Below, in pieces: positions 1 through 57,102 of a stretch of DNA of 57,102 nt. The notes under the pieces were generated by a model. It was not told where the DNA came from and made no database searches. It saw nothing but the letters and a program-made list of their open reading frames with translations. Made by a program: the position numbers and the translations under genes. Within the stretch, counting starts at the first letter, position 1, and every line of letters starts with the position of its first letter. The DNA lies in the IMG/VR virus record IMGVR_UViG_3300031774_000016, positions 1 through 57,102 of that record. One strand, given 5' to 3'. Source of the DNA: a virus (taxonomy: Duplodnaviria; Caudoviricetes).

Positions 1-2
1 CA

Positions 3-1169
3 ACACAAGATGAAATAGATTATTTTAATGAATCAACTAAATCTTCTGAAAGTGGAACATTAGTAAGGATTATTGGAAAGGAAGTTTTGAACTCAGCCCC
101 AAAGGTGGCTAAGGCTAAGTTAGTAAAGGCCTTTAGTAGAAAGTTCCGTAGATATTTAATGGCTGGTAAAAATATGTATGTTAATAATATTAAAGTACCA
201 CCACACGATCCGATGTATTATTCTATCCCACTTGAATATCAAGGTAAAAAGCACCAATCAGAAATAATTGGAACGCTTGAATTTAATAACATAGAGTATA
301 CTGATAAGGATGGTAATCTAAAAAAAGATGGTCGTATAGTTTACACTGCGTACTCCGTATACAATCCCGGTGATAAGTCATTTGCTAGAAGTGAAAAACT
401 AAATGTTACCAATCAAGGTATTTATGTAATGAGAAACGATAGAGAGATTATGGCAGGAACATTTTTAGATTTACCAAAGGTAACAAAAAATCCTGGTTAT
501 AATTACTTTCGAGCCGAACTTGAATTTGGTGAAGAACTCGATGAATTATTTCAACTCAATATACAAAAAACCAATATCATTATAGATCAAGGAATAAAAG
601 ACAAGCTTGTTAAACAAGTTAAGTCAGATATTAAATTTGTTGATGGTTTAGCTGTAAAGGCAAAAGAATCTAAAATTCAAAAGAATCCTAAAGACATTGA
701 AAAGCTTCATAAATCTTTACAAGACCATGTGAATAGAAAAGGTAAGTTATTACCAAGAAATAAAAGAAAGAAAACTACTACAACAACAAAAAGACCAATT
801 CCTGATCCTAATAGAATAATTAAAAAACGGAAACAAAAGACATATAAACATTTTGTTATCACAACTGATGATACAATGGGAAGTAGAGATGCCGCCCATA
901 TTGGTAGATTAATTGACGATAGTAAGGATTTGATTGAACTAACATTCAATACTAACCACAAACAATGGCAACATCTATTATTACTCGATGAAGCATCTAA
1001 AAACTATTATTACCTTGAATTATATGCCTTGTACAAAGTAAGATTTGATTACTTGGTAGATGAGCATGGTGAAATAGATTATGATTTAATTGGTATGATG
1101 GACAATGTAATGGGAATGACGACAGACACATTGTTAGATGGAACTAAAAAACCAAATCTAGCAGCTTAA
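3..1169 (+). CDS. GHKL/MORC-like ATPase-family protein, 5'-truncated by the window edge
   Basis: Frame is open from position 3 (TQDEIDYF...SGTLVRII), upstream of the listed start at 87. SGTLVRI resembles the last GHKL motif, and QGIYVMRNDREI...YFRAELEF...LDELFQLNIQKT resembles the S5-like domain of prokaryotic MORC ATPases. Confidence 0.55.
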   Translation, partial: TQDEIDYFNESTKSSESGTLVRIIGKEVLNSAPKVAKAKLVKAFSRKFRRYLMAGKNMYVNNIKVPPHDPMYYSIPLEYQGKKHQSEIIGTLEFNNIEYTDKDGNLKKDGRIVYTAYSVYNPGDKSFARSEKLNVTNQGIYVMRNDREIMAGTFLDLPKVTKNPGYNYFRAELEFGEELDELFQLNIQKTNIIIDQGIKDKLVKQVKSDIKFVDGLAVKAKESKIQKNPKDIEKLHKSLQDHVNRKGKLLPRNKRKKTTTTTKRPIPDPNRIIKKRKQKTYKHFVITTDDTMGSRDAAHIGRLIDDSKDLIELTFNTNHKQWQHLLLLDEASKNYYYLELYALYKVRFDYLVDEHGEIDYDLIGMMDNVMGMTTDTLLDGTKKPNLAA

Positions 1170-1220
1170 ATTTAGCAAAATAAATGTGATGTTTTACTAA
1201 AGTAGATGATATATATTACA

Positions 1221-1293
1221 TATGAAAGTATTCGATGCTCAAATGAGGTCGATATCATAAACGAATATCAAGGTTCAAACGAAGTTGATATTC
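1221..1293 (+). promoter_or_regulatory. Two tandem hairpins in the hsp20 5' leader
   Basis: TATGA..TCGA-tgCTCAaaTGAGg-TCGA..TCATA (1221-1259) and a perfect 9-bp inverted repeat GAATATCAA(1263-1271)/TTGATATTC(1285-1293). Confidence 0.5.
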
Positions 1294-1329
1294 ACCAAGT
1301 TGACTAACAAGTAACAAAGGAGAACAATA

Positions 1330-1803
1330 ATGACTAAAGTTCTATTTAAGCACAATCTTCCCTTTTTCGATAGGGATGACTTTTTAACACCATTCGATAA
1401 AATGTTTGACAATCTCGTGGAAACACAATTTCCAGAAGTTGTAAAACAAGTTGGAGTGAAACCATATCAAGGTTCAGCTTATCCAAAGGTTAATGTATAT
1501 GAATACGATGACAAGATTGGAATAGTAGCCGAGATACCTGGTTTGAATAAGAAACAACTTCAAGTAGATGTTGAAGAAGGTATATTAACTATCTCAGGTG
1601 ATAAACATAACACCTTTGAAGATGATGGAGCAAAAGTACTCCGTAAAGAGTTAAAACAATCTTCATTCAAGAGGTCTTTCGAATTAGGTGAACAATTAGA
1701 TGGAGATGATATCTCAGCTAATTTTAAAGATGGAGTTTTATCGGTAACTATTCCCAAGAAGGAACCAGTAATACCGAAGAAACATTCTGTAAAAATCTCG
1801 TAA
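1330..1803 (+). CDS. Small heat-shock protein (Hsp20/alpha-crystallin)
   Basis: YPKVNVYE...AEIPG...GILTISG...SFKRSF...ANFKDGVLSVTIPK motifs; AGGAG SD upstream. Confidence 0.95.
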   Translation: MTKVLFKHNLPFFDRDDFLTPFDKMFDNLVETQFPEVVKQVGVKPYQGSAYPKVNVYEYDDKIGIVAEIPGLNKKQLQVDVEEGILTISGDKHNTFEDDGAKVLRKELKQSSFKRSFELGEQLDGDDISANFKDGVLSVTIPKKEPVIPKKHSVKIS

Positions 1804-1813
1804 ATAAATAATT

Positions 1814-1883
1814 AAAAGGGTTCTACCGTATTTTTAGTTTCCACTATATCAAAACTTAAAAAGACAACCGAACCCTTTTTTTT
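1814..1883 (+). terminator. Extended hairpin intrinsic terminator
   Basis: AAAAGGGTTC(1814-1823)/GAACCCTTTT(1870-1879) followed by a T-run, with an inner imperfect stem. Confidence 0.65.
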
Positions 1884-1888
1884 ATGCA

Positions 1889-2083
1889 ATGAGTAAATTC
1901 AACCGATTAATTAGATTAAATAATATTGTATACGAGTGCTTAGGTGTTATGTCAGTAGAAAGTTCCTTAGAAAAGGGTACAGACTATTGGAAAAAGTGTT
2001 GGGGTGCTGATTATGTACTGAGAAATGGTAATGATTATTATTATTGTAGACTTGTAATTGATGCGGAATTTGAAGATATTTAA
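1889..2083 (+). CDS. Hypothetical protein
   Basis: 64-aa ORF filling the gap on the coding strand. Confidence 0.55.
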   Translation: MSKFNRLIRLNNIVYECLGVMSVESSLEKGTDYWKKCWGADYVLRNGNDYYYCRLVIDAEFEDI

Positions 2084-2121
2084 AAAAATACCTATTTATA
2101 TGTATGTAGGAGATATAGTAT

Positions 2122-2334
2122 ATGTCAGATAAAAGATATTTTGAGGATTTAATCCGTAAAATGAAAGAGTTACGAGTTAGTGGTAGTGGAGAAATTATCG
2201 TAAATGATGATGACTCTATAAAATTTGTAGATACACAGGTACCATTTACACATAACGATTTCGCTAAATTAAGTAGTGAACAAAAAGAGGCGTTATTTAT
2301 CTGGTTAAATAAGGATAATATACCACAAGCATAG
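2122..2334 (+). CDS. Hypothetical protein
   Basis: AGGAG SD; stop overlaps the next start. Confidence 0.65.
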   Translation: MSDKRYFEDLIRKMKELRVSGSGEIIVNDDDSIKFVDTQVPFTHNDFAKLSSEQKEALFIWLNKDNIPQA

Positions 2335-2906
2335 TGAATGAGAAATTATTAAAATTACAACATAAAAAATTAGAACAACAAGTACTTTATTTACGAACAG
2401 AACTCGAAGAAACGCAGTGGATATTTCAAGATTGTTTAAAAGATTTTGATATTGAATTTAGAAAGTATTTTAAAGAACCTAATAAAAAACAAAAAGGTGA
2501 AGTAAATAGTAATTCCCCTACATACGACATCCCAGCAACAGATGTTAATTCGGTTTTTAAAAAGATAGCTAAACATACCCATCCAGACAAACTCGGAAAC
2601 CAAAACTTATCAGAACAGGAATATGATGCCAAAGTTGATATGTATAAAGAGGCACAACAATCTGTTAAGAATAGAGATTGGTCTAAGGTGGTAGAAATAG
2701 CAAGGGAATTGGGAATAGATATTTCAGATATCACAGGTGATGATAGTGATTATCTAAAAGAGAGTGTTGAGAAATTACAACAAAAAATAAAAGAATTAAA
2801 GATGACTTACGCATGGAAGTGGAGTCATACAAAAGATAATGAGAGAGAAGTCATGAAAGGGATGATTTTACAATCTCTCGGTTTAAGTCAAATAAAGGAG
2901 AAATAA
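2334..2906 (+). CDS. J-domain (DnaJ-like) protein with coiled-coil flanks
   Basis: FKKIAKHTHPDK: canonical HPD motif at the end of a basic helix. Confidence 0.8.
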   Translation: MNEKLLKLQHKKLEQQVLYLRTELEETQWIFQDCLKDFDIEFRKYFKEPNKKQKGEVNSNSPTYDIPATDVNSVFKKIAKHTHPDKLGNQNLSEQEYDAKVDMYKEAQQSVKNRDWSKVVEIARELGIDISDITGDDSDYLKESVEKLQQKIKELKMTYAWKWSHTKDNEREVMKGMILQSLGLSQIKEK

Positions 2907-2907
2907 A

Positions 2908-3093
2908 ATGACTACATCAAAAGAGATACACGCAAAAATAAAAGAACTTTTTGAGGAATTTGATACGAATCATGAGGTACATGCTGAAAAAGGTAACAAA
3001 GCAGCTGGTGGTAGAGCAAGAAAAGCTATCGGTGAGGTAAAGAAATTGGTTACTTTATATAGACAAGCTTCAGTATCAGAATCAAAGAAATAA
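2908..3093 (+). CDS. Histone H1-like (Hc1 family) small basic DNA-binding protein
   Basis: KGNKAAGGRARKAIGEVKKL matches the GNKAAxxRxRK Hc1 signature. Confidence 0.85.
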   Translation: MTTSKEIHAKIKELFEEFDTNHEVHAEKGNKAAGGRARKAIGEVKKLVTLYRQASVSESKK

Positions 3094-3123
3094 GAGTATA
3101 TATAATATTTATAGAGGTATAAT

Positions 3124-3315
3124 ATGTTACGAAAGGACACGATAGAAGATAAGCTCGGCCAACTACAATTAACCATTGATAGGTTGAGGTCAAGTTTGGT
3201 AGTACCACAAGATCCAGGTGATATTGGTACACCGATACAGACCGTAGTTAGAGTATTAGAGCAGGTTCAAAATCAGATTGACCAAATAGTTAATCTGATA
3301 GAGTTAGAAGATTAA
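3124..3315 (+). CDS. Hypothetical coiled-coil protein
   Basis: GAGG SD; heptad pattern. Confidence 0.6.
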   Translation: MLRKDTIEDKLGQLQLTIDRLRSSLVVPQDPGDIGTPIQTVVRVLEQVQNQIDQIVNLIELED

Positions 3316-3338
3316 TTAATAACTAACGGAGATAAAGT

Positions 3339-4331
3339 GTGGAAACAAAGAATAGTAGGTTTTTTCCATATTTAGTTGGATTATCCGCACTACTTGTTGC
3401 GGGAAGTGCAGCTTTTTATTCAGTATTCGGTTTAAGTAAGTTATTTAGTGGAGCTACAATGGCAGTTATTATAATGGCTGGTTCATTGGAGTTTGCTAAA
3501 TTAGTTAGTGCATCATTCCTATATAGGTATTGGGATGAGATAAATCGATTTATGAAAACTTATTTAATTATAGGAGTGGTAACTCTTGTGATGATAACGA
3601 GTGCCGGTATCTTTGGATTCTTATCCAATGCCTATCAAGGTGCTACGGTTTCATTCGAAAAAGAATCTACCGCCCTATTATATAAGGAAGATAGGTTAGA
3701 CCAATTATCAGACGATAAGAAATTCTTAAAGGAAGAATTAGAGGCTGCTGTTGCAGAACTACCCGATAACTATCGTACTGCCAAAAGAAAACTCAGAGAA
3801 GAATATCAACCAAAAATAAATGATATCAATATTACTATGATGACACTTAAACAAGAGATTGGTGATTTAAAGATAGCACTTGTTGAAACGGGTGTTGATG
3901 TAGGACCTGCAATTTATCTCGCACGAGTATTCGACACGGATGTTGATTCAATCGTTAAGTATTTTATCTTTATGTTAATTGCTGTTTTCGATCCTCTTGC
4001 TGTAGTTTTAGTTATAAGTTATAACCTAACGCTACAGGTTAGGATAAGAGATGACGAGAATCAGGGCCCTGTGTCTGGGAAAAACGGAAAAACGGAAAAA
4101 CAGAAAAAGAAACCAAAACGACTTGGACTATATAAAGAAGGTAAGAGTGTAATTGAGAAAGTTGTCAAGGAAACTTTTAAACCTGATAGTAAAATAGAAA
4201 AAAAGCATAAAGAGGTTATAGAAGAAGAACCAAGAGGTGGAATATTTGTACCTGAAAAAACGGTAAATACATCTGATATAGGTAAAGGTGGTATAGTAAA
4301 TTCCGAATATGTACCAAAGAATAAAATATAA
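3339..4331 (+). CDS. Multi-pass membrane protein with central coiled coil (recurrent large-phage family)
   Basis: Three N-terminal hydrophobic helices (SAAFYSVFGL, MAGSLEFAKLV, ITSAGIFGFLS), a coiled coil, then VGPAIY...VFDPLAV TM segment. Confidence 0.7.
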   Translation: METKNSRFFPYLVGLSALLVAGSAAFYSVFGLSKLFSGATMAVIIMAGSLEFAKLVSASFLYRYWDEINRFMKTYLIIGVVTLVMITSAGIFGFLSNAYQGATVSFEKESTALLYKEDRLDQLSDDKKFLKEELEAAVAELPDNYRTAKRKLREEYQPKINDINITMMTLKQEIGDLKIALVETGVDVGPAIYLARVFDTDVDSIVKYFIFMLIAVFDPLAVVLVISYNLTLQVRIRDDENQGPVSGKNGKTEKQKKKPKRLGLYKEGKSVIEKVVKETFKPDSKIEKKHKEVIEEEPRGGIFVPEKTVNTSDIGKGGIVNSEYVPKNKI

Positions 4332-4431
4332 GTGAATTATAGCAATAAAGTTATGTATTCCAAAGGTTATTTAAATACTTATCAATGGAGATTTTCTTCA
4401 TTAAACATTTCACATACAATAAAACCAGCGG

Positions 4432-4465
4432 ACAGGCAGCTGACACACCTGTGAAAAAATGTGTC
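4432..4465 (+). promoter_or_regulatory. Putative H-type pseudoknot in the TBDR leader
   Basis: ACAGG(4432-36)/CCTGT(4448-52) and GACACA(4442-47)/TGTGTC(4460-65), with A-rich linker GAAAAAA; ends just upstream of SD GAGGAG (4477-82). Confidence 0.5.
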
Positions 4466-4489
4466 TTAACCAAAAAGAGGAGAACGTTA

Positions 4490-7303
4490 ATGAATATACG
4501 TAATCTAACAATATCATTATTGATGACAACAGGATTGTTTGCACAAACTATCGTTGGGGTTGTTAATGGTGGTAGTGAACCATTGGTTGGAGCAAATGTT
4601 GCTGTTGTAGGAACTGATAAAGGTGGTGTAACAGATGAATCTGGTAAATACACTATCGATGTCGGAGCTGAAGGCACATACACATTAACTGCTTCATTCA
4701 TTGGATATTCACCTTTAACATTGGATGTTAAGGTGGGTGATATAGTTGGAACACTCAACTTCGATTTAGAAGAAGATGTTTTAGCTATGACAGCACTTGA
4801 GGTCTTGGCTTCAAGAGCTGATGAAAAGACACCTGTCGCATACACTAATGTGGTAAAAGAAGAATTGGAATTTCGTCTTGGTAGTCAAGATGTTCCAATG
4901 GCTTTGAATACTACACCAAGTGTTTATGCAACTCAACAAGGTGGTGGTGCGGGTGATGCTCGTATCAATGTTCGTGGGTTCAACCAACGAAATGTAGCCG
5001 TAATGATAAATGGTGTTCCCCAAAATGATATGGAGAACGGATGGGTTTATTGGTCTAATTGGGATGGAGTTGCAGATGCAGCACAATCAATTCAGATGCA
5101 AAGAGGTCTATCAGCTGTTAATCTAGCTACACCTTCAATCGGTGGAACTATGAACATTATTACTGATCCTGCTCAACACGAGAAGGGCGGTAAGTTCAAA
5201 CAAGAAACAGGCGCAGGTGGTTTTCTAAAAACTACTCTTAATTACAATAGTGGTTTGATTGGAGAAAAACTCGCGTTAAGTGGTACAATAGTACGAAAAA
5301 CAGGTGATGGACTCATCGACAAAACATGGACAGACGCTTGGGCATATTATTTTGGTGCGAGTTATCAAGCTAATAAAGATAACCGATTTGAATTATACGC
5401 TATCGGAGCTCCACAACGCCATGGTCAAAATCTATACAAACAGAATATCGGTGCTTATGACGCTGAATTTGCTGCGAGTATAGATGGATATGATGAAACA
5501 GCACTTGGAGAAGATGGTTCGTTCAAAGATGTTGGTCGATTCTTTAATCAGAATTGGTCACCTATTAGTTCAGACTATAAAGGAAAGCAATATTGGTATA
5601 TGTATGGTGATAAAACATCGGACAGATACAATCCTAACTTCCTAAATGAAAGAGAAAACTTCTTTCATAAACCATTGGTTAATCTTAACCATTTCCTAAA
5701 TATAAATGAAAAACTTCGTCTTTCATCTGTAGCTTATTGGAGTGGTGGATCTGGTGGTGGTACTGGTACTTATGGTAGGATTCCAACTCTCGACGCCGAT
5801 GGTGTTTTAGGGGGAGAAGATTATAAGTTTTATTATGGTCGTTCTCCTTGGACAAGAGATTGGAATACATTGGTTGCATACAACTCAGGTGACGCAGACA
5901 CAGTTTATGTTGATAAGAGAGTTCTACCAAGAACTCATGGTGATGGTAATAATCAATCAGTAGGTATTCTTCGTAACTCTATTAATCGTCAAAATACTCT
6001 CGGTTTAATCTCCAAATTAAACTACGAAGTTAATGATGATTTAGAGGTTCAAGTTGGTATTGATTGGAGAACTGCTAAAATCGAACACGCTCGTGAAGTT
6101 CGTGATTTGATGGGTGGTGATTACTATATGGATTACGCAGATGATAACTACGCAGATGGTAAAAGAGTTGGTTTAGGTGATATCATTGCATACCACAATC
6201 ATACTACGGTTGATTGGTTAGGTGGATTTGTTCAAGGTAATTATACTTTGGATAATTTAAACCTTTATGGTATGGGTGGTGTATCTAACATCAAGTATAC
6301 TTATCAAGATCATTTTACGGTTGAGAACGAGTTAATTGAAGCACCATCAATCACAACAATTCAAGCAAAAGGTGGAGCAGTTTACGATATAGATGATAAT
6401 GTTAGTGTATTTGCTAACGCTGGATATGTCGAAAAACCACCTATTATGGATAATGTGATTTACTTTGATGGTACGGTTGCACCAGATCCTGCTAATGAGA
6501 AATTCATTAGTTCAGAAGCTGGTGTTAATTTCAAATCTGATAAATTTGCTGTTAAGGCAAATGTATACAATACAGATTGGAAAGACCGAAACCTTACTAA
6601 ATCCGTAACCACAGGACAAGGTGATTCAGGTGATACTGATGTTATCTTCCTTAGTGGTATCCATCAAAAACATCAAGGACTTGAGATAGAAGCTTCTTCA
6701 CAAGTTCATTCAATGTTTAGGATAGACGCGGCACTTAGTTTTGGTAAATGGCAGTTCAATGGAGATGCTAGTGGTAATTATCAAGAAAACGAATATGATG
6801 AACAAGGTAATGTAAGTGGTTTGAAAACAACCAAATACAATTACGCACTTGATGGATTATTCGTAGGTGATATGCCTCAAACTTCATATGTCTTGGGTGG
6901 AACTCTAACTCCTGTTAAAGGACTTAGTATTCAAGCACTCTACAATATCTATGATGATAATTATAGTGATTGGAGTCCTGATTCTCGTGAGTATGATGTT
7001 GACGCAACAGACGATGATGGTAATTCAGTAGATGACGCAGATAGAGAACAAGTATGGATGGCACCTGGATATCAAAAAGTTGATATTCACGCTTCATATA
7101 AACTACCAACCGATTGGACTGGTGGATATGATGTGTCGTTGTCAGCACATTTGTTTAACGCTTTAGATGCTGTATTTGTACAAGATGCAGTAGATCACAG
7201 CCAATACAATAGTTATGGTGACAAAGTTCACGCAGCACACAACGCTGAAGTATTTCTTGGAACACCAAGATACTTTAACTTAGGATTGTCTGTTAATTTC
7301 TAA
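4490..7303 (+). CDS. TonB-dependent outer-membrane receptor with N-terminal carboxypeptidase-regulatory-like domain
   Basis: Start at 4490 (SD GAGGAG, signal peptide ...GLFA|Q); N-terminal GANVAVVGT..G..TD..GKYTI...SFIGY domain; plug INVRGF...VMINGVP...IQMQRG; C-terminal NALD...GTPRYFNLGLSVNF. Confidence 0.95.
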   Translation: MNIRNLTISLLMTTGLFAQTIVGVVNGGSEPLVGANVAVVGTDKGGVTDESGKYTIDVGAEGTYTLTASFIGYSPLTLDVKVGDIVGTLNFDLEEDVLAMTALEVLASRADEKTPVAYTNVVKEELEFRLGSQDVPMALNTTPSVYATQQGGGAGDARINVRGFNQRNVAVMINGVPQNDMENGWVYWSNWDGVADAAQSIQMQRGLSAVNLATPSIGGTMNIITDPAQHEKGGKFKQETGAGGFLKTTLNYNSGLIGEKLALSGTIVRKTGDGLIDKTWTDAWAYYFGASYQANKDNRFELYAIGAPQRHGQNLYKQNIGAYDAEFAASIDGYDETALGEDGSFKDVGRFFNQNWSPISSDYKGKQYWYMYGDKTSDRYNPNFLNERENFFHKPLVNLNHFLNINEKLRLSSVAYWSGGSGGGTGTYGRIPTLDADGVLGGEDYKFYYGRSPWTRDWNTLVAYNSGDADTVYVDKRVLPRTHGDGNNQSVGILRNSINRQNTLGLISKLNYEVNDDLEVQVGIDWRTAKIEHAREVRDLMGGDYYMDYADDNYADGKRVGLGDIIAYHNHTTVDWLGGFVQGNYTLDNLNLYGMGGVSNIKYTYQDHFTVENELIEAPSITTIQAKGGAVYDIDDNVSVFANAGYVEKPPIMDNVIYFDGTVAPDPANEKFISSEAGVNFKSDKFAVKANVYNTDWKDRNLTKSVTTGQGDSGDTDVIFLSGIHQKHQGLEIEASSQVHSMFRIDAALSFGKWQFNGDASGNYQENEYDEQGNVSGLKTTKYNYALDGLFVGDMPQTSYVLGGTLTPVKGLSIQALYNIYDDNYSDWSPDSREYDVDATDDDGNSVDDADREQVWMAPGYQKVDIHASYKLPTDWTGGYDVSLSAHLFNALDAVFVQDAVDHSQYNSYGDKVHAAHNAEVFLGTPRYFNLGLSVNF

Positions 7304-7314
7304 ATAGTATAATT

Positions 7315-7342
7315 AAAGGGGGGTTTATACTCCCCTTTTTTT
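7315..7342 (+). terminator. Intrinsic terminator after TBDR
   Basis: AAAGGGGG-loop-CTCCCCTTTTTTT. Confidence 0.85.
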
Positions 7343-7368
7343 GTGCCAAAAATAATTAAAAAAAAGAC

Positions 7369-7397
7369 TTGACTCGTATTGATTTATTTCGTATATT
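7369..7397 (+). promoter_or_regulatory. Sigma70-type early promoter
   Basis: TTGACT-17 bp-TATATT with upstream A-tract; followed by CCAGTATAAGATA, shared with the 7961 copy. Confidence 0.8.
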
Positions 7398-7423
7398 CCA
7401 GTATAAGATAAAGGGAATAAATA

Positions 7424-7540
7424 ATGAAAACGGAAATAATAATTGAAATAGATGGTATAGTTAGAACAATGGATTTGGATGAGTATATAGAAATGGTTAG
7501 GGGTGGAAATCCACTTCATACAGTTAAAGGAGTTAAGTAA
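7424..7540 (+). CDS. Small hypothetical protein (38 aa, not in ORF track)
   Basis: MKTEIIIEIDGIVRTMDLDEYIEMVRGGNPLHTVKGVK; AGGGA SD, directly after the promoter; TAATG coupling to the next ORF. Confidence 0.6.
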   Translation: MKTEIIIEIDGIVRTMDLDEYIEMVRGGNPLHTVKGVK

Positions 7541-7863
7541 TGACAAAAACACACGAGTTTATTTTAGGAAAGTATGATTCTTCAACAAATTATGAAGGAC
7601 ATATATTAGATGTTGAATATGTGGTATCAAGTGTTAGTGATGATATTAAGGTTGTAGATATGTGGAGATATTGGGATAGTAATAATCACAATCATTCAAC
7701 ACCTGATATGGATGAGATGATGAAATTAGATTGGTTGAGTGAAGATTTCAAGGAGAAGATGTTTGAGGAATTAAGACATATTGAATTTGGTGATTTTGAT
7801 TTGGATAAGTATTGTGAAGAAAATCCTGATTTCGATGAAGCTATGAATGGGATGTATAATTAA
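7540..7863 (+). CDS. Acidic hypothetical protein
   Basis: AGGAG SD; strongly D/E-rich. Confidence 0.7.
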   Translation: MTKTHEFILGKYDSSTNYEGHILDVEYVVSSVSDDIKVVDMWRYWDSNNHNHSTPDMDEMMKLDWLSEDFKEKMFEELRHIEFGDFDLDKYCEENPDFDEAMNGMYN

Positions 7864-7952
7864 TGAGTTGTAATAAGTGTAAAAAAGTAAAAGCAGTTAT
7901 CAAGTACAAAGATGGTAAATATTGTACTTGGTATTGTGCGAAAAAAAAGTGA
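7863..7952 (+). CDS. 29-aa putative zinc-binding microprotein (not in ORF track)
   Basis: MSCNKCKKVKAVIKYKDGKYCTWYCAKKK; CxxC...CxxxC; TAATG coupling. Confidence 0.45.
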   Translation: MSCNKCKKVKAVIKYKDGKYCTWYCAKKK

Positions 7953-7960
7953 GAAAAGAC

Positions 7961-7990
7961 TTGACTTGTATTGGTTTTTCATGTTATATT
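7961..7990 (+). promoter_or_regulatory. Sigma70-type early promoter
   Basis: TTGACT-18 bp-TATATT, then CCAGTATAAGATA. Confidence 0.75.
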
Positions 7991-8022
7991 CCAGTATAAG
8001 ATAATTAAACAAAAGGAAAAGA

Positions 8023-8193
8023 ATGAGAAAAGTACACAGATTTGTTAATAGTAAACCAGTAATAATTACCGAAAAAGGTATTCAATACAAGGTTGTTGAT
8101 TTGGGTGGACATAAGATGAAGATTAGGATTAAATCAGACGAGGAAGTATCTCGTGATTCTAAACTATTTAAAGAAAGTAAGGAGAGTAAATAG
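8023..8193 (+). CDS. Small basic hypothetical protein (56 aa, not in ORF track)
   Basis: AAGGA SD; MRKVHRFVNSKPVIITEKG...; abuts the next ORF. Confidence 0.6.
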   Translation: MRKVHRFVNSKPVIITEKGIQYKVVDLGGHKMKIRIKSDEEVSRDSKLFKESKESK

Positions 8194-8573
8194 TGATAAA
8201 AAGGGATAAAAATAAATTTAAAGAGAGGGTTGATATACTTCTCAAAAACATAGGTAAAGACTATGATTCTTGGACTGGAATAGAACCACTTCGTGAAATG
8301 GATGAATCATCTTTAAAGATTAAAAAAGAAAGTTCTGAGAGATTTAAAAAAGGACTTAAACTTTCGCATGGTAGGAAATACATCAAGGTTATGGAGAATA
8401 ACAGAGTTTGGGGTTTCATCGCAGCTACTGATGGAATACTCAAAGGAATACCTTACAAATTTGGTGATGTATTTAAAGCAGCTTCTTGGAGAGCACCAGC
8501 AAAGCATGTTAGAGGTTCTGTATTTTTGGATAGGACAGATTGGTTTCATTGGACAGGACCGATGTACATATAA
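8193..8573 (+). CDS. Conserved phage hypothetical protein
   Basis: GRKYIKV...VWGFI...GDVFKAASWRAPAKHVRG pattern recurrent in large-phage early genes. Confidence 0.7.
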   Translation: MIKRDKNKFKERVDILLKNIGKDYDSWTGIEPLREMDESSLKIKKESSERFKKGLKLSHGRKYIKVMENNRVWGFIAATDGILKGIPYKFGDVFKAASWRAPAKHVRGSVFLDRTDWFHWTGPMYI

Positions 8574-8797
8574 TGAGTATTATTAGAAACCCTCAACCAA
8601 GAAAGAGAGAAATAAACCTTAATGGAACTCAAGGAAACGCTTACTTTCTTTTAGGAACAGCAAGAAATTTTGGAAAACAACTTGATTTGGATGTCGATAG
8701 TATTATCAAAGATATGGAATCAAGTGATTATGAACACCTTATCAAAGTATTCGATAAACACTTTGGTATGATTGTAGATTTAGTTTACAGGAGATAA
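8573..8797 (+). CDS. Conserved phage hypothetical protein
   Basis: Likely start at the TAATG overlap (8573); INLNGTQGNAYFLLG...SSDYEHLIKVFD. Confidence 0.65.
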   Translation: MSIIRNPQPRKREINLNGTQGNAYFLLGTARNFGKQLDLDVDSIIKDMESSDYEHLIKVFDKHFGMIVDLVYRR

Positions 8798-8798
8798 A

Positions 8799-8990
8799 AT
8801 GAAATATAAAGAAATATTAGATAAACTTTATGAGATAGAATGTCAGTTAGATGACGCTATGAATACTCTACCAGATTATAACTCTAATGTGGATTCACAA
8901 GGTTACATAGATGGTGCTAGATGTGATTTATATCATCTAAAGGATAATGTGGAAAGAGCCATATTAAATGAAAAAAGTGAAAAAAAATAA
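8799..8990 (+). CDS. Hypothetical protein
   Basis: AGGAG SD. Confidence 0.65.
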   Translation: MKYKEILDKLYEIECQLDDAMNTLPDYNSNVDSQGYIDGARCDLYHLKDNVERAILNEKSEKK

Positions 8991-8999
8991 AAAAAACAC

Positions 9000-9028
9000 T
9001 TGACTTTCTCATTTATTCTTAGTATATT
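9000..9028 (+). promoter_or_regulatory. Sigma70-type early promoter
   Basis: TTGACT-17 bp-TATATT with upstream A-tract. Confidence 0.75.
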
Positions 9029-9054
9029 CATATATGTTAAAAAAGGAAAAAACA

Positions 9055-9330
9055 ATGAACTTAAATGAATGGTTGGAAACAACTGAATTTACAACTAAAG
9101 ACTTAGCACTATTACCAAGTGTGGGTTGTGTTATCAATACTAAGAATGGAGATACATTCCCAATGATGGAAGATGACTCTATTGGTTTTGATGAACCTAT
9201 GAATATCATCGAGATGTATAACGATCCATTCAATAGTGAGGAATGGTTTAATTCACTACACACTTGTGATAAACCTGTTGTTAATGAAGTATTAAATAAC
9301 TTACTTCCAAATGAAGTAAAGGAGATATAA
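9055..9330 (+). CDS. Acidic hypothetical protein
   Basis: ORF track 9034..9330; AAGGA SD favours the ATG at 9055. Confidence 0.6.
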   Translation: MNLNEWLETTEFTTKDLALLPSVGCVINTKNGDTFPMMEDDSIGFDEPMNIIEMYNDPFNSEEWFNSLHTCDKPVVNEVLNNLLPNEVKEI

Positions 9331-9500
9331 TGAGAGATTTATTCGATAAAGAATTTCAACAAGAGATGGATGATTTTTTCCATTACATAGACCACGAGGT
9401 TTTGGGAAAACCATTACCAGAACCTGAGGTCGAGGAAGATATGACAGATGAAGAAGCAGAGTATTGGGAAATGAAAGCGGAGATACATAATGAATTATAA
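9330..9500 (+). CDS. Small acidic protein (56 aa, not in ORF track)
   Basis: AGGAG SD; MRDLFDKEFQQEMDDFFHYIDHEVLGKPLPEPE... Confidence 0.6.
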   Translation: MRDLFDKEFQQEMDDFFHYIDHEVLGKPLPEPEVEEDMTDEEAEYWEMKAEIHNEL

Positions 9501-9828
9501 TGAAACTCTATATGGGAAACAATATTTACTTGGAACTGATGTTTACGAAGATGGGAAACATAAGATATTAAATGTTCCGTTGATTGATTTAATGGATAGG
9601 AATGGTTTTATACCCGAAGGTAAGTATAATGAGATTTACAATTTATCAGTTGTGTGGTATGAGGTTAATGAAGAAATTTTTGTTGAGAGTATTTATGATA
9701 CCGATAGTGGTGAAACTTATTGGACAGATAAACCAGCTAATGAGTGGACAGATAATGATGACGAACTTTTAACAGCACTTTTAATGTATGGTAATTTACA
9801 AGAAACAATAGGAGAGAATTATGTTTAG
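9490..9828 (+). CDS. Acidic hypothetical protein
   Basis: GGAG SD; coupled to neighbours. Confidence 0.65.
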   Translation: MNYNETLYGKQYLLGTDVYEDGKHKILNVPLIDLMDRNGFIPEGKYNEIYNLSVVWYEVNEEIFVESIYDTDSGETYWTDKPANEWTDNDDELLTALLMYGNLQETIGENYV

Positions 9829-10378
9829 GTTTATTCCAATATTATTTTTATTTTTAATTGGTTGTGAAGATACATTGTATTTAGAACCAGTCGATGAATC
9901 TACAATTCAAGTTGAAGAGCCAAGGGTTGATGTTTATTATTTTGATAAACAACCTAATCTTAGTTTAGATGATAATGGATTTTACCATTTAGATATTGAT
10001 ACGACCAACTGGCAAACCTTACATAGACTCACGGGTTTTATTTCAGATTCAGCAACATCAGGACCTGTTGTAAATTGTAGGGTGGAGTGGGAATCATCTC
10101 ATTATTGGACTCTCGGAGATACATTAGGTTTTTGGATTAGACAAGGTTTAACCGATGATTTAGAATGGGTTAGTTATGATACATCTTATGTTATTGGTTT
10201 TGATGGACAAGAAGTACCTACAATTAATCCAGCAAGTTATAGCAACTCTGATGGAGAAGTTAATACAATGATAGCACCCGTACAATCTATGATTGGAGAT
10301 ACTATGACTATTTGGTATTCGTGGAGTGGTTGGTACGCTGGTGTGAATAATGATTCAATAAAAATTGTATTAGATTGA
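9821..10378 (+). CDS. Putative lipoprotein
   Basis: MFRFIPILFLFLIG|C lipobox signal. Confidence 0.7.
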   Translation: MFRFIPILFLFLIGCEDTLYLEPVDESTIQVEEPRVDVYYFDKQPNLSLDDNGFYHLDIDTTNWQTLHRLTGFISDSATSGPVVNCRVEWESSHYWTLGDTLGFWIRQGLTDDLEWVSYDTSYVIGFDGQEVPTINPASYSNSDGEVNTMIAPVQSMIGDTMTIWYSWSGWYAGVNNDSIKIVLD

Positions 10379-10387
10379 AAATAATAC

Positions 10388-10416
10388 TTGACTTTATCAC
10401 TATTTATTCGTAAGAT
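10388..10416 (+). promoter_or_regulatory. Sigma70-type promoter (likely leaderless transcript)
   Basis: TTGACT-17 bp-TAAGAT; ATG at 10422 lies 5 bp after the -10 box. Confidence 0.7.
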
Positions 10417-10421
10417 CAATT

Positions 10422-10685
10422 ATGACAAATAAAGAATTACAAGATTTAATAATAAAAACATTTGATGGGATTATCATTGATGAGTATGACCGAGAGATTC
10501 ATAAGATTGATGGTAAATCATATGATATCACATTTGACAGAAGTAGAGTTGAATGGAGTTGTAGTTGTCCAGCATTTAAGTTTCGTAGACGACATAAGAT
10601 TTCTAAGTGTAAACATATAATTGAAATACAGAATAGAAAATTTAAGACATTGGTTGAAGGCCGAGCTGGTGTCCGAGTGGTCTAA
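10422..10685 (+). CDS. SWIM zinc-finger protein
   Basis: WSCSCPAF...CKHI (CxC-xn-CxH). Confidence 0.8.
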   Translation: MTNKELQDLIIKTFDGIIIDEYDREIHKIDGKSYDITFDRSRVEWSCSCPAFKFRRRHKISKCKHIIEIQNRKFKTLVEGRAGVRVV

Positions 10686-10736
10686 GGAGATGGATTGCAA
10701 ACCCATTATTCGTGAGTTCGAATCTCACCCAGCTCT
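10663..10736 (+). tRNA. tRNA-Cys (GCA)
   Basis: Acceptor GAGCTGG/CCAGCTC with discriminator U; D-arm TCC-GAGTGGTCTAA-GGA; anticodon loop TTGCAAA; T-arm GTGAG-TTCGAAT-CTCAC; CCA not encoded. Confidence 0.93.
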
Positions 10737-10758
10737 CAAAAATAATTGAAAAAAAGAC

Positions 10759-10787
10759 TTGACTTTCTCGTTTTTTCTTCGTAAGAT
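10759..10787 (+). promoter_or_regulatory. Sigma70-type early promoter
   Basis: TTGACT-17 bp-TAAGAT with upstream A-tract. Confidence 0.8.
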
Positions 10788-10818
10788 CAAGTATTAATTA
10801 AATAAAGGGAAATAACAA

Positions 10819-11064
10819 ATGAATATTAAAAATGAAATTAGAAAATTAAGTAGTCTTTCAGAGTTGAATGACTTATCATCATTTATTAGTGAGTGTAAAA
10901 CTCTGTTAGGTAAATCATCACTTGGTGTTGGTTCTAAGGTTTGGGTGGTTCAAAAAACCAAAAAAACTGAAGGTGTTGTTACCAAAATGAACATCAAGAA
11001 AGCTCTTGTTGATATGAGGGGTAGGATTTATAGTGTTCCATTTTCAATGTTGGAATTAGCATAA
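10819..11064 (+). CDS. Small SH3/KOW-like hypothetical protein
   Basis: LGVGSKVWV...EGVVTKMNIKKALV...YSVPFSML beta-barrel-like pattern. Confidence 0.55.
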   Translation: MNIKNEIRKLSSLSELNDLSSFISECKTLLGKSSLGVGSKVWVVQKTKKTEGVVTKMNIKKALVDMRGRIYSVPFSMLELA

Positions 11065-11402
11065 TGGTATTGGAAACAGCAGCTGATGTTGGTAAAGATT
11101 TGAGAAAACAAATCGTTCCACTAATGAAATCCAAAGGATTTAATTTAAGGGTAACTACCAGCAAACAAAGTTATTACCACGATGGTAATGTAAATGTTAA
11201 GATAACAAAAGTTCCTACTAACTTTCCGGTTTGGATAGATGAGTATTCTAAGTGGAGAGTTACACCTAACGCCGAAAGATTAGTTCTAACTTTAAAAGAA
11301 AGAATTAAAAGTATAGTTGACCAACTTGATATAGATGTGTCGGTTGATTTTGATAGAAAAGTACCTTTCATAGAATATGAGGAGAATAAAAATGAAAACT
11401 AA
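11064..11402 (+). CDS. Hypothetical protein
   Basis: TAATG-coupled ORF. Confidence 0.65.
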   Translation: MVLETAADVGKDLRKQIVPLMKSKGFNLRVTTSKQSYYHDGNVNVKITKVPTNFPVWIDEYSKWRVTPNAERLVLTLKERIKSIVDQLDIDVSVDFDRKVPFIEYEENKNEN

Positions 11403-11724
11403 ATCTTGGTTACTATTAATGAGTCCCGATGAAAGGGGTGGTGGTGAAGAAATTAAAACCATATACCATAATAAATCAAGGGAAGAAATGGTAAAGATGA
11501 TGACCTTGTTACAAGATCTAAATGAACACTTGGTATTGTCTTTGGTAAGAATTAGTCCTAAATCAACTTATGATGATATAATTAGAATGGATGATTCAGA
11601 AATGTTTTTTATGGATTCTAAACGAAATTGGAATAATGGAAAAACATATGAAGAAGTACAAGACGACATACTTGAGGAAAAGGTTATGGAGTCTTTAATA
11701 AATGGCGATATGGGAGTCGCATAA
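11392..11724 (+). CDS. Hypothetical protein
   Basis: ORF track 11377; GAGGAG SD supports the ATG at 11392. Confidence 0.65.
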   Translation: MKTKSWLLLMSPDERGGGEEIKTIYHNKSREEMVKMMTLLQDLNEHLVLSLVRISPKSTYDDIIRMDDSEMFFMDSKRNWNNGKTYEEVQDDILEEKVMESLINGDMGVA

Positions 11725-11740
11725 ATAAAGAGAGAGTAAA

Positions 11741-12187
11741 ATGAAACAAAGTACATTTGAAAAAAATGGTGGTTACTTCATCGGTGGAGTAGCGTATATG
11801 GATTGTAAAATCACAGGTGAACCTGTAAAGAATGTCAGTACAGATTGTAAGTCTGTAATTGGTAGTAGGGCACTAACAGGATTACTTCACAAGAAGTTTC
11901 CCGAAACAAATAAACCAGCATACAAACCAACAGGACGACCAGCTGGTTGGCATTGGATGAAAGAGTTTGTAGATAAAGATGGAACGGTTTACCATATGGG
12001 TAAGGAACAACCTAAGTTAAAGGGAACTAAAAAACCTACTAAGGTTAAACCTGTAAAGAAGAAAGCTACTAAACGGAGAACTAAAGAAGAAATTCTTTTA
12101 GCCCGTGAAGTAGAAAAAAGAGCAGAACTAAAGAAAGCTGTAAAGAAACAGAAAGATTTTTTAAACCACCAATTTGGAAATAAGTAA
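11741..12187 (+). CDS. Basic conserved phage hypothetical protein
   Basis: KPTGRPAGWHWMKEFVDKDGTVYHMGKEQPKLKGT motif; Lys-rich tail. Confidence 0.7.
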   Translation: MKQSTFEKNGGYFIGGVAYMDCKITGEPVKNVSTDCKSVIGSRALTGLLHKKFPETNKPAYKPTGRPAGWHWMKEFVDKDGTVYHMGKEQPKLKGTKKPTKVKPVKKKATKRRTKEEILLAREVEKRAELKKAVKKQKDFLNHQFGNK

Positions 12188-12631
12188 TGTTTGAATCTTT
12201 AATACATTTTTTCAAACATTTTTTAGGATTGTGTGGAGAATCACACCCAAGCGTTTTAGTAAGTGGGTTTGGACTCTTTACAATACTAGCAATTTACATT
12301 AGTGATATTATACATTACATAAAGGATAAAATAAATGTCTAAGAAAAGTAAAGGTCAATGGAAAGACTATAAAACATTCACTCTTAGTGATGGTACTAAG
12401 TTTTTAGCTCGTGATGAGAAAGACGCTAAACTTTACAAAGAAAAAGTTGGTGACAAATAATGATAGAGTTTACCATTTTGTTTGTAGGTGTTTTAGTAAT
12501 GGGTTATCTTGTAGAGAAGGAATCCAAACGAATACAGAAGAAGAATAAAAATGTTTGAATTCTTAGTGGTGTGTATTTTAATATACATAGCATATCATGT
12601 TTCAGAAAATAATAATAAACCAAAATTCTAA
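12187..12631 (+). other. Four overlapping micro-ORFs (12187-12342, 12335-12460, 12460-12558, 12551-12631), three with one TM helix
   Basis: 51, 41, 32 and 26 aa ORFs with overlapping stop/start codons tile the gap left by the ORF track. Confidence 0.55.
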
Positions 12632-12640
12632 GGAGATAGA

Positions 12641-12823
12641 ATGACAAGAAAAGAAGCACTCCAAGCTCAAAGTGAGTTTTCAATTTATGGAGTTTTTAGA
12701 TTTACCGCATACTTACTTGCTTCAATAGCAATGTATAGTGGTGAATTACAAATAGCAGGAATAGCGTTTGGGTTCGGAGCCACACTTGGTTTTGTTCGTA
12801 GATTAGCTAGGATATGGGAGTAA
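12641..12823 (+). CDS. Small membrane protein
   Basis: Two hydrophobic segments; AAGGAG SD. Confidence 0.65.
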   Translation: MTRKEALQAQSEFSIYGVFRFTAYLLASIAMYSGELQIAGIAFGFGATLGFVRRLARIWE

Positions 12824-12827
12824 CAAA

Positions 12828-13058
12828 ATGAGCACACATCCAATGAAACCTATAACCAAACCAGGTGAAGGTAAGAAACGCCAAAAGTATGTTACACAGG
12901 AACGATATTTAGAAGAACGATATGAAATTTCTCGTGGTCTAAAAGGACCCAAGAGATTAGAAAACGAATCATTCGAAGATTTTCATACTCGTAGAAAAGC
13001 AGAAAATGGTCTGTTGAAAGAATACCTTCGTGGTGTTTGGATAAAGAAAGAAGATTGA
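12828..13058 (+). CDS. Basic hypothetical protein
   Basis: GGGAG SD; GPKRLENESFEDF..RRK. Confidence 0.65.
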   Translation: MSTHPMKPITKPGEGKKRQKYVTQERYLEERYEISRGLKGPKRLENESFEDFHTRRKAENGLLKEYLRGVWIKKED

Positions 13059-13336
13059 CAGAGATTCATAAAAAGATAAAACATCTAAACCATACTCTGA
13101 TTGTATGGGCAGAGGATAACAAATATAAAAATAATCGTGGTGGTGATTATATCATACCACCACGAGTTGAAAATGATGTGGTTATGTCTGAGTGGAAAGA
13201 TGATTTAAAGTTTGTATCTAAGTTAGATTTTATGTTAGGTGATGGTAAGACTTTGACAAAGAAAGAACTTCAGATGTCTAATCAACTATATGAATTTTAT
13301 AGTCAAATGTCTATGAAAAATTTACTAAGGAAATAA
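13037..13336 (+). CDS. Hypothetical protein
   Basis: Fills the coding strand; start uncertain. Confidence 0.55.
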   Translation: MDKERRLTEIHKKIKHLNHTLIVWAEDNKYKNNRGGDYIIPPRVENDVVMSEWKDDLKFVSKLDFMLGDGKTLTKKELQMSNQLYEFYSQMSMKNLLRK

Positions 13337-13433
13337 ATGTATAATATATTTTTAATACTACTTATGTTACAATGGAACTCGTGTTCTCCGATACCTGAAC
13401 CTACTTACATTGATGATGTGAATATGGAGAATT

Positions 13434-14084
13434 ATGCGTAAAGTAATTGATTGTTTTAAAGAAGATAATCCAGTAATAAATAAAAAACTAAGAGAGGTTT
13501 CAGTTGAAGAAGGAAACATTATTGCCACAGAATTATTTCAGATACTTAACGAAAGAAAAGACGGCATTGGGTTGGCAGCGAATCAAGTGGGAATTGATGC
13601 ACAAGTGGCCGTTATCAATGTTATTGAACCTTTGGTTCTCATTAACCCAAAGATTGAAGAACAATGGGATGAAATTCCCTACTACGAAGGATGTTTGAGT
13701 TTTCCAAAACAAGGTATTCATACTAAAAGATATAGGAATATTGTTATCAAAACCGAACAGGCAGAAAGTGGTTGGTACTTTAGTGGGGCAGAAACTACAC
13801 AAGAGGCTAAAGGTAGTTGGGAACAAGACAATAAAGAACAGGATCAAGAACAAAGATTATTAGAAGCTATATGTGTTCAACACGAGATAGACCATTTAAA
13901 TGGAATAACTATACACGATAGAGAAGATAAACCAAAACCAATTATATCTAAAAAGGGATACGGAAGAAACGAAAGAGTTATGATTACCAATGGTAAAGAA
14001 ACACAAGAATTAAAATACAAAAAAGCAAAACCACTTATAGATAGTGGAAAATGGGAAATCTACATAGGAGGCCCGATAACTTAA
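13434..14084 (+). CDS. def: Peptide deformylase
   Basis: All three motifs present: GIGLAANQVG, EGCLS, QHEIDHLNG. Confidence 0.96.
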   Translation: MRKVIDCFKEDNPVINKKLREVSVEEGNIIATELFQILNERKDGIGLAANQVGIDAQVAVINVIEPLVLINPKIEEQWDEIPYYEGCLSFPKQGIHTKRYRNIVIKTEQAESGWYFSGAETTQEAKGSWEQDNKEQDQEQRLLEAICVQHEIDHLNGITIHDREDKPKPIISKKGYGRNERVMITNGKETQELKYKKAKPLIDSGKWEIYIGGPIT

Positions 14085-14085
14085 A

Positions 14086-14340
14086 ATGAGAAAACTAAAA
14101 ATGAAAAAGAAAGTAACAAAACCAATCAGAAGAAAATGTCATAATTGTGGGAAGATGGCAACTAATCCAGTTCAATATCATTTAGTTCCATCAATACCTT
14201 ATGGTGAACCGATGCCAATATGGTCAAAGAGTGGCCCTAAAACCAAGAGGGTTGATTTGAAAGGTGATATGAAAATAACAGCCAAAAACTATTGTGATAG
14301 AGAGTGTATGGCTGAAGGTAGGTCTAAGCTCGGTGTCTAA
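14086..14340 (+). CDS. Putative zinc-finger protein
   Basis: CHNC...YCDREC. Confidence 0.55.
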   Translation: MRKLKMKKKVTKPIRRKCHNCGKMATNPVQYHLVPSIPYGEPMPIWSKSGPKTKRVDLKGDMKITAKNYCDRECMAEGRSKLGV

Positions 14341-14479
14341 AAAACCCACTAAAGAGAAACCTAAATACTCTAACGCTGGAAAGGGTGATAAGAATAGAGT
14401 ATCAAATATTAACAAGTATGCTGAAAATTGGGAAAAGATTTTTGGTAAAAAGAAAGTTAAGGAGAAATCTAAGAAGTGA
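14294..14479 (+). CDS. Small basic hypothetical protein
   Basis: AGKGDKNR...YAENWEKIFGKK, a recurrent small phage protein pattern; start uncertain. Confidence 0.55.
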   Translation: MIESVWLKVGLSSVSKKPTKEKPKYSNAGKGDKNRVSNINKYAENWEKIFGKKKVKEKSKK

Positions 14480-14557
14480 TAGAATCAATGGTTATGTTAG
14501 TTTTAATGATTACATTCGGAATGATATCATTAGTAGTTATGATTTCAATAGATAAAA

Positions 14558-14782
14558 ATGAAAAAGATAAGACATAGTAAATTACCGATTACACTATCGA
14601 GTTCTGATACATTAGATTATGAAATGTTACACGCAATACAATTAAACTTAATGTATGATGAAAACGATAGTAGAGAAGAAAATCAAGGTTGTTGGAATGC
14701 TTGGGTTGGTGAAGATGGTAATTGGTTCAACCCGTATAAACCTAATAAAAATCAAATGGAGTTATTTAATGAAGAAGAATAA
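14558..14782 (+). CDS. Hypothetical protein
   Basis: Coding-strand ORF. Confidence 0.5.
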   Translation: MKKIRHSKLPITLSSSDTLDYEMLHAIQLNLMYDENDSREENQGCWNAWVGEDGNWFNPYKPNKNQMELFNEEE

Positions 14783-14921
14783 AAAGATGGAGTTATTAAA
14801 AAAGGCTGAGAAAGTAAATTATGTATTTGAGAAGATGGATAAGGAAACACAAGACGCTGTAAAAAGTCTTATTAACCATATGATGGTAGAAAAAACTAAA
14901 AAGGATAATCACATAGTTTGA
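14769..14921 (+). CDS. Small hypothetical protein
   Basis: 3' part of ORF 14655..14921; GGAG SD supports MKKNKK at 14769. Confidence 0.45.
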   Translation: MKKNKKMELLKKAEKVNYVFEKMDKETQDAVKSLINHMMVEKTKKDNHIV

Positions 14922-16102
14922 AAAAATATTTAACATATGATGATGTAAACATAGTTCCAAAGTACTCGGAGTTAAAATCTCGTGATGATGTAGATCTTAC
15001 CACACGATTTACCAAGAATAGAAAACTACACATCCCAATAGTAGCCTCACCGATGGATACCGTAACTGAAGAAGATATGGCCATAGAGATGATGGAAAGG
15101 GGTGCCGTAGGTGTTATACATAGATTTATGTCTATTAAAAAACAATCTCGTATGATGCAATCATTACATTATAAATGGGATAGTTTTTTTAATATAGGTG
15201 ATGGTAAAGAAAGAAGTGCCGATAATGATTATGATGAGTGGTATAAGAAACTAAGTAATAAAAGTAAAATATCCAAATCAGATTGGGAGGATTTTAAAGA
15301 TTACGGAATGTTCACAGATGATATGGCAGAAACCGATAGGATGTGGAGAAACCTACCCTTATGTGCAGCAGTTGGTGTTACAGGAGATTATTTAGAAAGA
15401 GCGAAAGAATTGGTATTAAACGGATGTAATGTACTACTTATAGATGTAGCACACGGCCACCATAAAAATGTAGGAGACGCTATTGAAGAAATCAAGAGTA
15501 AAATATCAAACATCGAAGTCATTGCGGGAAACATTGCGACAAGAGATGGAGCAGAGTTTCTCTGTGAAAAAGGTGCTGACGGCATCAGAGTGGGAATCGG
15601 TAACGGCTCATTATGTGAAACAAGAATCAGGACTGGCGTTGGATTACCTCAGGTTAGTGTTCTTCTTGATGTGTATTCCGTTTGTGACGATTGGGATGTT
15701 CCTATTATTGCTGATGGTGGTATTCGGAATGTGGGTGATGTGGCTAAAGGACTTGGTTGCGGAGCTGACACCATCATGGTTGGTTCGTTACTTTCGGGCA
15801 CCAAAGAGAGTCCAGGTCAAATAGAAAAACAAGGTGAGTGGCCTAACGAAAAATTATTTAAAAAGTACAGAGGTTCTGCATCAAGAGATTCAAAAGGAAA
15901 CGATAAGAATGTTGAGGGAAATCATAAAGTGATTCCTTACAAGGGTAAAGTAAATAGAATACTTAGTGATATAGAAGATGGAATAAAAAGTTCGTGTTCC
16001 TATGTAGGGGCAAATAATCTTGCAGAATATAGATCTTTAGTAGAATTTGTAGAAGTAACAAATGCAGGTCAAGTAGAGGCTCGACCACATTTATTAAGTT
16101 AA
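14918..16102 (+). CDS. IMP dehydrogenase/GMP reductase family enzyme
   Basis: LTYDDV, SPMDTVTE, IDVAHGH, AGNIAT, GIGNGSLCETR (catalytic Cys), IIADGGI, GTKESPG; no CBS pair. Confidence 0.93.
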   Translation: MKKYLTYDDVNIVPKYSELKSRDDVDLTTRFTKNRKLHIPIVASPMDTVTEEDMAIEMMERGAVGVIHRFMSIKKQSRMMQSLHYKWDSFFNIGDGKERSADNDYDEWYKKLSNKSKISKSDWEDFKDYGMFTDDMAETDRMWRNLPLCAAVGVTGDYLERAKELVLNGCNVLLIDVAHGHHKNVGDAIEEIKSKISNIEVIAGNIATRDGAEFLCEKGADGIRVGIGNGSLCETRIRTGVGLPQVSVLLDVYSVCDDWDVPIIADGGIRNVGDVAKGLGCGADTIMVGSLLSGTKESPGQIEKQGEWPNEKLFKKYRGSASRDSKGNDKNVEGNHKVIPYKGKVNRILSDIEDGIKSSCSYVGANNLAEYRSLVEFVEVTNAGQVEARPHLLS

Positions 16103-16115
16103 AGGAAAATTATAA

Positions 16116-16712
16116 ATGGTATTAGATAGTTTATTAGCAGGTGTAATGTTATTCAGTTCATTCGCCGCAAGAACACCAAATGTACAACCAAATCCAGATG
16201 ACTACGAGGTTAGTATTGGGATAAATCATAATAACTTTCATTTCAATCGTCAATGGGAAAGAGAACTTGGTGAGTTCTATATAGATGATTTGTTTTGGGC
16301 CAAGTTTGATAATGGTATTTATTTTAAACCTGAGTATATGAATAAGGAAAGTCAAGGAGTTAGATATTTGAAGATTGACTCAAGACGAAGTTGGAAAGGT
16401 TTTTCTTTTGGATTCACAAGCCGTAATGATGATAGTGATGTGTTCAGTTCTAACTTTGTAACATTTATATCTTTTGGTGGAAGTACAAAGAAAAAGTATT
16501 GGGAAAAAGTAGATGTTGAATTTTCTTTTGATGGATACTTGCCACCAAGTGAAGAAGAAGGTAGAGATACTTTTGAGTTTGAAAATAAATTTAAAACATC
16601 ATATCCACTAACAGAAAAACTTAGGTTGTATAATATAGGTGAAATATCTAAACTTCAAGGTAAACAATTTTACAAGGCTAAAATTGGATTTGAATATTTA
16701 TTTAAAAAGTAA
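16116..16712 (+). CDS. Putative exported/outer-membrane beta-rich protein
   Basis: Signal-like N-terminus (..MLFSSFA|A); alternating aromatic strands; C-terminal KAKIGFEYLF. Confidence 0.5.
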   Translation: MVLDSLLAGVMLFSSFAARTPNVQPNPDDYEVSIGINHNNFHFNRQWERELGEFYIDDLFWAKFDNGIYFKPEYMNKESQGVRYLKIDSRRSWKGFSFGFTSRNDDSDVFSSNFVTFISFGGSTKKKYWEKVDVEFSFDGYLPPSEEEGRDTFEFENKFKTSYPLTEKLRLYNIGEISKLQGKQFYKAKIGFEYLFKK

Positions 16713-16723
16713 CGGAGAAAAAA

Positions 16724-16972
16724 ATGAATAAATTTTATACTGCAGCTTTAAGTCATTGGGAATCACAGAGAGATGAGGCTTTAGCTACATTAGATTTATA
16801 TTTTAATAAATCAGTAGGTATCGGAGAACACTCTAAAATATTAGATGAAATACATATATGGACTCATAAACTATCTGAGGCTACTGAAAATATAAGCTCA
16901 CTTAAAACATTTTTTGATGAATATGGTGATGTAAAAGACAACAATAAAACGAAAAAATTATTAAATGATTAA
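16724..16972 (+). CDS. Conserved phage hypothetical protein
   Basis: YFNKSVGIGEH motif, recurrent in marine phage small proteins. Confidence 0.65.
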   Translation: MNKFYTAALSHWESQRDEALATLDLYFNKSVGIGEHSKILDEIHIWTHKLSEATENISSLKTFFDEYGDVKDNNKTKKLLND

Positions 16973-17285
16973 AATTTTAATATCATATCTTTTGGCATTA
17001 ACTATAATAGGTAGTGGGGTATTTTTATTTTGTGCCTTGGTTAGTTTACCTTTTTGGTTAATGTGGAATTGGTTAATTCCAGATATATTTGGATTACCAA
17101 TCATAACTTGGTTACAGGCATTTGGTCTTTGGACTTTTATAGTATTGATAAGATCAAGTAATTTTAATTATGCTAAAACATTTAATCCCTCAAAAATTTC
17201 AGAAGATGGTACAGAATTATCACCTTTTGGTGATAATACTTGGAATCAATGGGTTGAACAAATTAAGAAAAATTATCGTGCATAA
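16965..17285 (+). CDS. Membrane protein
   Basis: WLMWNWLIPDIFGLPIITWLQAFGL motif with TM helices. Confidence 0.7.
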   Translation: MIKILISYLLALTIIGSGVFLFCALVSLPFWLMWNWLIPDIFGLPIITWLQAFGLWTFIVLIRSSNFNYAKTFNPSKISEDGTELSPFGDNTWNQWVEQIKKNYRA

Positions 17286-17327
17286 TTATATTTTTGATAC
17301 TTATCTTAAATTATGGAGATGACTAAA

Positions 17328-17489
17328 ATGGACATAACTAAGATTATTCAGACATTGAGTGAGGCATTAGATGATAAAGATTGGGATTTGGTAAAAGAAT
17401 TGTTAGAAGAATTAATTTATGAAGATGATAATCCTATCCAAGAATACGAGAAGGATAAGGATGTGGATAATGAAAATTTATGGGGCTGA
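17328..17489 (+). CDS. Small acidic protein (53 aa, not in ORF track)
   Basis: GGAG SD; MDITKIIQTLSEALDDKDWDLVKELLEEL...; stop lies inside the tmRNA 5' end. Confidence 0.6.
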   Translation: MDITKIIQTLSEALDDKDWDLVKELLEELIYEDDNPIQEYEKDKDVDNENLWG

Positions 17490-17896
17490 CTTGGAAATCG
17501 ACTGGTGTTATTCGATACTAAAGTGCAGCAGAGTTTGAGTAGACTCTTAAATAAGACTCAACGAAACCTAAATGGCGATACATCGCTAGACGGGTTGGAC
17601 ATTGATTGGCATTTAGCTAATCTTGAAATGGGATTCGACAATTTTGTTGAACCTGTTCAAAATGACCAACCATCTTACGCCTACGCGGCATAAGTTACTG
17701 AGTTGTCTAACACTCGGTCATAAAATAAGTTAGACATCAACTCCTCATGTTATGAGTATAAAAGAACATACGGAGCTATCCAAAAAAATAGTCGGTGGTT
17801 TGTAGGTAACTTCTCGGAGGGTAGTAACCTAACTAAGCTGTAAATGACTTTGTAAAGAAGGCAAACAGGACGGGAGTTCGAATCTCCCCAGCTCCA
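17482..17896 (+). ncRNA. ssrA: tmRNA
   Basis: GGGGCTG/CAGCTCC-A acceptor with G3.U pair; T-arm GGGAG-TTCGAAT-CTCCC; pk1 (GAGT/ACTC, TTGAGT/ACTCAA); internal frame ending YAYAA-stop at 17693. Confidence 0.95.
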
Positions 17897-17916
17897 CAAA
17901 ATTAGCAAGAAAGTAC

Positions 17917-17945
17917 TTGTAAATGGTTATAAAGGGTTGTAAGAT
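17917..17945 (+). promoter_or_regulatory. Sigma70-type promoter (likely leaderless MTase mRNA)
   Basis: TTGTAA-17 bp-TAAGAT followed by CAA as in the other copies; ATG at 17952. Confidence 0.55.
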
Positions 17946-17951
17946 CAATAT

Positions 17952-19388
17952 ATGAAAAAATACTATTATGAAAGAAGTAATCTTCTTGAGAGTGATGTGA
18001 ACATCAACTTTGATGAATTACTATACATGAATGAAGAAGAAACTTCTAAATGGATTGAAAAACTTAGAAGTTTTATTATTTCAGAATGGGATGATAAAGG
18101 TATTCCACCTACAATCGGAGCCAATACTTCAGATATAAAAAAGAACTTTAAGAAACTACGAGAGTATGATGTTCATAATAAGTTTTTGGTTCGTGATGAT
18201 GATGGCAATGAAAATGTTATTAAGAATTACAATAAACATGCCAGTAGTGTTAATCAGTTCTTTCCAACTATGTTAAAGACTCGTGTTCAGAATGGTAGTA
18301 TTTATGATTGGTTTACGGATGAGTATAAAGATAAATTTCAAAAGGTTATAAAGAGAATATTAAAAAGAGATTCAATGTATAATTGGTCTAAATGTATTTT
18401 AGATGGTGAAGATATACCAGAGAATTTCTTTATTGTCCAACATAAACATAATGCTGTAGAGAGTAAGTACAAGACTTTATCAGTTGAAGAAGTAGAGAAG
18501 TTAGATGATAAACATAAAACTAATCTACCAAAGGAGTTAGATGGTGATACATATAAATTCTTGGTTAGGGATTTTCAGTTAGGACAAAAGTTATTTCCAG
18601 CTGGTATTCAGGCATTTCGTTTAGGACTTGGACAACCAGCCGTAAACTTTCCACCATTAACCGCTAGATATTTGTATGAAAGATTTACAGACCATATTAA
18701 TATCGATGAACTCGAACCCAAACAATTAAATATTTATGATCCTTCAAGTGGTTGGGGTGGTAGAATACTTGGAGCTATGTCCTCGTTGAAAAGAATACAT
18801 TATATTGGAACAGACCCGAACACCGATAACTATATTGATGAGGTGGGTATATCAAGATATGAATATGTAGCTAACTTTTTTAACAATGAGGTATTGGAAA
18901 CTAATCCATTTTGGGAAGAAGAAAAAAATACATTTCACTATTTTCAAGAAGGTTCAGAACACATCGGAAACCATCCTGAATTCCAACAATATAAAGGTAA
19001 GTTGGATATGGTATTTACATCACCACCTTATTTTGATAGGGAACAATATTCAGAAGATGAGGAACAATCATTTAAGGCATATCCTAAATATGATGATTGG
19101 AGAGATAATTTTCTCAATCCCACATTGACCAATGCTTTTAATAGTTTACGAAAAGATAGATATTTATTATGGAACATAGCTGATATAAAAATCGGAAAAG
19201 ATAAATACCATCCTCTTGAACAAGATAGTATCGATGTAATCGAAAACCTCGGTGGTGAGTATCAAGGTAAACTCAAAATGTTGATGACTTCAATGGTTGG
19301 AGTAGACCAATCAAATGTTAAAAACTCGGTTAAAATAAATGGAACTTATTTAAAGTATGAACCAATATTCATTTTTTACAAGAAATGA
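17952..19388 (+). CDS. DNA amino-methyltransferase (N4-C/N6-A type)
   Basis: SAM-binding YDPSSGWGGR and catalytic FTSPPY; no cognate nuclease adjacent. Confidence 0.88.
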   Translation: MKKYYYERSNLLESDVNINFDELLYMNEEETSKWIEKLRSFIISEWDDKGIPPTIGANTSDIKKNFKKLREYDVHNKFLVRDDDGNENVIKNYNKHASSVNQFFPTMLKTRVQNGSIYDWFTDEYKDKFQKVIKRILKRDSMYNWSKCILDGEDIPENFFIVQHKHNAVESKYKTLSVEEVEKLDDKHKTNLPKELDGDTYKFLVRDFQLGQKLFPAGIQAFRLGLGQPAVNFPPLTARYLYERFTDHINIDELEPKQLNIYDPSSGWGGRILGAMSSLKRIHYIGTDPNTDNYIDEVGISRYEYVANFFNNEVLETNPFWEEEKNTFHYFQEGSEHIGNHPEFQQYKGKLDMVFTSPPYFDREQYSEDEEQSFKAYPKYDDWRDNFLNPTLTNAFNSLRKDRYLLWNIADIKIGKDKYHPLEQDSIDVIENLGGEYQGKLKMLMTSMVGVDQSNVKNSVKINGTYLKYEPIFIFYKK

Positions 19389-19389
19389 C

Positions 19390-19418
19390 TTGACTTTTAC
19401 TGCAAATTGTCGTAAGAT
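19390..19418 (+). promoter_or_regulatory. Sigma70-type promoter
   Basis: TTGACT-17 bp-TAAGAT. Confidence 0.75.
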
Positions 19419-19444
19419 CAAGAGTAATTCGAAAGGAAAATAGT

Positions 19445-19981
19445 ATGATAAGTACAAGAACAGCAATTGCGGGAGTTGTGTTCGTAACAATGGTTAATGG
19501 GTTTATATCCATTAATATGTTTAAGAATCAATCCAAATTCTACTCAAATGAAGTAGATAAATTGCTACAGAGCAATGAACAACTACATACAGAACTTCAA
19601 GAATTTTATCAGTTCGGTATTGAGGTTGATGTAACGATGTATCAACCTGTTTATCCACAAACAGATAATTCACCTGATATCACAGCTGATGGAACAAAGA
19701 TTCGTATCCATAAGGCAAGTGAGTATAAGTTTGTAGCTCTATCACGAAATCTATTATCAAGATGGGGAGGCCCATTTAACTATGGAGATTTTATATACAT
19801 CAAGGGAACAAAAGATAAAGATGGAGTGTATCAAGTAAGGGATACAATGAATCCTAAATGGGTTAATGTCGTGGATATATTAGAATCTACGCATGTAAGT
19901 CCATACAAATATGAAAATGTTCACATCTACAAGATGAATTGGACAGATAATTTAACACTATTAGAAGATAAAAAGTCATAA
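19445..19981 (+). CDS. Membrane-anchored 3D-domain (MltA-like) cell-wall protein
   Basis: N-terminal hydrophobic helix; VTMY..QTD.SP.ITADG, VALSR, YGD.IYI, VRDTM, VDIL. Confidence 0.75.
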   Translation: MISTRTAIAGVVFVTMVNGFISINMFKNQSKFYSNEVDKLLQSNEQLHTELQEFYQFGIEVDVTMYQPVYPQTDNSPDITADGTKIRIHKASEYKFVALSRNLLSRWGGPFNYGDFIYIKGTKDKDGVYQVRDTMNPKWVNVVDILESTHVSPYKYENVHIYKMNWTDNLTLLEDKKS

Positions 19982-19998
19982 ATAATAAAGGAGAAACA

Positions 19999-20187
19999 AT
20001 GGACAAAAAGAAAACCGAAATAAAAGTTGGTGATTGGGTTCATGTATTATTAGTAGGATTAGATTCAGGAAACGAACCTGCATATCAAATCGAAAAGATT
20101 GAGGGAGATGATTACTATGTTGTACAGACCGAAGGTACATATCAACATAGGATGAAAACCAAAAAGAATAGATTGAAAAAGTTATAA
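19999..20187 (+). CDS. Small SH3/KOW-like protein
   Basis: IKVGDWVHV...YQIEKIEGD; AAGGAG SD. Confidence 0.55.
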   Translation: MDKKKTEIKVGDWVHVLLVGLDSGNEPAYQIEKIEGDDYYVVQTEGTYQHRMKTKKNRLKKL

Positions 20188-20202
20188 AATAAGAGGTTAT
20201 AA

Positions 20203-21003
20203 ATGAAACAACTTACAGAAGAACAATTACTTGGTAATTGGGAAAAGTTGTTGCAACTTGTAGAAGATACATTCGAGGGAGAACGAAAAGAGAAACTCTT
20301 GGAAATGTATAAGTTCTTTGAAGATAGAATGATAGTTGCACCAGCGAGTGGTAAAGAAGAATATCACTATTGTTATGCAGGTGGTTATGTAAATCATGTA
20401 CTGCATGTTTGTGAAACGGCATTAGAAGTATCCAAGACCTATGAAAAGGTTGGTGGGTATAAAGATTGGACAGATGAAGAACTCATCTTTTCTGCTATGC
20501 ACCACGACTTAGGTAAGGTCGGAGATTTACTTGGGGAGTATTACATTCCACAAGATAATGATTGGAGAAGAAAGACTCTCGGTGAGATATTCACACACAA
20601 TACAGAAATAGATAATATGAGAGTTACCGATAGGGCGTTGTTTTTACTGCAACACTTTGGGGTAAAGGTCAATCTAAAAGAAACTCTTGCTATCAAGGTA
20701 TCTGATGGACTCTATGACGAAGCTAACACCTACTATATGAAAGTGTTTGACGCAAGTCGTTCCTTAAAAAATCATATGCCGTACATCATACATTGGGCTG
20801 ACCATATGGCTACACAAGCTGAATTTGATGAGTGGAAACGAGAAGATGAGGATAACAAAGAGGAAATGGAAAGTAGGTTAAGTAATATTAAAAATATTAG
20901 CGTCGGTAAAAAAGAATCAAAACCTAAAACCAAACAAAAAGATAAAGTTTTAGAATCAAAACATCAAGATTTATTTGATGAATTATTTGGAGATGATAAA
21001 TGA
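20203..21003 (+). CDS. HD-domain phosphohydrolase
   Basis: H..YAGGYVNH, HHDLGK, IHWADH. Confidence 0.88.
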   Translation: MKQLTEEQLLGNWEKLLQLVEDTFEGERKEKLLEMYKFFEDRMIVAPASGKEEYHYCYAGGYVNHVLHVCETALEVSKTYEKVGGYKDWTDEELIFSAMHHDLGKVGDLLGEYYIPQDNDWRRKTLGEIFTHNTEIDNMRVTDRALFLLQHFGVKVNLKETLAIKVSDGLYDEANTYYMKVFDASRSLKNHMPYIIHWADHMATQAEFDEWKREDEDNKEEMESRLSNIKNISVGKKESKPKTKQKDKVLESKHQDLFDELFGDDK

Positions 21004-21260
21004 TAATAGAAATAGTATTAGGATTAGTAATTCTTGTTGAATCATATGTAATATGGAATTTAATGAGAAAAACAGAACTACTTGAAACTTGGGTAGAGAA
21101 CTTTACCGATAGGGTAAATAAAGTCCAACAAGAGTTAAGTGAAATAGACTCAACTGGTCATTTTGAATCAGATGACGAAGTGGGTTCTATATTCACATCA
21201 ATAAAAGAAGTAATAAACGATTTAAACAATAATACCGAACAGGAGTTAATTAGTGAGTAA
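21000..21260 (+). CDS. Single-TM coiled-coil protein
   Basis: N-terminal TM; ID..G.FESDDEVG.IF motif. Confidence 0.7.
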   Translation: MIIEIVLGLVILVESYVIWNLMRKTELLETWVENFTDRVNKVQQELSEIDSTGHFESDDEVGSIFTSIKEVINDLNNNTEQELISE

Positions 21261-21987
21261 AGCAACTAAACCAGTAAAGAAGAAGAAAAAACCTAAAAAT
21301 TATTATTTTAATCAGACAACTGAAAATGCTATCATTCGTTACAACAAAACAGATAGTGCTAGGTTAAAGAATAAAATATATACTGAACATATTGCATATG
21401 CTTTTGATAAGTTAGCTGAGAATATTATTCATACATTTAAGTTTTATTATTTTGATGTTCCATCAGAACAAGTAAAACACGAAGTAGTTTCGTTTCTTGT
21501 TATGAATATGCACAAGTTTAAAGAAGGTAAAGGTAAGGCCTTTTCTTATTTTAGTATTGTAGCAAAGAATTATTTAATACTACATAATAATAAAAACTAT
21601 AAGAATTATAAGATTCACGATAAGATGGATGTTCTTGATTATAGTAGAAATATTCGTGAATCTCAAGATATGAAAGATGTTGCAGATTTTAATGAAGAAT
21701 ATGTAAATCAAATGCTAGAGTATTGGGAAGAAAATCTAACTAATATATTTAGACGACAAAAAGATATATTAGTTGCAGATTCTGTATTAGAAATGTTTAG
21801 ACGAAGGGATAATATAGAAAACTTTAATAAGAAAGCTTTATATATTCTTATTCGTGAGATGACTGGTTCTAAAACTCAACACATCACTCGTATAGTTAAT
21901 ATTATGAAAAAATATAATAATCAACTAACAAGAGAGTTTCAACAGACTGGTCAATTAGATACTGCTAACACAGGATCATTTTTGTAA
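21253..21987 (+). CDS. Phage late-transcription sigma factor (T4 gp55-like)
   Basis: KNYYF...AENII...KF..GKGKAFSYFSIVAKNYL resembles the sigma region-2 AF.YF motif of gp55-like factors. Confidence 0.7.
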   Translation: MSKATKPVKKKKKPKNYYFNQTTENAIIRYNKTDSARLKNKIYTEHIAYAFDKLAENIIHTFKFYYFDVPSEQVKHEVVSFLVMNMHKFKEGKGKAFSYFSIVAKNYLILHNNKNYKNYKIHDKMDVLDYSRNIRESQDMKDVADFNEEYVNQMLEYWEENLTNIFRRQKDILVADSVLEMFRRRDNIENFNKKALYILIREMTGSKTQHITRIVNIMKKYNNQLTREFQQTGQLDTANTGSFL

Positions 21988-22033
21988 CAATTTGTTATGT
22001 AGTGTTACACATTTGTGTTACGAAATGATACAC
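21983..22033. promoter_or_regulatory. Putative upstream activator (enhancer) repeats
   Basis: TGTAAC 21983, TGTTAT 21993, TGTTAC 22003, TGTTAC 22016, TGATAC 22026; includes the imperfect palindrome GTGTTAC-GAAAT-GATACAC. Confidence 0.55.
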
Positions 22034-22056
22034 TCTTAAAAAACTTCTAAAAAATA

Positions 22057-22087
22057 AAAGACCTCATTTTTTGAATGGGGTTTTTTT
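22057..22087 (+). terminator. Intrinsic terminator after the sigma gene
   Basis: AAAAGACCTCATT-loop-AATGGGGTTTTTTT. Confidence 0.7.
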
Positions 22088-22156
22088 GTGCCCTTGTAAC
22101 TTCATACATATAGACACTTAAAATTATTTTTATTTTTTTTCTCAAAATAGGGTAGT

Positions 22157-22173
22157 TTGGTATAGTTCTTGTA
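22157..22173 (+). promoter_or_regulatory. Putative sigma54 (-24/-12) promoter for the pilin genes
   Basis: TTGGTATAGTTCTTGTA aligns without gaps to YTGGCACGNNNNTTGCW (GT instead of GC at -12); a hairpin ATAGATT/AATCTAT follows near the expected +1. Confidence 0.6.
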
Positions 22174-22234
22174 GTATATAGGTAGAGATAGATTATTCGA
22201 ATCTATTAAAACGAAATAATAAAGGAGAACTGAA

Positions 22235-22903
22235 ATGTTCGAAACTATAAAAAAACTCGTAAAATCTTTTATGAGAAAACTCAAGAGTACTAATGGTAAT
22301 TCACTAGCTGAATTCGCTGTTACTACTGCAATGATGGCAACACTTGCTACAACAGCCGCACCAAAATTTGGACAAGTTGGAGCAGGAGCTAAAGAAAAGA
22401 AAACAATGAATAACATTGACAAAATTCTTACAGTTGCTAATAACTTTTACAACCAAACATTGTCTGAAGAAGGTAAAGGAAGATTTCCTGGACAAGAGAA
22501 GTATGATGTCGCTGTAGGTGGTGTCACTTTAGCTGAAGGAGCTTCTACTGATGAAACTCTTGAAGCTTATGTGGAAACAATACTTGACCAAAAAGTATCT
22601 TATACATCAGAGTTAGGTGAGTTCGTTTATGTATTTTCACCAGCATCAGATGATGATGACGCATTACAAGGTGATTGGATGAGTTTAGAATCATCAGTTG
22701 GTTACGATGGTAACGATGAAATTGGTGCTCTTGACTTCAAACAAGACTTTGGTAACAATGGTATGACAAGTCCATTTCAGGATGGTTCATACGCATATTT
22801 AGTAATACCAGGAAGTGGTAGTGGTACATCCGCACAAGCTCCTGTTCTTGTAGTAATAGATACTGAGAATCCATCTAAACTACATAAAACTTTAGTACCT
22901 TAA
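22235..22903 (+). CDS. Type IV pilin-like protein (atypical class III signal)
   Basis: Basic leader then G|NSLAE (Glu+5), Ala/Thr-rich helix ending in PKF; AAGGAG SD. Confidence 0.8.
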   Translation: MFETIKKLVKSFMRKLKSTNGNSLAEFAVTTAMMATLATTAAPKFGQVGAGAKEKKTMNNIDKILTVANNFYNQTLSEEGKGRFPGQEKYDVAVGGVTLAEGASTDETLEAYVETILDQKVSYTSELGEFVYVFSPASDDDDALQGDWMSLESSVGYDGNDEIGALDFKQDFGNNGMTSPFQDGSYAYLVIPGSGSGTSAQAPVLVVIDTENPSKLHKTLVP

Positions 22904-22935
22904 TCGAAAATAAAAAAACACCGAAAGGAAAAACA

Positions 22936-23376
22936 ATGAAGAACATATTAAAAAATACATCGAAAGGTTTCACATTGATTGAACTTGTAATGGTTACAAT
23001 CATATTAGGAATCTTAGCAGCTGTAGCAATTCCAAGATATCAACAAACGGTTGATAACGCAGAAGCAACAGCAGAAAAGGCATTTGTAGATATGGTATGG
23101 GCAGGAGTAGAACAAGAAGCTTCTGAAAGACTAACAGATGATGGACTTGAAGCATGGCCTTACAATCCACTAACAGTTATTGGTAGAAGCCGTAACATAT
23201 CAGTTACTCTATTTGAAGGAGTACCTGATGAGGATAATGAATGGCAGTTTAGTGTAGATGCAGCTGGTGAACCAGCAATCTTTCATCATAGAAGAAATGA
23301 CGAAATCTACTACTACAAATACGATTCATTGACATTTGAGTTAGACGAAGAACCTACACTTTACACAAACGAATAA
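22936..23376 (+). CDS. Type IV pilin (canonical prepilin cleavage/methylation site)
   Basis: KG|FTLIELVMVTIILGILAAVAIPRY. Confidence 0.95.
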   Translation: MKNILKNTSKGFTLIELVMVTIILGILAAVAIPRYQQTVDNAEATAEKAFVDMVWAGVEQEASERLTDDGLEAWPYNPLTVIGRSRNISVTLFEGVPDEDNEWQFSVDAAGEPAIFHHRRNDEIYYYKYDSLTFELDEEPTLYTNE

Positions 23377-23426
23377 TTAATGGGGGATTTGAAAATCATT
23401 TCCCCTATTTATTATAAAGAGGTATT

Positions 23427-23870
23427 ATGAGATTTAAACTCACAAATGATATTTTAGAAATTATCTTATTTGGATCAATAATGGTTACTTTAGGGTTCGT
23501 ATTTCTTAACGATGACGAACCCATTAAAGTGCAAAGTGAACCATCAGTTGAAAATTTTGATGACTATCCATTACAAGCATGGCAAACCTTAGATAGAAAA
23601 GGTGGAGAATGTGTAAAGGTTCGTTATCGTGTAGAGAAAAATAAAACTCGTTTATATATGATAAATGCCGATGGAAAGAAAGTTCACACACAACCAATAT
23701 CTTTAAGTCCACACAGAGATGGTAGGGATAGGATAGAAACATATGTTTGGAAACTCTATCGAACCGAGTGGACGGATAAGATAGCACCAGGTGAATACTT
23801 AATCATAGTGGGAACAGAGCATGATAAATCAGCATCAAGAAATCTTACTCTTGAAATCGACATAATGTAA
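23427..23870 (+). CDS. Membrane-anchored beta-sandwich (FlgD-Ig-like?) protein
   Basis: N-terminal TM; YVWKL...IAPGEYLIIV pattern. The fold is a guess. Confidence 0.45.
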   Translation: MRFKLTNDILEIILFGSIMVTLGFVFLNDDEPIKVQSEPSVENFDDYPLQAWQTLDRKGGECVKVRYRVEKNKTRLYMINADGKKVHTQPISLSPHRDGRDRIETYVWKLYRTEWTDKIAPGEYLIIVGTEHDKSASRNLTLEIDIM

Positions 23871-23989
23871 TGTGGATGCCATTTGTTATAATAACATTAG
23901 GTGTTTGTTTGATTTGGGAATTAGATGAAAGACAAACAATAAAAAAATATAAGAAGAAAAAAAGAATTGAACAACAGAGAGAAAAATGA
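23870..23989 (+). CDS. 39-aa single-TM microprotein (not in ORF track)
   Basis: MWMPFVIITLGVCLIWELDERQTIKKYKKKK...; coupled at both ends. Confidence 0.5.
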   Translation: MWMPFVIITLGVCLIWELDERQTIKKYKKKKRIEQQREK

Positions 23990-24618
23990 AATACTTATCA
24001 ATTGTATTATCAATAAGTGTTATATATTCACAAGTAGACGAACAAGTCTTTGCAGACCAAGGCATCGAAAGAACATCTGAATTTAAACGAGGTAAAGCCT
24101 ACGGACAAGATTGTGATGATACAGAATACAGAGATTACAAAGGGTATCCTGCTTGGAAAGGTTATGGTGGATGGATATCTGAATGTGATTCAATTCGTAC
24201 CGTAAATTTAGACAGAGAGTTTGCTGAAAAAGATAAAATCAGACAAAGAGAAAAGGCTATACAAGATAGTATTGATATGAAAGAAGCATTAGTAGAGATA
24301 GATAATTTAGATTTAGATGCTATGTGGGAAAATACGGTTTGGGTTGAGATAACAGATATAGAAGATACTATATATGGAGAAGTAGAACAGATTACAGCTG
24401 TTGCTGGTGTTCGTGGAGCGGAAGCAGAGGACGAGGCATTGAATCATTTATATTATAGAAGAAGTATGAAAGGTCTTGCTCTAATAGACCTACAAAAGGC
24501 CTATGGTAAATTAAAAATAAAAAGAGATAACTTAATTAAAACAAATCCTAAACATCCAAAGTTAGAAAAATTTGACAACCTCTTGTCACAATTACAAATT
24601 AAAATAAATAAATCATAA
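23986..24618 (+). CDS. Exported hypothetical protein
   Basis: Signal peptide MKYLSIVLSISVIYS|Q; TAVAGVRG motif. Confidence 0.65.
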   Translation: MKYLSIVLSISVIYSQVDEQVFADQGIERTSEFKRGKAYGQDCDDTEYRDYKGYPAWKGYGGWISECDSIRTVNLDREFAEKDKIRQREKAIQDSIDMKEALVEIDNLDLDAMWENTVWVEITDIEDTIYGEVEQITAVAGVRGAEAEDEALNHLYYRRSMKGLALIDLQKAYGKLKIKRDNLIKTNPKHPKLEKFDNLLSQLQIKINKS

Positions 24619-24724
24619 ACTAACAAAAAAGTTGTGTTGTTTCTAAATGTTTAAGATATTTAGTATTGGAAGATGATGACACTTCCAACAAAATAGTAAC
24701 TTATCATTTAAAAAGGAGACACAC

Positions 24725-25051
24725 ATGAAGCGACTAATGTGTATGTTCTTAATGGGCTTGATTTCCGCTCAAACATTAAAAACAGCACTACCACAACCAA
24801 AAGAACCTTTCGTTCTTACTTACTACGACATTAGAGAAGATATACTTTTAAAGACGCCACACGGTAAAATAACAGTAGATTTTTTTATAAATGAGAGAGG
24901 AGAAGTAGAGGATCCAGTTATCAAGGATACTTTCAATATCAACCTTAATGAAGTAGTGTTGGATAAATTAAAAGAAACATCTTATTATCCAGCAACTCAG
25001 AATGGACGACCAGTTCGAATCAAATATACATTACCAATAGTATTTAAATAA
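24725..25051 (+). CDS. Stand-alone TonB C-terminal domain with signal peptide
   Basis: GKITVDFFINERGEVEDPVI...LNEVVLD...YYPATQNGRPVRIKYTLPIVFK matches the TonB_C pattern; no long TM anchor or Pro-rich linker. Confidence 0.85.
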   Translation: MKRLMCMFLMGLISAQTLKTALPQPKEPFVLTYYDIREDILLKTPHGKITVDFFINERGEVEDPVIKDTFNINLNEVVLDKLKETSYYPATQNGRPVRIKYTLPIVFK

Positions 25052-25061
25052 CGGAGGCAAA

Positions 25062-25379
25062 ATGTTAGAATACTTTTTATTGGGAGTTTTAGCACCTATC
25101 TTTCTAAATCTTATGCACCTATGTGTAGGAATATATGTAGTAATTCAAAGAGGAAATATGATGTCATTGGGATTTTCAGGTATGGGATTTATAACCAAAA
25201 CCATAGGGATGATATTTCTCACTTGGTTAGGAATAGTTAAGCTGAATATGGATTTTCAAATCTATGTTCCGTTATTAACATTCTTTTGGTTCTTCACTCA
25301 TATCGTAGAAGCCTTTGTGATTAATCATTATATGAAAGAGAACGTACCAAAATTTCTACAAGACATACAACTCAATTAG
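25062..25379 (+). CDS. Small multi-TM protein (weakly AtpI-like)
   Basis: Three hydrophobic helices; GGAGG SD. Confidence 0.6.
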   Translation: MLEYFLLGVLAPIFLNLMHLCVGIYVVIQRGNMMSLGFSGMGFITKTIGMIFLTWLGIVKLNMDFQIYVPLLTFFWFFTHIVEAFVINHYMKENVPKFLQDIQLN

Positions 25380-25396
25380 TAAATAACTATTAAGCA

Positions 25397-25426
25397 AAAA
25401 AAAGGGGAACAATAGTTCCCCTTTTT
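25397..25426. terminator. Bidirectional intrinsic terminator
   Basis: AAAAAAAGGGGAAC-AATA-GTTCCCCTTTTT between convergent genes. Confidence 0.85.
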
Positions 25427-25442
25427 CATTATCCGATAATAG

Positions 25443-25664
25443 CTATTTACGAAATAAACCCACCAACACCAATAATGCGACTAATCCAGCGAAACCGGAT
25501 TCGCCGAAGTTATTTATGATTGATGTCAGGTTACCAATAACATTTACGCCAAAGATTCCACTCCCAAACAATACTTCGCTTACAGCTCCGATTGCTATGA
25601 AAGAGGCGAGTAGTTGAGCGATATCATCTACCCAACCTTTGACTAATGTGATGACTTCCTTCAT
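25443..25664 (-). CDS. Small two-TM membrane protein
   Basis: GGGAG SD on the minus strand; EVLFG...NVIGNL...FGESGFAGLVALLVL. Confidence 0.75.
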   Translation of the reverse strand: MKEVITLVKGWVDDIAQLLASFIAIGAVSEVLFGSGIFGVNVIGNLTSIINNFGESGFAGLVALLVLVGLFRK

Positions 25665-25866
25665 TAGTTATCTCCCGTTGTTTTTTCTTATCATTTAACA
25701 AAAAAGGGATATTTAACTTCCGTTTTCTGTGTCGAATAAAATCCGACATATATAATTATAGTATATACAAATTTTTTGTTAGCAATATATATGCACCGAT
25801 TTTTCAGTTAGTTAATATTTATTTATGAGTTATAATATCTATTTTTAATCAATATAAGGAAATAAA

Positions 25867-26259
25867 ATGGCACAAGATTATGAATTATTTGAGGGTAAGT
25901 CACTATCATCATTGTTCAAAGATATTTACGATAATTCCAAACACAATAAAACACAACTTGAAATATTAGTAAAAGAAGTTGCTGGATATATTAAAGATGG
26001 GGATATGGCTATTCAGTTAATTCCTATGATAAAAGAGTATTTGGAAATCAATGTAAAGAACGATGAACAACTTGTCAAACTGGCAACGGTTGTACAGAGG
26101 TTAATTGCCGCTGAAGGTAAGGGTAGTAGTGAATCCGAATTTGGTTTATCAGAGAAAGAAAAGGCTCAATTACTCACAAGTATAGATGATGTAGTGGTTG
26201 ATATGCAAAAAAAATCAGATAGTCTTACACAAGATATAAAGTCAGTTAAGGATAATTAA
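25867..26259 (+). CDS. Conserved phage protein (first gene of the baseplate block)
   Basis: PMIKEYLEINVKNDEQLVKLA motif; late-type promoter motif upstream. Confidence 0.65.
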   Translation: MAQDYELFEGKSLSSLFKDIYDNSKHNKTQLEILVKEVAGYIKDGDMAIQLIPMIKEYLEINVKNDEQLVKLATVVQRLIAAEGKGSSESEFGLSEKEKAQLLTSIDDVVVDMQKKSDSLTQDIKSVKDN

Positions 26260-27764
26260 TGTCATATTGGGGCAAAAATGAGGATGCCGGCACAGATACT
26301 AAACGAGATAACTCTGTAAGTCAAGAGAAGGCATCTGGTGGTGTTCTTACCAGTGCAGCCATTAGAGCTCTAATTAAATCTTCTGTACCTAATTTTAAAG
26401 ATAATACTTTTTATGAATTAGAAATGGCAGAAGTTATGGGGGTACTTTTAGATGAAAAAGACTTACCAGATTTAGCAGATGGAAGTGGAAAAAATTGGTC
26501 TTTGATGGGTTCTATATCTGCTAGAATGATTAATAGTGAAAAAGATGCACCTATACAAAATACAAGTACGATAAAATCATTAAATCCATTTGAACAACAA
26601 TATCCAATACGAGGAGAATATGTTGTAGTTGTAACTTATAATAAAGTTCAATTTTACATTAGTGGTATTAATATATTTAATAATCCTAATAGTAATGTTA
26701 AACCAGGTTTAAGTGGATATAGACCTGATGAGCTTATAGAAGAAGATTTTATTTATGAAAATTTTGAAATAGATAATGAAATCAGAAGATTATTTCCGTA
26801 TCAAGGGGATAGTATTTTACAAGGTAGATGGGGAAATACTATACGATTTGGAAGTAATATTGTACCAGATTCTCACGGAGATGAGGATACTAAACAAGAT
26901 TCACCAAACATTCTTATTAGGGCAGGACAACTATTCGACGCTTCAGATTTTGGTAAAAGTGGGGAAGTACAAAATTTAATAGATAGTCCAAAGAAACCTG
27001 TAAAAGAAGATATCAACGCCGATGGTAGTTCGATATGGGTGACTACCGACCAATCAGTAAAACTTAATATTGCAACTACAAATGCAATAAGTCATAAGTA
27101 TATGACTGCTAACCATCAAGACGACCAACCACAAGAGGGTGGGAAACAAATTACACTTAATTCCGATAGGATAACCTTTAATACAAAAAAAGGAAAACTA
27201 CTCGGATTCAGTAATGATGGTATAGGATTTTCTACACAAAAAAGTTTTACGGTTGATGCAGATAATGGAGTTGCTATGAATTCGGGCGGAGGAACTTCTA
27301 TGGCTATGGTTCCAGGTGGTATAAGTTTAGTCACTCCAGGAAATTCAAGACTTGATTTAGGTGGTGGTGAAACAGGTGATGCAGATAAGATTACTTTATC
27401 AAGTGAGTGTCCATCATTTTTAATACTTGATGATAAGGCACATTTAGAATCTTGTGATGGTGCAAAAATACATCTTGATGATTGTGCCGGAATGGAAGAT
27501 GACCAAGGTTCGTTTCTAAGAATAGGTGGTAAAGCACAAGGTGTGACAGGATATGTACTTGGTAGAGATGATATGGGACAACAACATCTCGTTTATGGAG
27601 AAGCATTAACTGATATATTAGATGAACTTATTACATCTATTTTAAATATAACGGCAATTCCAACTGGAGCAGGACCAAGTGGACCTGTAAGTGCAACACC
27701 ATCACTTGCAGATTTTGAAAGTGTTCGTGCAAAACTTTGTGATTTATTAATGAAACCAGAATAA
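26259..27764 (+). CDS. Putative baseplate hub/central spike (gp5-like)
   Basis: OB-fold-like N-terminus (YPIRGEYVVV), beta-repeat C-terminal half, LVYGE.L...PTGAGPSGP end; upstream of gp25/gp6. Confidence 0.55.
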   Translation: MSYWGKNEDAGTDTKRDNSVSQEKASGGVLTSAAIRALIKSSVPNFKDNTFYELEMAEVMGVLLDEKDLPDLADGSGKNWSLMGSISARMINSEKDAPIQNTSTIKSLNPFEQQYPIRGEYVVVVTYNKVQFYISGINIFNNPNSNVKPGLSGYRPDELIEEDFIYENFEIDNEIRRLFPYQGDSILQGRWGNTIRFGSNIVPDSHGDEDTKQDSPNILIRAGQLFDASDFGKSGEVQNLIDSPKKPVKEDINADGSSIWVTTDQSVKLNIATTNAISHKYMTANHQDDQPQEGGKQITLNSDRITFNTKKGKLLGFSNDGIGFSTQKSFTVDADNGVAMNSGGGTSMAMVPGGISLVTPGNSRLDLGGGETGDADKITLSSECPSFLILDDKAHLESCDGAKIHLDDCAGMEDDQGSFLRIGGKAQGVTGYVLGRDDMGQQHLVYGEALTDILDELITSILNITAIPTGAGPSGPVSATPSLADFESVRAKLCDLLMKPE

Positions 27765-28339
27765 TGGCACTTGATAAAAATACTTTAAGGGATAACTTAG
27801 TTGATAATTTTACTACAATTAGAGATGATACTACGGGTAAGTTAACTAAACAAGATTCTGCAAATGGATTTGCAACAGCAATTGTAGATTACGCAAAAGA
27901 AGCCGAAGTTCAGATTCCAGCTCCTATATCATTATTTATAACTGCGGCCGGTCCTGATCCATCAGTAGCTGGTATGAAATTAAAAGTAAGTGGAATAGAG
28001 ACTGCTAAACCAGCACTTGTAGCTCAGATTATGTCGAGTTATACATTAATGGACCCGACTATGAATTTAATCTCATTGGGTATAGTAACTTTTACAGCAT
28101 TAATGATAAATTTTAGTAATTCACTTAAAACTGTAAATGCAATAGGAACAACTATAATGGCAGTACCACCAATATTTCTACCCTCAACTAAGAAAGGTAT
28201 GGATGGTGGAAGTATAGAAAATGTTTGTGATGAGATGGCAAAAGTAATACATACATCATTCTCAGCAAGTGTATTTACTGGAGTAGGAACTAATGTAACA
28301 GCCGTATCAACTGGTCCTGTTGCAGGAAAATTAGTGTAA
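27764..28339 (+). CDS. Putative baseplate-associated protein
   Basis: Synteny between spike-like and gp25-like genes. Confidence 0.45.
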   Translation: MALDKNTLRDNLVDNFTTIRDDTTGKLTKQDSANGFATAIVDYAKEAEVQIPAPISLFITAAGPDPSVAGMKLKVSGIETAKPALVAQIMSSYTLMDPTMNLISLGIVTFTALMINFSNSLKTVNAIGTTIMAVPPIFLPSTKKGMDGGSIENVCDEMAKVIHTSFSASVFTGVGTNVTAVSTGPVAGKLV

Positions 28340-28382
28340 AAATAAAAACAAAATATTTATTAGAAGAATAAAGGAGTTTATA

Positions 28383-28892
28383 ATGAAAAAACAAGAACTA
28401 ATAAAGATAATCGAACTTGTAGTTCGTAAAGAAGTGAAGAAACAGGTTAACGAGATATTTATTAACGAGAATAAGTTATCTCAAGAACCATCACTTACCG
28501 AATTAGTTTCAGAACCAATACCTAAAAAAGTACAAAAACCTAAAAAGAAGGTTCAATATACTTCAAATAAAACTTTAAATGAAGTTTTAAATGAAACGGT
28601 TGGATTAACTGGTAAAGGTAGTACACCAAATTCACAAGTAGATGAATTTGAAACTTTAGGGGGTGGAGTATTTGACCAATCAAAAATGGCTGAAATGATG
28701 GGATATGGTGGAGTAAACTCATCCGGCAATGAAGAACAGCGAAGAAAAATAGCAGCGGTAGATTCAATCAAAAAGGCTGGTGTTAAAGTTGACCAAGTTC
28801 CAGATCATGTAACGGATGCATTAACAAAAGATTATCGTGGTGTATTAAAGGCCATTGATAATAAAAAGAATGGAGGAGGATTCCGTCCATAA
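28383..28892 (+). CDS. Conserved phage protein
   Basis: MKKQELIKIIELVVRKEV...LNEVLNET...ALTKDY; AAGGAG SD. Confidence 0.65.
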   Translation: MKKQELIKIIELVVRKEVKKQVNEIFINENKLSQEPSLTELVSEPIPKKVQKPKKKVQYTSNKTLNEVLNETVGLTGKGSTPNSQVDEFETLGGGVFDQSKMAEMMGYGGVNSSGNEEQRRKIAAVDSIKKAGVKVDQVPDHVTDALTKDYRGVLKAIDNKKNGGGFRP

Positions 28893-28904
28893 TGGAGTTA
28901 GTAA

Positions 28905-29333
28905 ATGGGTAGAGCACGAAGTGCATTAGAATTAGATTTAGATCCAGATGTAACAATCGGTTTGGGTTTACCTATGCAACACGATGATAATAATGGATTT
29001 TTTCCAGGTACTCAAACAACTCTTTCACAGACTGGTAGTAATATTAGAAATCTTTTATTAACCAATAAGGGTGAGAGGGTTGGACAACCAACTTTTGGTG
29101 CAGATTTAATGAAGGTTTTATTTGAACCTATGAGTGATGATTTAATTTCACAAGTTGAACAGAGTATTGGAGAATCTATGGCGCAGTGGTTACCGCATGT
29201 TACTGTAAAAAAATTAGAAGTAGAGGCAAATGATGTCAAACCAAATCAGTTAGATATAAATCTTCAATTTGCACTTGCTATGAACCCAACGGTTCATGAA
29301 ACCATAACCCTAAGTTTTCTTACGGGTACATAA
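28905..29333 (+). CDS. Baseplate wedge subunit, gp25/GPW family
   Basis: NIRNLLLTNKGERVGQPTFGADL..LFEP...WLPHV. Confidence 0.9.
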   Translation: MGRARSALELDLDPDVTIGLGLPMQHDDNNGFFPGTQTTLSQTGSNIRNLLLTNKGERVGQPTFGADLMKVLFEPMSDDLISQVEQSIGESMAQWLPHVTVKKLEVEANDVKPNQLDINLQFALAMNPTVHETITLSFLTGT

Positions 29334-29349
29334 TTAGTGGAGAAACAGA

Positions 29350-31359
29350 ATGGCAAATAGAGTCCAAAAGGATGTAAGATATTTAAACAAAGACTTTGGT
29401 GCCTTTAGAGAAAGTTTAATAGAGTTTGCAAAAACTTATTATCCAAATACATATAATGACTTTAATGAGGCATCACCTGGTATGATGTTCATAGAAATGG
29501 CATCTTATGTAGGAGATGTCCTTTCTTACTATGTTGATAGTCAGTTTAAAGAGATGTTATTAGCATATGCCGAAGATAGAAAAACTATCTATGAAATGGC
29601 ACAAGTATATGGATATAAACCTAAAGTAACACGACCAGCATTTACAACAGCTGATGTTTTTCAGACTGTACCAGCACGAGGAACTGGTACTAATGTTAAA
29701 CCAGATATGAATTACGCATTAACTATCAATGAAGGTACACAAGTTAGTGCAAATAATGGTACTACCTTTAGAACATTAGAAGATGTAAATTTTAAATTTT
29801 CAAGTTCTTTTGACCCGTTACAAATAGATGTATTTGAAGTCAACCCAACTAATAAAGTTCCGTCATTATATTTGTTAAAAAAATCAGTTAAGTTAGGAAG
29901 TGGAACTATACAATCTGAAACTTTTGATTTTAGTTCTGCAGAATCATATCCAAGAATAAAATTAGCAAAACAAAATGTAATCGAAATACTTTCTGTTACA
30001 GATAGTGATAGTAATAAATGGTATGAAGTTCCATACTTAGCACAAGATACATTATTTACAGATGTAGAAAATACAGCAGCAACTGATCCAGATTTAGTTC
30101 AATACAACGACACCGTTCCGTATCTTTTAAAATTAAAAAAGACACCAAGAAGATTTGTTACTTACATTGTACAAGATGGTTCAACTGAATTAAGATTTGG
30201 TTCAGGTATATCCGATAGTCCAGATGAGGAAATAGTTCCAAACCCAAGTACGGTTGGTTCGAGTTTACCTGGTAGTCCAAATAAACTTGATACATTTTTT
30301 GATCCTGCAAACTTTCTTAAAACTGAAGCTTATGGTCAGGCACCAGCAAATACTACACTTACTATAAAATATGCATATGGTGGTGGTATAGAAGATAATG
30401 TAGCCGTAAATAGTATATCAAATATTTCCGAAGTTTCATTTACAGTAGAAGAAGATAATCTTGTAGCAAGTACATTACTAACTACCAAGAATTCAGTAGC
30501 AATTGCAAATCCATATCCAGCTACTGGTGGTAAATCGGCAGAATCTACCGAGGAGATTAAACAAAACGCATTAGCTTATTTTCAAGCACAAGGTAGAGTT
30601 GTGACTAAAGAAGATTATATAACACGAACATATGCTATGGGTAACAAATATGGTGCAGTTGCAAAGGCATACATTGTACAAGACGAACAATTAAATATAC
30701 CAAATATGCAATTAGAAACTTCTCCAGGATCTGGATTGTTTGTAGACGAGAGAAATATAGACCAACTTAGGTCTAAAGATTTAGTTTCTTCTAAAACAAA
30801 ATTAGATAATCCTATGGCATTAAATTTATATACACTCGGATATAATGAGAATAAACATTTGACTCAATTAAACACCGCAGTAAAACAGAATTTAAAAACA
30901 TATTTATCTCAGTATAGATTGGTGACAGATGCAATCAATATTAAAAATGCTTGGATTATAAATATTGGAGTTAAATTTAGTTTTATAGCTAGACGAGGAT
31001 TTAATAAAAATGAAATTACTTTAAGGGCAATAGAATCAATTAAAGAATTTTTCCGAATAGATAAGTGGCAAATAAATCAACCTATTGTGGTTGCAGAATT
31101 AGCACAAATTATTTCACAAGTGGAAGGAATAGGAGCCATTGTTCCACCAGCAGAAAACAATCCTAATAAATTACCACTATTAATTACTAATAAATTTCAA
31201 GAATCGGATGGTTATTCGGGTAACATATATGATATAAATTATGCCACAAAAGATGGTATTATTTATCCGTCATTAGATCCAAGTATTTTTGAATTAAAAT
31301 ATCCAAATACAGATATCGAAGGTAGGTCGGTTGGTGATTCTGTTGGTGTGGCGTATTAA
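29350..31359 (+). CDS. Baseplate wedge subunit (T4 gp6-like)
   Basis: YLNKDF...YNDFNEASPGMMFIEMASYVGDVLSYY.D, LRFGSG, ATGG..AES.EEIK, QGRVVT.EDY. Confidence 0.9.
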   Translation: MANRVQKDVRYLNKDFGAFRESLIEFAKTYYPNTYNDFNEASPGMMFIEMASYVGDVLSYYVDSQFKEMLLAYAEDRKTIYEMAQVYGYKPKVTRPAFTTADVFQTVPARGTGTNVKPDMNYALTINEGTQVSANNGTTFRTLEDVNFKFSSSFDPLQIDVFEVNPTNKVPSLYLLKKSVKLGSGTIQSETFDFSSAESYPRIKLAKQNVIEILSVTDSDSNKWYEVPYLAQDTLFTDVENTAATDPDLVQYNDTVPYLLKLKKTPRRFVTYIVQDGSTELRFGSGISDSPDEEIVPNPSTVGSSLPGSPNKLDTFFDPANFLKTEAYGQAPANTTLTIKYAYGGGIEDNVAVNSISNISEVSFTVEEDNLVASTLLTTKNSVAIANPYPATGGKSAESTEEIKQNALAYFQAQGRVVTKEDYITRTYAMGNKYGAVAKAYIVQDEQLNIPNMQLETSPGSGLFVDERNIDQLRSKDLVSSKTKLDNPMALNLYTLGYNENKHLTQLNTAVKQNLKTYLSQYRLVTDAINIKNAWIINIGVKFSFIARRGFNKNEITLRAIESIKEFFRIDKWQINQPIVVAELAQIISQVEGIGAIVPPAENNPNKLPLLITNKFQESDGYSGNIYDINYATKDGIIYPSLDPSIFELKYPNTDIEGRSVGDSVGVAY

Positions 31360-31372
31360 AGGGAGATAGTAA

Positions 31373-32494
31373 ATGCATTATTTTGAATTTCCAACAAAAG
31401 ATACTACATTATATGAAGATAGTGGAAGTAGAAATACAGGATTAGATGAAATTCTCGAAGTTCGTAAAGATATGAATGCTGATGGCAGTGTGGTTACGGT
31501 ATCGAGAGCTTTAATTAAATTTGATTTAACTTATATTTCATCATCTGTACATAGTGGTTTAATACCATCTAACGCAAAATACTATCTAAATTTATTTGAT
31601 GCAAATTCATCTGAATTGAATGTAGAACAAACATTATACGCATATCCAATTAGTCAATCTTGGACAAATGGTTCTGGAAAACATGATTCTAATCCTACTA
31701 TCGAAGATGGATGTAGTTGGAAATGGAAAGATGGTGTTACTGGAAAAACTCAATGGAATGAAGTTTCACAATCGGGTGGAACTTGGTATAGTGGAAGTGG
31801 ATATATTGCTTCTCAATCATTTACTAACGAAGCTGCAGATGTAAGAATGAATGTTACAGATATTGTTAACAAGTGGATAGGTGGTAGTGGTTATGTACCA
31901 AATGAAGGTTTTATGTTAAAGCGTAGTGGAAGTATAGGTAATACTGATACAAGTCTTGATGAGGGTAATACTACAAGATTTGGAAACTTTAGTTTCTTTT
32001 CAAGAGAAACTCATACAATTTACCCACCTAAGTTAGAAGTGGTGTGGGATGATTCTAAATGGAATACTGGATCATTAAGTCCTTTAACATCCGATAATTT
32101 AGAAGATATGGTTTTGTATATGAGAGGATTACGACCTGAATATAAAGAAAAATCAAAAGTAAAATTTAGAGTTGTTGGTCGAGAAAGATATCCTGAACGG
32201 ACATATTCATCAACAAATTTATATGAAACAGGACACAACACTGCAAAATATCTACCAAGTGGAAGTACCTATTATGAAATAAAAGATGCATATACTGAAG
32301 ATGTACTTGTACCATTTGGAAGTGGTTCTGTTGTAAGTTGTGATTCTACTGGAAACTATTTTAATTTTTGGTTGAATGGATTACAAGCAGAAAGATTTTA
32401 TAGAATAAATTATAAAATTGTAAGTGGTAGTGGAACTGCCGAAGAAACTATTCAATATTTTGATGAGAAGAATTCATTTAAAGTAACGAGATAA
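31373..32494 (+). CDS. Virion structural protein
   Basis: KDTTLY...NTGLDEILE...SRALIKFD...FFSRETHTIYPPKLEV; inside the baseplate block. Confidence 0.65.
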   Translation: MHYFEFPTKDTTLYEDSGSRNTGLDEILEVRKDMNADGSVVTVSRALIKFDLTYISSSVHSGLIPSNAKYYLNLFDANSSELNVEQTLYAYPISQSWTNGSGKHDSNPTIEDGCSWKWKDGVTGKTQWNEVSQSGGTWYSGSGYIASQSFTNEAADVRMNVTDIVNKWIGGSGYVPNEGFMLKRSGSIGNTDTSLDEGNTTRFGNFSFFSRETHTIYPPKLEVVWDDSKWNTGSLSPLTSDNLEDMVLYMRGLRPEYKEKSKVKFRVVGRERYPERTYSSTNLYETGHNTAKYLPSGSTYYEIKDAYTEDVLVPFGSGSVVSCDSTGNYFNFWLNGLQAERFYRINYKIVSGSGTAEETIQYFDEKNSFKVTR

Positions 32495-32497
32495 CAT

Positions 32498-32830
32498 ATG
32501 CCGTACACAAAAAAAGAACTAAAAGAAAACGAGTTTTGGCAAAAATTACATGAACAAGATAGAGTTGAGTATGAACACAAATTACAACAAGCTATCGATT
32601 TACAAGATGTAGTTGAAGTAGTCGATGAAAAACTTGGAAAACTTCCTTTAGAAAAAACTAAACCATTGAGAAACGATTCTGGTACTTTTTTGGCATTTGA
32701 AAATCCTGATACTGGATTAAATTATGATAGACCAGACCAATACATTTCAGTAGAAAAATTATCACCTCAGTACCATAGTGGTGAAATAAGAGATAAAGTT
32801 TTAGATACAGAGATAAAGGAACTCGTATAA
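32498..32830 (+). CDS. Hypothetical protein in the structural block
   Basis: Tightly packed ORF. Confidence 0.6.
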   Translation: MPYTKKELKENEFWQKLHEQDRVEYEHKLQQAIDLQDVVEVVDEKLGKLPLEKTKPLRNDSGTFLAFENPDTGLNYDRPDQYISVEKLSPQYHSGEIRDKVLDTEIKELV

Positions 32831-32831
32831 T

Positions 32832-34784
32832 ATGGGCCGTAAATTAACACAACTTAGTGATAAAGATTATCAGCTTCTAAAGAAAGAAACTCCTACAATA
32901 TTAGGTGAAAACGGACAACATTTTCCTACATTTGGAAACAACATGGAAGATTATGTAAAGTTCTGTATTTACAATGTAAATGATGAGTATATTAAATCTG
33001 GTATTAGTGAAGATTTTGAAAATAGTGGAGAATCAATAAAGTTAAAACCAGGAAATGATTTACGAAAGGCTGGTTTTACTCGTGGTGATTACAAAATTAA
33101 ATATTTCTTTCATAGAAGAATTGGTGGTGCTGATGAAATGGTTCTCACCAAAACTGTCGGAAGTGAATCAGGAATAATTCATAGTAGTAATCCACAGCTT
33201 ACTGGTGTACCTATGGGTGAGTTTTATATAGAAGAAGATGGTAAAGTTTATATGGGTTCTAATAAACCAACCGATGGAAGTAAACCACAAGAACTTGATG
33301 TAAAAGAATATAAATATTTTATAGATGAAATTTCTGCAGATAGAACTGAGGTAAGACTTGCAACTCAAATGATTAATTTAAAAAAATATAAAGATGAATT
33401 TTATGAATTGTCAAATACGGTTGGTACATATACATCTATAACAGATGATTCTGGAAAAGGATTTGGTGAAATAGCAAATAAAAATAACCCAAGATTTGAA
33501 ATTAACGCCAAAGATGGAAATGATTTAGGATTTGAAAGTAAATATATCGGTGGACAAGTCCAAGTAGATAACGCCTTTATTGTCGGATATAACAATAAAA
33601 CAAATACAACACAAAATGATAATTGGTCACCAAGTGATCCTATACCAGCAGCATATATTGAAGCATATGATTTAAAAGATGCTGGTTTTCCTATGGCAGT
33701 TAGATATGTGGTAAAAGATGAACAAACAGAATTAACCTTGTTAGGACATGATTTTGTAGGTTATCAACCTATACCAAATTTAGTAACTCCTGGATTAAAA
33801 TATCTTTTTGATTTTGGTTGTGGACACACAGAGATGACCGATGCACCTTTTGCTAATCATACATATGATACAATAGGAAATTATAATCCTACCGTAACCA
33901 TAATGACACCTGATTTCACATCAGTTGTTGATGAGGTTTACAAAAATACAGGCATATCACAAGACGGGCCTGGATTAAGAGGTAGTAAATTAAGTGGATT
34001 TACACCGACACCTGCAGATTCAACACCAGGAACTTCAACACCAGATGTTCCGAGTATATCTGCATTAGATGGAAAGGTAATCAGGTGGGATGGTAATGCA
34101 CAGAGTCAAGGAATACCACAAAAAATCGTTGGTGAACCTGCAGCCTCAACTACAAGATGGTATATTCAAAATGGATATAGAAGGTGGATTACAAGTGATT
34201 ACAATATAAGTTTGTTAAGAGAGACATTAGGATTAGATGAAGTAAATGATTTTCAATTATACACAAATTTAATTAATTCAATACCTGTAGGTCCTAATAT
34301 ATCAGGACTTACTTTTACTACGGGTACACCAAATTTAACCGATACAATAACAGAGGCTGATTACGGAGTTTTAATATTACCAAGCTATGAAGAAGATGAA
34401 ACCGAAGAAGAAACTGATGATAGTGATTCCGATGATAGTTCTGAATCAAATGAAATGTACACCTTAGAACTTAACTTAGAGGCATTTTTGGGAGGAAATG
34501 TAGAACAATTACCATATAATGATGATGATGATGATAATCAAGGTACATCGTTAGATGCAAGTTGGTTAGTAAATGGACAGCCAGTAAATTCTTACTACTC
34601 CAGTCAAATGTTTGAGGCAGGTACAAGTGTTGAGGTTCAGGTGGTTGTAGAATCATATCCACCTCAAGAATATGATTTTATAAATTGGACAACTGGTGGT
34701 CAAAATGTTAGGTACTCAAATCCAAGAACTTTTATAATGAATAATGATAAGTCCACCACAGCTCAAGTTGGGATACCATTCTAA
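32832..34784 (+). CDS. Virion structural protein with PKD-like domain
   Basis: YFIDEISADRTEVRL; YLFDFGCG...ANHTY.TIGNYNPTVTI (PKD-like); acidic linker; C-terminal beta-grasp-like module. Confidence 0.6.
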   Translation: MGRKLTQLSDKDYQLLKKETPTILGENGQHFPTFGNNMEDYVKFCIYNVNDEYIKSGISEDFENSGESIKLKPGNDLRKAGFTRGDYKIKYFFHRRIGGADEMVLTKTVGSESGIIHSSNPQLTGVPMGEFYIEEDGKVYMGSNKPTDGSKPQELDVKEYKYFIDEISADRTEVRLATQMINLKKYKDEFYELSNTVGTYTSITDDSGKGFGEIANKNNPRFEINAKDGNDLGFESKYIGGQVQVDNAFIVGYNNKTNTTQNDNWSPSDPIPAAYIEAYDLKDAGFPMAVRYVVKDEQTELTLLGHDFVGYQPIPNLVTPGLKYLFDFGCGHTEMTDAPFANHTYDTIGNYNPTVTIMTPDFTSVVDEVYKNTGISQDGPGLRGSKLSGFTPTPADSTPGTSTPDVPSISALDGKVIRWDGNAQSQGIPQKIVGEPAASTTRWYIQNGYRRWITSDYNISLLRETLGLDEVNDFQLYTNLINSIPVGPNISGLTFTTGTPNLTDTITEADYGVLILPSYEEDETEEETDDSDSDDSSESNEMYTLELNLEAFLGGNVEQLPYNDDDDDNQGTSLDASWLVNGQPVNSYYSSQMFEAGTSVEVQVVVESYPPQEYDFINWTTGGQNVRYSNPRTFIMNNDKSTTAQVGIPF

Positions 34785-37700
34785 TGAAAAATAAACGAAT
34801 CATATATTGGGGTGGAACACATCAAACTACAATTCCTCGAATGGGGGCATGTGGTGATGGAGTGGAAGTCAATCCTGCAGAGGGAGCTGGTGGAGGACCA
34901 GGAAAACCAGCAGCGTCAGCTTCAGCACCAGACGGGCCAGGATTATTTGATAAACTTAAAGGATTATTACCTGCATTAGCACTCGGAGCTTTAGCTATAG
35001 CTGCAATAGCTGGTGTGGCATTTATGTTAAAAAAGAATCGAGAGCCAGATGGTGGTCTTGATTTAGATTTTGATGCCAGTTTATCTGATGAGGAGAATTT
35101 CGCAAATCTTGGGCTTGATATACAAGGGGCAACATCTGTAGCCCGTGCAGGAAACGATGGAAAACCTGGATTTGATTCTAATGGATTATCAATCCCACCT
35201 GCATTTGTTGGACAACAAGTAATAGATGAAGATGGTAATCTTTGGGTATATAAAGATCCACCAGGAATGTGGATTATGTTTGATGATGCAGAACCAAGAT
35301 ATATTAGTGATGGTGATGAAAATTTACCAATTTATGCACCTTATGTTGCAAATATAACAGATGTTTTAAATCCTGTAACTATTACGGTTGATAAAACTTG
35401 GGCGGAAGCTTCATCAGAAATAGATAACCAAAAGAATTTTCACCCTACCCATCCATCTTGGAAAGTTTTATTTCCAAAGGATAAAGATTTATACACATAT
35501 CTACAATTTGATGGAGATAAACAAAGTTTAACAATTAATTTTTCAAAGGATACTGAAAATTATAAAGAATATCCTAACTCATTAGTTTATAAATTATATG
35601 AACCATTACCTGATGGAATAGAAAAGGGTGATTTAACATATGTGGTTAAGGAGATGGCATCACCTTATACTGAAACGGTCGAGTTGGTAGATTTTGTAGA
35701 AGAAGATATAGATGCTGTATTATTGAGAAACCCTAAGTGGGATAATGAAACTCATCAATCAAGTTATTTTAGTCCTCGTGATACTAAATTTAAAAATTAT
35801 GATGAATTAGTTACGAGTGATTCTAACATAAAAGAACAGATTGAAAATGAAATTATAAGTGGTAGTTTTATGGATAGCATAGAACTTTCAGGAATAGATT
35901 ATAGAAGATGGGATAACTTTGTTCATTTTAGTTCGATTGAAGATAGACTTGTAAATTTTAAAACTAAATTACAAAAAATTGAATTATTTGAAAGTCAGAG
36001 TAAAAGTTTATTTGGTATATCTGGCTCATTAACATATACACAAACTTCAAGTTTATCAACAAAAGTTAAAAAAATTAAAAATGAATTTACACCTTTTGAA
36101 AACTATATGTATTTTCAATCTTCATCTTATATATCAAGTTCTCTTGGAGAATTTTTTGACAATACTTGGCCAAAGAATGGTGGAAGTGGAACTAAATTAA
36201 ACGCATATAGTTTATATCCAGTTACATCATCTAAGGCAACATCTTGGTATAATGAACAAATAACATCAGCATCCCTTTTTGATAGAAATAATAGAAATAG
36301 ATTATTGACTAATATACCAGACCACATTACAAATGATAATAGAAATGTAGCGTTTCACACTTTTATTAATATGGCTGGAGAGCACTTTGATGGTATATGG
36401 TCATACATAGAACAGATACCACAAATATATGATAGACGACAACCATTAAATGAGGGACTATCTAAAGATTTAATTTATGCAGTTGGTAGGTCATTAGGGT
36501 TTTATTTAAATGACGGACAAGATTTAATTGAACTTCCAAAATTATATCTTGGTCAAGAGGCTACTGGTTCTGATGCTAGTGTTTTTAGCCAACATTCTTC
36601 TGTAGCACAAAAAGATATATCGAGAGAAATTTGGAAAAGAATGATAAACAATATGCCATTCTTTTTAAAGACAAGAGGAACTCTGAGGTCGTTTAAAGGA
36701 TTAATAAGTTGTTATGGTATACCATCAACAATATTAAGAGTTAAGGAGTATGGAGGACCCGATCCAGCACCTGATGCACAGCCATCATATTTTATAGATA
36801 AAAATTTTACTAAGGCATTAGATTTTAAAGGTGAACAATATGTATTGACAACTTGGGCAAACGATACCAATAGTGGTAGAAAACCTGATACAATAGAATT
36901 TAGATTTCGTTCTCAAGCAGCAAGTGGTTCGTTTCAAACATTATTACAGGCAGGGGCAAATCCTGGTGGATTCGCTATAGGTATAAAGGAAGATACGAAC
37001 TCATCAAGTGATAATTATGGACACGTCGCATTCAGACTTGCACATGGTTCGGATTCAAGTAAAGGTTATGCCGAACTTTCTTCATCATCACTTCCTGTTC
37101 ATGACGGAGAATTTTATTCTGTAGCATTAACTCGTGTATCTTCAAGTGGTGCACAATTAAGTGTTGATACCACATCTCAAAGAATACAATACAGATTGAT
37201 GGTTAAGAAGTATGACGAGGGTAGGAGTAAAATTTATTTAGATTCTGATGAAACTATGATTGTAAATGGTGCGGTTAGTTCATCGTGGAATGGTTCGTTT
37301 ACAGGAAACGAAACTGCTTATATTGGTGGGGCACCTGATAATTCGTTTGGTAATCAGATGACTGGTTCTATGATGGAATTTCGTTATTGGAACACAGCTT
37401 TATCTGAATCTAACTTTGATAATCATGTAAGGTCACCAAAATCATTTAATGGAAATCACCCATCTGCATCTTGGACAGATTTAGTATTACGATATTCGTT
37501 TGATGATAATAAAGCATTGAATAGTGATGGTGATATTCGTGATACAAGTGCAGACCAATCTTATATTCAGTCAGGAAGTGCACAAGGATATACATCTGGT
37601 ACATTACCACATTTCCGTTCAGTTGTAGACGAAGAACAGATGAGAATTCCTAACTTAGGCCCAAATAGACGAGTATCAAATAAGATTAGATTAGAAAATA

Positions 37701-38746
37701 GTAAATTAGTTTATGGTAATTTAAGTCATAACAAACGAGTTGAATTAAGTGCATACGATACTGCAGCTTTAGATAGTAATAAGTTGGGAATTTATTTTTC
37801 ACCAACTGATGTAATTAATGAAGATATTATTCGTTCTATAGCAGACTTAGATTTTGACCAATACATAGGTGATCCTCGTGACCAATATAAATTAAGATAT
37901 AGACAACTCGAAGATATAGGATTACAATATTGGCAAAAGTACTTATCACCAAATAATTTTTGGGATTATATAAGATTAATAAAATATTATGATACTTCTT
38001 TATTTGAACAACTAAGGTCATTTGTACCTGCAAGGGCCAGAGCAAATGTTGGTTTATTAATTGAACCAAATATACTTGAGAGAAAGAAAGAAGTTGTAGG
38101 TGAACCACCTAATTTTGATGATTTGTATATTGAAGGAGATGCAAACGCATTAACATATTCTTCATCAGCCGTTCCTGAAGCATATGCAGTTTCAATGTCA
38201 GGATATGCAGTTACCATAAGTGGTTCATATCCAGTTTATCGAAGTGCGATAAGTATGTCGAGTTACATCAACCCAAGTGGTTCGTTTGATTCATACGAAG
38301 GTACAATTACAAGTTCATTTCACGAACCATCTAAATATATCTTAACTCAGTCAATCAACTCGGATTATGGATATAAAATATATGATATCACAGTAGGTGG
38401 TCCTGCTCATGTATTTGAGGAAGCATTACAACCTACAATAACAGGTTCAAGAATATCTGAACATAATTATGAGTATAGGTTCTTCTATACATCTTCAAGA
38501 GATGCCTTAAAGGATCACGGATATACTTTTGATTCACAGAAAAATAATTTTCATTCTTCTTCTTTTCATAGAAGTGAAATACAAAGTGTGGGATATGATA
38601 ATTCATACTTTAGATTGGCATACTTAGGATGTCAGCAAACAAAATATACTACTACGGACAAAGAACCTCCAGTTTCTATAACTGTAACTTCACCAACAAC
38701 ATTGGTAACACAGGAACCTGGAGAATCTAAGTTAAAAGTAAAGTAA
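34784..38746 (+). CDS. Large baseplate/virion protein with LamG-like domain
   Basis: KTRGT.RS...ISCYGIP..ILRVKEYGG; TIEFRF...MTGSMMEFRYWNTAL (LamG/ConA-like). Confidence 0.7.
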   Translation: MKNKRIIYWGGTHQTTIPRMGACGDGVEVNPAEGAGGGPGKPAASASAPDGPGLFDKLKGLLPALALGALAIAAIAGVAFMLKKNREPDGGLDLDFDASLSDEENFANLGLDIQGATSVARAGNDGKPGFDSNGLSIPPAFVGQQVIDEDGNLWVYKDPPGMWIMFDDAEPRYISDGDENLPIYAPYVANITDVLNPVTITVDKTWAEASSEIDNQKNFHPTHPSWKVLFPKDKDLYTYLQFDGDKQSLTINFSKDTENYKEYPNSLVYKLYEPLPDGIEKGDLTYVVKEMASPYTETVELVDFVEEDIDAVLLRNPKWDNETHQSSYFSPRDTKFKNYDELVTSDSNIKEQIENEIISGSFMDSIELSGIDYRRWDNFVHFSSIEDRLVNFKTKLQKIELFESQSKSLFGISGSLTYTQTSSLSTKVKKIKNEFTPFENYMYFQSSSYISSSLGEFFDNTWPKNGGSGTKLNAYSLYPVTSSKATSWYNEQITSASLFDRNNRNRLLTNIPDHITNDNRNVAFHTFINMAGEHFDGIWSYIEQIPQIYDRRQPLNEGLSKDLIYAVGRSLGFYLNDGQDLIELPKLYLGQEATGSDASVFSQHSSVAQKDISREIWKRMINNMPFFLKTRGTLRSFKGLISCYGIPSTILRVKEYGGPDPAPDAQPSYFIDKNFTKALDFKGEQYVLTTWANDTNSGRKPDTIEFRFRSQAASGSFQTLLQAGANPGGFAIGIKEDTNSSSDNYGHVAFRLAHGSDSSKGYAELSSSSLPVHDGEFYSVALTRVSSSGAQLSVDTTSQRIQYRLMVKKYDEGRSKIYLDSDETMIVNGAVSSSWNGSFTGNETAYIGGAPDNSFGNQMTGSMMEFRYWNTALSESNFDNHVRSPKSFNGNHPSASWTDLVLRYSFDDNKALNSDGDIRDTSADQSYIQSGSAQGYTSGTLPHFRSVVDEEQMRIPNLGPNRRVSNKIRLENSKLVYGNLSHNKRVELSAYDTAALDSNKLGIYFSPTDVINEDIIRSIADLDFDQYIGDPRDQYKLRYRQLEDIGLQYWQKYLSPNNFWDYIRLIKYYDTSLFEQLRSFVPARARANVGLLIEPNILERKKEVVGEPPNFDDLYIEGDANALTYSSSAVPEAYAVSMSGYAVTISGSYPVYRSAISMSSYINPSGSFDSYEGTITSSFHEPSKYILTQSINSDYGYKIYDITVGGPAHVFEEALQPTITGSRISEHNYEYRFFYTSSRDALKDHGYTFDSQKNNFHSSSFHRSEIQSVGYDNSYFRLAYLGCQQTKYTTTDKEPPVSITVTSPTTLVTQEPGESKLKVK

Positions 38747-38864
38747 AAATACGAAAAATTAGAGTTTGATATATTTATAGTTGAGAAAGTTTTATTCACG
38801 ATTATATTTAAACTCCAGTTTAAAAGAACAAAAACAATAAATTATCTTTATTTAGGAGACAAAA

Positions 38865-39536
38865 ATGGGATTTCTAAACAACACAACGATTACAATCGAT
38901 GCTATTCTAACCAAAAGAGGTAGAGAATTATTAGCTAGAGGTAGAAACGAATTTAAAGTAACAAAATTCGCATTAGCAGATGATGAGGTTGATTATCGTC
39001 TATGGGATACATCGCATCCAAACGGAACTAATTTTTATGGAGCTGTTATTGAAAACATGCCAATATTAGAACCTGTACCAGATGAAACACAAGTATTAAA
39101 ATATAAACTTGTTACCTTACCAAAGGAAACTTCAAGATTACCAATACTTGATGTTTCTATTAGTTCACTAAACTTTACTTCGGGACTAGCAAGTGCAGAA
39201 ATTGTTGCACCAGGAACATTAAACTCAACAGATGCAGAACAAGGGTATACATTTATCATACACGATACATCGGTAGCTAAACTTGAAGTAAATCAAGCAG
39301 CACCAAGTCCTTCTGCACCATTAATTCCAGTCGCTTTAAGTGGTGATGAATTAACACAGAGTCAGAATACAACTGGTTTATCAGCAAAAATATTACCACA
39401 AACATTTACTACACCTACGAAGAAATCAACACAATTGACTATCGTGGGTAATCAGACAGGAGCAACAACTACGGTAACTGTTTCGGTCAACAAAACACAA
39501 TTAGGAAGTCCGGCATCAGCAGCGGGTTCAATCTAA
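38865..39536 (+). CDS. Baseplate/tail structural protein
   Basis: DAILTKRGRELLA...TKFALADDEVDY.LW pattern of tail-fibre-attachment-type N-termini. Confidence 0.65.
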   Translation: MGFLNNTTITIDAILTKRGRELLARGRNEFKVTKFALADDEVDYRLWDTSHPNGTNFYGAVIENMPILEPVPDETQVLKYKLVTLPKETSRLPILDVSISSLNFTSGLASAEIVAPGTLNSTDAEQGYTFIIHDTSVAKLEVNQAAPSPSAPLIPVALSGDELTQSQNTTGLSAKILPQTFTTPTKKSTQLTIVGNQTGATTTVTVSVNKTQLGSPASAAGSI

Positions 39537-39558
39537 AGAATTATACAAGGAGTTAGAA

Positions 39559-40605
39559 ATGGCATTATCAGGCGCATATAAAGCATTTAATGATGATAAC
39601 GATATAGTAAAAAACATTAAAAGCGTAATCTCATCAGGAATATGGAGTACAGGAGCGAATACTTTAACGGCCTTCTATACTCAATCCGCACAAAGTTCAA
39701 GTACTGGAAAGTATTTTTACGATGTATATAAAACAGACCATACCGATACTGAAAGAGAAGTTCAGTTTTCGATAACTTATGGTCATATACACGGAAGTGG
39801 TTCTTTAGGAACTGCGGGAGCCGCGACTGGTAATAGAGCATCAGCTGCGATACACGCACAATTTGTTAATTTACTATTAGGACCTAATGTAGAAAAATTT
39901 ACATATGGTGGTGATGTAACTTCAAAACATTTTTACGCATTATCTTTACGAAGAGCTCGTATGAGAGAAAAAGTAGATCCAGGAAATTGGGAACTACATT
40001 TAAGTGGTAGTGATGTAGCACTGCTACCAGGTACCGATTCACTTATTAAGTTAATTGACGATAGTGGAGCAACAACCAATCCAACCACAGGAGTTGGTGG
40101 TCGAGTATTTAATGTTGTTAGTGGTTCAATATCCACTGGAACAGCAGCTACCAATTTAGCAGCAGCATCTCAACCGGGTGGTGGATACGGATTATTCTAT
40201 CCTGATTTAGGACTCATCGTACTGAACGCTGACATACTACATGCGTCAGGTGGTATAGCAACAGTTACAGGTTCAAATACCGAAGGTGGTAATGTTAGTA
40301 AATTTTTCTCTATGATAGAAGGTGGTGGTAAATTCCAAGCCCGTAGAGAAGAAAGAATATCATCGACACATTATTTCTGTCGAGCAGGAAACAAAGAATT
40401 TAACTTTTCTAACAATCCAACATTCTTCACAGGTTCAACTGGTGAATTTACTCAACCTACATACTTTAAAGATCCAAAGTCGTACATTACAACCGTAGGT
40501 CTTTATAATGATTCTAACGAACTTTTAGCAGTAGCCAAGTTGAGTAAACCCGTTCTTAAATCTTTTTCAAGGGAAGCTCTTATCAAAGTAAAGTTAGATT
40601 TCTAA
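39559..40605 (+). CDS. Virion structural protein
   Basis: C-terminal YITTVGLYNDSNELLAVAKLSKP...VKLDF. Confidence 0.65.
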   Translation: MALSGAYKAFNDDNDIVKNIKSVISSGIWSTGANTLTAFYTQSAQSSSTGKYFYDVYKTDHTDTEREVQFSITYGHIHGSGSLGTAGAATGNRASAAIHAQFVNLLLGPNVEKFTYGGDVTSKHFYALSLRRARMREKVDPGNWELHLSGSDVALLPGTDSLIKLIDDSGATTNPTTGVGGRVFNVVSGSISTGTAATNLAAASQPGGGYGLFYPDLGLIVLNADILHASGGIATVTGSNTEGGNVSKFFSMIEGGGKFQARREERISSTHYFCRAGNKEFNFSNNPTFFTGSTGEFTQPTYFKDPKSYITTVGLYNDSNELLAVAKLSKPVLKSFSREALIKVKLDF

Positions 40606-40624
40606 TAGATAAGGAGCAAAACAT

Positions 40625-41710
40625 ATGTTAGGAAATGTCCATCCGCAAGACGTTTCAGTAGAACCATTCAAAGTCCATAAACGATTTCAATTTAGGACTG
40701 CCGATACAGGTAGTGGAGTTTATGCTTTAAAAGGAGTTAGTGGAAGTTTTCATAATTTCATGACAGGTTCTGCAAATTCTCAGAGCTTTGGTGTTTATAA
40801 TTCCATATCTGAAAGTATGGACAAACCAAAATCTACTTGGTATAGCCTTGGAACATATTACGAACTACCATTATATTATAGCATTAATCATTTGTATTAT
40901 GAAAAATTTAGTGGTAATCCAAAATTACCACACATGAATGAACAACCACAACCATATCTGAGTTGGGGTCCCTCTAATAGAAACAAAATGAATAGAGAAT
41001 TACACGACAGATGTTCAGTAATTTCGTTACCACAATCTTTAATCGGTGAAAGAATAAAACCTGGTTCTGTAAAAATACTTGATGATTCTAAAGATATAAC
41101 TTTAGATATAAGAGATGACGGAGATGGTAATTTATATGATTTTGCATTTAGTTCATCATATGCATCACATAGGTCAGCAAGTTTCGATACGGGTGTTGGT
41201 ATAACAGCACAAGGTAGTGGTAGTGTTGTCGGTAATGTATTTTATGATACTGGAATGGTAGTAATGACAAATACAGGTTCAAGTTATGTAAATGCATTTT
41301 TAGGATCAGGTACAGACGGATTTGAAATAGATTATAGAGCAACTCATACAATTTATCAACACGAATATACTGTAATTGCACCAGCAGGTAGATTCAGTAA
41401 TTCAAAAAATATAAGTGTTACACACCAAAGGAGTGGTAGTATAACCGTAAAAGAAGGGGCAAGTCCTCACTCTCTTTTTCCACCAGGAGATAATCCATCT
41501 GCAGCCGCAGGAAGCGGTTCGTTTAATAGTTCTTATGAGGCAACTGAATTTGTAAATTCTTTTGTAACTCATTCTCAGTTTGCACCCTATGTAACAACAA
41601 TAGGTCTCTACAACGAAAATAATGAACTATTGGTGATTGGAAAAACATCAAGACCTATAAGAAATGAACCAGATTTAGATATGTCATTTGTTTTACGATT
41701 TGATGTCTAA
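40625..41710 (+). CDS. Virion structural protein, paralogue of 39559..40605
   Basis: C-terminal YVTTIGLYNENNELLVIGKTSRP...LRFDV. Confidence 0.65.
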   Translation: MLGNVHPQDVSVEPFKVHKRFQFRTADTGSGVYALKGVSGSFHNFMTGSANSQSFGVYNSISESMDKPKSTWYSLGTYYELPLYYSINHLYYEKFSGNPKLPHMNEQPQPYLSWGPSNRNKMNRELHDRCSVISLPQSLIGERIKPGSVKILDDSKDITLDIRDDGDGNLYDFAFSSSYASHRSASFDTGVGITAQGSGSVVGNVFYDTGMVVMTNTGSSYVNAFLGSGTDGFEIDYRATHTIYQHEYTVIAPAGRFSNSKNISVTHQRSGSITVKEGASPHSLFPPGDNPSAAAGSGSFNSSYEATEFVNSFVTHSQFAPYVTTIGLYNENNELLVIGKTSRPIRNEPDLDMSFVLRFDV

Positions 41711-41773
41711 TTCGCCATATATATAATATTTATTATAGAATAAAAGAGACTGAAAGTCTCAGAAAGGAGTAAT

Positions 41774-42154
41774 ATGATAGGATTACTCGAATTATTAGTA
41801 GGTATTGTATTGGGTATTGGTATTTCAGATGCATTAGATAGTGCTAAACCAATCTACCCAAATGATTCCACTAAAGTTAGTACAGAATATTATATAATTT
41901 ATCAAGATAGATATTTTGGTAGAAGATATGGATATTCTTTGTTTAATGACTATTGGTGGCACACACCAAATAATTATCATTATGGATACCGCACTCAAAG
42001 AGGAACTGATGTTCCATTAAGAACTTGGGGTGGTACAAGTAAAGGTAGAAAAAGTGGTGAATATACCAAACCTAAAACTCGTAGAGACGGAGAGGGGGGT
42101 GGTAAAGGTCGACATCACGGAGGTAAAGGAAATAAAGGAAGAAAGAAAAACTAA
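41774..42154 (+). CDS. Membrane-anchored/exported protein with Tyr-rich middle and Gly/Lys/Arg tail
   Basis: AAGGAG SD; N-terminal hydrophobic helix. Confidence 0.6.
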   Translation: MIGLLELLVGIVLGIGISDALDSAKPIYPNDSTKVSTEYYIIYQDRYFGRRYGYSLFNDYWWHTPNNYHYGYRTQRGTDVPLRTWGGTSKGRKSGEYTKPKTRRDGEGGGKGRHHGGKGNKGRKKN

Positions 42155-42169
42155 AATAGGAGAATAATC

Positions 42170-42520
42170 GTGGACAACCAAACACAAGGTCTTGTCGAAG
42201 GGTTGATAGGACAATATGGTTGGTTATTTATTGTGGGTGTAATAACACTCATCTTTCAAAATACCATAAGAGAGGCAGTAGATGGTTTCATGGTCTTTTT
42301 GGGTAATGATTACAACGAAGATGATGTCGTAGAAGTTGATGGAGAACCAGGAAGAATAGTAAGAGTGAGTATGTGGAAAACCGTATTCTTTATCTATCAT
42401 ATAGTTGAGGGTAAAGTTGTCGGTGGTTCAAAGTTGGTAGTGGCAAATTCAAAGTTGAAAGATTTGAAAATAGAAAAACCATTAGCTAATCTTGATTTAT
42501 CTAAATATTCAAAAAAATAG
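42170..42520 (+). CDS. Minimal MscS-like protein (one TM plus beta domain)
   Basis: FQNTIRE.VDG...DYNEDDVVEVDGEPGRIVRVSMWKTVF...LVVANSKL resembles MscS TM3 and the middle beta domain. Confidence 0.65.
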   Translation: MDNQTQGLVEGLIGQYGWLFIVGVITLIFQNTIREAVDGFMVFLGNDYNEDDVVEVDGEPGRIVRVSMWKTVFFIYHIVEGKVVGGSKLVVANSKLKDLKIEKPLANLDLSKYSKK

Positions 42521-42570
42521 TATTGTGATATTTATAATTGTTAAGTAACGCTAGCAATATGGAGATATAA

Positions 42571-43857
42571 ATGAAAAAAATATTGATTGGTCTGTTAATT
42601 AGTGTAAATTTATTATCAGCCGAAAATGAACTTTGGAAATTTTTTAAGTATTCGACTGCATACGCAAGTTTCAGTTTGAATGCACCAAGACACCAAGATG
42701 ATAGGTTTGCTATTATAGGTGGGTTGAGTACAGGACAATTACAAGTCGGTAGAACCGAAAGAGAATTAAAACCTGATTTTCAAACATCATTTGGATTAAG
42801 AAAAATTGGTAGATTTAATTATGAACCAAAACGAGGTGTTAAGAATGCTGGAGTTGGTGGAACTTGGTATGATGGTTCAGAATCTAATGCTAATGAAAGT
42901 GCTACATTTGGTCCTGTTCAAGGATGGGAATATCTAATTAAATGGTCAGAAGGTAGACAATGGGGTAACGAATATTTAAATCAAGAGTATTGGGTAAGAT
43001 ACACAAGTGATTGGTGGATGGCTAAAATAGGTTGGACGGAGTTAGGATTAGAAGAACTTGAATATGGTCAAGGTGAATTAAGATTTAAATGGACACCACC
43101 TGTTTTAGATGACAAAATAAATTTAAGTATTGGTGTAAAACATAGACAACATCCTGTTTATGGATTTGATGCTATGGTATTGGATACGACTTGGTACAAA
43201 GGACAATGGTGGAATTTCGCAGAAGATGCCTTTGGTATTGATGATAATGCTTGGTTTACAGAAGATTATCATTTAAATGGTGACCGAGATATTCAACTAT
43301 ATGAAATAGATCCTGAAACTGGTGAGTTAAGACCGATTGAAGGTGGTGGTCCTTTTTGGAATGATGATGGTAGATTTGTCGGTGTTGATTGGCTGTGGAG
43401 AGATGAGAATGGTAAAATATTTGCATATACAGATAGAGAATATTTCTTATATCACTTTCCAAGAATGTTAGAAAAGTATATTGGTGGTGTCAAACAAGAA
43501 ATAGGATATCAAAGAGAAACTTCAATAGTATTGGGAGCTGATTTTTATCATTATGATGATTATTGGTGGTTACATGCTTGGGGTAATTGGTTACCTTACC
43601 ACTTTGGACACGATAAATATTCATATCATAACGGAGCACATTACCAAACTCATTTAGAAGAAGGTGGTGAACCAAATGAATTTAAATTTAAAGACGCGAT
43701 GTGGCATAATTGGCACGATTATGATTTTGGAGCAATTTTTGGTGTAAAAATTAAAGATAACTTAGGTGTGTTCGCAGAAGGTCGTTATTTAAATTATTGG
43801 GAAAGACCAGCATACGATATTAAGTTCGGTATAAATTATCAATTTATGGGATTTTAG
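42571..43857 (+). CDS. Putative outer-membrane beta-barrel protein
   Basis: Signal peptide (..LLSA|E), Trp/Tyr-rich amphipathic strands, C-terminal IKFGINYQFMGF. Confidence 0.65.
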   Translation: MKKILIGLLISVNLLSAENELWKFFKYSTAYASFSLNAPRHQDDRFAIIGGLSTGQLQVGRTERELKPDFQTSFGLRKIGRFNYEPKRGVKNAGVGGTWYDGSESNANESATFGPVQGWEYLIKWSEGRQWGNEYLNQEYWVRYTSDWWMAKIGWTELGLEELEYGQGELRFKWTPPVLDDKINLSIGVKHRQHPVYGFDAMVLDTTWYKGQWWNFAEDAFGIDDNAWFTEDYHLNGDRDIQLYEIDPETGELRPIEGGGPFWNDDGRFVGVDWLWRDENGKIFAYTDREYFLYHFPRMLEKYIGGVKQEIGYQRETSIVLGADFYHYDDYWWLHAWGNWLPYHFGHDKYSYHNGAHYQTHLEEGGEPNEFKFKDAMWHNWHDYDFGAIFGVKIKDNLGVFAEGRYLNYWERPAYDIKFGINYQFMGF

Positions 43858-43867
43858 GAGAAAACTT

Positions 43868-43999
43868 ATGAGAGATTGTGAATGTAATGGTTGTCAATGT
43901 GAGTATGCATGTGAATGTGGATGTTGTTGTGAATGTGAATGTGAAGCATGTGCATGTGTAGTGATATGTGAATGTGAGTGTTGTAAAGACACCGAGTAG
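43868..43999 (+). CDS. Metallothionein-like Cys-rich peptide (43 aa, 17 Cys; not in ORF track)
   Basis: AGGAG SD at 43856-60; MRDCECNGCQCEYACECGCCCECECEACACVVICECECCKDTE; exactly fills the gap between two genes. Confidence 0.8.
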   Translation: MRDCECNGCQCEYACECGCCCECECEACACVVICECECCKDTE

Positions 44000-44011
44000 A
44001 AAGGGAAAAAA

Positions 44012-44614
44012 ATGTTAAAAAAAGTATTGACTTTACTGAGTATTATATTTATATTCAGTTGTGATGATAGAATAGAAGAAATAGGACCTCAAATAATCAA
44101 TATGTGGATTGATGGTGAAGTTGTGAATGTGGAAGAAAGATACAAACAAATAACCACTTATGGTTCAAGAGATACTTATATAGATTCAATTGGTTCAGAC
44201 GGAACTTGGATTGTAGAACAAAAAACGAAAAAGATTTTCGTAATACATTTTCAAGTAGAAGATGGTAGAGTTCTTGCATTAAATGAACATTATGCACTTA
44301 TTTTTGTTGATTGGGATGCAGCAAACTACACCACAAGTTTAATTAACGAAGGATTTTATAGTAACCCACATACAGATGATAAAGAAGTATTGTTACAAAT
44401 TGTAGGACCTTATGATTACACAATAGGTGCACAAGCATCTATTACTGAGTTGAAAATGATTTCATCAGGACAATATGCAACTGGTAGATGTGAAGGAAGT
44501 TTTTATAATCCATTTACTGATTCTGTAATGGAAGGTGTATTGGAATTTGAAAATGTAAGAATAAGTACAGATGAAGCTAATACTACTTATTTTGATATCA
44601 CTCGTGATAATTAA
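44012..44614 (+). CDS. Putative lipoprotein
   Basis: MLKKVLTLLSIIFIFS|C lipobox. Confidence 0.7.
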   Translation: MLKKVLTLLSIIFIFSCDDRIEEIGPQIINMWIDGEVVNVEERYKQITTYGSRDTYIDSIGSDGTWIVEQKTKKIFVIHFQVEDGRVLALNEHYALIFVDWDAANYTTSLINEGFYSNPHTDDKEVLLQIVGPYDYTIGAQASITELKMISSGQYATGRCEGSFYNPFTDSVMEGVLEFENVRISTDEANTTYFDITRDN

Positions 44615-44643
44615 GAAAGTAGTATAAAACACGGAGAAAAGTA

Positions 44644-45237
44644 ATGGCAGATCAAGCCAGAACAAAACAAGGACAGAGATTGGGAGAATTGTTATTGGAT
44701 GCGGATATCGTAACCAAACGACAACTTGCCAAAGCTGCTCAAGCACAAGTAAAGGGTGATAAAAGAAAAATAGGTGAAATACTTGTAGAATTAGGATTTT
44801 GTACAATAGAAGATTTAACAGACGCGATGTTAGATACACATCACGAAGAAGTAAAGGAAGAAGTAGTGAATAAACCAACAGAAATTAGTGAAGAAAAAGT
44901 ATTAGGTACTAAATTCACTTTATCAGTTCAAACAATGGTAGCTGCAGGAACAGGATTAGCCTCATTGATTGGTATGTGGTATGCCTTGCAAGCTGAAATA
45001 CAAGAAGCTAAAGAATTACCGAGTTTAGAAAGTTTATATTCTGCGGAATACCCATCAAGACCAGAGGGATATAATTGGCCAAGATCTTACGAACAATATA
45101 AAGACCAAGTAGGTTCACTTCAAGAAGATATGGATGATGTGTATGATAAATTGGATGAATATGAAGAAACGATTGAAGAACTTGAGAAACTCGTAGCAGA
45201 TTTACGAGTCGAAGTTGCAAAGAAAAGGAATAAATAG
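44644..45237 (+). CDS. MshEN-domain single-pass membrane protein with C-terminal coiled coil
   Basis: Tandem RLGELLLDADIVTKRQLAKAAQAQ / KIGEILVELGFCTIEDL; TM TMVAAGTGLASLIGMWYAL; coiled-coil tail. Confidence 0.8.
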   Translation: MADQARTKQGQRLGELLLDADIVTKRQLAKAAQAQVKGDKRKIGEILVELGFCTIEDLTDAMLDTHHEEVKEEVVNKPTEISEEKVLGTKFTLSVQTMVAAGTGLASLIGMWYALQAEIQEAKELPSLESLYSAEYPSRPEGYNWPRSYEQYKDQVGSLQEDMDDVYDKLDEYEETIEELEKLVADLRVEVAKKRNK

Positions 45238-45239
45238 TT

Positions 45240-45680
45240 ATGAATAATGGAAAATTAATTAAAATTACTTTTAAAACATTATGTGTCATGGGATTAGCAT
45301 TTATACTATGTGGTAATGTTGTAAATGGTCAAGATAAAAAACCAAAGGTAGAAGTTATCAATGATGATAATTTTAAGAAATCAATATCAAAGGGATTTTT
45401 TCTTATAAAATTTACATCTGGTTATCAAATGACTACACTTGATAAGAAATTATTTGATGGAGTTAGTGGATTTGAAGGTTGTAAAATAATCGAAGTTGAT
45501 GCGGGAAATGCAAAAAAAGTAATTAAAAAACTTAGAATACGAAACTATCCATCTTTAGCATTATTTCACAACGGAAAAAAGAAAGAAGTTTGGAAGGCCG
45601 ATATGGATGGTGTTGTAGATATTAATAATAAAGATATCAAAAAGGCTATTTCAAATGCGATAGCAGGTGATGTGTTTTAA
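45240..45680 (+). CDS. Exported thioredoxin-fold protein lacking CxxC
   Basis: INDDNFKKSI..GFFLIKF...EVD...LRIRNYPSLALFHNGK; signal-like N-terminus. Confidence 0.7.
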   Translation: MNNGKLIKITFKTLCVMGLAFILCGNVVNGQDKKPKVEVINDDNFKKSISKGFFLIKFTSGYQMTTLDKKLFDGVSGFEGCKIIEVDAGNAKKVIKKLRIRNYPSLALFHNGKKKEVWKADMDGVVDINNKDIKKAISNAIAGDVF

Positions 45681-45683
45681 TGT

Positions 45684-46340
45684 ATGAACATCGCAACGAT
45701 AGCTGGACATTTAGCATTTGGGTTAATAGCATTTTCGTTTCTTGTAAAGGATATACTATATCTTAGACTACTTTCAATTTTAGCAAGTCTATTCTCAGTA
45801 TTTTATAATTTTTATATACCAGACCAACCCATGTGGTTGGCAATCAATTGGAACATTGTCTTTGTTCTTGTAAACCTTTATCACATCGCTGTTATCATAT
45901 ATGAAAAACGACCTGTCCACATGGACGATAAGAATAATGAGTTATACGAAACCCTATTTAAAGATTTAACACAAGTAGAGTATTTAAAAATTAGTAAGGC
46001 TGCTATTTGGAAAACATTTCAACCTAATGAATTTATTACAAGACAAACACATCTTGTTCCAGATTTAGTATTGATATACAATGGAACAATAGATGTATTA
46101 GTAAATGGTAAAAAGGTGGCACAATTAAAAGATGGACAATTTGTTGGTGAGATGTCATTCCTTACAGAGAAATCAGCAACTGCAACTTGTATTGTAAAAC
46201 ATCCGTGTGAATGTTTAGTTTGGAAACAAAGGGAGTTTAAAGAATTGTTAAAAAGAAACCCATCATTATATTTCACACTTCAAACTCTGTTGAGTGCACA
46301 AGTTTCAGATAATCTTGTAAGTAGTTCAAAATCTGAATAG
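45684..46340 (+). CDS. Popeye-like membrane protein with cyclic-nucleotide-binding domain
   Basis: Three TMs (DILYLRLL...WNIVFVLVNLYHI), ELY..LF, then LIYNG.IDV...LKDGQFVGEMSFL...ATAT cNMP fold. Confidence 0.85.
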   Translation: MNIATIAGHLAFGLIAFSFLVKDILYLRLLSILASLFSVFYNFYIPDQPMWLAINWNIVFVLVNLYHIAVIIYEKRPVHMDDKNNELYETLFKDLTQVEYLKISKAAIWKTFQPNEFITRQTHLVPDLVLIYNGTIDVLVNGKKVAQLKDGQFVGEMSFLTEKSATATCIVKHPCECLVWKQREFKELLKRNPSLYFTLQTLLSAQVSDNLVSSSKSE

Positions 46341-46355
46341 TCTATATTTATTAAT

Positions 46356-46748
46356 ATGTTAAAACTCAAAGACCTACTCGTAGAAAGAATTGATTATGAA
46401 GATACTGCCCGTATGTTGGTCAAAAAATATGGCCTTCGTTCCAAAGTAAGATTTGGTAAAGTCAAGGGACAAAACGAAGCAGATTACGATTGGATTAAAG
46501 ATGTTATAAATTTAAAACGAAAATACCCAAATGTCAAAGAATTTGTTGTATCGGTTTTACACGAGATAGACCACGCAAAGATGAGATATAAAATGGGAGC
46601 TAAAAAATACGAACACGAATACACGATGGCTGGACAGGACGCAGTAGAAAAAGGTGGTGATTTCCACGATGATAATTTCTACGAAGAACAGGCTGAAAAG
46701 TGGGCACAAAACGAATATAGAAGAAAATGGAAGCGAAAATTTAAATGA
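46356..46748 (+). CDS. Putative zinc metallopeptidase-like protein
   Basis: VLHEIDH (HExxH) and downstream NFYEEQA. Confidence 0.6.
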   Translation: MLKLKDLLVERIDYEDTARMLVKKYGLRSKVRFGKVKGQNEADYDWIKDVINLKRKYPNVKEFVVSVLHEIDHAKMRYKMGAKKYEHEYTMAGQDAVEKGGDFHDDNFYEEQAEKWAQNEYRRKWKRKFK

Positions 46749-46777
46749 TTTGAGAAATTTAGGTTATACTTATTTAT

Positions 46778-47110
46778 ATGAAAACAAGATCTGCCAAGAA
46801 TAAAGGTAAAAGGTTACAAAATAATATTCGAGATATTCTTCTCGAAAACTTCAAAGAATTAGAGCCTGATGATATTAAATCCACTACTATGGGAGAAAGT
46901 GGAGAGGATATTCAGTTATCACCTGCTGCTCGTAAATTAATTCCATATGCTATTGAATGTAAGAATCAAGAAAAATTAAACATATGGGAATCATTAAAAC
47001 AGGCAGAGTCTAATAGTGAGAAAGGTAAACCTGTTTTAATATTTAAGAGAAATCGTAGTAAAACCTACGCTGTTTTAGAAATTCAAGACTTTATAAACTT
47101 AATAAAATAA
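46778..47110 (+). CDS. Holliday-junction resolvase-like PD-(D/E)XK nuclease
   Basis: SAKNKGKRLQ...GEDI...IECKNQE...PVLIFKRNR. Confidence 0.7.
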   Translation: MKTRSAKNKGKRLQNNIRDILLENFKELEPDDIKSTTMGESGEDIQLSPAARKLIPYAIECKNQEKLNIWESLKQAESNSEKGKPVLIFKRNRSKTYAVLEIQDFINLIK

Positions 47111-47111
47111 T

Positions 47112-47978
47112 ATGAATACTGATATAGGATTTGATAAAACTTATGTCATCAGTTTAAAATCACGACAGGCTAGGCGTGATACAATAAAACAAACACTAAA
47201 TGGAATTGATTATGAGTTTGTTGATGCAATAAATGGTAAAAATCTTAAAATAAGAAAATTAATTAAGGATGGTATATTAAATACAGAGTATTATGATCCA
47301 GGTGGAACTTGTAATCGTAGTATTATAGGTTGTAGTTTATCTCATATAAAAACATGGAAAAAATTTTTAAAAAGTGGACTCGATACTTGTTTAATATTAG
47401 AAGATGATATTTTTTTGACCAAAGAAATTGTTAGGTCACAGATGGATGTGGAATATGGAAAGCCACGAAATGAATATCAAATGATACTTGATGAAATAAA
47501 TTCATTAGATACTTGGGATGTTATTTTTTTAGGAAAAAAAACCGAAGATGTAGATGGTGAGAGAATTACGGATAATTTAATTAAACCAATATTTGGAACT
47601 TCACGATATGGTGCACATGCATATATCATAAACAAAAATAGTGTGAAAAAATTACTTGATAGTTATGTACCAATAACTTATGCAGTGGATGTTTTTATGG
47701 ATGAGACATTATCTAATTTAGATATAGTTTCAGTTAAAAAGTCTTTTATTAGACAAAGGGGTGATTTGGTAGAAGATGAACTTTTACTTAATCCACAACC
47801 AAAAAACACACCAGATTCCGATACATTTTGGAATCTATTATATAAAGGAAAATTAACTACTTGTTCCGTTGATGATATAGTAGAATCAATAGAATTTTCT
47901 AATTACAAAAAGAGTTCAAATCATTTAAAAGTAGGAAACCAACCAATGGTTAGCATGAAACTTAGGACTTATGGTTAA
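47112..47978 (+). CDS. Glycosyltransferase family 25
   Basis: YVISL..RQARR, FVDAING, IGCSLSH, LILEDD, GAHAYII, AVD. Confidence 0.9.
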   Translation: MNTDIGFDKTYVISLKSRQARRDTIKQTLNGIDYEFVDAINGKNLKIRKLIKDGILNTEYYDPGGTCNRSIIGCSLSHIKTWKKFLKSGLDTCLILEDDIFLTKEIVRSQMDVEYGKPRNEYQMILDEINSLDTWDVIFLGKKTEDVDGERITDNLIKPIFGTSRYGAHAYIINKNSVKKLLDSYVPITYAVDVFMDETLSNLDIVSVKKSFIRQRGDLVEDELLLNPQPKNTPDSDTFWNLLYKGKLTTCSVDDIVESIEFSNYKKSSNHLKVGNQPMVSMKLRTYG

Positions 47979-49131
47979 TTTTGACGAAGAATACGATGTC
48001 TACGTGGCATCAGAAGTACGTGATTTTTCTATCGGTGGGGTTTCATTTTGGGTAGATAGTTGGATTAGGTATGTCGTTCCATATTTAAGAGTAAAACCAA
48101 TTCTTATTATAGAAGTAGAACCAACAGATAAGTGGATGAATTATGCATCACAATTTGTATCGGTTATAGACCGACCAGGTTCTAAACATAAATACGAATG
48201 TAGTTATCCATCAATTGGAGTAGAAAATTATTTTTCTTTACCTGATACAAAATATACAAATGAGATAATAAAAAAATCAAGGAGAGTTCACATTTTATCG
48301 TGTCCATATGGTTCGTTGTATAAGAAAAAAGTAAAAAGTGTGTTAAATAAATATGGTATTATAGACACTGCAATTATACATAGTTTGGAAACCCAATCAG
48401 TATCTACGAGTAGCAAATATTTTAACATAAGTAAAAGAAAAACTAAAAATCAAGAACGTTCATTAGAATTACAAGAAAATATAAATAATACAGCAAATGA
48501 AACTATATGGATAGGTATAAATAAAGAAAGTGATATCACACACCATATCCCAAATTTTTACAACTTTACAGAAAATTATGAAAAAGAATCATGTATGAGT
48601 AATGTTGTTGGTTATGCGGCAAGGTCGGAAGCTAGAAAGAATTTTTATTACTTACAAAAATTAGAATCTAAGGCGTTTACTGCTGATGATATTATTACTT
48701 ATTGGGAAACAAGTTTTAAAAGTAAGATAAAATTTGATAATGTTGAAGTTATACCATATTCACGAGATGGAGTACACGATTTTTTCTCAAGAACTGATTG
48801 GGGGATTTTTCATGGGGCATATGAAAACGAACCTTTTGGATATTCAATATTTCAGGCATTAGATTATAATAAAATTCCTATTATATCTAAAGATTGGTGT
48901 GTAGATTATGAGTATCCGTTTAGGTCATCTACACAAAAAGAATTTGAAGAACAAGTTGCTAAAATATCTAAGTTATCACAGAAAGAACGTGATACTTATA
49001 TAAGAGGCTTTAAAGTACATTTATCTAAATATACAAATACAAATGAATGGAGAGATAAACTATTGAGTATATACAATAAGTCAGAAAATGAGACTTGGTT
49101 ACCTGGTAGTTTACAACCAAGTAATTCATAA
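47971..49131 (+). CDS. Putative GT-B-fold glycosyltransferase
   Basis: N-terminal GGV..W, GYAAR.E.RKN, EPFGYSIFQALD..KIPI resembling the GT4 E-x7-E region. Confidence 0.6.
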   Translation: MVNFDEEYDVYVASEVRDFSIGGVSFWVDSWIRYVVPYLRVKPILIIEVEPTDKWMNYASQFVSVIDRPGSKHKYECSYPSIGVENYFSLPDTKYTNEIIKKSRRVHILSCPYGSLYKKKVKSVLNKYGIIDTAIIHSLETQSVSTSSKYFNISKRKTKNQERSLELQENINNTANETIWIGINKESDITHHIPNFYNFTENYEKESCMSNVVGYAARSEARKNFYYLQKLESKAFTADDIITYWETSFKSKIKFDNVEVIPYSRDGVHDFFSRTDWGIFHGAYENEPFGYSIFQALDYNKIPIISKDWCVDYEYPFRSSTQKEFEEQVAKISKLSQKERDTYIRGFKVHLSKYTNTNEWRDKLLSIYNKSENETWLPGSLQPSNS

Positions 49132-50081
49132 TGATAGATCAAAACAAATTAATATATCTGATTGACAGAACGATAGGTTCTAAAGGTCAGAAGCTTAAAA
49201 AACAAAATGAGTATATGTATTGGTCACCCTTTACTTCTCATCACAAACCAAAATTACAAATCAATATCATTACTCAAAAATGGCATTGTTGGATTAGTAA
49301 TCAAGGCGGTCATAAGCTATATCAGTTATTTAAGAAGGTAAATGCTACTTACGAACAGCTAACAGAGTTACGAGAAATTGTAGGAGATACTCGGCCACTA
49401 TCATCAAATAATGAGAAAGTCAAGGAAAAAGTTTGTGTATTACCAAAAGAATTTTTATCATTAGAACATAAACATTCTTCTACGGCATATAAACACTCGA
49501 TGTTATATTTGAATAGGAGAGGAATAACTCGTGAAGATATATTAAAATATGGTATTGGTTATTGTGAAGAAGGAATGTACACAAATAGAATTATTATTCC
49601 ATCATATGATGGTAATGGACAATTAAATTTCTTTGTAGGTAGAGATATATTTGAAAGTAAAATGAAATATAGAAACTCTCCCACACAAAAAGATATCATA
49701 GGATTTGATTTATTCATCAATTGGGATGAACCAATAGTACTTTGTGAAGGTCCTTTTGATGCTATTGCCATCAAAAGAAACGCCATTCCATTGTTTGGTA
49801 AAACCATATTACCAAAATTAAAATTAAAAATTATAGAGAAAAAAGTAAAAACTATATATATATCATTAGACACGGACGCAATAGGAGATGCAATGAAGAT
49901 GGTTGAAGATTTCATGAATCATAATATTGACGTCTACTTTGTTAAACTAACGGAGAAGGACCCATCGGATTTAGGATTTGAAAAAGTTACAAAACTTCTT
50001 AAAGAAACTGATAAGATGAGGTTTTCAGATTTGATGAGGATGAAATTAAATGGTAGAACAAGAAAATATATGGAAATTTAA
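49131..50081 (+). CDS. DNA primase (DnaG-like, TOPRIM)
   Basis: YLNRRGI, NRIIIP, FFVGR, KYRNS, LCEGPFDAI, LDTDA, KDPSD. Confidence 0.9.
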   Translation: MIDQNKLIYLIDRTIGSKGQKLKKQNEYMYWSPFTSHHKPKLQINIITQKWHCWISNQGGHKLYQLFKKVNATYEQLTELREIVGDTRPLSSNNEKVKEKVCVLPKEFLSLEHKHSSTAYKHSMLYLNRRGITREDILKYGIGYCEEGMYTNRIIIPSYDGNGQLNFFVGRDIFESKMKYRNSPTQKDIIGFDLFINWDEPIVLCEGPFDAIAIKRNAIPLFGKTILPKLKLKIIEKKVKTIYISLDTDAIGDAMKMVEDFMNHNIDVYFVKLTEKDPSDLGFEKVTKLLKETDKMRFSDLMRMKLNGRTRKYMEI

Positions 50082-50271
50082 TGATGAAGAATGGAAGATT
50101 CATATTAGTGATGAATCGTTGAAGGTAAAAGTGCAAGAAAAATTTAATATTGAGAAACCAGGTACTATTTATTATGGTAATGGTAATTTTCAAGAAGAAA
50201 CATCTTGGGATTTAATTATTCCTAATGCTCTCATAAACAAAGTAAACAAGTACATCAAGGATAATAGTTGA
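50050..50271 (+). CDS. Hypothetical protein
   Basis: Bridges primase and SbcCD with overlaps at both ends. Confidence 0.55.
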   Translation: MVEQENIWKFNDEEWKIHISDESLKVKVQEKFNIEKPGTIYYGNGNFQEETSWDLIIPNALINKVNKYIKDNS

Positions 50272-53200
50272 TAAAAAATGTTGTAAAAGTTCCTTTTCGA
50301 AAACTTAAACACATACATCACATATCGGATATTCAAATCCGAAATCTTAAGCGACATACAGAATACGAAGAAGTATTCAATCGTCTTTATGAAAAGGTCA
50401 AAGAAAACAAAGACAATGCTGTTGCTTATATAGGTGGTGATATAGCACACTCAAAAACAGAGATGTCACCTGAATTGGTAGACCAACTCTCAAGGTTATT
50501 TAAGAATCTATCTGATATAGTACCGACAATAATTATTGCTGGTAATCACGATTGTAATCTAAACAATCGTTCTCGGATGGATGTACTCACTCCAATAGTA
50601 CAGAATTTAAATCATCCTAATTTACACTACCTCAAAGATAGTGGTATCTATACTTGTGCCGATGTACAATTCGTAGTATGGGATTGTTGGACAGATGAAA
50701 AAGATTTTATCACTGCCGACCAAGTTGAAGGTGATACTAAGATTGTATTGTTTCATGGAACGGTAGATAAATGTGAAACTGATTTAGGATTCAATTTACC
50801 TTCTGATGTCAAGATTCATAAGTTTGATGGATATGATATGGGATTACTTGGTGATATTCATAAACGTCAACATCTTAACAAAGAGGGAACTATATCTTAT
50901 TGTGGTTCATTGGTTCAACAGAATCATGGTGAAGGATTAGATCACGGATACTTGTTATGGGATGTTCCAAAGAGAAAATCTACATATATTCAAGTACCAA
51001 ACGATTATGGTTATTACACAATAGACATCAAAGATGGTAAGTTTCCTGATTGTCCTGATATGCCCAAAAAGGCCAGGTTAAGAGTAAGGGTATCTGATAC
51101 CGACTCTGTACAATTAAAGAAGGCCTTGAGTGTAATACAGACCAAATATGGTATAAAGGAGATAGCTGTTAATCGTACAGATAGATTGACAGAAAGAGTT
51201 CGTGATGGACAAATTGTTGATGTTGGAGATGTTCAGAATCCAGAATATCAATATGAGTTAATTGAGGATTACATTGGTAGAAATCATATTGTAGATGAAA
51301 AAACATTATTAAAAATTAAAGAAATAAATGATGATTTAAATAGAAACTTACCAGCGGAAGAAATATCTCGTAATGTGTTTTGGAAGATAAAGAAATTTGA
51401 ATGGTCGAATATGTTTAGTTATGGAGAAGATAATGTAGTGGACTTCACAAAACTAAATGGTATCATTGGAATGTTTGCACCAAACGCAAGTGGTAAATCA
51501 GCATTATTAGATTCACTTTCATTCTGTTTGTTTGATACATCGGCAAGAGCATTTAAGGCCGATAGGGTTATCAATAATAAAAAAGGTAGTTTTAGTTGTA
51601 AGGTAAATTTTGAAATAAACGAAACAGATTATTTTATTGAAAGAAAAGGTAAACGATTAAGTAATGGACACGTCAAAGTTAATGTAGAGTTTTGGATGTT
51701 AGATGATGCAGGTGATATTGTTTCTTTAAATGGTGATCAACGAAGAACTACAAACTACGCTATAAAAAAGGTTATTGGTTCTTATGAAGATTTTGTTTTA
51801 ACTGCACTTTCTCTACAAAACAATTCTACGGTATTCATAGACAAGACTCAAAAGGAAAGAAAAGATTTATTGGCTCAGTTTATGGGTATGGGAATCTTTG
51901 ATAGACTTTATACAAGTGCTAATGATAATATATCTGATATAACTGCTTTATTGAGAGACTTTAACAAGACAGATTATGATGTTGATTTAGCTGATATTGA
52001 TAAAAGTGATACTCAATATAAGGAAGTACAAGTAGATTTAAGAAGTCAAAAGAAAAGTCTTACCGATAGGAAGAAAGAATTGACAACTCAGACATTTAAA
52101 TTAACCAAGAAGTTAAGGCCTGTTGATGAATCAGTTACTAATATCAAGAAGTTAGAAAATGATAGGTTAGAATCTGAAAATTCTCTTGATTCAATAGATA
52201 CAAGATTAGGTTCACTCGAATCCACAAAGGAAGAAAATAAAACTAAACTTACAGAATTTAAAAATAGAATACAAACTTATACCGAATCAAATATAAATCA
52301 ACTATACACCGACCTTTCTGAATTAGAAGTTCAACAAACGGAAAGTCAAATTGAGATTGATAAGTTAAAAATAGAAGTTCGTTCTAAATTAGATAAAATT
52401 GATAAGTTAGGTAATTTAGAATGGGATGAGGATTGTGATTTTTGTATGAGTAATCCATTTACATTAGATGCCATAGATACAAAAGAAAAACTAAACGAAG
52501 ATAAAGTATTGGCTGGTCAATTTGTTAGTTCGTTAGATTCAATTGTAAATAAGATTGATGAACTTGGTAATGTAAAAAATGATAAATTAGATTATGACAA
52601 CACCATAGAAAAATTGAAGAATGTTGAAATTAATCAAAACAAATTAGAATCAGAAGAAGTGTTATTAACCGAGAGAAAAAAACATACCCTTTCTCAGATA
52701 GCAATTCAAGAAGATAAGATTGAAAAGTATCATGAGAGTAAGAATGACATCGTTTACAATAAACAAATAGAAGAAGAAATAGAAAGTCTTAAAAATTCTA
52801 TTGATGATTTAGATTATCAAGTCGATACAATAGATAAGAAGATACAAACTATTCATGGTGAGATACAGATTAACGCTACCAAAAAGAAAACTATTATGGA
52901 AACAATGAAACGTGTTCAAGATTTAGAAACAGAACACGAAGCTTACAAGTATTATCTTGACTCTATTAAACGAGATGGTATTCCCTACGAGTTAATAGAA
53001 AAGGCCTTACCTACAATTGAGGGTGAGGTTAATGATATATTGGCTCAAATGGTAGACTTTGGTATTGTGTTAGAAATGGATGGTAAGAATATCAATACAT
53101 ATCTAGCCTATGATGATGACAACGTGTGGCCTTTAGAATTATCAAGTGGTATGGAACGATTCATATCAAGTCTTGCAATGAGAGTTGGTTTGATTAATGT

Positions 53201-53417
53201 TTGTAATTTACCACGGGCTAACTTTTTAGCCATTGATGAAGGTTTTGGAAACATGGATTCTGATAATCTTAACTCTATTTATATGCTGTTTCAATATTTA
53301 AAATCTCAATTCCAATTTGCATTTGTAGTATCTCATATAGAATCTATGAGAGATACCGTGGATTCACTTCTTGAAATATCAAAAATTGATGGATTTAGTA
53401 ATGTGGACTTTAATTAG
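50268..53417 (+). CDS. Fused SbcD/Mre11 nuclease - SbcC/Rad50 ATPase (gp47-gp46-like)
   Basis: Phosphoesterase motifs SDIQ, GGDIAH, GNHD, FHG, GDIH; Walker A PNASGKS; hook CDFC; signature SSGME; Walker B IDEGFG; H-loop VSH. Confidence 0.92.
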   Translation: MIKNVVKVPFRKLKHIHHISDIQIRNLKRHTEYEEVFNRLYEKVKENKDNAVAYIGGDIAHSKTEMSPELVDQLSRLFKNLSDIVPTIIIAGNHDCNLNNRSRMDVLTPIVQNLNHPNLHYLKDSGIYTCADVQFVVWDCWTDEKDFITADQVEGDTKIVLFHGTVDKCETDLGFNLPSDVKIHKFDGYDMGLLGDIHKRQHLNKEGTISYCGSLVQQNHGEGLDHGYLLWDVPKRKSTYIQVPNDYGYYTIDIKDGKFPDCPDMPKKARLRVRVSDTDSVQLKKALSVIQTKYGIKEIAVNRTDRLTERVRDGQIVDVGDVQNPEYQYELIEDYIGRNHIVDEKTLLKIKEINDDLNRNLPAEEISRNVFWKIKKFEWSNMFSYGEDNVVDFTKLNGIIGMFAPNASGKSALLDSLSFCLFDTSARAFKADRVINNKKGSFSCKVNFEINETDYFIERKGKRLSNGHVKVNVEFWMLDDAGDIVSLNGDQRRTTNYAIKKVIGSYEDFVLTALSLQNNSTVFIDKTQKERKDLLAQFMGMGIFDRLYTSANDNISDITALLRDFNKTDYDVDLADIDKSDTQYKEVQVDLRSQKKSLTDRKKELTTQTFKLTKKLRPVDESVTNIKKLENDRLESENSLDSIDTRLGSLESTKEENKTKLTEFKNRIQTYTESNINQLYTDLSELEVQQTESQIEIDKLKIEVRSKLDKIDKLGNLEWDEDCDFCMSNPFTLDAIDTKEKLNEDKVLAGQFVSSLDSIVNKIDELGNVKNDKLDYDNTIEKLKNVEINQNKLESEEVLLTERKKHTLSQIAIQEDKIEKYHESKNDIVYNKQIEEEIESLKNSIDDLDYQVDTIDKKIQTIHGEIQINATKKKTIMETMKRVQDLETEHEAYKYYLDSIKRDGIPYELIEKALPTIEGEVNDILAQMVDFGIVLEMDGKNINTYLAYDDDNVWPLELSSGMERFISSLAMRVGLINVCNLPRANFLAIDEGFGNMDSDNLNSIYMLFQYLKSQFQFAFVVSHIESMRDTVDSLLEISKIDGFSNVDFN

Positions 53418-53583
53418 AATATAAAACATTTTTTGGGGCGGGACGACCTTCTCGTTCTCGTTTTAAATTTAAAATATATTGATTGATAAGGGCGGACATA
53501 GTAGTATGTTCGTCCTTTGAGTGCAATCGAAACCAACCGATTAAATCTTTATCTATCGTAAAAGATACTTTTTCTTTTTTCAT
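53410..53583 (-). CDS. Ribbon-helix-helix DNA-binding protein
   Basis: MKKEKVSFTIDKDLIGWF...TMSALINQYI; GGAG SD supports the start at 53583. Confidence 0.7.
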   Translation of the reverse strand: MKKEKVSFTIDKDLIGWFRLHSKDEHTTMSALINQYILNLKREREGRPAPKNVLYSN

Positions 53584-53673
53584 ACTGATATTCTCCATAT
53601 TTTATACCGACAATAAATATTAAGAATTTTTGCATTTGATATTTATAAATGAATAAATCTATTCGGAGAACAA

Positions 53674-56600
53674 ATGGCAATACTTAGAAGATATAACAAA
53701 TATCAAGGATTAAAGGATATCGATGTCCTTATTGAAGATGATGCGCCAATCTCACAATATTTTAATGTTGCAGAAGTTCCAGATATTATCTCACAAGGTC
53801 GTAGTTCATTTTTAGTTGGTGGTTCATCATTATTAAAAAATGGTGTAGAGTTAAAATTTGAATTAATAAATGATGCTACTGGTAAAACTATTTATTTAGA
53901 ACCAGTTTCAAATTATCTTGAAGGTGATGCCCGTAGAATATCAGTTGAAATATATGATGACGCCGAAACCTTTGGTGATGCCACTTTATATTGTCTTGGT
54001 GAATTAAACCCAAATGAAGTAGATGTACCAGCCGAATGGAGAGATATTTATAATGTTCGTTGGTATCGAAAAATTTATATTAGTGGTGCGGGTACAAATT
54101 CAGAACCAATATATTTTTATAATCAACCATCCATGTGGGTTGGAGAAATAGTAAAAGGTTTTGTAGAAACATCGTTTCCGACTGGTTCAGTACAGCAAAC
54201 TGGAGAAGTTAGTGGAGAACCATTACCAGGAACAGAAGGTACAAATCCATCAACTGAAGAAGTAAGTAGTATAAAGGTTTTACAAAAGGGATTTAAATCT
54301 AAAGTATTTGGTGGTGGTGGAAAAAATGCTGGTGTTAGTCGTAGAGGTAGAAAGGCAAGACGAGCCTCTCCTGAAGTTGATAAATTTAGTTTCTCCATTG
54401 AAGATGAAACATCAAAGTCTGATGTAAGACACGTTGGTGCAACATTTAAAGTAAACAATCCCCAACCTGCAGAGTCATTTGAATTAGAATCATATCATGA
54501 AGTTCCAACTATATATGAAACGGATATTGTAGATGTAAAAACTGATAAACAATTAGTTCCTGCAAAAGAATTTGTTATAACGGATACAAGATTTCCTGAA
54601 GATGATGAAAGACGAAAGGTAATAGTTCCTTTAGCAAAGTCGCCATATACGATGTCGTTTCAACCAGCACCTACTCATTCAGTAAGTACGGTTAATTTCC
54701 GTTCTTTTGCAGATGTAAGAATATCTAAAATGAGAACATTTAGTGGTGATGTTCATAGAGTAAAATTATATGCAAAAAACAAAGATGCGTTTGGTGATTT
54801 TGAATTAATAGCAGACACTCCAATAGAAAGTCCTGAAATATTATTTGATGTATTTAGTTCGGCTGGTTCAAAAAGAATTGGTTATTTTAATGACCAAAGT
54901 ACACTTGATGATTATTGGAGTAGTGCATCAAATACTACTGCATCTTTAAATTCTACATATGTTCTTGATTCTGTTCATATATCTGGTTCAAATAGTCAAC
55001 CTAATGAATTATTAAAATTTCAAATTACAGGATCAAGACCGATAGAATTTTATAAAGGTATTGATTATTCAATTAGGGCAAGAATAATTGGAGAGGCAGG
55101 TCCTAAATCTTTTACCGATGGAGAAGCATTAACTTCATTTGGTGAACTTGGTATTTTCTTATCGGGTTCATCTTTTGAAACTAATCACAATTTTGGTAAT
55201 GAATATGGATTTCAATTAACACCACCCGGAGAAAGCACTCCTGGTTCATTAACCATTGAATCAGTAGATGGTCCTGGTTTAAAAGATTTTGGAATAGTAG
55301 AGGAAGTTTTTACACCACTTCGTAATGGTGAAGATAATGTTTTACAATTTGGTATTCCAGCTGGTAATTTTTATATATCTGATATTTCTATAACACCAGT
55401 AGCAGATACAGGATTTTCACCTGATTGGATTAAAATAGTAGCTCCTGTTCCACCATTTTCACAAGAAAGGCCTGATGATTATGAATTTATGGCAGAGTTT
55501 TATGATGTAAATAATAATGTAGCCGATACCGTAACTCATGTTAGTGCATCTACTTTTGTGGGGGCAAATAATTACATAGTTGGTTCTGATAATGTATTAA
55601 GTGGTTCTATGTTTATTGGAAGTGCAATTGGTAGTGGTATAGAAATGGCTGGAGTTAGTTCAGGATTTATTCGTAGTATAGGATACAAAGGATTTACAAG
55701 TGCGTCCGCATACCCAACTCAAGGTCCTGGATTCTTAATGTATAGTGGTTCTGTATTAACTGATGTAACAGATGATTATAGTAATGGTGGAATTGGATTA
55801 GAATTAGTAGGTCATAGTGGTAGTTATCTTAGATTTCGAACTAATCCAAGTGAACTTGATATAAGAACCGATGCATTCTTTATAGGACAAGAACCACTTC
55901 AATATATTAGTGGTTCGGAAGGTAATATAGAAATTAGTTCTTCATTATTTCATCTCGATCCTAAAAATGAACGATTAGTAATTGGTGCAGATGCTACAAT
56001 TAATGCTGATTTAACAGTAAATAATATACGAACACCTGCACAAATAGGTGGAGCTCCATCTACATTTGCAAATGCATCTGCTTCTATAACTTCACAAGGT
56101 AATGTGGTATTTAGGTCGGGTTCTATTGCAAATTGGAAAATATTTGGTAGTAAACTATCAGGTTCAAACGCCACATTAGATGCCGATGGGGCAGCATTAT
56201 ATATGTCTGATAAAGGACCTAATACTGATAATTCCGCGACATTTGATATTCAAAGGGATGAGTATTATATTGACTTTACACCTGCAGACCAAGGTAACGA
56301 CAGAAATTATTATGTTAAGTTTGGTCCTAATTTTGCAGTAGATAGTGATGGAGTTTTAATTGCTAGTGGGGCAGTATTTGAAGGGCAAATAACTGCTTCT
56401 ACTGGATTAATTGGTGGAGCAAGTATAGAAAGTGCATCTTTAGCCTATTCACCATTTTGGAGAATATCCTCATCAGCAGACCAAACTGATCCTACATCGT
56501 TTATTTCATCAAGTGAATTTAAAGTATCGGCTGGTGGATTAGTTACGGGTTCTGCCATCTTATTAGGTGATAAAGGTGGTGGAAATTATTTACAATTCAT

Positions 56601-57102
56601 AGATGATACTTTGACGGTTGAAGGTAATATTACGGTTAATAGTATTAAGACACCTGCTACAATCGGTGGAGTTGCATCAACTACTCTAAATTCATCAGCT
56701 AGTATAGAATCTGATGGATTTGCCTCATTTAAATCTGCTTCCATAGGTGGATTTCATGTTTCTTCGGATACCATAAACGATACAAATGATAGATTGATAT
56801 TAAAATCAAGTGGTCAGATAACTGGTTCAAAAGTATTATTTAGTGGTGGTAATATTGGTGGATGGACTATTAATGAAACGAATATAACAAGTCCAGGAGC
56901 TGGAATTAGACTTAATGCAAATGGAGATAATTCAGAAATATCCATAAACTCTCATACCTTCGCAAATGAAGGAATACAATTAGGATTCAATGGTGGAAGT
57001 CCAAGATTTTACGCTGGTGATGGGGCCCAAAACTTTTTAAGATATGATTCGAGTAATGGTGTATCAATTAAGACAACTTTATTTGAATTAGATACACCTA
57101 CA
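53674..57102 (+). CDS. Large virion/tail-fibre-like protein, 3'-truncated (absent from ORF track)
   Basis: GGAG SD, ATG at 53674, frame appears open to the window end (>1100 aa, MAILRRYNKYQGLKDIDV...); G.IGG[FW].I motifs and an internal repeat NNIRTPAQIGG / NSIKTPATIGG. Confidence 0.8.
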   Translation, partial: MAILRRYNKYQGLKDIDVLIEDDAPISQYFNVAEVPDIISQGRSSFLVGGSSLLKNGVELKFELINDATGKTIYLEPVSNYLEGDARRISVEIYDDAETFGDATLYCLGELNPNEVDVPAEWRDIYNVRWYRKIYISGAGTNSEPIYFYNQPSMWVGEIVKGFVETSFPTGSVQQTGEVSGEPLPGTEGTNPSTEEVSSIKVLQKGFKSKVFGGGGKNAGVSRRGRKARRASPEVDKFSFSIEDETSKSDVRHVGATFKVNNPQPAESFELESYHEVPTIYETDIVDVKTDKQLVPAKEFVITDTRFPEDDERRKVIVPLAKSPYTMSFQPAPTHSVSTVNFRSFADVRISKMRTFSGDVHRVKLYAKNKDAFGDFELIADTPIESPEILFDVFSSAGSKRIGYFNDQSTLDDYWSSASNTTASLNSTYVLDSVHISGSNSQPNELLKFQITGSRPIEFYKGIDYSIRARIIGEAGPKSFTDGEALTSFGELGIFLSGSSFETNHNFGNEYGFQLTPPGESTPGSLTIESVDGPGLKDFGIVEEVFTPLRNGEDNVLQFGIPAGNFYISDISITPVADTGFSPDWIKIVAPVPPFSQERPDDYEFMAEFYDVNNNVADTVTHVSASTFVGANNYIVGSDNVLSGSMFIGSAIGSGIEMAGVSSGFIRSIGYKGFTSASAYPTQGPGFLMYSGSVLTDVTDDYSNGGIGLELVGHSGSYLRFRTNPSELDIRTDAFFIGQEPLQYISGSEGNIEISSSLFHLDPKNERLVIGADATINADLTVNNIRTPAQIGGAPSTFANASASITSQGNVVFRSGSIANWKIFGSKLSGSNATLDADGAALYMSDKGPNTDNSATFDIQRDEYYIDFTPADQGNDRNYYVKFGPNFAVDSDGVLIASGAVFEGQITASTGLIGGASIESASLAYSPFWRISSSADQTDPTSFISSSEFKVSAGGLVTGSAILLGDKGGGNYLQFIDDTLTVEGNITVNSIKTPATIGGVASTTLNSSASIESDGFASFKSASIGGFHVSSDTINDTNDRLILKSSGQITGSKVLFSGGNIGGWTINETNITSPGAGIRLNANGDNSEISINSHTFANEGIQLGFNGGSPRFYAGDGAQNFLRYDSSNGVSIKTTLFELDTPT

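What the first reader, a model, noticed from the sequence alone, without database searches (positions are those of the whole stretch)
21983..25664. Phage-borne envelope island: two type IV pilins plus a free TonB C-terminal domain
Seen: between the late sigma gene and the baseplate block, bounded by terminators at 22057 and 25397, lie two prepilins (G|NSLAE and G|FTLIE), exported or anchored unknowns, an anchor-less TonB_C and small membrane proteins. No pilus ATPase, platform, secretin or prepilin peptidase is in the window. Known: type IV pili and TonB-dependent receptors are two major phage entry routes, and characterised phage pilus inhibitors (e.g. Tip and Aqs1 acting on PilB) are not pilins. 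Inference: the phage feeds its own subunits into host machines, either to poison or re-skin the pilus and jam TonB (superinfection exclusion), or to change adhesion, motility or DNA uptake of the infected cell. I do not know of a described system like this.
Basis: partly seen in the sequence, partly recalled or inferred. Interest (0 to 1): 0.85.

Follow-up and report, generated by a model that had tools for sequence, protein, structure and literature searches.

The report
Ocean phage carries host pilus subunits
A large marine phage, probably of the uncultured SAR406 (Marinimicrobia) bacteria, carries its own copies of the host's type IV pilus subunits behind a host-style promoter, most likely to change the pilus surface of the infected cell, a trick recently shown in Pseudomonas prophages.

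Summary
Window 22235-25664 encodes two prepilins (A, Gly-1/Glu+5, pilin fold; B, N_methyl), a membrane-anchored protein C, a secreted protein D, a secreted anchor-less TonB_C protein E and two small membrane proteins F and G, between two terminator hairpins. It is not a one-off. The core A-B-(C)-D recurs in 35 distinct viral cassettes, is under purifying selection (dN/dS about 0.2), and is missing from that junction in two cultured relatives. The new point is its origin. A, B, the C-terminal half of D, E, F and G all have homologues in Marinimicrobia genomes. There, A and B sit in the same order inside a complete type IV filament cluster (prepilin peptidase, ATPase, sigma-54 activator, platform, secretin), with a D homologue 16-30 kb downstream. 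The phage brings no machine genes. It keeps a sigma-54-type promoter like the one before the host A genes. It also keeps the assembly helix of A (88% identical) while the central region is replaced (19%). The best reading is that phage subunits are built into the host pilus, probably masking a receptor. A precedent exists (P-FimU, Cell Rep 2026), so this is a new variant, not a new kind. 'Jamming TonB' is not supported.

The parts
22056..22086 (+). Terminator-like hairpin followed by a U run. It closes the upstream (sigma-like gene) transcription unit.
   Evidence: -13.2 kcal/mol, z -2.64. Sequence seen. Not listed by the consensus scan.
22158..22172 (+). Sigma-54-type promoter motif (TGGYAY-N5-TTGY), 63 nt upstream of the A start codon.
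   Evidence: 2 matches in the window against 0.79 expected; the motif lies at a conserved distance upstream of A in 47 of 51 distinct phage regions and 66 of 74 host regions; 15 of 17 strict hits in six host loci lie just upstream of A genes.
22235..22903 (+). A: 222-aa prepilin (leader ends in Gly21, Glu at +5). Homologue of the tandem, sigma-54-driven pilin genes of the Marinimicrobia type IV filament cluster. Probably the major subunit.
   Evidence: motif; profile matches geopilin at 2.5e-4 and MshA at 1.5e-3. (fold). (host context).
22936..23376 (+). B: 146-aa type IV prepilin (Gly11, then FTLIE). It belongs to the third of up to three pilin paralogues found in related cassettes.
   Evidence: N_methyl, TIGR02532, GspG-like N-terminus. 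(61 viral loci); host B1 is 42-45% identical to it, and up to 72% identical to a phage B1.
23427..23870 (+). C: 147-aa protein with one N-terminal membrane helix carrying an invariant Glu but no Gly-1. Phage-specific, function unknown.
   Evidence: 24-sequence alignment; 0 of 5 host genomes. (no PDB match). (only viral neighbours); present in 30 of 35 cassettes.
23986..24618 (+). D: 210-aa secreted protein. The C-terminal half is homologous to a 150-aa secreted protein encoded at the end of the host pilus supercluster. The N-terminal Cys-containing domain is phage-specific.
   Evidence: alignment; 5 of 5 host genomes, E 1e-38 to 1e-44, profile positions 98-206. (host context); only 163 hits among 1.84 billion representatives; 35 of 35 cassettes.
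24725..25051 (+). E: 108-aa secreted, anchor-less TonB_C-domain protein. Variable cargo.
   Evidence: TonB_C 2.6e-9; the best host match is a 122-aa secreted TonB_C-only protein; 13 of 35 cassettes.
25062..25379 (+). F: 105-aa multi-pass membrane protein. Host-derived, function unknown.
   Evidence: 60% identity in 2 of 5 host genomes; 6 of 35 cassettes.
25399..25426 (.). Bidirectional terminator hairpin between the convergent genes F and G.
   Evidence: both strands.: -17.2 kcal/mol, z -6.5.
25443..25664 (-). G: 73-aa membrane protein on the opposite strand. Host-like, function unknown. It usually sits beside the 130-aa gene that opens the tail block.
   Evidence: 35-39% identity in 5 of 5 host genomes; 13 of 35 cassettes.

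Best explanation
The island is a host-derived pilus-subunit module carried by a roughly 180-kb marine myophage whose host is most likely a Marinimicrobia (SAR406) bacterium.

Shown:
- A and B are homologues of the subunit genes of the host's own type IV filament cluster and lie in the same order; the C-terminal half of D matches a secreted protein encoded 16-30 kb downstream on the same host contig.
- That cluster supplies the prepilin peptidase, ATPase, platform and secretin, which the phage lacks.
- The module keeps the Gly-1/Glu+5 processing and assembly signals.
- It keeps a promoter of the same -24/-12 type that precedes the host A genes.
- It is conserved under purifying selection in many viral contigs.

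Inferred mechanism:
1. After infection, host RNA polymerase with sigma-54, and probably the activator encoded in the host pilus cluster, transcribes A to F.
2. The host peptidase cleaves A and B.
3. The host machine polymerises them with, or in place of, host subunits.
4. A keeps the assembly helix (88% identical to the nearest host copies) but has a replaced central region (19%). The pilus therefore acquires a phage-specified surface.

Inferred benefit: receptor masking. Pilus-binding phages, including the phage's own kin and progeny, no longer adsorb to the infected cell. This has been shown experimentally for prophage FimU mimics in Pseudomonas.

C (phage-only) and D (host domain plus a phage-only domain) are accessory factors of unknown action. 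E, F and G are further host-derived envelope cargo, not a TonB block.
For: Host link:
- A profile of A found 45 genomic loci. 19 are titled Marinimicrobia or Neomarinimicrobiota, 22 carry no taxon and 4 carry other labels. Some lie on contigs of 220 and 583 kb.
- Host loci hold 1-5 tandem A copies followed by B1 and B2.
- The gene order runs prepilin peptidase, ATPase with an MshE-type motif, sigma-54 activator, platform, A/B and further pilins, LamG protein, PilM/PilO-like proteins, secretin, and finally a D homologue. The D homologue was found in 5 of 5 host genomes.
- The window's TonB-dependent receptor is 68% identical over its full length to a host gene. F is 60% identical and G 35-39%.

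A is a pilin: motif, PDB profile matches, fold.

No machine genes: 0 of 5 large viral relatives over the cut-offs and none among 55 window ORFs.

Promoter. RpoN is present in 5 of 5 host genomes.

Conservation:
- 42 viral loci for A and 61 for B.
- Of 35 distinct cassettes, A is in 35, D in 35 and C in 30.
- dN/dS is 0.19-0.23, with dS near saturation.

Pattern of divergence in A: N-terminal helix 88%, central region 19%, C-terminal sheet 52% against the four nearest host copies.

Repeated exchange: phage A rows form at least 3 clades inside one host paralogue group (FastTree, 121 rows).

The island is absent from the same junction in Flavobacterium phage immuto and Microcystis phage Mel-JY01.

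Contigs from RNA libraries that are identical to the window cover A and B in runs of three studies (X1, X2, X7). DNA carry-over in those libraries is not excluded.

Precedent: PMC12952977.
Against: - No experiment. Cleavage, incorporation and any phage-blocking effect are untested, and the host is uncultured.
- Host assignment rests on gene similarity to MAGs and SAGs, where viral contigs can be mis-binned. One of the 45 loci, L101, is clearly phage-like.
- That A is the major subunit is inferred from its tandem copies, its own promoters and its position. In two host genomes the B1-type pilins are the expanded family.
- The phage promoter differs from the host consensus at two positions (mostly TGGTAC-N5-TTGT against TGGCAC-N5-TTGC). 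The canonical GC at -12 reads GT, so sigma-54 dependence is not certain.
- It is not known that this phage or its competitors use the pilus as a receptor.
- C has no cleavage site and no host homologue, and D carries an added domain. The module is therefore more than a simple subunit swap.
- Structural Z-scores for A are modest (5.5 or less), and Foldseek found nothing.
Confidence: 0.55

Rival explanations
1. Maintenance cargo, in the manner of cyanophage psbA. The phage supplies fresh subunits so that the host pilus keeps working during a long latent period after host transcription declines. The pilus may serve attachment to particles, or DNA or nutrient capture. The phage's host-like TonB-dependent receptor and the TonB_C protein would support uptake alongside it.
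For: - Only subunits are carried, not the machine.
- The promoter type and the assembly signals are kept.
- The same genome carries a receptor 68% identical to a host one and other metabolic cargo: peptide deformylase, IMPDH/GMP reductase-family protein, Hsp20 and thioredoxin.
- E resembles a normal host protein.
Against: - Plain maintenance needs no change of surface, yet the central region of A is only 19% identical to the nearest host copies while the helix is 88%.
- The main phage clade sits on a long stem (0.79 changes per site).
- The phage adds a protein with no host counterpart (C) and a new domain on D.
Confidence: 0.25
2. Dominant-negative poisoning. The phage subunits, or the uncleavable pilin-like C, clog the platform and stop pilus assembly or retraction. 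The pilus is removed as an entry route, and energy is saved.
For: - C has a pilin-like N-terminal helix with an invariant Glu but no Gly-1. It could engage the machine without being released.
- PMC12952977 (section 17) raises assembly inhibition as one possibility for truncated phage PilA-like proteins.
- The window lineage has lost two of the three B-type pilins.
Against: - A and B keep every feature needed for processing and polymerisation, and the whole globular domains are under purifying selection.
- A poison would not need up to four full-length pilins in host order.
- The 5 cassettes that lack C still keep A, B and D.
Confidence: 0.1
3. E is a periplasmic TonB C-terminal decoy. It binds TonB boxes and jams TonB-dependent receptors, excluding phages that need TonB.
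For: - E is a secreted TonB_C domain without an anchor or proline-rich spacer.
- From my own knowledge, not checked in a paper here: periplasmic TonB fragments inhibit TonB-dependent transport in E. coli.
Against: - The best host match of E is a host protein of the same anchor-less, secreted design (122 aa, 35% identity, E 3e-12). The host's anchored 204-aa TonB is the more distant match.
- E is present in only 13 of 35 cassettes.
- The phage itself carries a TonB-dependent receptor that is 68% identical to a host gene and has no internal stop. A jammed TonB would disable it.
Confidence: 0.1
4. The island is functionless passenger DNA or a chimeric assembly.
For: - It is absent from the same junction in two cultured relatives.
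- E, F and G are variable.
Against: - By my tally of the map (contig names), the same left junction occurs in 25 separate viral contigs and the right junction in 15.
- Every cassette gene scanned in the flank-complete set has an open frame, with dN/dS about 0.2.
- GC content is the same as the rest of the window.
- The cassette also sits in other phage backbones, next to gp32, RecA, PhoH, ClpP and DNA ligase genes.
Confidence: 0.02

Closest known systems
P-FimU of F10-like Pseudomonas aeruginosa prophages (Sztanko et al., Cell Rep 2026, PMC12952977; abstract and sections 17 and 18 read)
   Same: - A phage-encoded copy of a host type IV pilus structural subunit.
- It keeps the parts needed for incorporation and diverges on the surface.
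- It relies wholly on the host machine.
- That paper notes promoter conservation, as seen here.
   Different: - P-FimU is one minor (tip) pilin in temperate phages of a cultured pathogen, and it was tested experimentally.
- Here there is a module of up to four pilins, including the probable major subunit, plus two non-pilin partners (C, D).
- The carriers are large marine myophages in which my scans of the window and flanking loci found no integrase; the genomes are incomplete.
- The promoter is a host sigma-54-type one.
- Nothing has been tested.
- B is not a FimU orthologue: its GspH match scores 24 bits against a cut-off of 80.
P-PilA: PilA-like genes in Xylella fastidiosa prophages and in four groups of virulent phages (same paper, section 17; its supplementary tables could not be seen)
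   Same: - Phage copies of a major pilin, about 50% identical to the host pilin.
- Some occur in virulent phages.
- The authors propose that they block adsorption.
   Different: - They are reported as single genes found by BLAST and were not studied further.
- I could not check whether any marine or Marinimicrobia-type sequences are in the unseen tables.
- A has no N_methyl or PilA family hit.
   Same: Phage proteins that change pilus behaviour to exclude other phages.
   Different: They are small inhibitors acting on PilB or PilZ, not subunits. They stop or alter pilus dynamics rather than become part of the fibre.
MSH pili, type II secretion systems and type IVa pili (the host machine)
   Same: - The host cluster has the shared core: prepilin peptidase, PilB/GspE-type ATPase, PilC/GspF platform, several Gly-Phe-x-x-x-Glu pilins, PilM/PilO-like proteins and a secretin.
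- It also has an MshE-type c-di-GMP motif: 40.2 bits against a cut-off of 38.
   Different: - No equivalog cut-off was reached for PilB, GspE, GspF, PilQ or MshL, so the system fits no named subtype.
- It carries the A family, which no library knows, and a sigma-54 activator inside the cluster.
Host-derived auxiliary genes of marine phages such as cyanophage psbA (recalled)
   Same: A phage copy of a host structural protein, used with the host's own assembly machinery.
   Different: Those genes sustain metabolism. Here the exposed part of the protein is replaced, which points to a change of surface identity.

Membership tests
Type IV pilin (class III signal peptide protein): gene A | Short basic leader ending in Gly at -1 | tested here: met
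   Gly21 is invariant in 81 aligned phage and host sequences. Leaders are listed.
Type IV pilin (class III signal peptide protein): gene A | Glu at +5 of the mature protein, followed by a hydrophobic stretch of about 20 residues | tested here: met
   Glu26 and Phe27 are invariant. The hydrophobic stretch is visible.
Type IV pilin (class III signal peptide protein): gene A | Long N-terminal alpha-helix packed on an alpha/beta globular domain | tested here: met
   AlphaFold model with pLDDT 82.3: helix 23-79 plus strands. VIA-align ranks 1-15 and 17 of 48,161 chains are type IV pilins or pseudopilins, at modest Z 5.5-4.0. Foldseek found nothing.
Type IV pilin (class III signal peptide protein): gene A | Match to the curated N-terminal methylation models (PF07963, TIGR02532) | tested here: not met
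   No Pfam or NCBIfam family at E up to 0.01 and 0.1. The alignment profile does match geopilin (2.5e-4) and MshA (1.5e-3) in the PDB.
Type IV pilin (class III signal peptide protein): gene A | Encoded with a prepilin peptidase, assembly ATPase and platform | tested here: met
   True of the host homologues. Not true of the phage, which has none of these.
Type IV pilin (class III signal peptide protein): genes A and B | Cleavage (and methylation) by the prepilin peptidase and assembly into a fibre | not testable with these tools
   Needs co-expression or pilus preparations.
Type IV pilin: gene B | N_methyl / Gly-Phe-x-x-x-Glu domain | tested here: met
   PF07963 scores 30 bits against a cut-off of 21.2. 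TIGR02532 scores 28.4 bits against 16.3.
Phage receptor-subunit replacement (P-FimU type defence) | Phage-encoded homologue of a host pilus structural subunit that keeps the assembly determinants | tested here: met
Phage receptor-subunit replacement (P-FimU type defence) | Surface-exposed part diverged from the host protein | tested here: met
   The central region is 19% identical and the N-terminal helix 88% identical to the four nearest host copies. Exposure of that region is inferred from pilin architecture.
Phage receptor-subunit replacement (P-FimU type defence) | Incorporated into the pilus, and blocks adsorption of pilus-binding phages | not testable with these tools
   No cultured host or phage.
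TonB energy transducer: gene E | TonB_C domain | tested here: met
   PF03544 scores 37.9 bits against a cut-off of 24.6.
TonB energy transducer: gene E | N-terminal membrane anchor and proline-rich spacer linking it to ExbB/ExbD | tested here: not met
   E is 108 aa with a cleavable signal peptide only. The host's 204-aa TonB has an anchor and a Pro-rich spacer. E is therefore a TonB_C-only periplasmic protein, not a TonB.
Sigma-54-dependent promoter (element at 22158-22172) | GG at -24 and GC at -12 with fixed spacing, in an organism with RpoN and an activator | tested here: inconclusive
   GG and the spacing are met. The -12 element reads TTGT rather than TTGC in the window and in most phage copies, while host copies read TTGC. 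RpoN is in 5 of 5 host genomes and an activator is inside the host cluster. No transcript start was mapped.
MSH-type pilus (host machine) | MshE-type ATPase with a c-di-GMP-binding N-terminus, MshL secretin and the MshM/N set | tested here: inconclusive
   The MshE-related motif scores 40.2 bits against a cut-off of 38. AAA_22, TPR and LamG proteins are present. The ATPase scores best as PilB or GspE and the secretin as PilQ, all below equivalog cut-offs; MshL scores 102 bits against 250.

The most novel reading that the evidence does not exclude
These phages carry a pilus 'serotype-conversion' module. It swaps the sigma-54-controlled major subunit of the SAR406 pilus, together with its partner pilins, for phage alleles. 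It repeatedly recombines with the host's tandem pilin arrays (at least three phage clades lie inside one host paralogue group). It also includes new factors: C, an uncleaved pilin-like protein, and the added domain of D, which adapt the host machine to the phage subunits. Phages would then be both the selective force on, and a vehicle for, pilin diversity in one of the ocean's most abundant uncultured phyla. The module would also be a ready marker for assigning hosts to an abundant family of marine viral contigs.
Probability: 0.3. Interest if true: 0.8.

Novelty: new variant of a known kind. Interest (0 to 1): 0.66.

Why it matters
- It extends a defence principle shown only in 2026 for one minor pilin of Pseudomonas prophages. 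The new case is a whole subunit module, including the probable major pilin, in large marine myophages in which my scans found no integrase (the genomes are incomplete).
- The family is abundant. More than 4,207 protein clusters at 90% identity match A, many from ocean surveys, and none carries a functional name.
- It gives a gene-based host link for a large set of viral contigs to Marinimicrobia (SAR406), a phylum with no cultured phage. Labonté et al. 2015 (PMC4611503, passages read) reported only small SAG-associated fragments.
- It defines an unannotated pilin family (A) and its filament cluster in that phylum.
- It suggests that a phage gene set is wired to the host's sigma-54 pilin regulation, which is unusual for phage genes.

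Tried and rejected
- First fold of A from 15 sequences failed (pLDDT 40.6). It worked only after host homologues were added.
- Foldseek against the PDB gave no match for A.
- Complex prediction of D with the periplasmic part of C returned 'no answer' (score 0.00). It says nothing either way.
- C had no PDB profile match, no match in 5 host genomes and only viral unnamed neighbours in the protein atlas.
- D had no Pfam family in 20 members, no atlas hit, and only 163 mostly fragmentary relatives among 1.84 billion representatives.
- 'Late sigma' identity of 21253-21987: no Pfam, PHROG, NCBIfam or PDB hit.
- The conserved TATATAGGTA-like stretch after the promoter motif is not a general phage promoter: 33 matches against 26 expected in the window.
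- My first regular expression for the promoter had the wrong spacing and found nothing.
- RNA-library contigs: in three runs little or nothing lay on the flanks outside 22136-25873, and cover starts in the bin that holds the promoter. The runs were chosen with the island itself, they are contigs rather than reads, and relatives' conserved A sequence recruits there. This is no evidence about relative expression or a transcript start.
- Literature searches for pilins in Marinimicrobia/SAR406 viruses, virus-encoded pilins as marine auxiliary genes and phage pilins with sigma-54 promoters found no paper on this module. The library lacks most subscription journals.

Full report
**What is there.**
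- The window is an IMG/VR virus record of 57,102 bases. CheckV estimates it at about 32% complete, so the phage is roughly 180 kb.
- Every long ORF but one lies on the + strand. GC is even at about 0.32, including the island.
That 244-aa gene matches no family or solved structure.
- Downstream lie a 130-aa gene, a 501-aa gene and a baseplate block with gp25 and gp6-like proteins.
- Between them are seven genes:

| Gene | Coordinates | Size | Character |
|---|---|---|---|
| A | 22235-22903 | 222 aa | prepilin |
| B | 22936-23376 | 146 aa | prepilin |
| C | 23427-23870 | 147 aa | membrane-anchored |
| D | 23986-24618 | 210 aa | secreted |
| E | 24725-25051 | 108 aa | secreted TonB_C |
| F | 25062-25379 | 105 aa | multi-pass membrane |
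| G | 25443-25664, minus strand | 73 aa | membrane |

- B is a textbook type IV prepilin (N_methyl over cut-off; TIGR02532).
- E carries a TonB_C domain behind a signal peptide.
- Both hairpins that bound the island fold well: -13.2 and -17.2 kcal/mol.
- None of the 55 window ORFs scanned is a pilus ATPase, platform, secretin or prepilin peptidase.

**The island is an insertion in this lineage but a conserved module in viruses.**
- In Flavobacterium phage immuto and Microcystis phage Mel-JY01, the homologues of the 244-aa gene and the 130-aa gene are adjacent, with gaps of 33 and 5 bases. The same neighbours lie on both sides. The island is therefore extra DNA at a conserved junction.
- A found 42 IMG/VR loci and B found 61, at 41% to 99% identity.
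- A map of all cassette and flank proteins over these loci shows the order A, one to three B-type pilins, then C and D in either order. E, F and G follow as variable extras.
- I removed duplicate loci by the DNA of the best B match and required flanks. Of the 35 distinct cassettes that remained, A is in 35, D in 35, C in 30, E in 13, F in 6 and G in 13.
- The window's B is of the third paralogue type. Its sublineage has lost the first two.
- By my tally of the map, with contig names, the left junction recurs in 25 separate contigs and the right junction in 15. A chimeric assembly is excluded.
- In 16 of 21 cassettes with wide flanks, neither flank gene is present. There the module sits in other phage backbones, next to gp32, RecA, a DnaB-like helicase, ThyX, PhoH, ClpP or DNA ligase genes.
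- Pairwise dN/dS is 0.19-0.23 for A to E, with dS near saturation. There is no sign of decay.

**A is a pilin of a family that no library knows.**
- A has no Pfam, PHROG or NCBIfam match.
- More than 4,207 clusters in the 5.8-billion-protein collection match its profile. Of the 120 best listed, none carries a functional name.
- Its leader ends in an invariant Gly. The mature end has Glu at +5 and then a hydrophobic stretch.
- The profile weakly matches geopilin and the MshA major pilin among solved structures.
- A fold from 15 sequences failed. With 81 phage and host sequences it gave pLDDT 82.3, a helix spanning residues 23-79 and an alpha/beta domain.
- Foldseek found nothing.
- A full scan of 48,161 representative chains put type IV pilins and pseudopilins at ranks 1-15 and 17, with modest Z of 5.5-4.0.

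**Where the genes come from.**
- The profile of A found 45 loci in one-genome-per-species collections. 19 are titled Marinimicrobia or Neomarinimicrobiota, 22 carry no taxon and 4 carry other labels. Several lie on contigs of 70 to 583 kb. One locus, L101, is itself phage-like.
- These loci hold 77 near-full-length A genes in tandem sets of one to five. The N-termini are almost the same as in the phage. B1 follows (up to 72% identical to a phage B1), then B2.
- Pfam and NCBIfam scans of three such loci and their continuations show one co-directional supercluster, in this order:
  1. response regulator
  2. prepilin peptidase
  3. PilB/GspE-type ATPase with an MshE-type c-di-GMP motif
  4. sigma-54 activator
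  5. platform protein
  6. the A genes
  7. B1, B2 and three more pilins
  8. a LamG protein
  9. an AAA_22/PilM-like protein and a PilO-like protein
  10. a GspB-like protein and the secretin
  11. a CHASE2 cyclase, an FG-GAP giant and a TPR protein
  12. a 150-aa secreted protein
- That last protein is the homologue of the C-terminal half of phage D. It was found in 5 of 5 host genomes at E 1e-38 to 1e-44, on the same contig as the A cluster (contig identity checked).
- C was found in 0 of 5 host genomes.
- F is 60% identical to a host gene in 2 of 5 genomes. G is 35-39% identical in 5 of 5.
- The best host match of E is a 122-aa secreted, anchor-less TonB_C protein.
- Outside the island, the window's 972-aa SusC-like TonB-dependent receptor is 68% identical over its full length to a gene in one of these genomes.
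- The host is therefore most likely a Marinimicrobia bacterium, and the island is host-derived cargo.
- Five large viral relatives (66-72% complete) have no ATPase, platform, peptidase or secretin over the cut-offs. The phage carries subunits only.

**Regulation.**
- Sixty-three bases upstream of A lies TGGTAT-N5-TTGT (22158-22172). The pattern TGGYAY-N5-TTGY occurs twice in the window, against 0.79 expected.
- With the last G also allowed to be T, as, it lies at a conserved distance upstream of A in 47 of 51 distinct viral regions and 66 of 74 host regions.
- In host regions it reads as the canonical sigma-54 consensus, TGGCAC/T-N5-TTGC.
- In six host loci, 15 of 17 strict matches lie directly upstream of A genes, and none lies on the other strand.
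- RpoN is present in 5 of 5 host genomes, and the activator sits inside the cluster.
- Each host A copy thus has its own sigma-54-type promoter, the usual arrangement for a major pilin gene. The phage has kept a variant of it.
- The island is framed by terminators, so it looks like a separate transcription unit read by host sigma-54 polymerase. This step is inferred; no transcript start was mapped.
- Contigs from RNA libraries of three studies that are identical to the window cover A and B. This shows presence in RNA libraries only.

**How it most likely works.**
- Against the four nearest host copies, the window's A is 88% identical in the first half of the helix, 52% in the C-terminal sheet and 19% in the central region. 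The first half of the helix forms the fibre core in known pili.
- In the tree of 121 A sequences, the phage rows form at least three clades. All lie inside the host paralogue group that sits next to B1. The main clade of 42 rows, which includes the window, is on a long stem (FastTree only).
- Together these facts fit subunits made to enter the host fibre while changing its surface.
- Such replacement was shown for prophage FimU mimics in Pseudomonas. They are incorporated without loss of function and block phages that bind the pilus tip. The same paper lists PilA-like genes in Xylella prophages and in virulent phages (PMC12952977).
- I therefore rank receptor masking first. Plain maintenance of pilus function ranks second and poisoning third.
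- The TonB-jam idea is weak, for the reasons given under the rival explanations.
- Phage-only C and the added domain of D show that the module is more than a swap. Their action is unknown, and a complex prediction for C with D gave no verdict.

**Novelty.** The principle is known since 2026. New here:
- the multi-gene form, including the probable major subunit
- the sigma-54-type promoter
- the link to SAR406
- the unannotated A family and its cluster
- the abundance in ocean data

Searches of the paper library found nothing on this module. The supplementary tables of PMC12952977 could not be seen.

Noticed in passing
window 4385-7303 (+): A 972-aa SusC-like TonB-dependent receptor (CarboxypepD_reg + Plug). 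It is 68% identical over its full length to a chromosomal gene of a genome that carries the Marinimicrobia-type A cluster. This is a host-derived outer-membrane uptake gene in a phage.
   Followed up: partly
window 45684-46340 (+); L025 11440-12090: A cNMP-binding (POPDC-like) membrane protein. In another phage lineage its homologue lies about 1.3 kb downstream of the pilin cassette. The host pilus supercluster contains a CHASE2 adenylate/guanylate cyclase. A signalling link is possible.
   Followed up: no
L122 10000-20600; L130 11600-16100: Two host genomes carry roughly 10-15 tandem B1-like pilin genes after the A genes. The other host genomes have only one B1. This is a striking expansion of pilin variants.
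   Followed up: no
host genomes G001, G003, G004, G005: A PilT-family ATPase (over cut-off in 4 of 5 genomes) lies about 11 kb from a second PilB-like ATPase. The hosts therefore seem to have a second type IV filament system besides the one that holds A.
   Followed up: no
window 23427-23870 and alignment A2: Protein C has an invariant Glu near the start of its membrane helix, as pilins do. It has no Gly-1, and its leader varies from 0 to about 14 residues. It may be an uncleaved pilin-like protein, and it is found only in viruses.
   Followed up: partly
window 21253-21987 (+): The gene called 'late sigma' is conserved next to the tail block in Flavobacterium phage immuto and Microcystis phage Mel-JY01 (39-42% identity). 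It matches no sigma family or any solved structure.
   Followed up: partly
window 1330-1803, 13434-14084, 14918-16102, 45240-45680, 47112-47978: Further cellular-type cargo: Hsp20, peptide deformylase, an IMPDH/GMP reductase-family protein, thioredoxin and a family 25 glycosyltransferase.
   Followed up: no
signal peptides of D and E families (alignments A3): Predicted signal peptides mostly end in ...SQ or ...AQ. From memory, Gln follows the cleavage site in Bacteroidota-type exported proteins, and these endings look like that pattern. This fits an FCB-group host.
   Followed up: no

Follow-up and report, generated by a model that had tools for sequence, protein, structure and literature searches.

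Bacteria switch between motile and attached life mainly under the control of the signal cyclic di-GMP (c-di-GMP). Phages depend on the outputs of this signal, for example the pili and surface glycans which they use as receptors. The MshEN module belongs to bacterial pilus and secretion ATPases of the MshE/PilB type. LapD and Alg44 are inside-out c-di-GMP receptors in which the sensor is a degenerate EAL domain or PilZ. Tip and Aqs1, in turn, are small soluble anti-pilus proteins of phages which bind PilB.

In a full-text search of the literature, no c-di-GMP receptor encoded by a phage was described; only viral diguanylate cyclases were mentioned (PMC7785012). Here we analyse a 197-residue protein encoded in a viral DNA of 57,102 nucleotides (the whole stretch analysed, hereafter the window), which joins an MshEN_N module to one transmembrane (TM) helix and a coiled coil. 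We tentatively read it as a bitopic inner-membrane protein, an inside-out c-di-GMP receptor which would act on the envelope of a host that is probably a member of the Marinimicrobia; we give this reading a little less than an even chance. If true, it would be the first viral c-di-GMP receptor, and its combination of MshEN_N with a single TM and a coiled coil would be a new minimal inside-out design, very small and testable, for the transfer of a nucleotide signal from cytoplasm to periplasm.

The gene and its phage lineage

The features discussed below are located in Table 1. Residue-conservation counts refer to 72 unique relatives of the protein, the profile scan to 21 relatives and the gene-context counts to 80 fetched loci.

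Table 1. Positions in the window of the MshEN gene, its parts and its neighbours.
Feature	Residues	Coordinates	Strand	Basis
ORF of 197 aa, ATG start: MshEN_N, linker, TM, conserved motif, coiled coil	1-197	44644..45237	+	sequence
Ribosome-binding site GGAG, 7 nt 5′ of the ATG		44633..44636	+	read from sequence
MshEN motif I	12-35	44677..44748	+	NF053729; alignment of 72 relatives
Spacer VKGDKR, 6 residues		44749..44766	+	alignment of 72 relatives
MshEN motif II, degenerate at first and last position	42-65	44767..44838	+	alignment of 72 relatives
Acidic linker, variable length	66-77	44839..44874	+	alignment of 72 relatives
Juxtamembrane motif P-x-E-(L/I)-S-E-(D/E)-..-T-K-F-T-L-S-V-Q-T	78-94	44875..44925	+	74% mean pairwise identity
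Predicted TM helix, G/A/S/T-rich	95-116	44926..44991	+	hydropathy
Best-conserved stretch EYPSRPEGYNWPRSYEQYKDQVGSLQEDMD, presumed periplasmic	135-164	45046..45135	+	84% mean pairwise identity
C-terminal coiled coil	149-197	45088..45234	+	heptad analysis; AF2
Gene of the secreted partner, a thioredoxin-fold protein lacking CxxC		45240..45680	+	PF00085, E 1.8e-6; signal peptide
Gene of a lipoprotein (FIFSC at the end of the signal peptide, followed by DD), directly upstream		44012..44614	+	sequence
Outer-membrane beta-barrel gene, upstream		42571..43857	+	AF2 pTM 0.64; VIA match
Pilin cassette: Flp-like, prepilin, two unknowns		22235..24618	+	profile matches

An identical protein is encoded on 43 contigs. 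Up to 4019 related proteins were found, and relatives are encoded on 171 viral contigs; no full-length cellular homologue was found. The MshEN gene lies just after tail-fibre-like genes. It is a core gene of its phage lineage and not a sporadic moron, and the carrier is an abundant, widespread and uncultured lineage of marine myoviruses. The segment 42571-46340 is present almost entirely, with at least 96% of its words sampled, in 14 metagenome runs (seawater, marine or viral) from at least 11 studies, some of which are possibly the source. Searches of 50,697 GenBank phage records with tblastn and megablast gave no match to the protein or to the region 40000-50000, and the primase of the window is only about 39% identical to those of Flavobacterium phage immuto and Microcystis phage Mel-JY01.

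Contigs from RNA libraries, in runs of three studies, are identical to parts of the gene and include the junctions 44614/44644 and 45237/45240; because DNA carry-over is possible they are only a weak hint of expression, and the uncovered parts carry no meaning. No terminator-like sites were found on the + strand from 41760 to 47054, and a promoter scan was not meaningfully above shuffles.

The MshEN_N module and its proposed nucleotide binding

The published MshEN motif reads RLGxx(L/V/I)(L/V/I)xxG(L/V/I)(L/V/I)xxxxLxxxLxxQ (PMC5013675). Motif I of the window protein, RLGELLLDADIVTKRQLAKAAQAQ, fits it except for D21 in place of G and A32 in place of L; the key residues R12, L13, G14, L28 and Q35 are kept. 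Across the relatives, the first position is K (57) or R (15), followed by L or I, and G14, L28 and Q35 are invariant (72/72 each). Position 32 is L in 58 of the 72, and the turn glycine is replaced by D21 in 71. Mean pairwise identity among relatives reaches 74% in motif I and 66% over the whole MshEN_N. The spacer which follows has six residues and is conserved (G38 invariant, R41 in 52/72), and thus departs from the canonical spacer of five non-conserved residues (PMC5013675); a HMMER alignment to PilB has a one-residue gap at this point.

Motif II, KIGEILVELGFCTIEDLTDAMLDT, starts with K for R and carries T for the final Q. Its first position varies across the family (T in 40 relatives, K in 15, S in 11, A in 4) and so does its last (H 22, S 22, T 9, N 9). 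Kept are G44 (72/72), G51 (58/72) and C53 (58/72), as well as L/I43, L/I58 and L/M62.

The NCBIfam model NF053729 ‘c-di-GMP_motif’ (53 residues) matches the window protein with 44.9 bits (cut-off 38, E 7.2e-12) and all 21 relatives scanned at E <= 0.001 (best 1.5e-14). A phmmer search of PDB sequences aligned residues 8-62 with Geobacter PilB (5zfr, E 4.3e-6), PilF and MshE (5htl, E 7.9e-4). Pfam PF05157 ‘MshEN’, which describes the alpha/beta subdomain MshEN_C, gave no match in the window protein at E <= 10; this miss is no evidence against the domain, since PF05157 spans another stretch in the ATPases which match the query. In the AF2 model, helices are placed at residues 13-19, 25-36, 43-50 and 55-62, with block-mean pLDDT of 72-82 over residues 11-60. 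Foldseek ranks GSPII domains of MshE or PilF in each of its first 12 places, most of them bound to c-di-GMP (rmsd 1.3-2.2 Å over 52-56 columns). For 5htl, 8pfa and 8pdk the rmsd is 1.3-1.7 Å over 53-55 columns at a probability of 1.00, while the shortness of the domain keeps E at 0.016-0.14.

The N-terminal 54 residues form a four-helix MshEN_N module that stands alone and corresponds to the c-di-GMP-holding half of the MshE/PilB N-domain. The initial annotation had recognised both halves of the motif and the deviations D21 and A32. The profile match above its cut-off and the four-helix superposition bear this out, although PF05157 is silent. Its second motif, KIGxxLVxxG, is present but describes only the first half of the complete motif II found here at residues 42-65.

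Does this module bind its presumed ligand? Among the described modules, an isolated MshEN_N of residues 1-62 binds c-di-GMP at 0.35 µM (PMC5013675). K or L is tolerated at the first motif position, PilF GSPII-B (K167, L196) binds at 6 nM, and both GSPII-B (L196) and GSPII-C (P335) are binders despite a first residue other than R (PMC11731258). Loss of the glutamine in PilF lowers the affinity about 77- to 158-fold (PMC11731258), and mutation of G11 in MshE abolishes binding. Small deviations can do the same, as in PilF GSPII-A (PMC12002112); XpsE, a natural non-binder with the MshEN fold, carries drastic changes (G11V, L29R, G40L and others; PMC5013675). From its sequence, c-di-GMP binding by the phage module is plausible; we go no higher, since the key residues at both ends of motif II are degenerate throughout the family.

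The fold may alternatively have been kept while nucleotide binding was lost, so that MshEN_N would serve only in protein contacts or oligomerisation, as the head of an envelope protein with an unrelated function. The degenerate ends of motif II, the longer spacer and the aspartate at the turn are in line with such a loss, for which the same-fold non-binders XpsE and PilF GSPII-A set precedents (PMC5013675; PMC12002112). We regard it as improbable, given that motif I is nearly canonical and strongly constrained, that every relative scanned matches the c-di-GMP motif model and that the drastic substitutions of XpsE are all absent from the phage family. Moreover, an H-NOX gene (PF07700, E 2e-46), which overlaps the start of the MshEN gene in 4 of the 80 loci and occurs likewise on L082, an unrelated phage contig, fits nucleotide signalling. 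A phage synthase of the signal was also searched for, and GGDEF is found in 0 of 5 long relatives, a point against the receptor reading.

The predicted membrane span, the conserved stretch and the neighbouring genes

Behind the module, the linker varies from 12 to 49 residues across the 72 relatives and has a mean pairwise identity of 42%. Conservation returns next to the membrane, where T89, K90, F91 and T97 are invariant (72/72) and S82 and E83 nearly so (70/72 and 71/72). The predicted TM helix has a Kyte-Doolittle value of 1.1-1.4 in the window protein (family mean 1.55, range 1.11-2.20). AF2 proposes a helix at 95-124 with low confidence, which is also low over residues 65-102 and 125-141. 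The positive-inside signal is weak (K+R 1.97 vs 1.29); together with the moderate hydrophobicity of the TM, this leaves the topology as something that we infer only.

Residues 135-164 are the most conserved part of the protein, with 84% mean pairwise identity against 66% for MshEN_N. Their consensus is EYPSxPxGxNWPRSYEQY, and E135, Y136, P137, S138, G142, N144, W145, S148, E150, Q151, Y152, V156 and L159 are invariant. The coiled coil comprises seven heptads in one register, with hydrophobic residues at 13 of the 14 a/d positions; the AF2 helix 149-196 has block-mean pLDDT of 57-86, above 79 over residues 161-190. An acidic linker, one TM and a coiled coil without an ATPase had been annotated initially, and this layout agrees with the charge count (8 D/E vs 4 K/R in residues 64-92), the hydropathy, the heptads and the profile searches. 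Pfam finds no T2SSE ATPase domain PF00437 in the protein, and the chain stops at residue 197.

Short forms with MshEN_N and TM but without the YPS..WP motif exist (P0129, P0144, L082). In the converse search for the TM and coiled-coil part without MshEN, other N-termini appeared only in P0138, P0151 and P0163. These are singletons, each on one contig of 894-2500 bp, and are not trusted.

The MshEN gene is translationally coupled to the gene for a secreted, redox-dead thioredoxin-fold protein, whose start lies -4 to +14 nt from the MshEN stop in 80/80 loci. In 21 aligned relatives of this partner, the signal peptide is present and CxxC is absent. A natural fusion of both proteins, suspected in L012, was ruled out by a stop and a 9-nt gap between the genes. 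A complex prediction for residues 117-197 and the mature thioredoxin-fold protein scored 0.02 against a mark of 0.32, which is evidence neither for nor against an interaction. The lipoprotein gene is found in 58/80 loci, mostly just upstream of the MshEN gene, and the barrel gene lies upstream in 76/80. By VIA, the barrel resembles 12-stranded barrels such as EstA, KdgM and NalP (Z 15-16). An exopolysaccharide export set gated by c-di-GMP, like Alg44/AlgK/AlgE, was considered and dropped, the barrel being nearest to EstA, KdgM and NalP and a synthase being absent.

A function at the envelope is favoured by the conservation of residues 135-164, the coiled coil and the frequency of the partner, barrel and lipoprotein genes. 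According to our reading as an inside-out receptor, the N-module would lie in the cytoplasm and bind host c-di-GMP, while the coiled coil would make the protein an oligomer. Ligand binding would then be signalled through the membrane to the conserved C-terminal region, and this region, with the thioredoxin-fold partner, would act on an envelope target. Candidates for this target are the type IV pilus, the timing of lysis and the exclusion of other phages.

The same features bear on a c-di-GMP sponge, in which sequestration would push the host to a low-c-di-GMP state. A stand-alone binding module without an enzymatic output domain is what a sponge could look like. Nevertheless, a sponge needs no membrane anchor, conserved periplasmic motif or secreted partner, which are the most conserved features here, and one site per 197-residue membrane protein makes a poor buffer; we consider it very unlikely. 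Both this idea and that of a PilB-N decoy had been put forward in the initial annotation. They fit the locus poorly, because neither requires a conserved part beyond the membrane or a coupled secreted partner.

Could the protein control lysis instead? As a holin- or i-spanin-like bitopic protein, it would use its c-di-GMP module to set lysis timing, with the thioredoxin-fold partner acting like an antiholin and the lipoprotein as outer-membrane partner; T4 T/RI and Rz/Rz1 would be the analogies. The bitopic layout, the many small residues of the TM and the presumed periplasmic coiled coil agree with this, as do the position of this core gene after tail-fibre-like genes, next to the lipoprotein and secreted partner genes, and an ESM Atlas search in which all clusters retrieved with residues 88-197 are viral, unnamed and about 120 aa long. 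On the other hand, neither Pfam nor PHROGs gave a match to holin or spanin families, although the diversity of these families means that the miss does not exclude them, and no endolysin was recognised nearby (PF00959 and PF01510 in 0 of 5 long, incomplete relatives). A cytoplasmic domain of 90 residues is normally absent from spanins and holins. This alternative thus appears unlikely.

Host, pilins and comparison with described systems

The host is probably Marinimicrobia (SAR406), judged from gene similarity. A TonB-receptor gene of the phage finds full-length counterparts of up to 71% identity in the phylum of G002 (titled Ca. Marinimicrobia) and of 47% at best in a Bacteroidia sample. These values weaken a Bacteroidota host, which the CarboxypepD_reg and Plug domains of the receptor had suggested. 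The Popeye-like neighbour is uninformative about the host, with weak cNMP-domain matches in 13/101 genomes of one sample and 0/101 of the other. No barrel homologues were found in the 101 genomes of the presumed host phylum. In these genomes, the N-module matches ATPases only and the full-length MshEN protein is missing, barring one probably mis-binned contig (G002:C15).

We hold the signal to be present in this host, since GGDEF occurs in 81 of the 101 sampled genomes and the c-di-GMP motif exceeds its cut-off in 51, mostly in ORFs of 553-590 aa, the size of the ATPases. With a presumed cytoplasmic tip which is otherwise a c-di-GMP-binding module of pilus and secretion ATPases, the protein may let the phage read the lifestyle signal of its host and act on the cell envelope. 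We know of no cultured phage–host system for SAR406, and the MshEN gene offers a handle on the biology of this group.

Pilins elsewhere in the window had been noted initially and are substantiated by matches of 22936..23376 to TIGR02532 (28.4 bits, cut-off 16.3) and PF07963, and by the Flp-like gene at 22235..22903. Their suggested co-occurrence with the MshEN fusion is found as well: the cassette lies directly downstream of the MshEN-Trx pair in 25/80 related loci, and pilin motifs occur in 4 of 5 long relatives. It is also found in at least two other genomic contexts, so the adjacency may reflect an insertion hot spot.

These pilins are relevant to a further alternative, in which the tethered MshEN_N would mimic the PilB/MshE N-terminus and so block the type IV pilus of the host or redirect it. 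Such interference could exclude pilus-dependent phages or help to load phage pilins, with or without c-di-GMP. It would be consistent with the homology of the module to PilB N-termini, with the MshEN-bearing ORFs of ATPase size in the presumed host phylum and with the pilin cassette. PilB N-domains are, in addition, known docking sites of regulators, and the PilB-PilZ complex 7lkm is in the Foldseek list. Against it, identity between the module and the ATPase N-termini of the presumed host is no more than 34-39%, so that a recent copy of the PilB of this host is excluded; there is no MshEN_C half, and the cassette also occurs away from the MshEN gene. Furthermore, a decoy leaves the highly conserved periplasmic part and the secreted partner unexplained. 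We assign this alternative a low probability.

Returning to the inside-out receptor, a wider proposal would be that the phage lineage reads the free-living or particle-attached state of its host by its own receptor, some members with an H-NOX gas sensor, and in response switches a programme of the envelope, for example one that remodels the pilus with phage pilins, times lysis or excludes superinfecting phages. Such a scheme is possible, though we rather doubt it in its entirety.

How does the protein compare with described systems? With the MshEN_N of MshE, PilB and PilF GSPII (5htl, 8pdk) it shares the four-helix fold (rmsd 1.3-1.4 Å, 53-55 columns, 34-38% identity) and two tandem 24-residue motifs in which the key glycines, leucines and first glutamine are kept. 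Unlike these, it is phage-encoded, tethered by a TM and devoid of MshEN_C and ATPase; its spacer has six conserved residues where theirs has five variable ones, motif I has D where theirs has the turn glycine, and motif II lacks the R and Q at its ends. The glycosyltransferases of the NfrB type, activated by c-di-GMP and with a C-terminal MshEN, are likewise membrane proteins bearing this module to control an envelope process. The phage N-module matches NF012033 (19/21 relatives) and NfrB NF008411 (8/21), in a motif of about 55 residues only and far under the family cut-offs, and the phage protein has no glycosyltransferase domain.

Tip and Aqs1 are small and phage-encoded too, whereas the present protein resembles a part of PilB, is membrane-bound and has a periplasmic part. 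No sequence or fold relation to LapD or Alg44 was found, and Pfam gave no match to their domains. By analogy, the protein may nonetheless share their logic, namely a sensor in the cytoplasm that is linked through the membrane to a periplasmic part for a periplasmic or outer-membrane partner, with no enzymatic output. In the phage protein, the sensor would be MshEN_N, and one TM with a simple coiled coil would take the place of HAMP and a periplasmic domain or of an MFP-like domain.

The MshEN_N module and its putative ligand site

The open reading frame delimited by the initial annotation is borne out from the sequence, with both its coordinates and its 197-residue product. The protein begins with a genuine MshEN_N domain. 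As anticipated, an MshEN-type profile recognises it: the NCBIfam model NF053729 ('c-di-GMP_motif'; 53 positions, cut-off 38 bits) matches residues 12-62 (E 7.2e-12, 44.9 bits), and also all 21 of the family members scanned. Among PDB sequences, phmmer retrieved Geobacter PilB (5zfr, 4.3e-6), PilF (6f8l) and V. cholerae MshE (5htl, 7.9e-4), in each case restricted to residues 8-62. The AF2 model, computed from an 18-sequence alignment, comprises four helices with block-mean pLDDT of 72-82 over residues 11-60. Its top 12 Foldseek matches are throughout MshE or PilF GSPII domains, mostly in the c-di-GMP-bound state, and superposition on 5htl (36% identity) aligns 55 columns with an rmsd of 1.3 Å. 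Pfam PF05157 has no match in the protein. Since this family covers a different stretch of the matching ATPases, the alpha/beta MshEN_C part, the phage protein comprises just the half that holds the ligand.

The tandem c-di-GMP motifs were aligned for 72 unique relatives from 80 viral loci. As judged from this alignment, motif I is close to canonical and strongly conserved: it begins with K (57) or R (15) followed by L or I, and G14, L17, L28 and Q35 are present in 72/72. Position 32 is L in 58/72, the A of the window protein being a minority form, and 71/72 carry D in place of the turn glycine. The spacer between the motifs counts 6 residues versus 5 and is conserved, with an invariant G38. 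Motif II keeps L/I43, G44 (72/72), G51 (58/72), L/I58 and L/M62, while its first residue is T, K, S or A and its last is H, S, T or N where Q is expected.

Published affinities help to weigh these deviations. Isolated MshE 1-62, which is MshEN_N alone, binds c-di-GMP at 0.35 µM (Wang et al. 2016, PMC5013675). In PilF, affinity is 6 nM for GSPII-B (K167, L196) and about 0.5 µM for GSPII-C (P335), K or L at the first motif position permits very tight binding, and replacing a single Q by E weakens affinity 77- to 158-fold with binding not abolished (PMC11731258). The same group reports that small deviations can abolish binding in GSPII-A (PMC12002112). The drastic changes that PMC5013675 lists for XpsE, a non-binder, are all absent from the phage protein. 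On balance, the motif pattern makes c-di-GMP binding by the module somewhat probable.

Architecture and distribution of the family

Beyond the module, a linker of 12 to 49 residues (mean pairwise identity 42%) leads to a juxtamembrane motif at residues 78-94 (…ELSE(D/E)…TKFTLSVQT; 74% identity) and a hydrophobic helix at 95-116 (Kyte-Doolittle family mean 1.55, range 1.11-2.20). Residues 135-164, EYPSRPEGYNWPRSYEQYKDQVGSLQEDMD, form the best-conserved stretch (84%), and the coiled coil at 149-197 has hydrophobic residues at 13/14 a/d positions. The positive-inside signal is weak. Because the N-terminus lacks a signal peptide and cytoplasmic c-di-GMP is needed, we infer an N-in/C-out topology. 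Such a small membrane protein may alternatively act in lysis control; however, no holin or spanin family matches it, and no endolysin was recognised among five incomplete relatives.

A word-indexed search returned up to 4019 proteins (E <= 0.01; 54-100% identical among the 120 matches listed), and the exact window protein is present on 43 contigs. Exhaustive searching of 50%-identity representatives gave 617 matches at E <= 0.001, of which 14 reach E <= 1e-30; full-length matches span 116-219 aa, and longer proteins align solely via repeated MshEN_N units. Relatives are encoded on 171 viral contigs, from which the 80 loci were retrieved for comparison. Across 185,579 species genomes, the transmembrane or C-terminal part occurs on three MAG contigs only (L082-L084), all of which look like phage DNA. 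Within the presumed host phylum, 101 genomes yielded counterparts of the N-module alone, in host ATPases. No phage-encoded MshEN protein or c-di-GMP receptor of another kind came up in full-text searches of the literature; PMC7785012 mentions viral diguanylate cyclases, and cellular MshEN_N-TM forms may figure in the supplementary architecture tables of PMC5013675. The domain itself is already known; what is new is its phage-borne, membrane-anchored architecture.

Gene neighbourhood and presumed host

The window is an IMG/VR virus record of 57,102 bp and 32% estimated completeness, with all its genes on the + strand and a G+C content of 30-37%. It encodes T4-type baseplate proteins (gp25-like, gp6-like), a primase, an SbcCD-like nuclease and a RusA-like resolvase. 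The block around the MshEN gene lies between tail-fibre-like genes and replication genes.

Features of the window and of related loci
Feature	Position	Remarks
Hsp20 (host-like)	1330-1803	
TonB-dependent receptor	4385..7303	CarboxypepD_reg + Plug
Peptide deformylase (host-like)	13434-14084	
IMPDH/GMP-reductase family (host-like)	14918-16102	
Pilin cassette	22235..24618	Flp-like 22235-22903; prepilin 22936-23376; two unknown genes
TonB_C-domain gene	24725-25051	after pilin cassette
Small membrane protein, MscS beta-domain-like region	42170-42520	PF00924 E 0.021 (window copy); relative from locus L004 E 3.2e-7
Outer-membrane beta-barrel, phage-specific	42571-43857	AF2 pTM 0.64; nearest 12-stranded barrels EstA, KdgM, NalP, Z 15-16
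Putative ORF between barrel and lipoprotein genes	43868-43999	43 codons, 17 cysteines (CxC repeats)
Lipoprotein	44012-44614	acidic residues just past lipobox cysteine (…FIFSC-DD…); 58/80 loci
MshEN gene	44644..45237 (+)	197 aa; ATG start, GGAG 7 nt upstream
Thioredoxin-fold gene	45240..45680 (+)	
Popeye-like membrane protein, cyclic-nucleotide-binding domain	45684-46340	PF04831 E 1e-14; PF00027 E 4.4e-14
H-NOX (haem-NO/O2-binding)	L011:5438-5989; L029:5444-5995; L076:5438-5989; L080:5444-5992; L082:5439-5993	PF07700 E 2e-46

A thioredoxin-fold gene directly follows the MshEN gene in 80/80 loci, starting -4 to +14 nt past its stop; the product has a signal peptide and lacks CxxC. The barrel gene lies upstream in 76/80, with no homologue among the 101 host-phylum genomes, and in some relatives the lipoprotein gene follows the thioredoxin-fold gene rather than preceding the MshEN gene. 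RNA-library contigs, found in three studies, coincide exactly with parts of the MshEN gene and span both gene junctions; as DNA can occur in such libraries, they hint only weakly at co-transcription.

Two genes past the MshEN gene, the Popeye-like protein represents another membrane-bound receptor for a second messenger; its gene follows the thioredoxin-fold gene in 26/80 loci, as in the window. An H-NOX gene overlaps or abuts the MshEN start in 4/80 loci (L011, L029, L076, L080) and in L082, an unrelated phage type with a tape-measure gene upstream.

The initial annotation had connected the protein with the pilins. Indeed, the pair is immediately followed in 25/80 loci, on the same strand, by a cassette in which one to three prepilin genes are combined with a Flp-like gene and two unknown genes, and prepilin motifs occur in 4/5 long relatives. 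Viewed from 42 cassette loci, however, the pair is just upstream in 10 and the window arrangement is found in about 16; at least nine others with at least 5 kb of upstream sequence show neither. With at least three different genomic contexts for the cassette, its link to the pair is suggestive, not fixed.

The TonB-dependent receptor shows up to 71% full-length identity within the phylum of G002, a genome whose source record is titled Candidatus Marinimicrobia, with matches in 98/101 genomes; a Bacteroidia sample, covering the class to which a Flavobacteriales MAG belongs, gives 47% at best and mostly about 35%. This comparison points to SAR406 (Ca. Marinimicrobia) as the host. GGDEF domains occur in 81/101 genomes of that phylum, and the c-di-GMP motif exceeds the cut-off in 51/101, mostly starting ORFs of 553-590 aa. 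The likely host thus makes c-di-GMP; going by nothing more than ORF length and N-terminal sequence, it also seems to possess PilB/GspE-type ATPases that bear MshEN. At 34-39% identity to their N-termini, the phage module is not a fresh host copy.

A candidate inside-out receptor

Domain, architecture, conservation pattern, gene coupling and host signalling capacity are established by these data. The observation made in the initial annotation stands, and its interpretation is partly supported. It had proposed a c-di-GMP sensor or sponge, or a PilB-N decoy. Neither a sponge nor a pure decoy explains why the C-terminal part, presumed periplasmic, and its secreted partner are the most constrained features. 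We favour an inside-out receptor, in which the N-module would bind c-di-GMP, the coiled coil would mediate oligomerisation, and the signal would be relayed across the membrane to the conserved motif beyond it and to the secreted partner, acting on some target in the envelope. LapD and Alg44 are c-di-GMP receptors of comparable logic; the MshEN protein would follow the same logic without homology to either.
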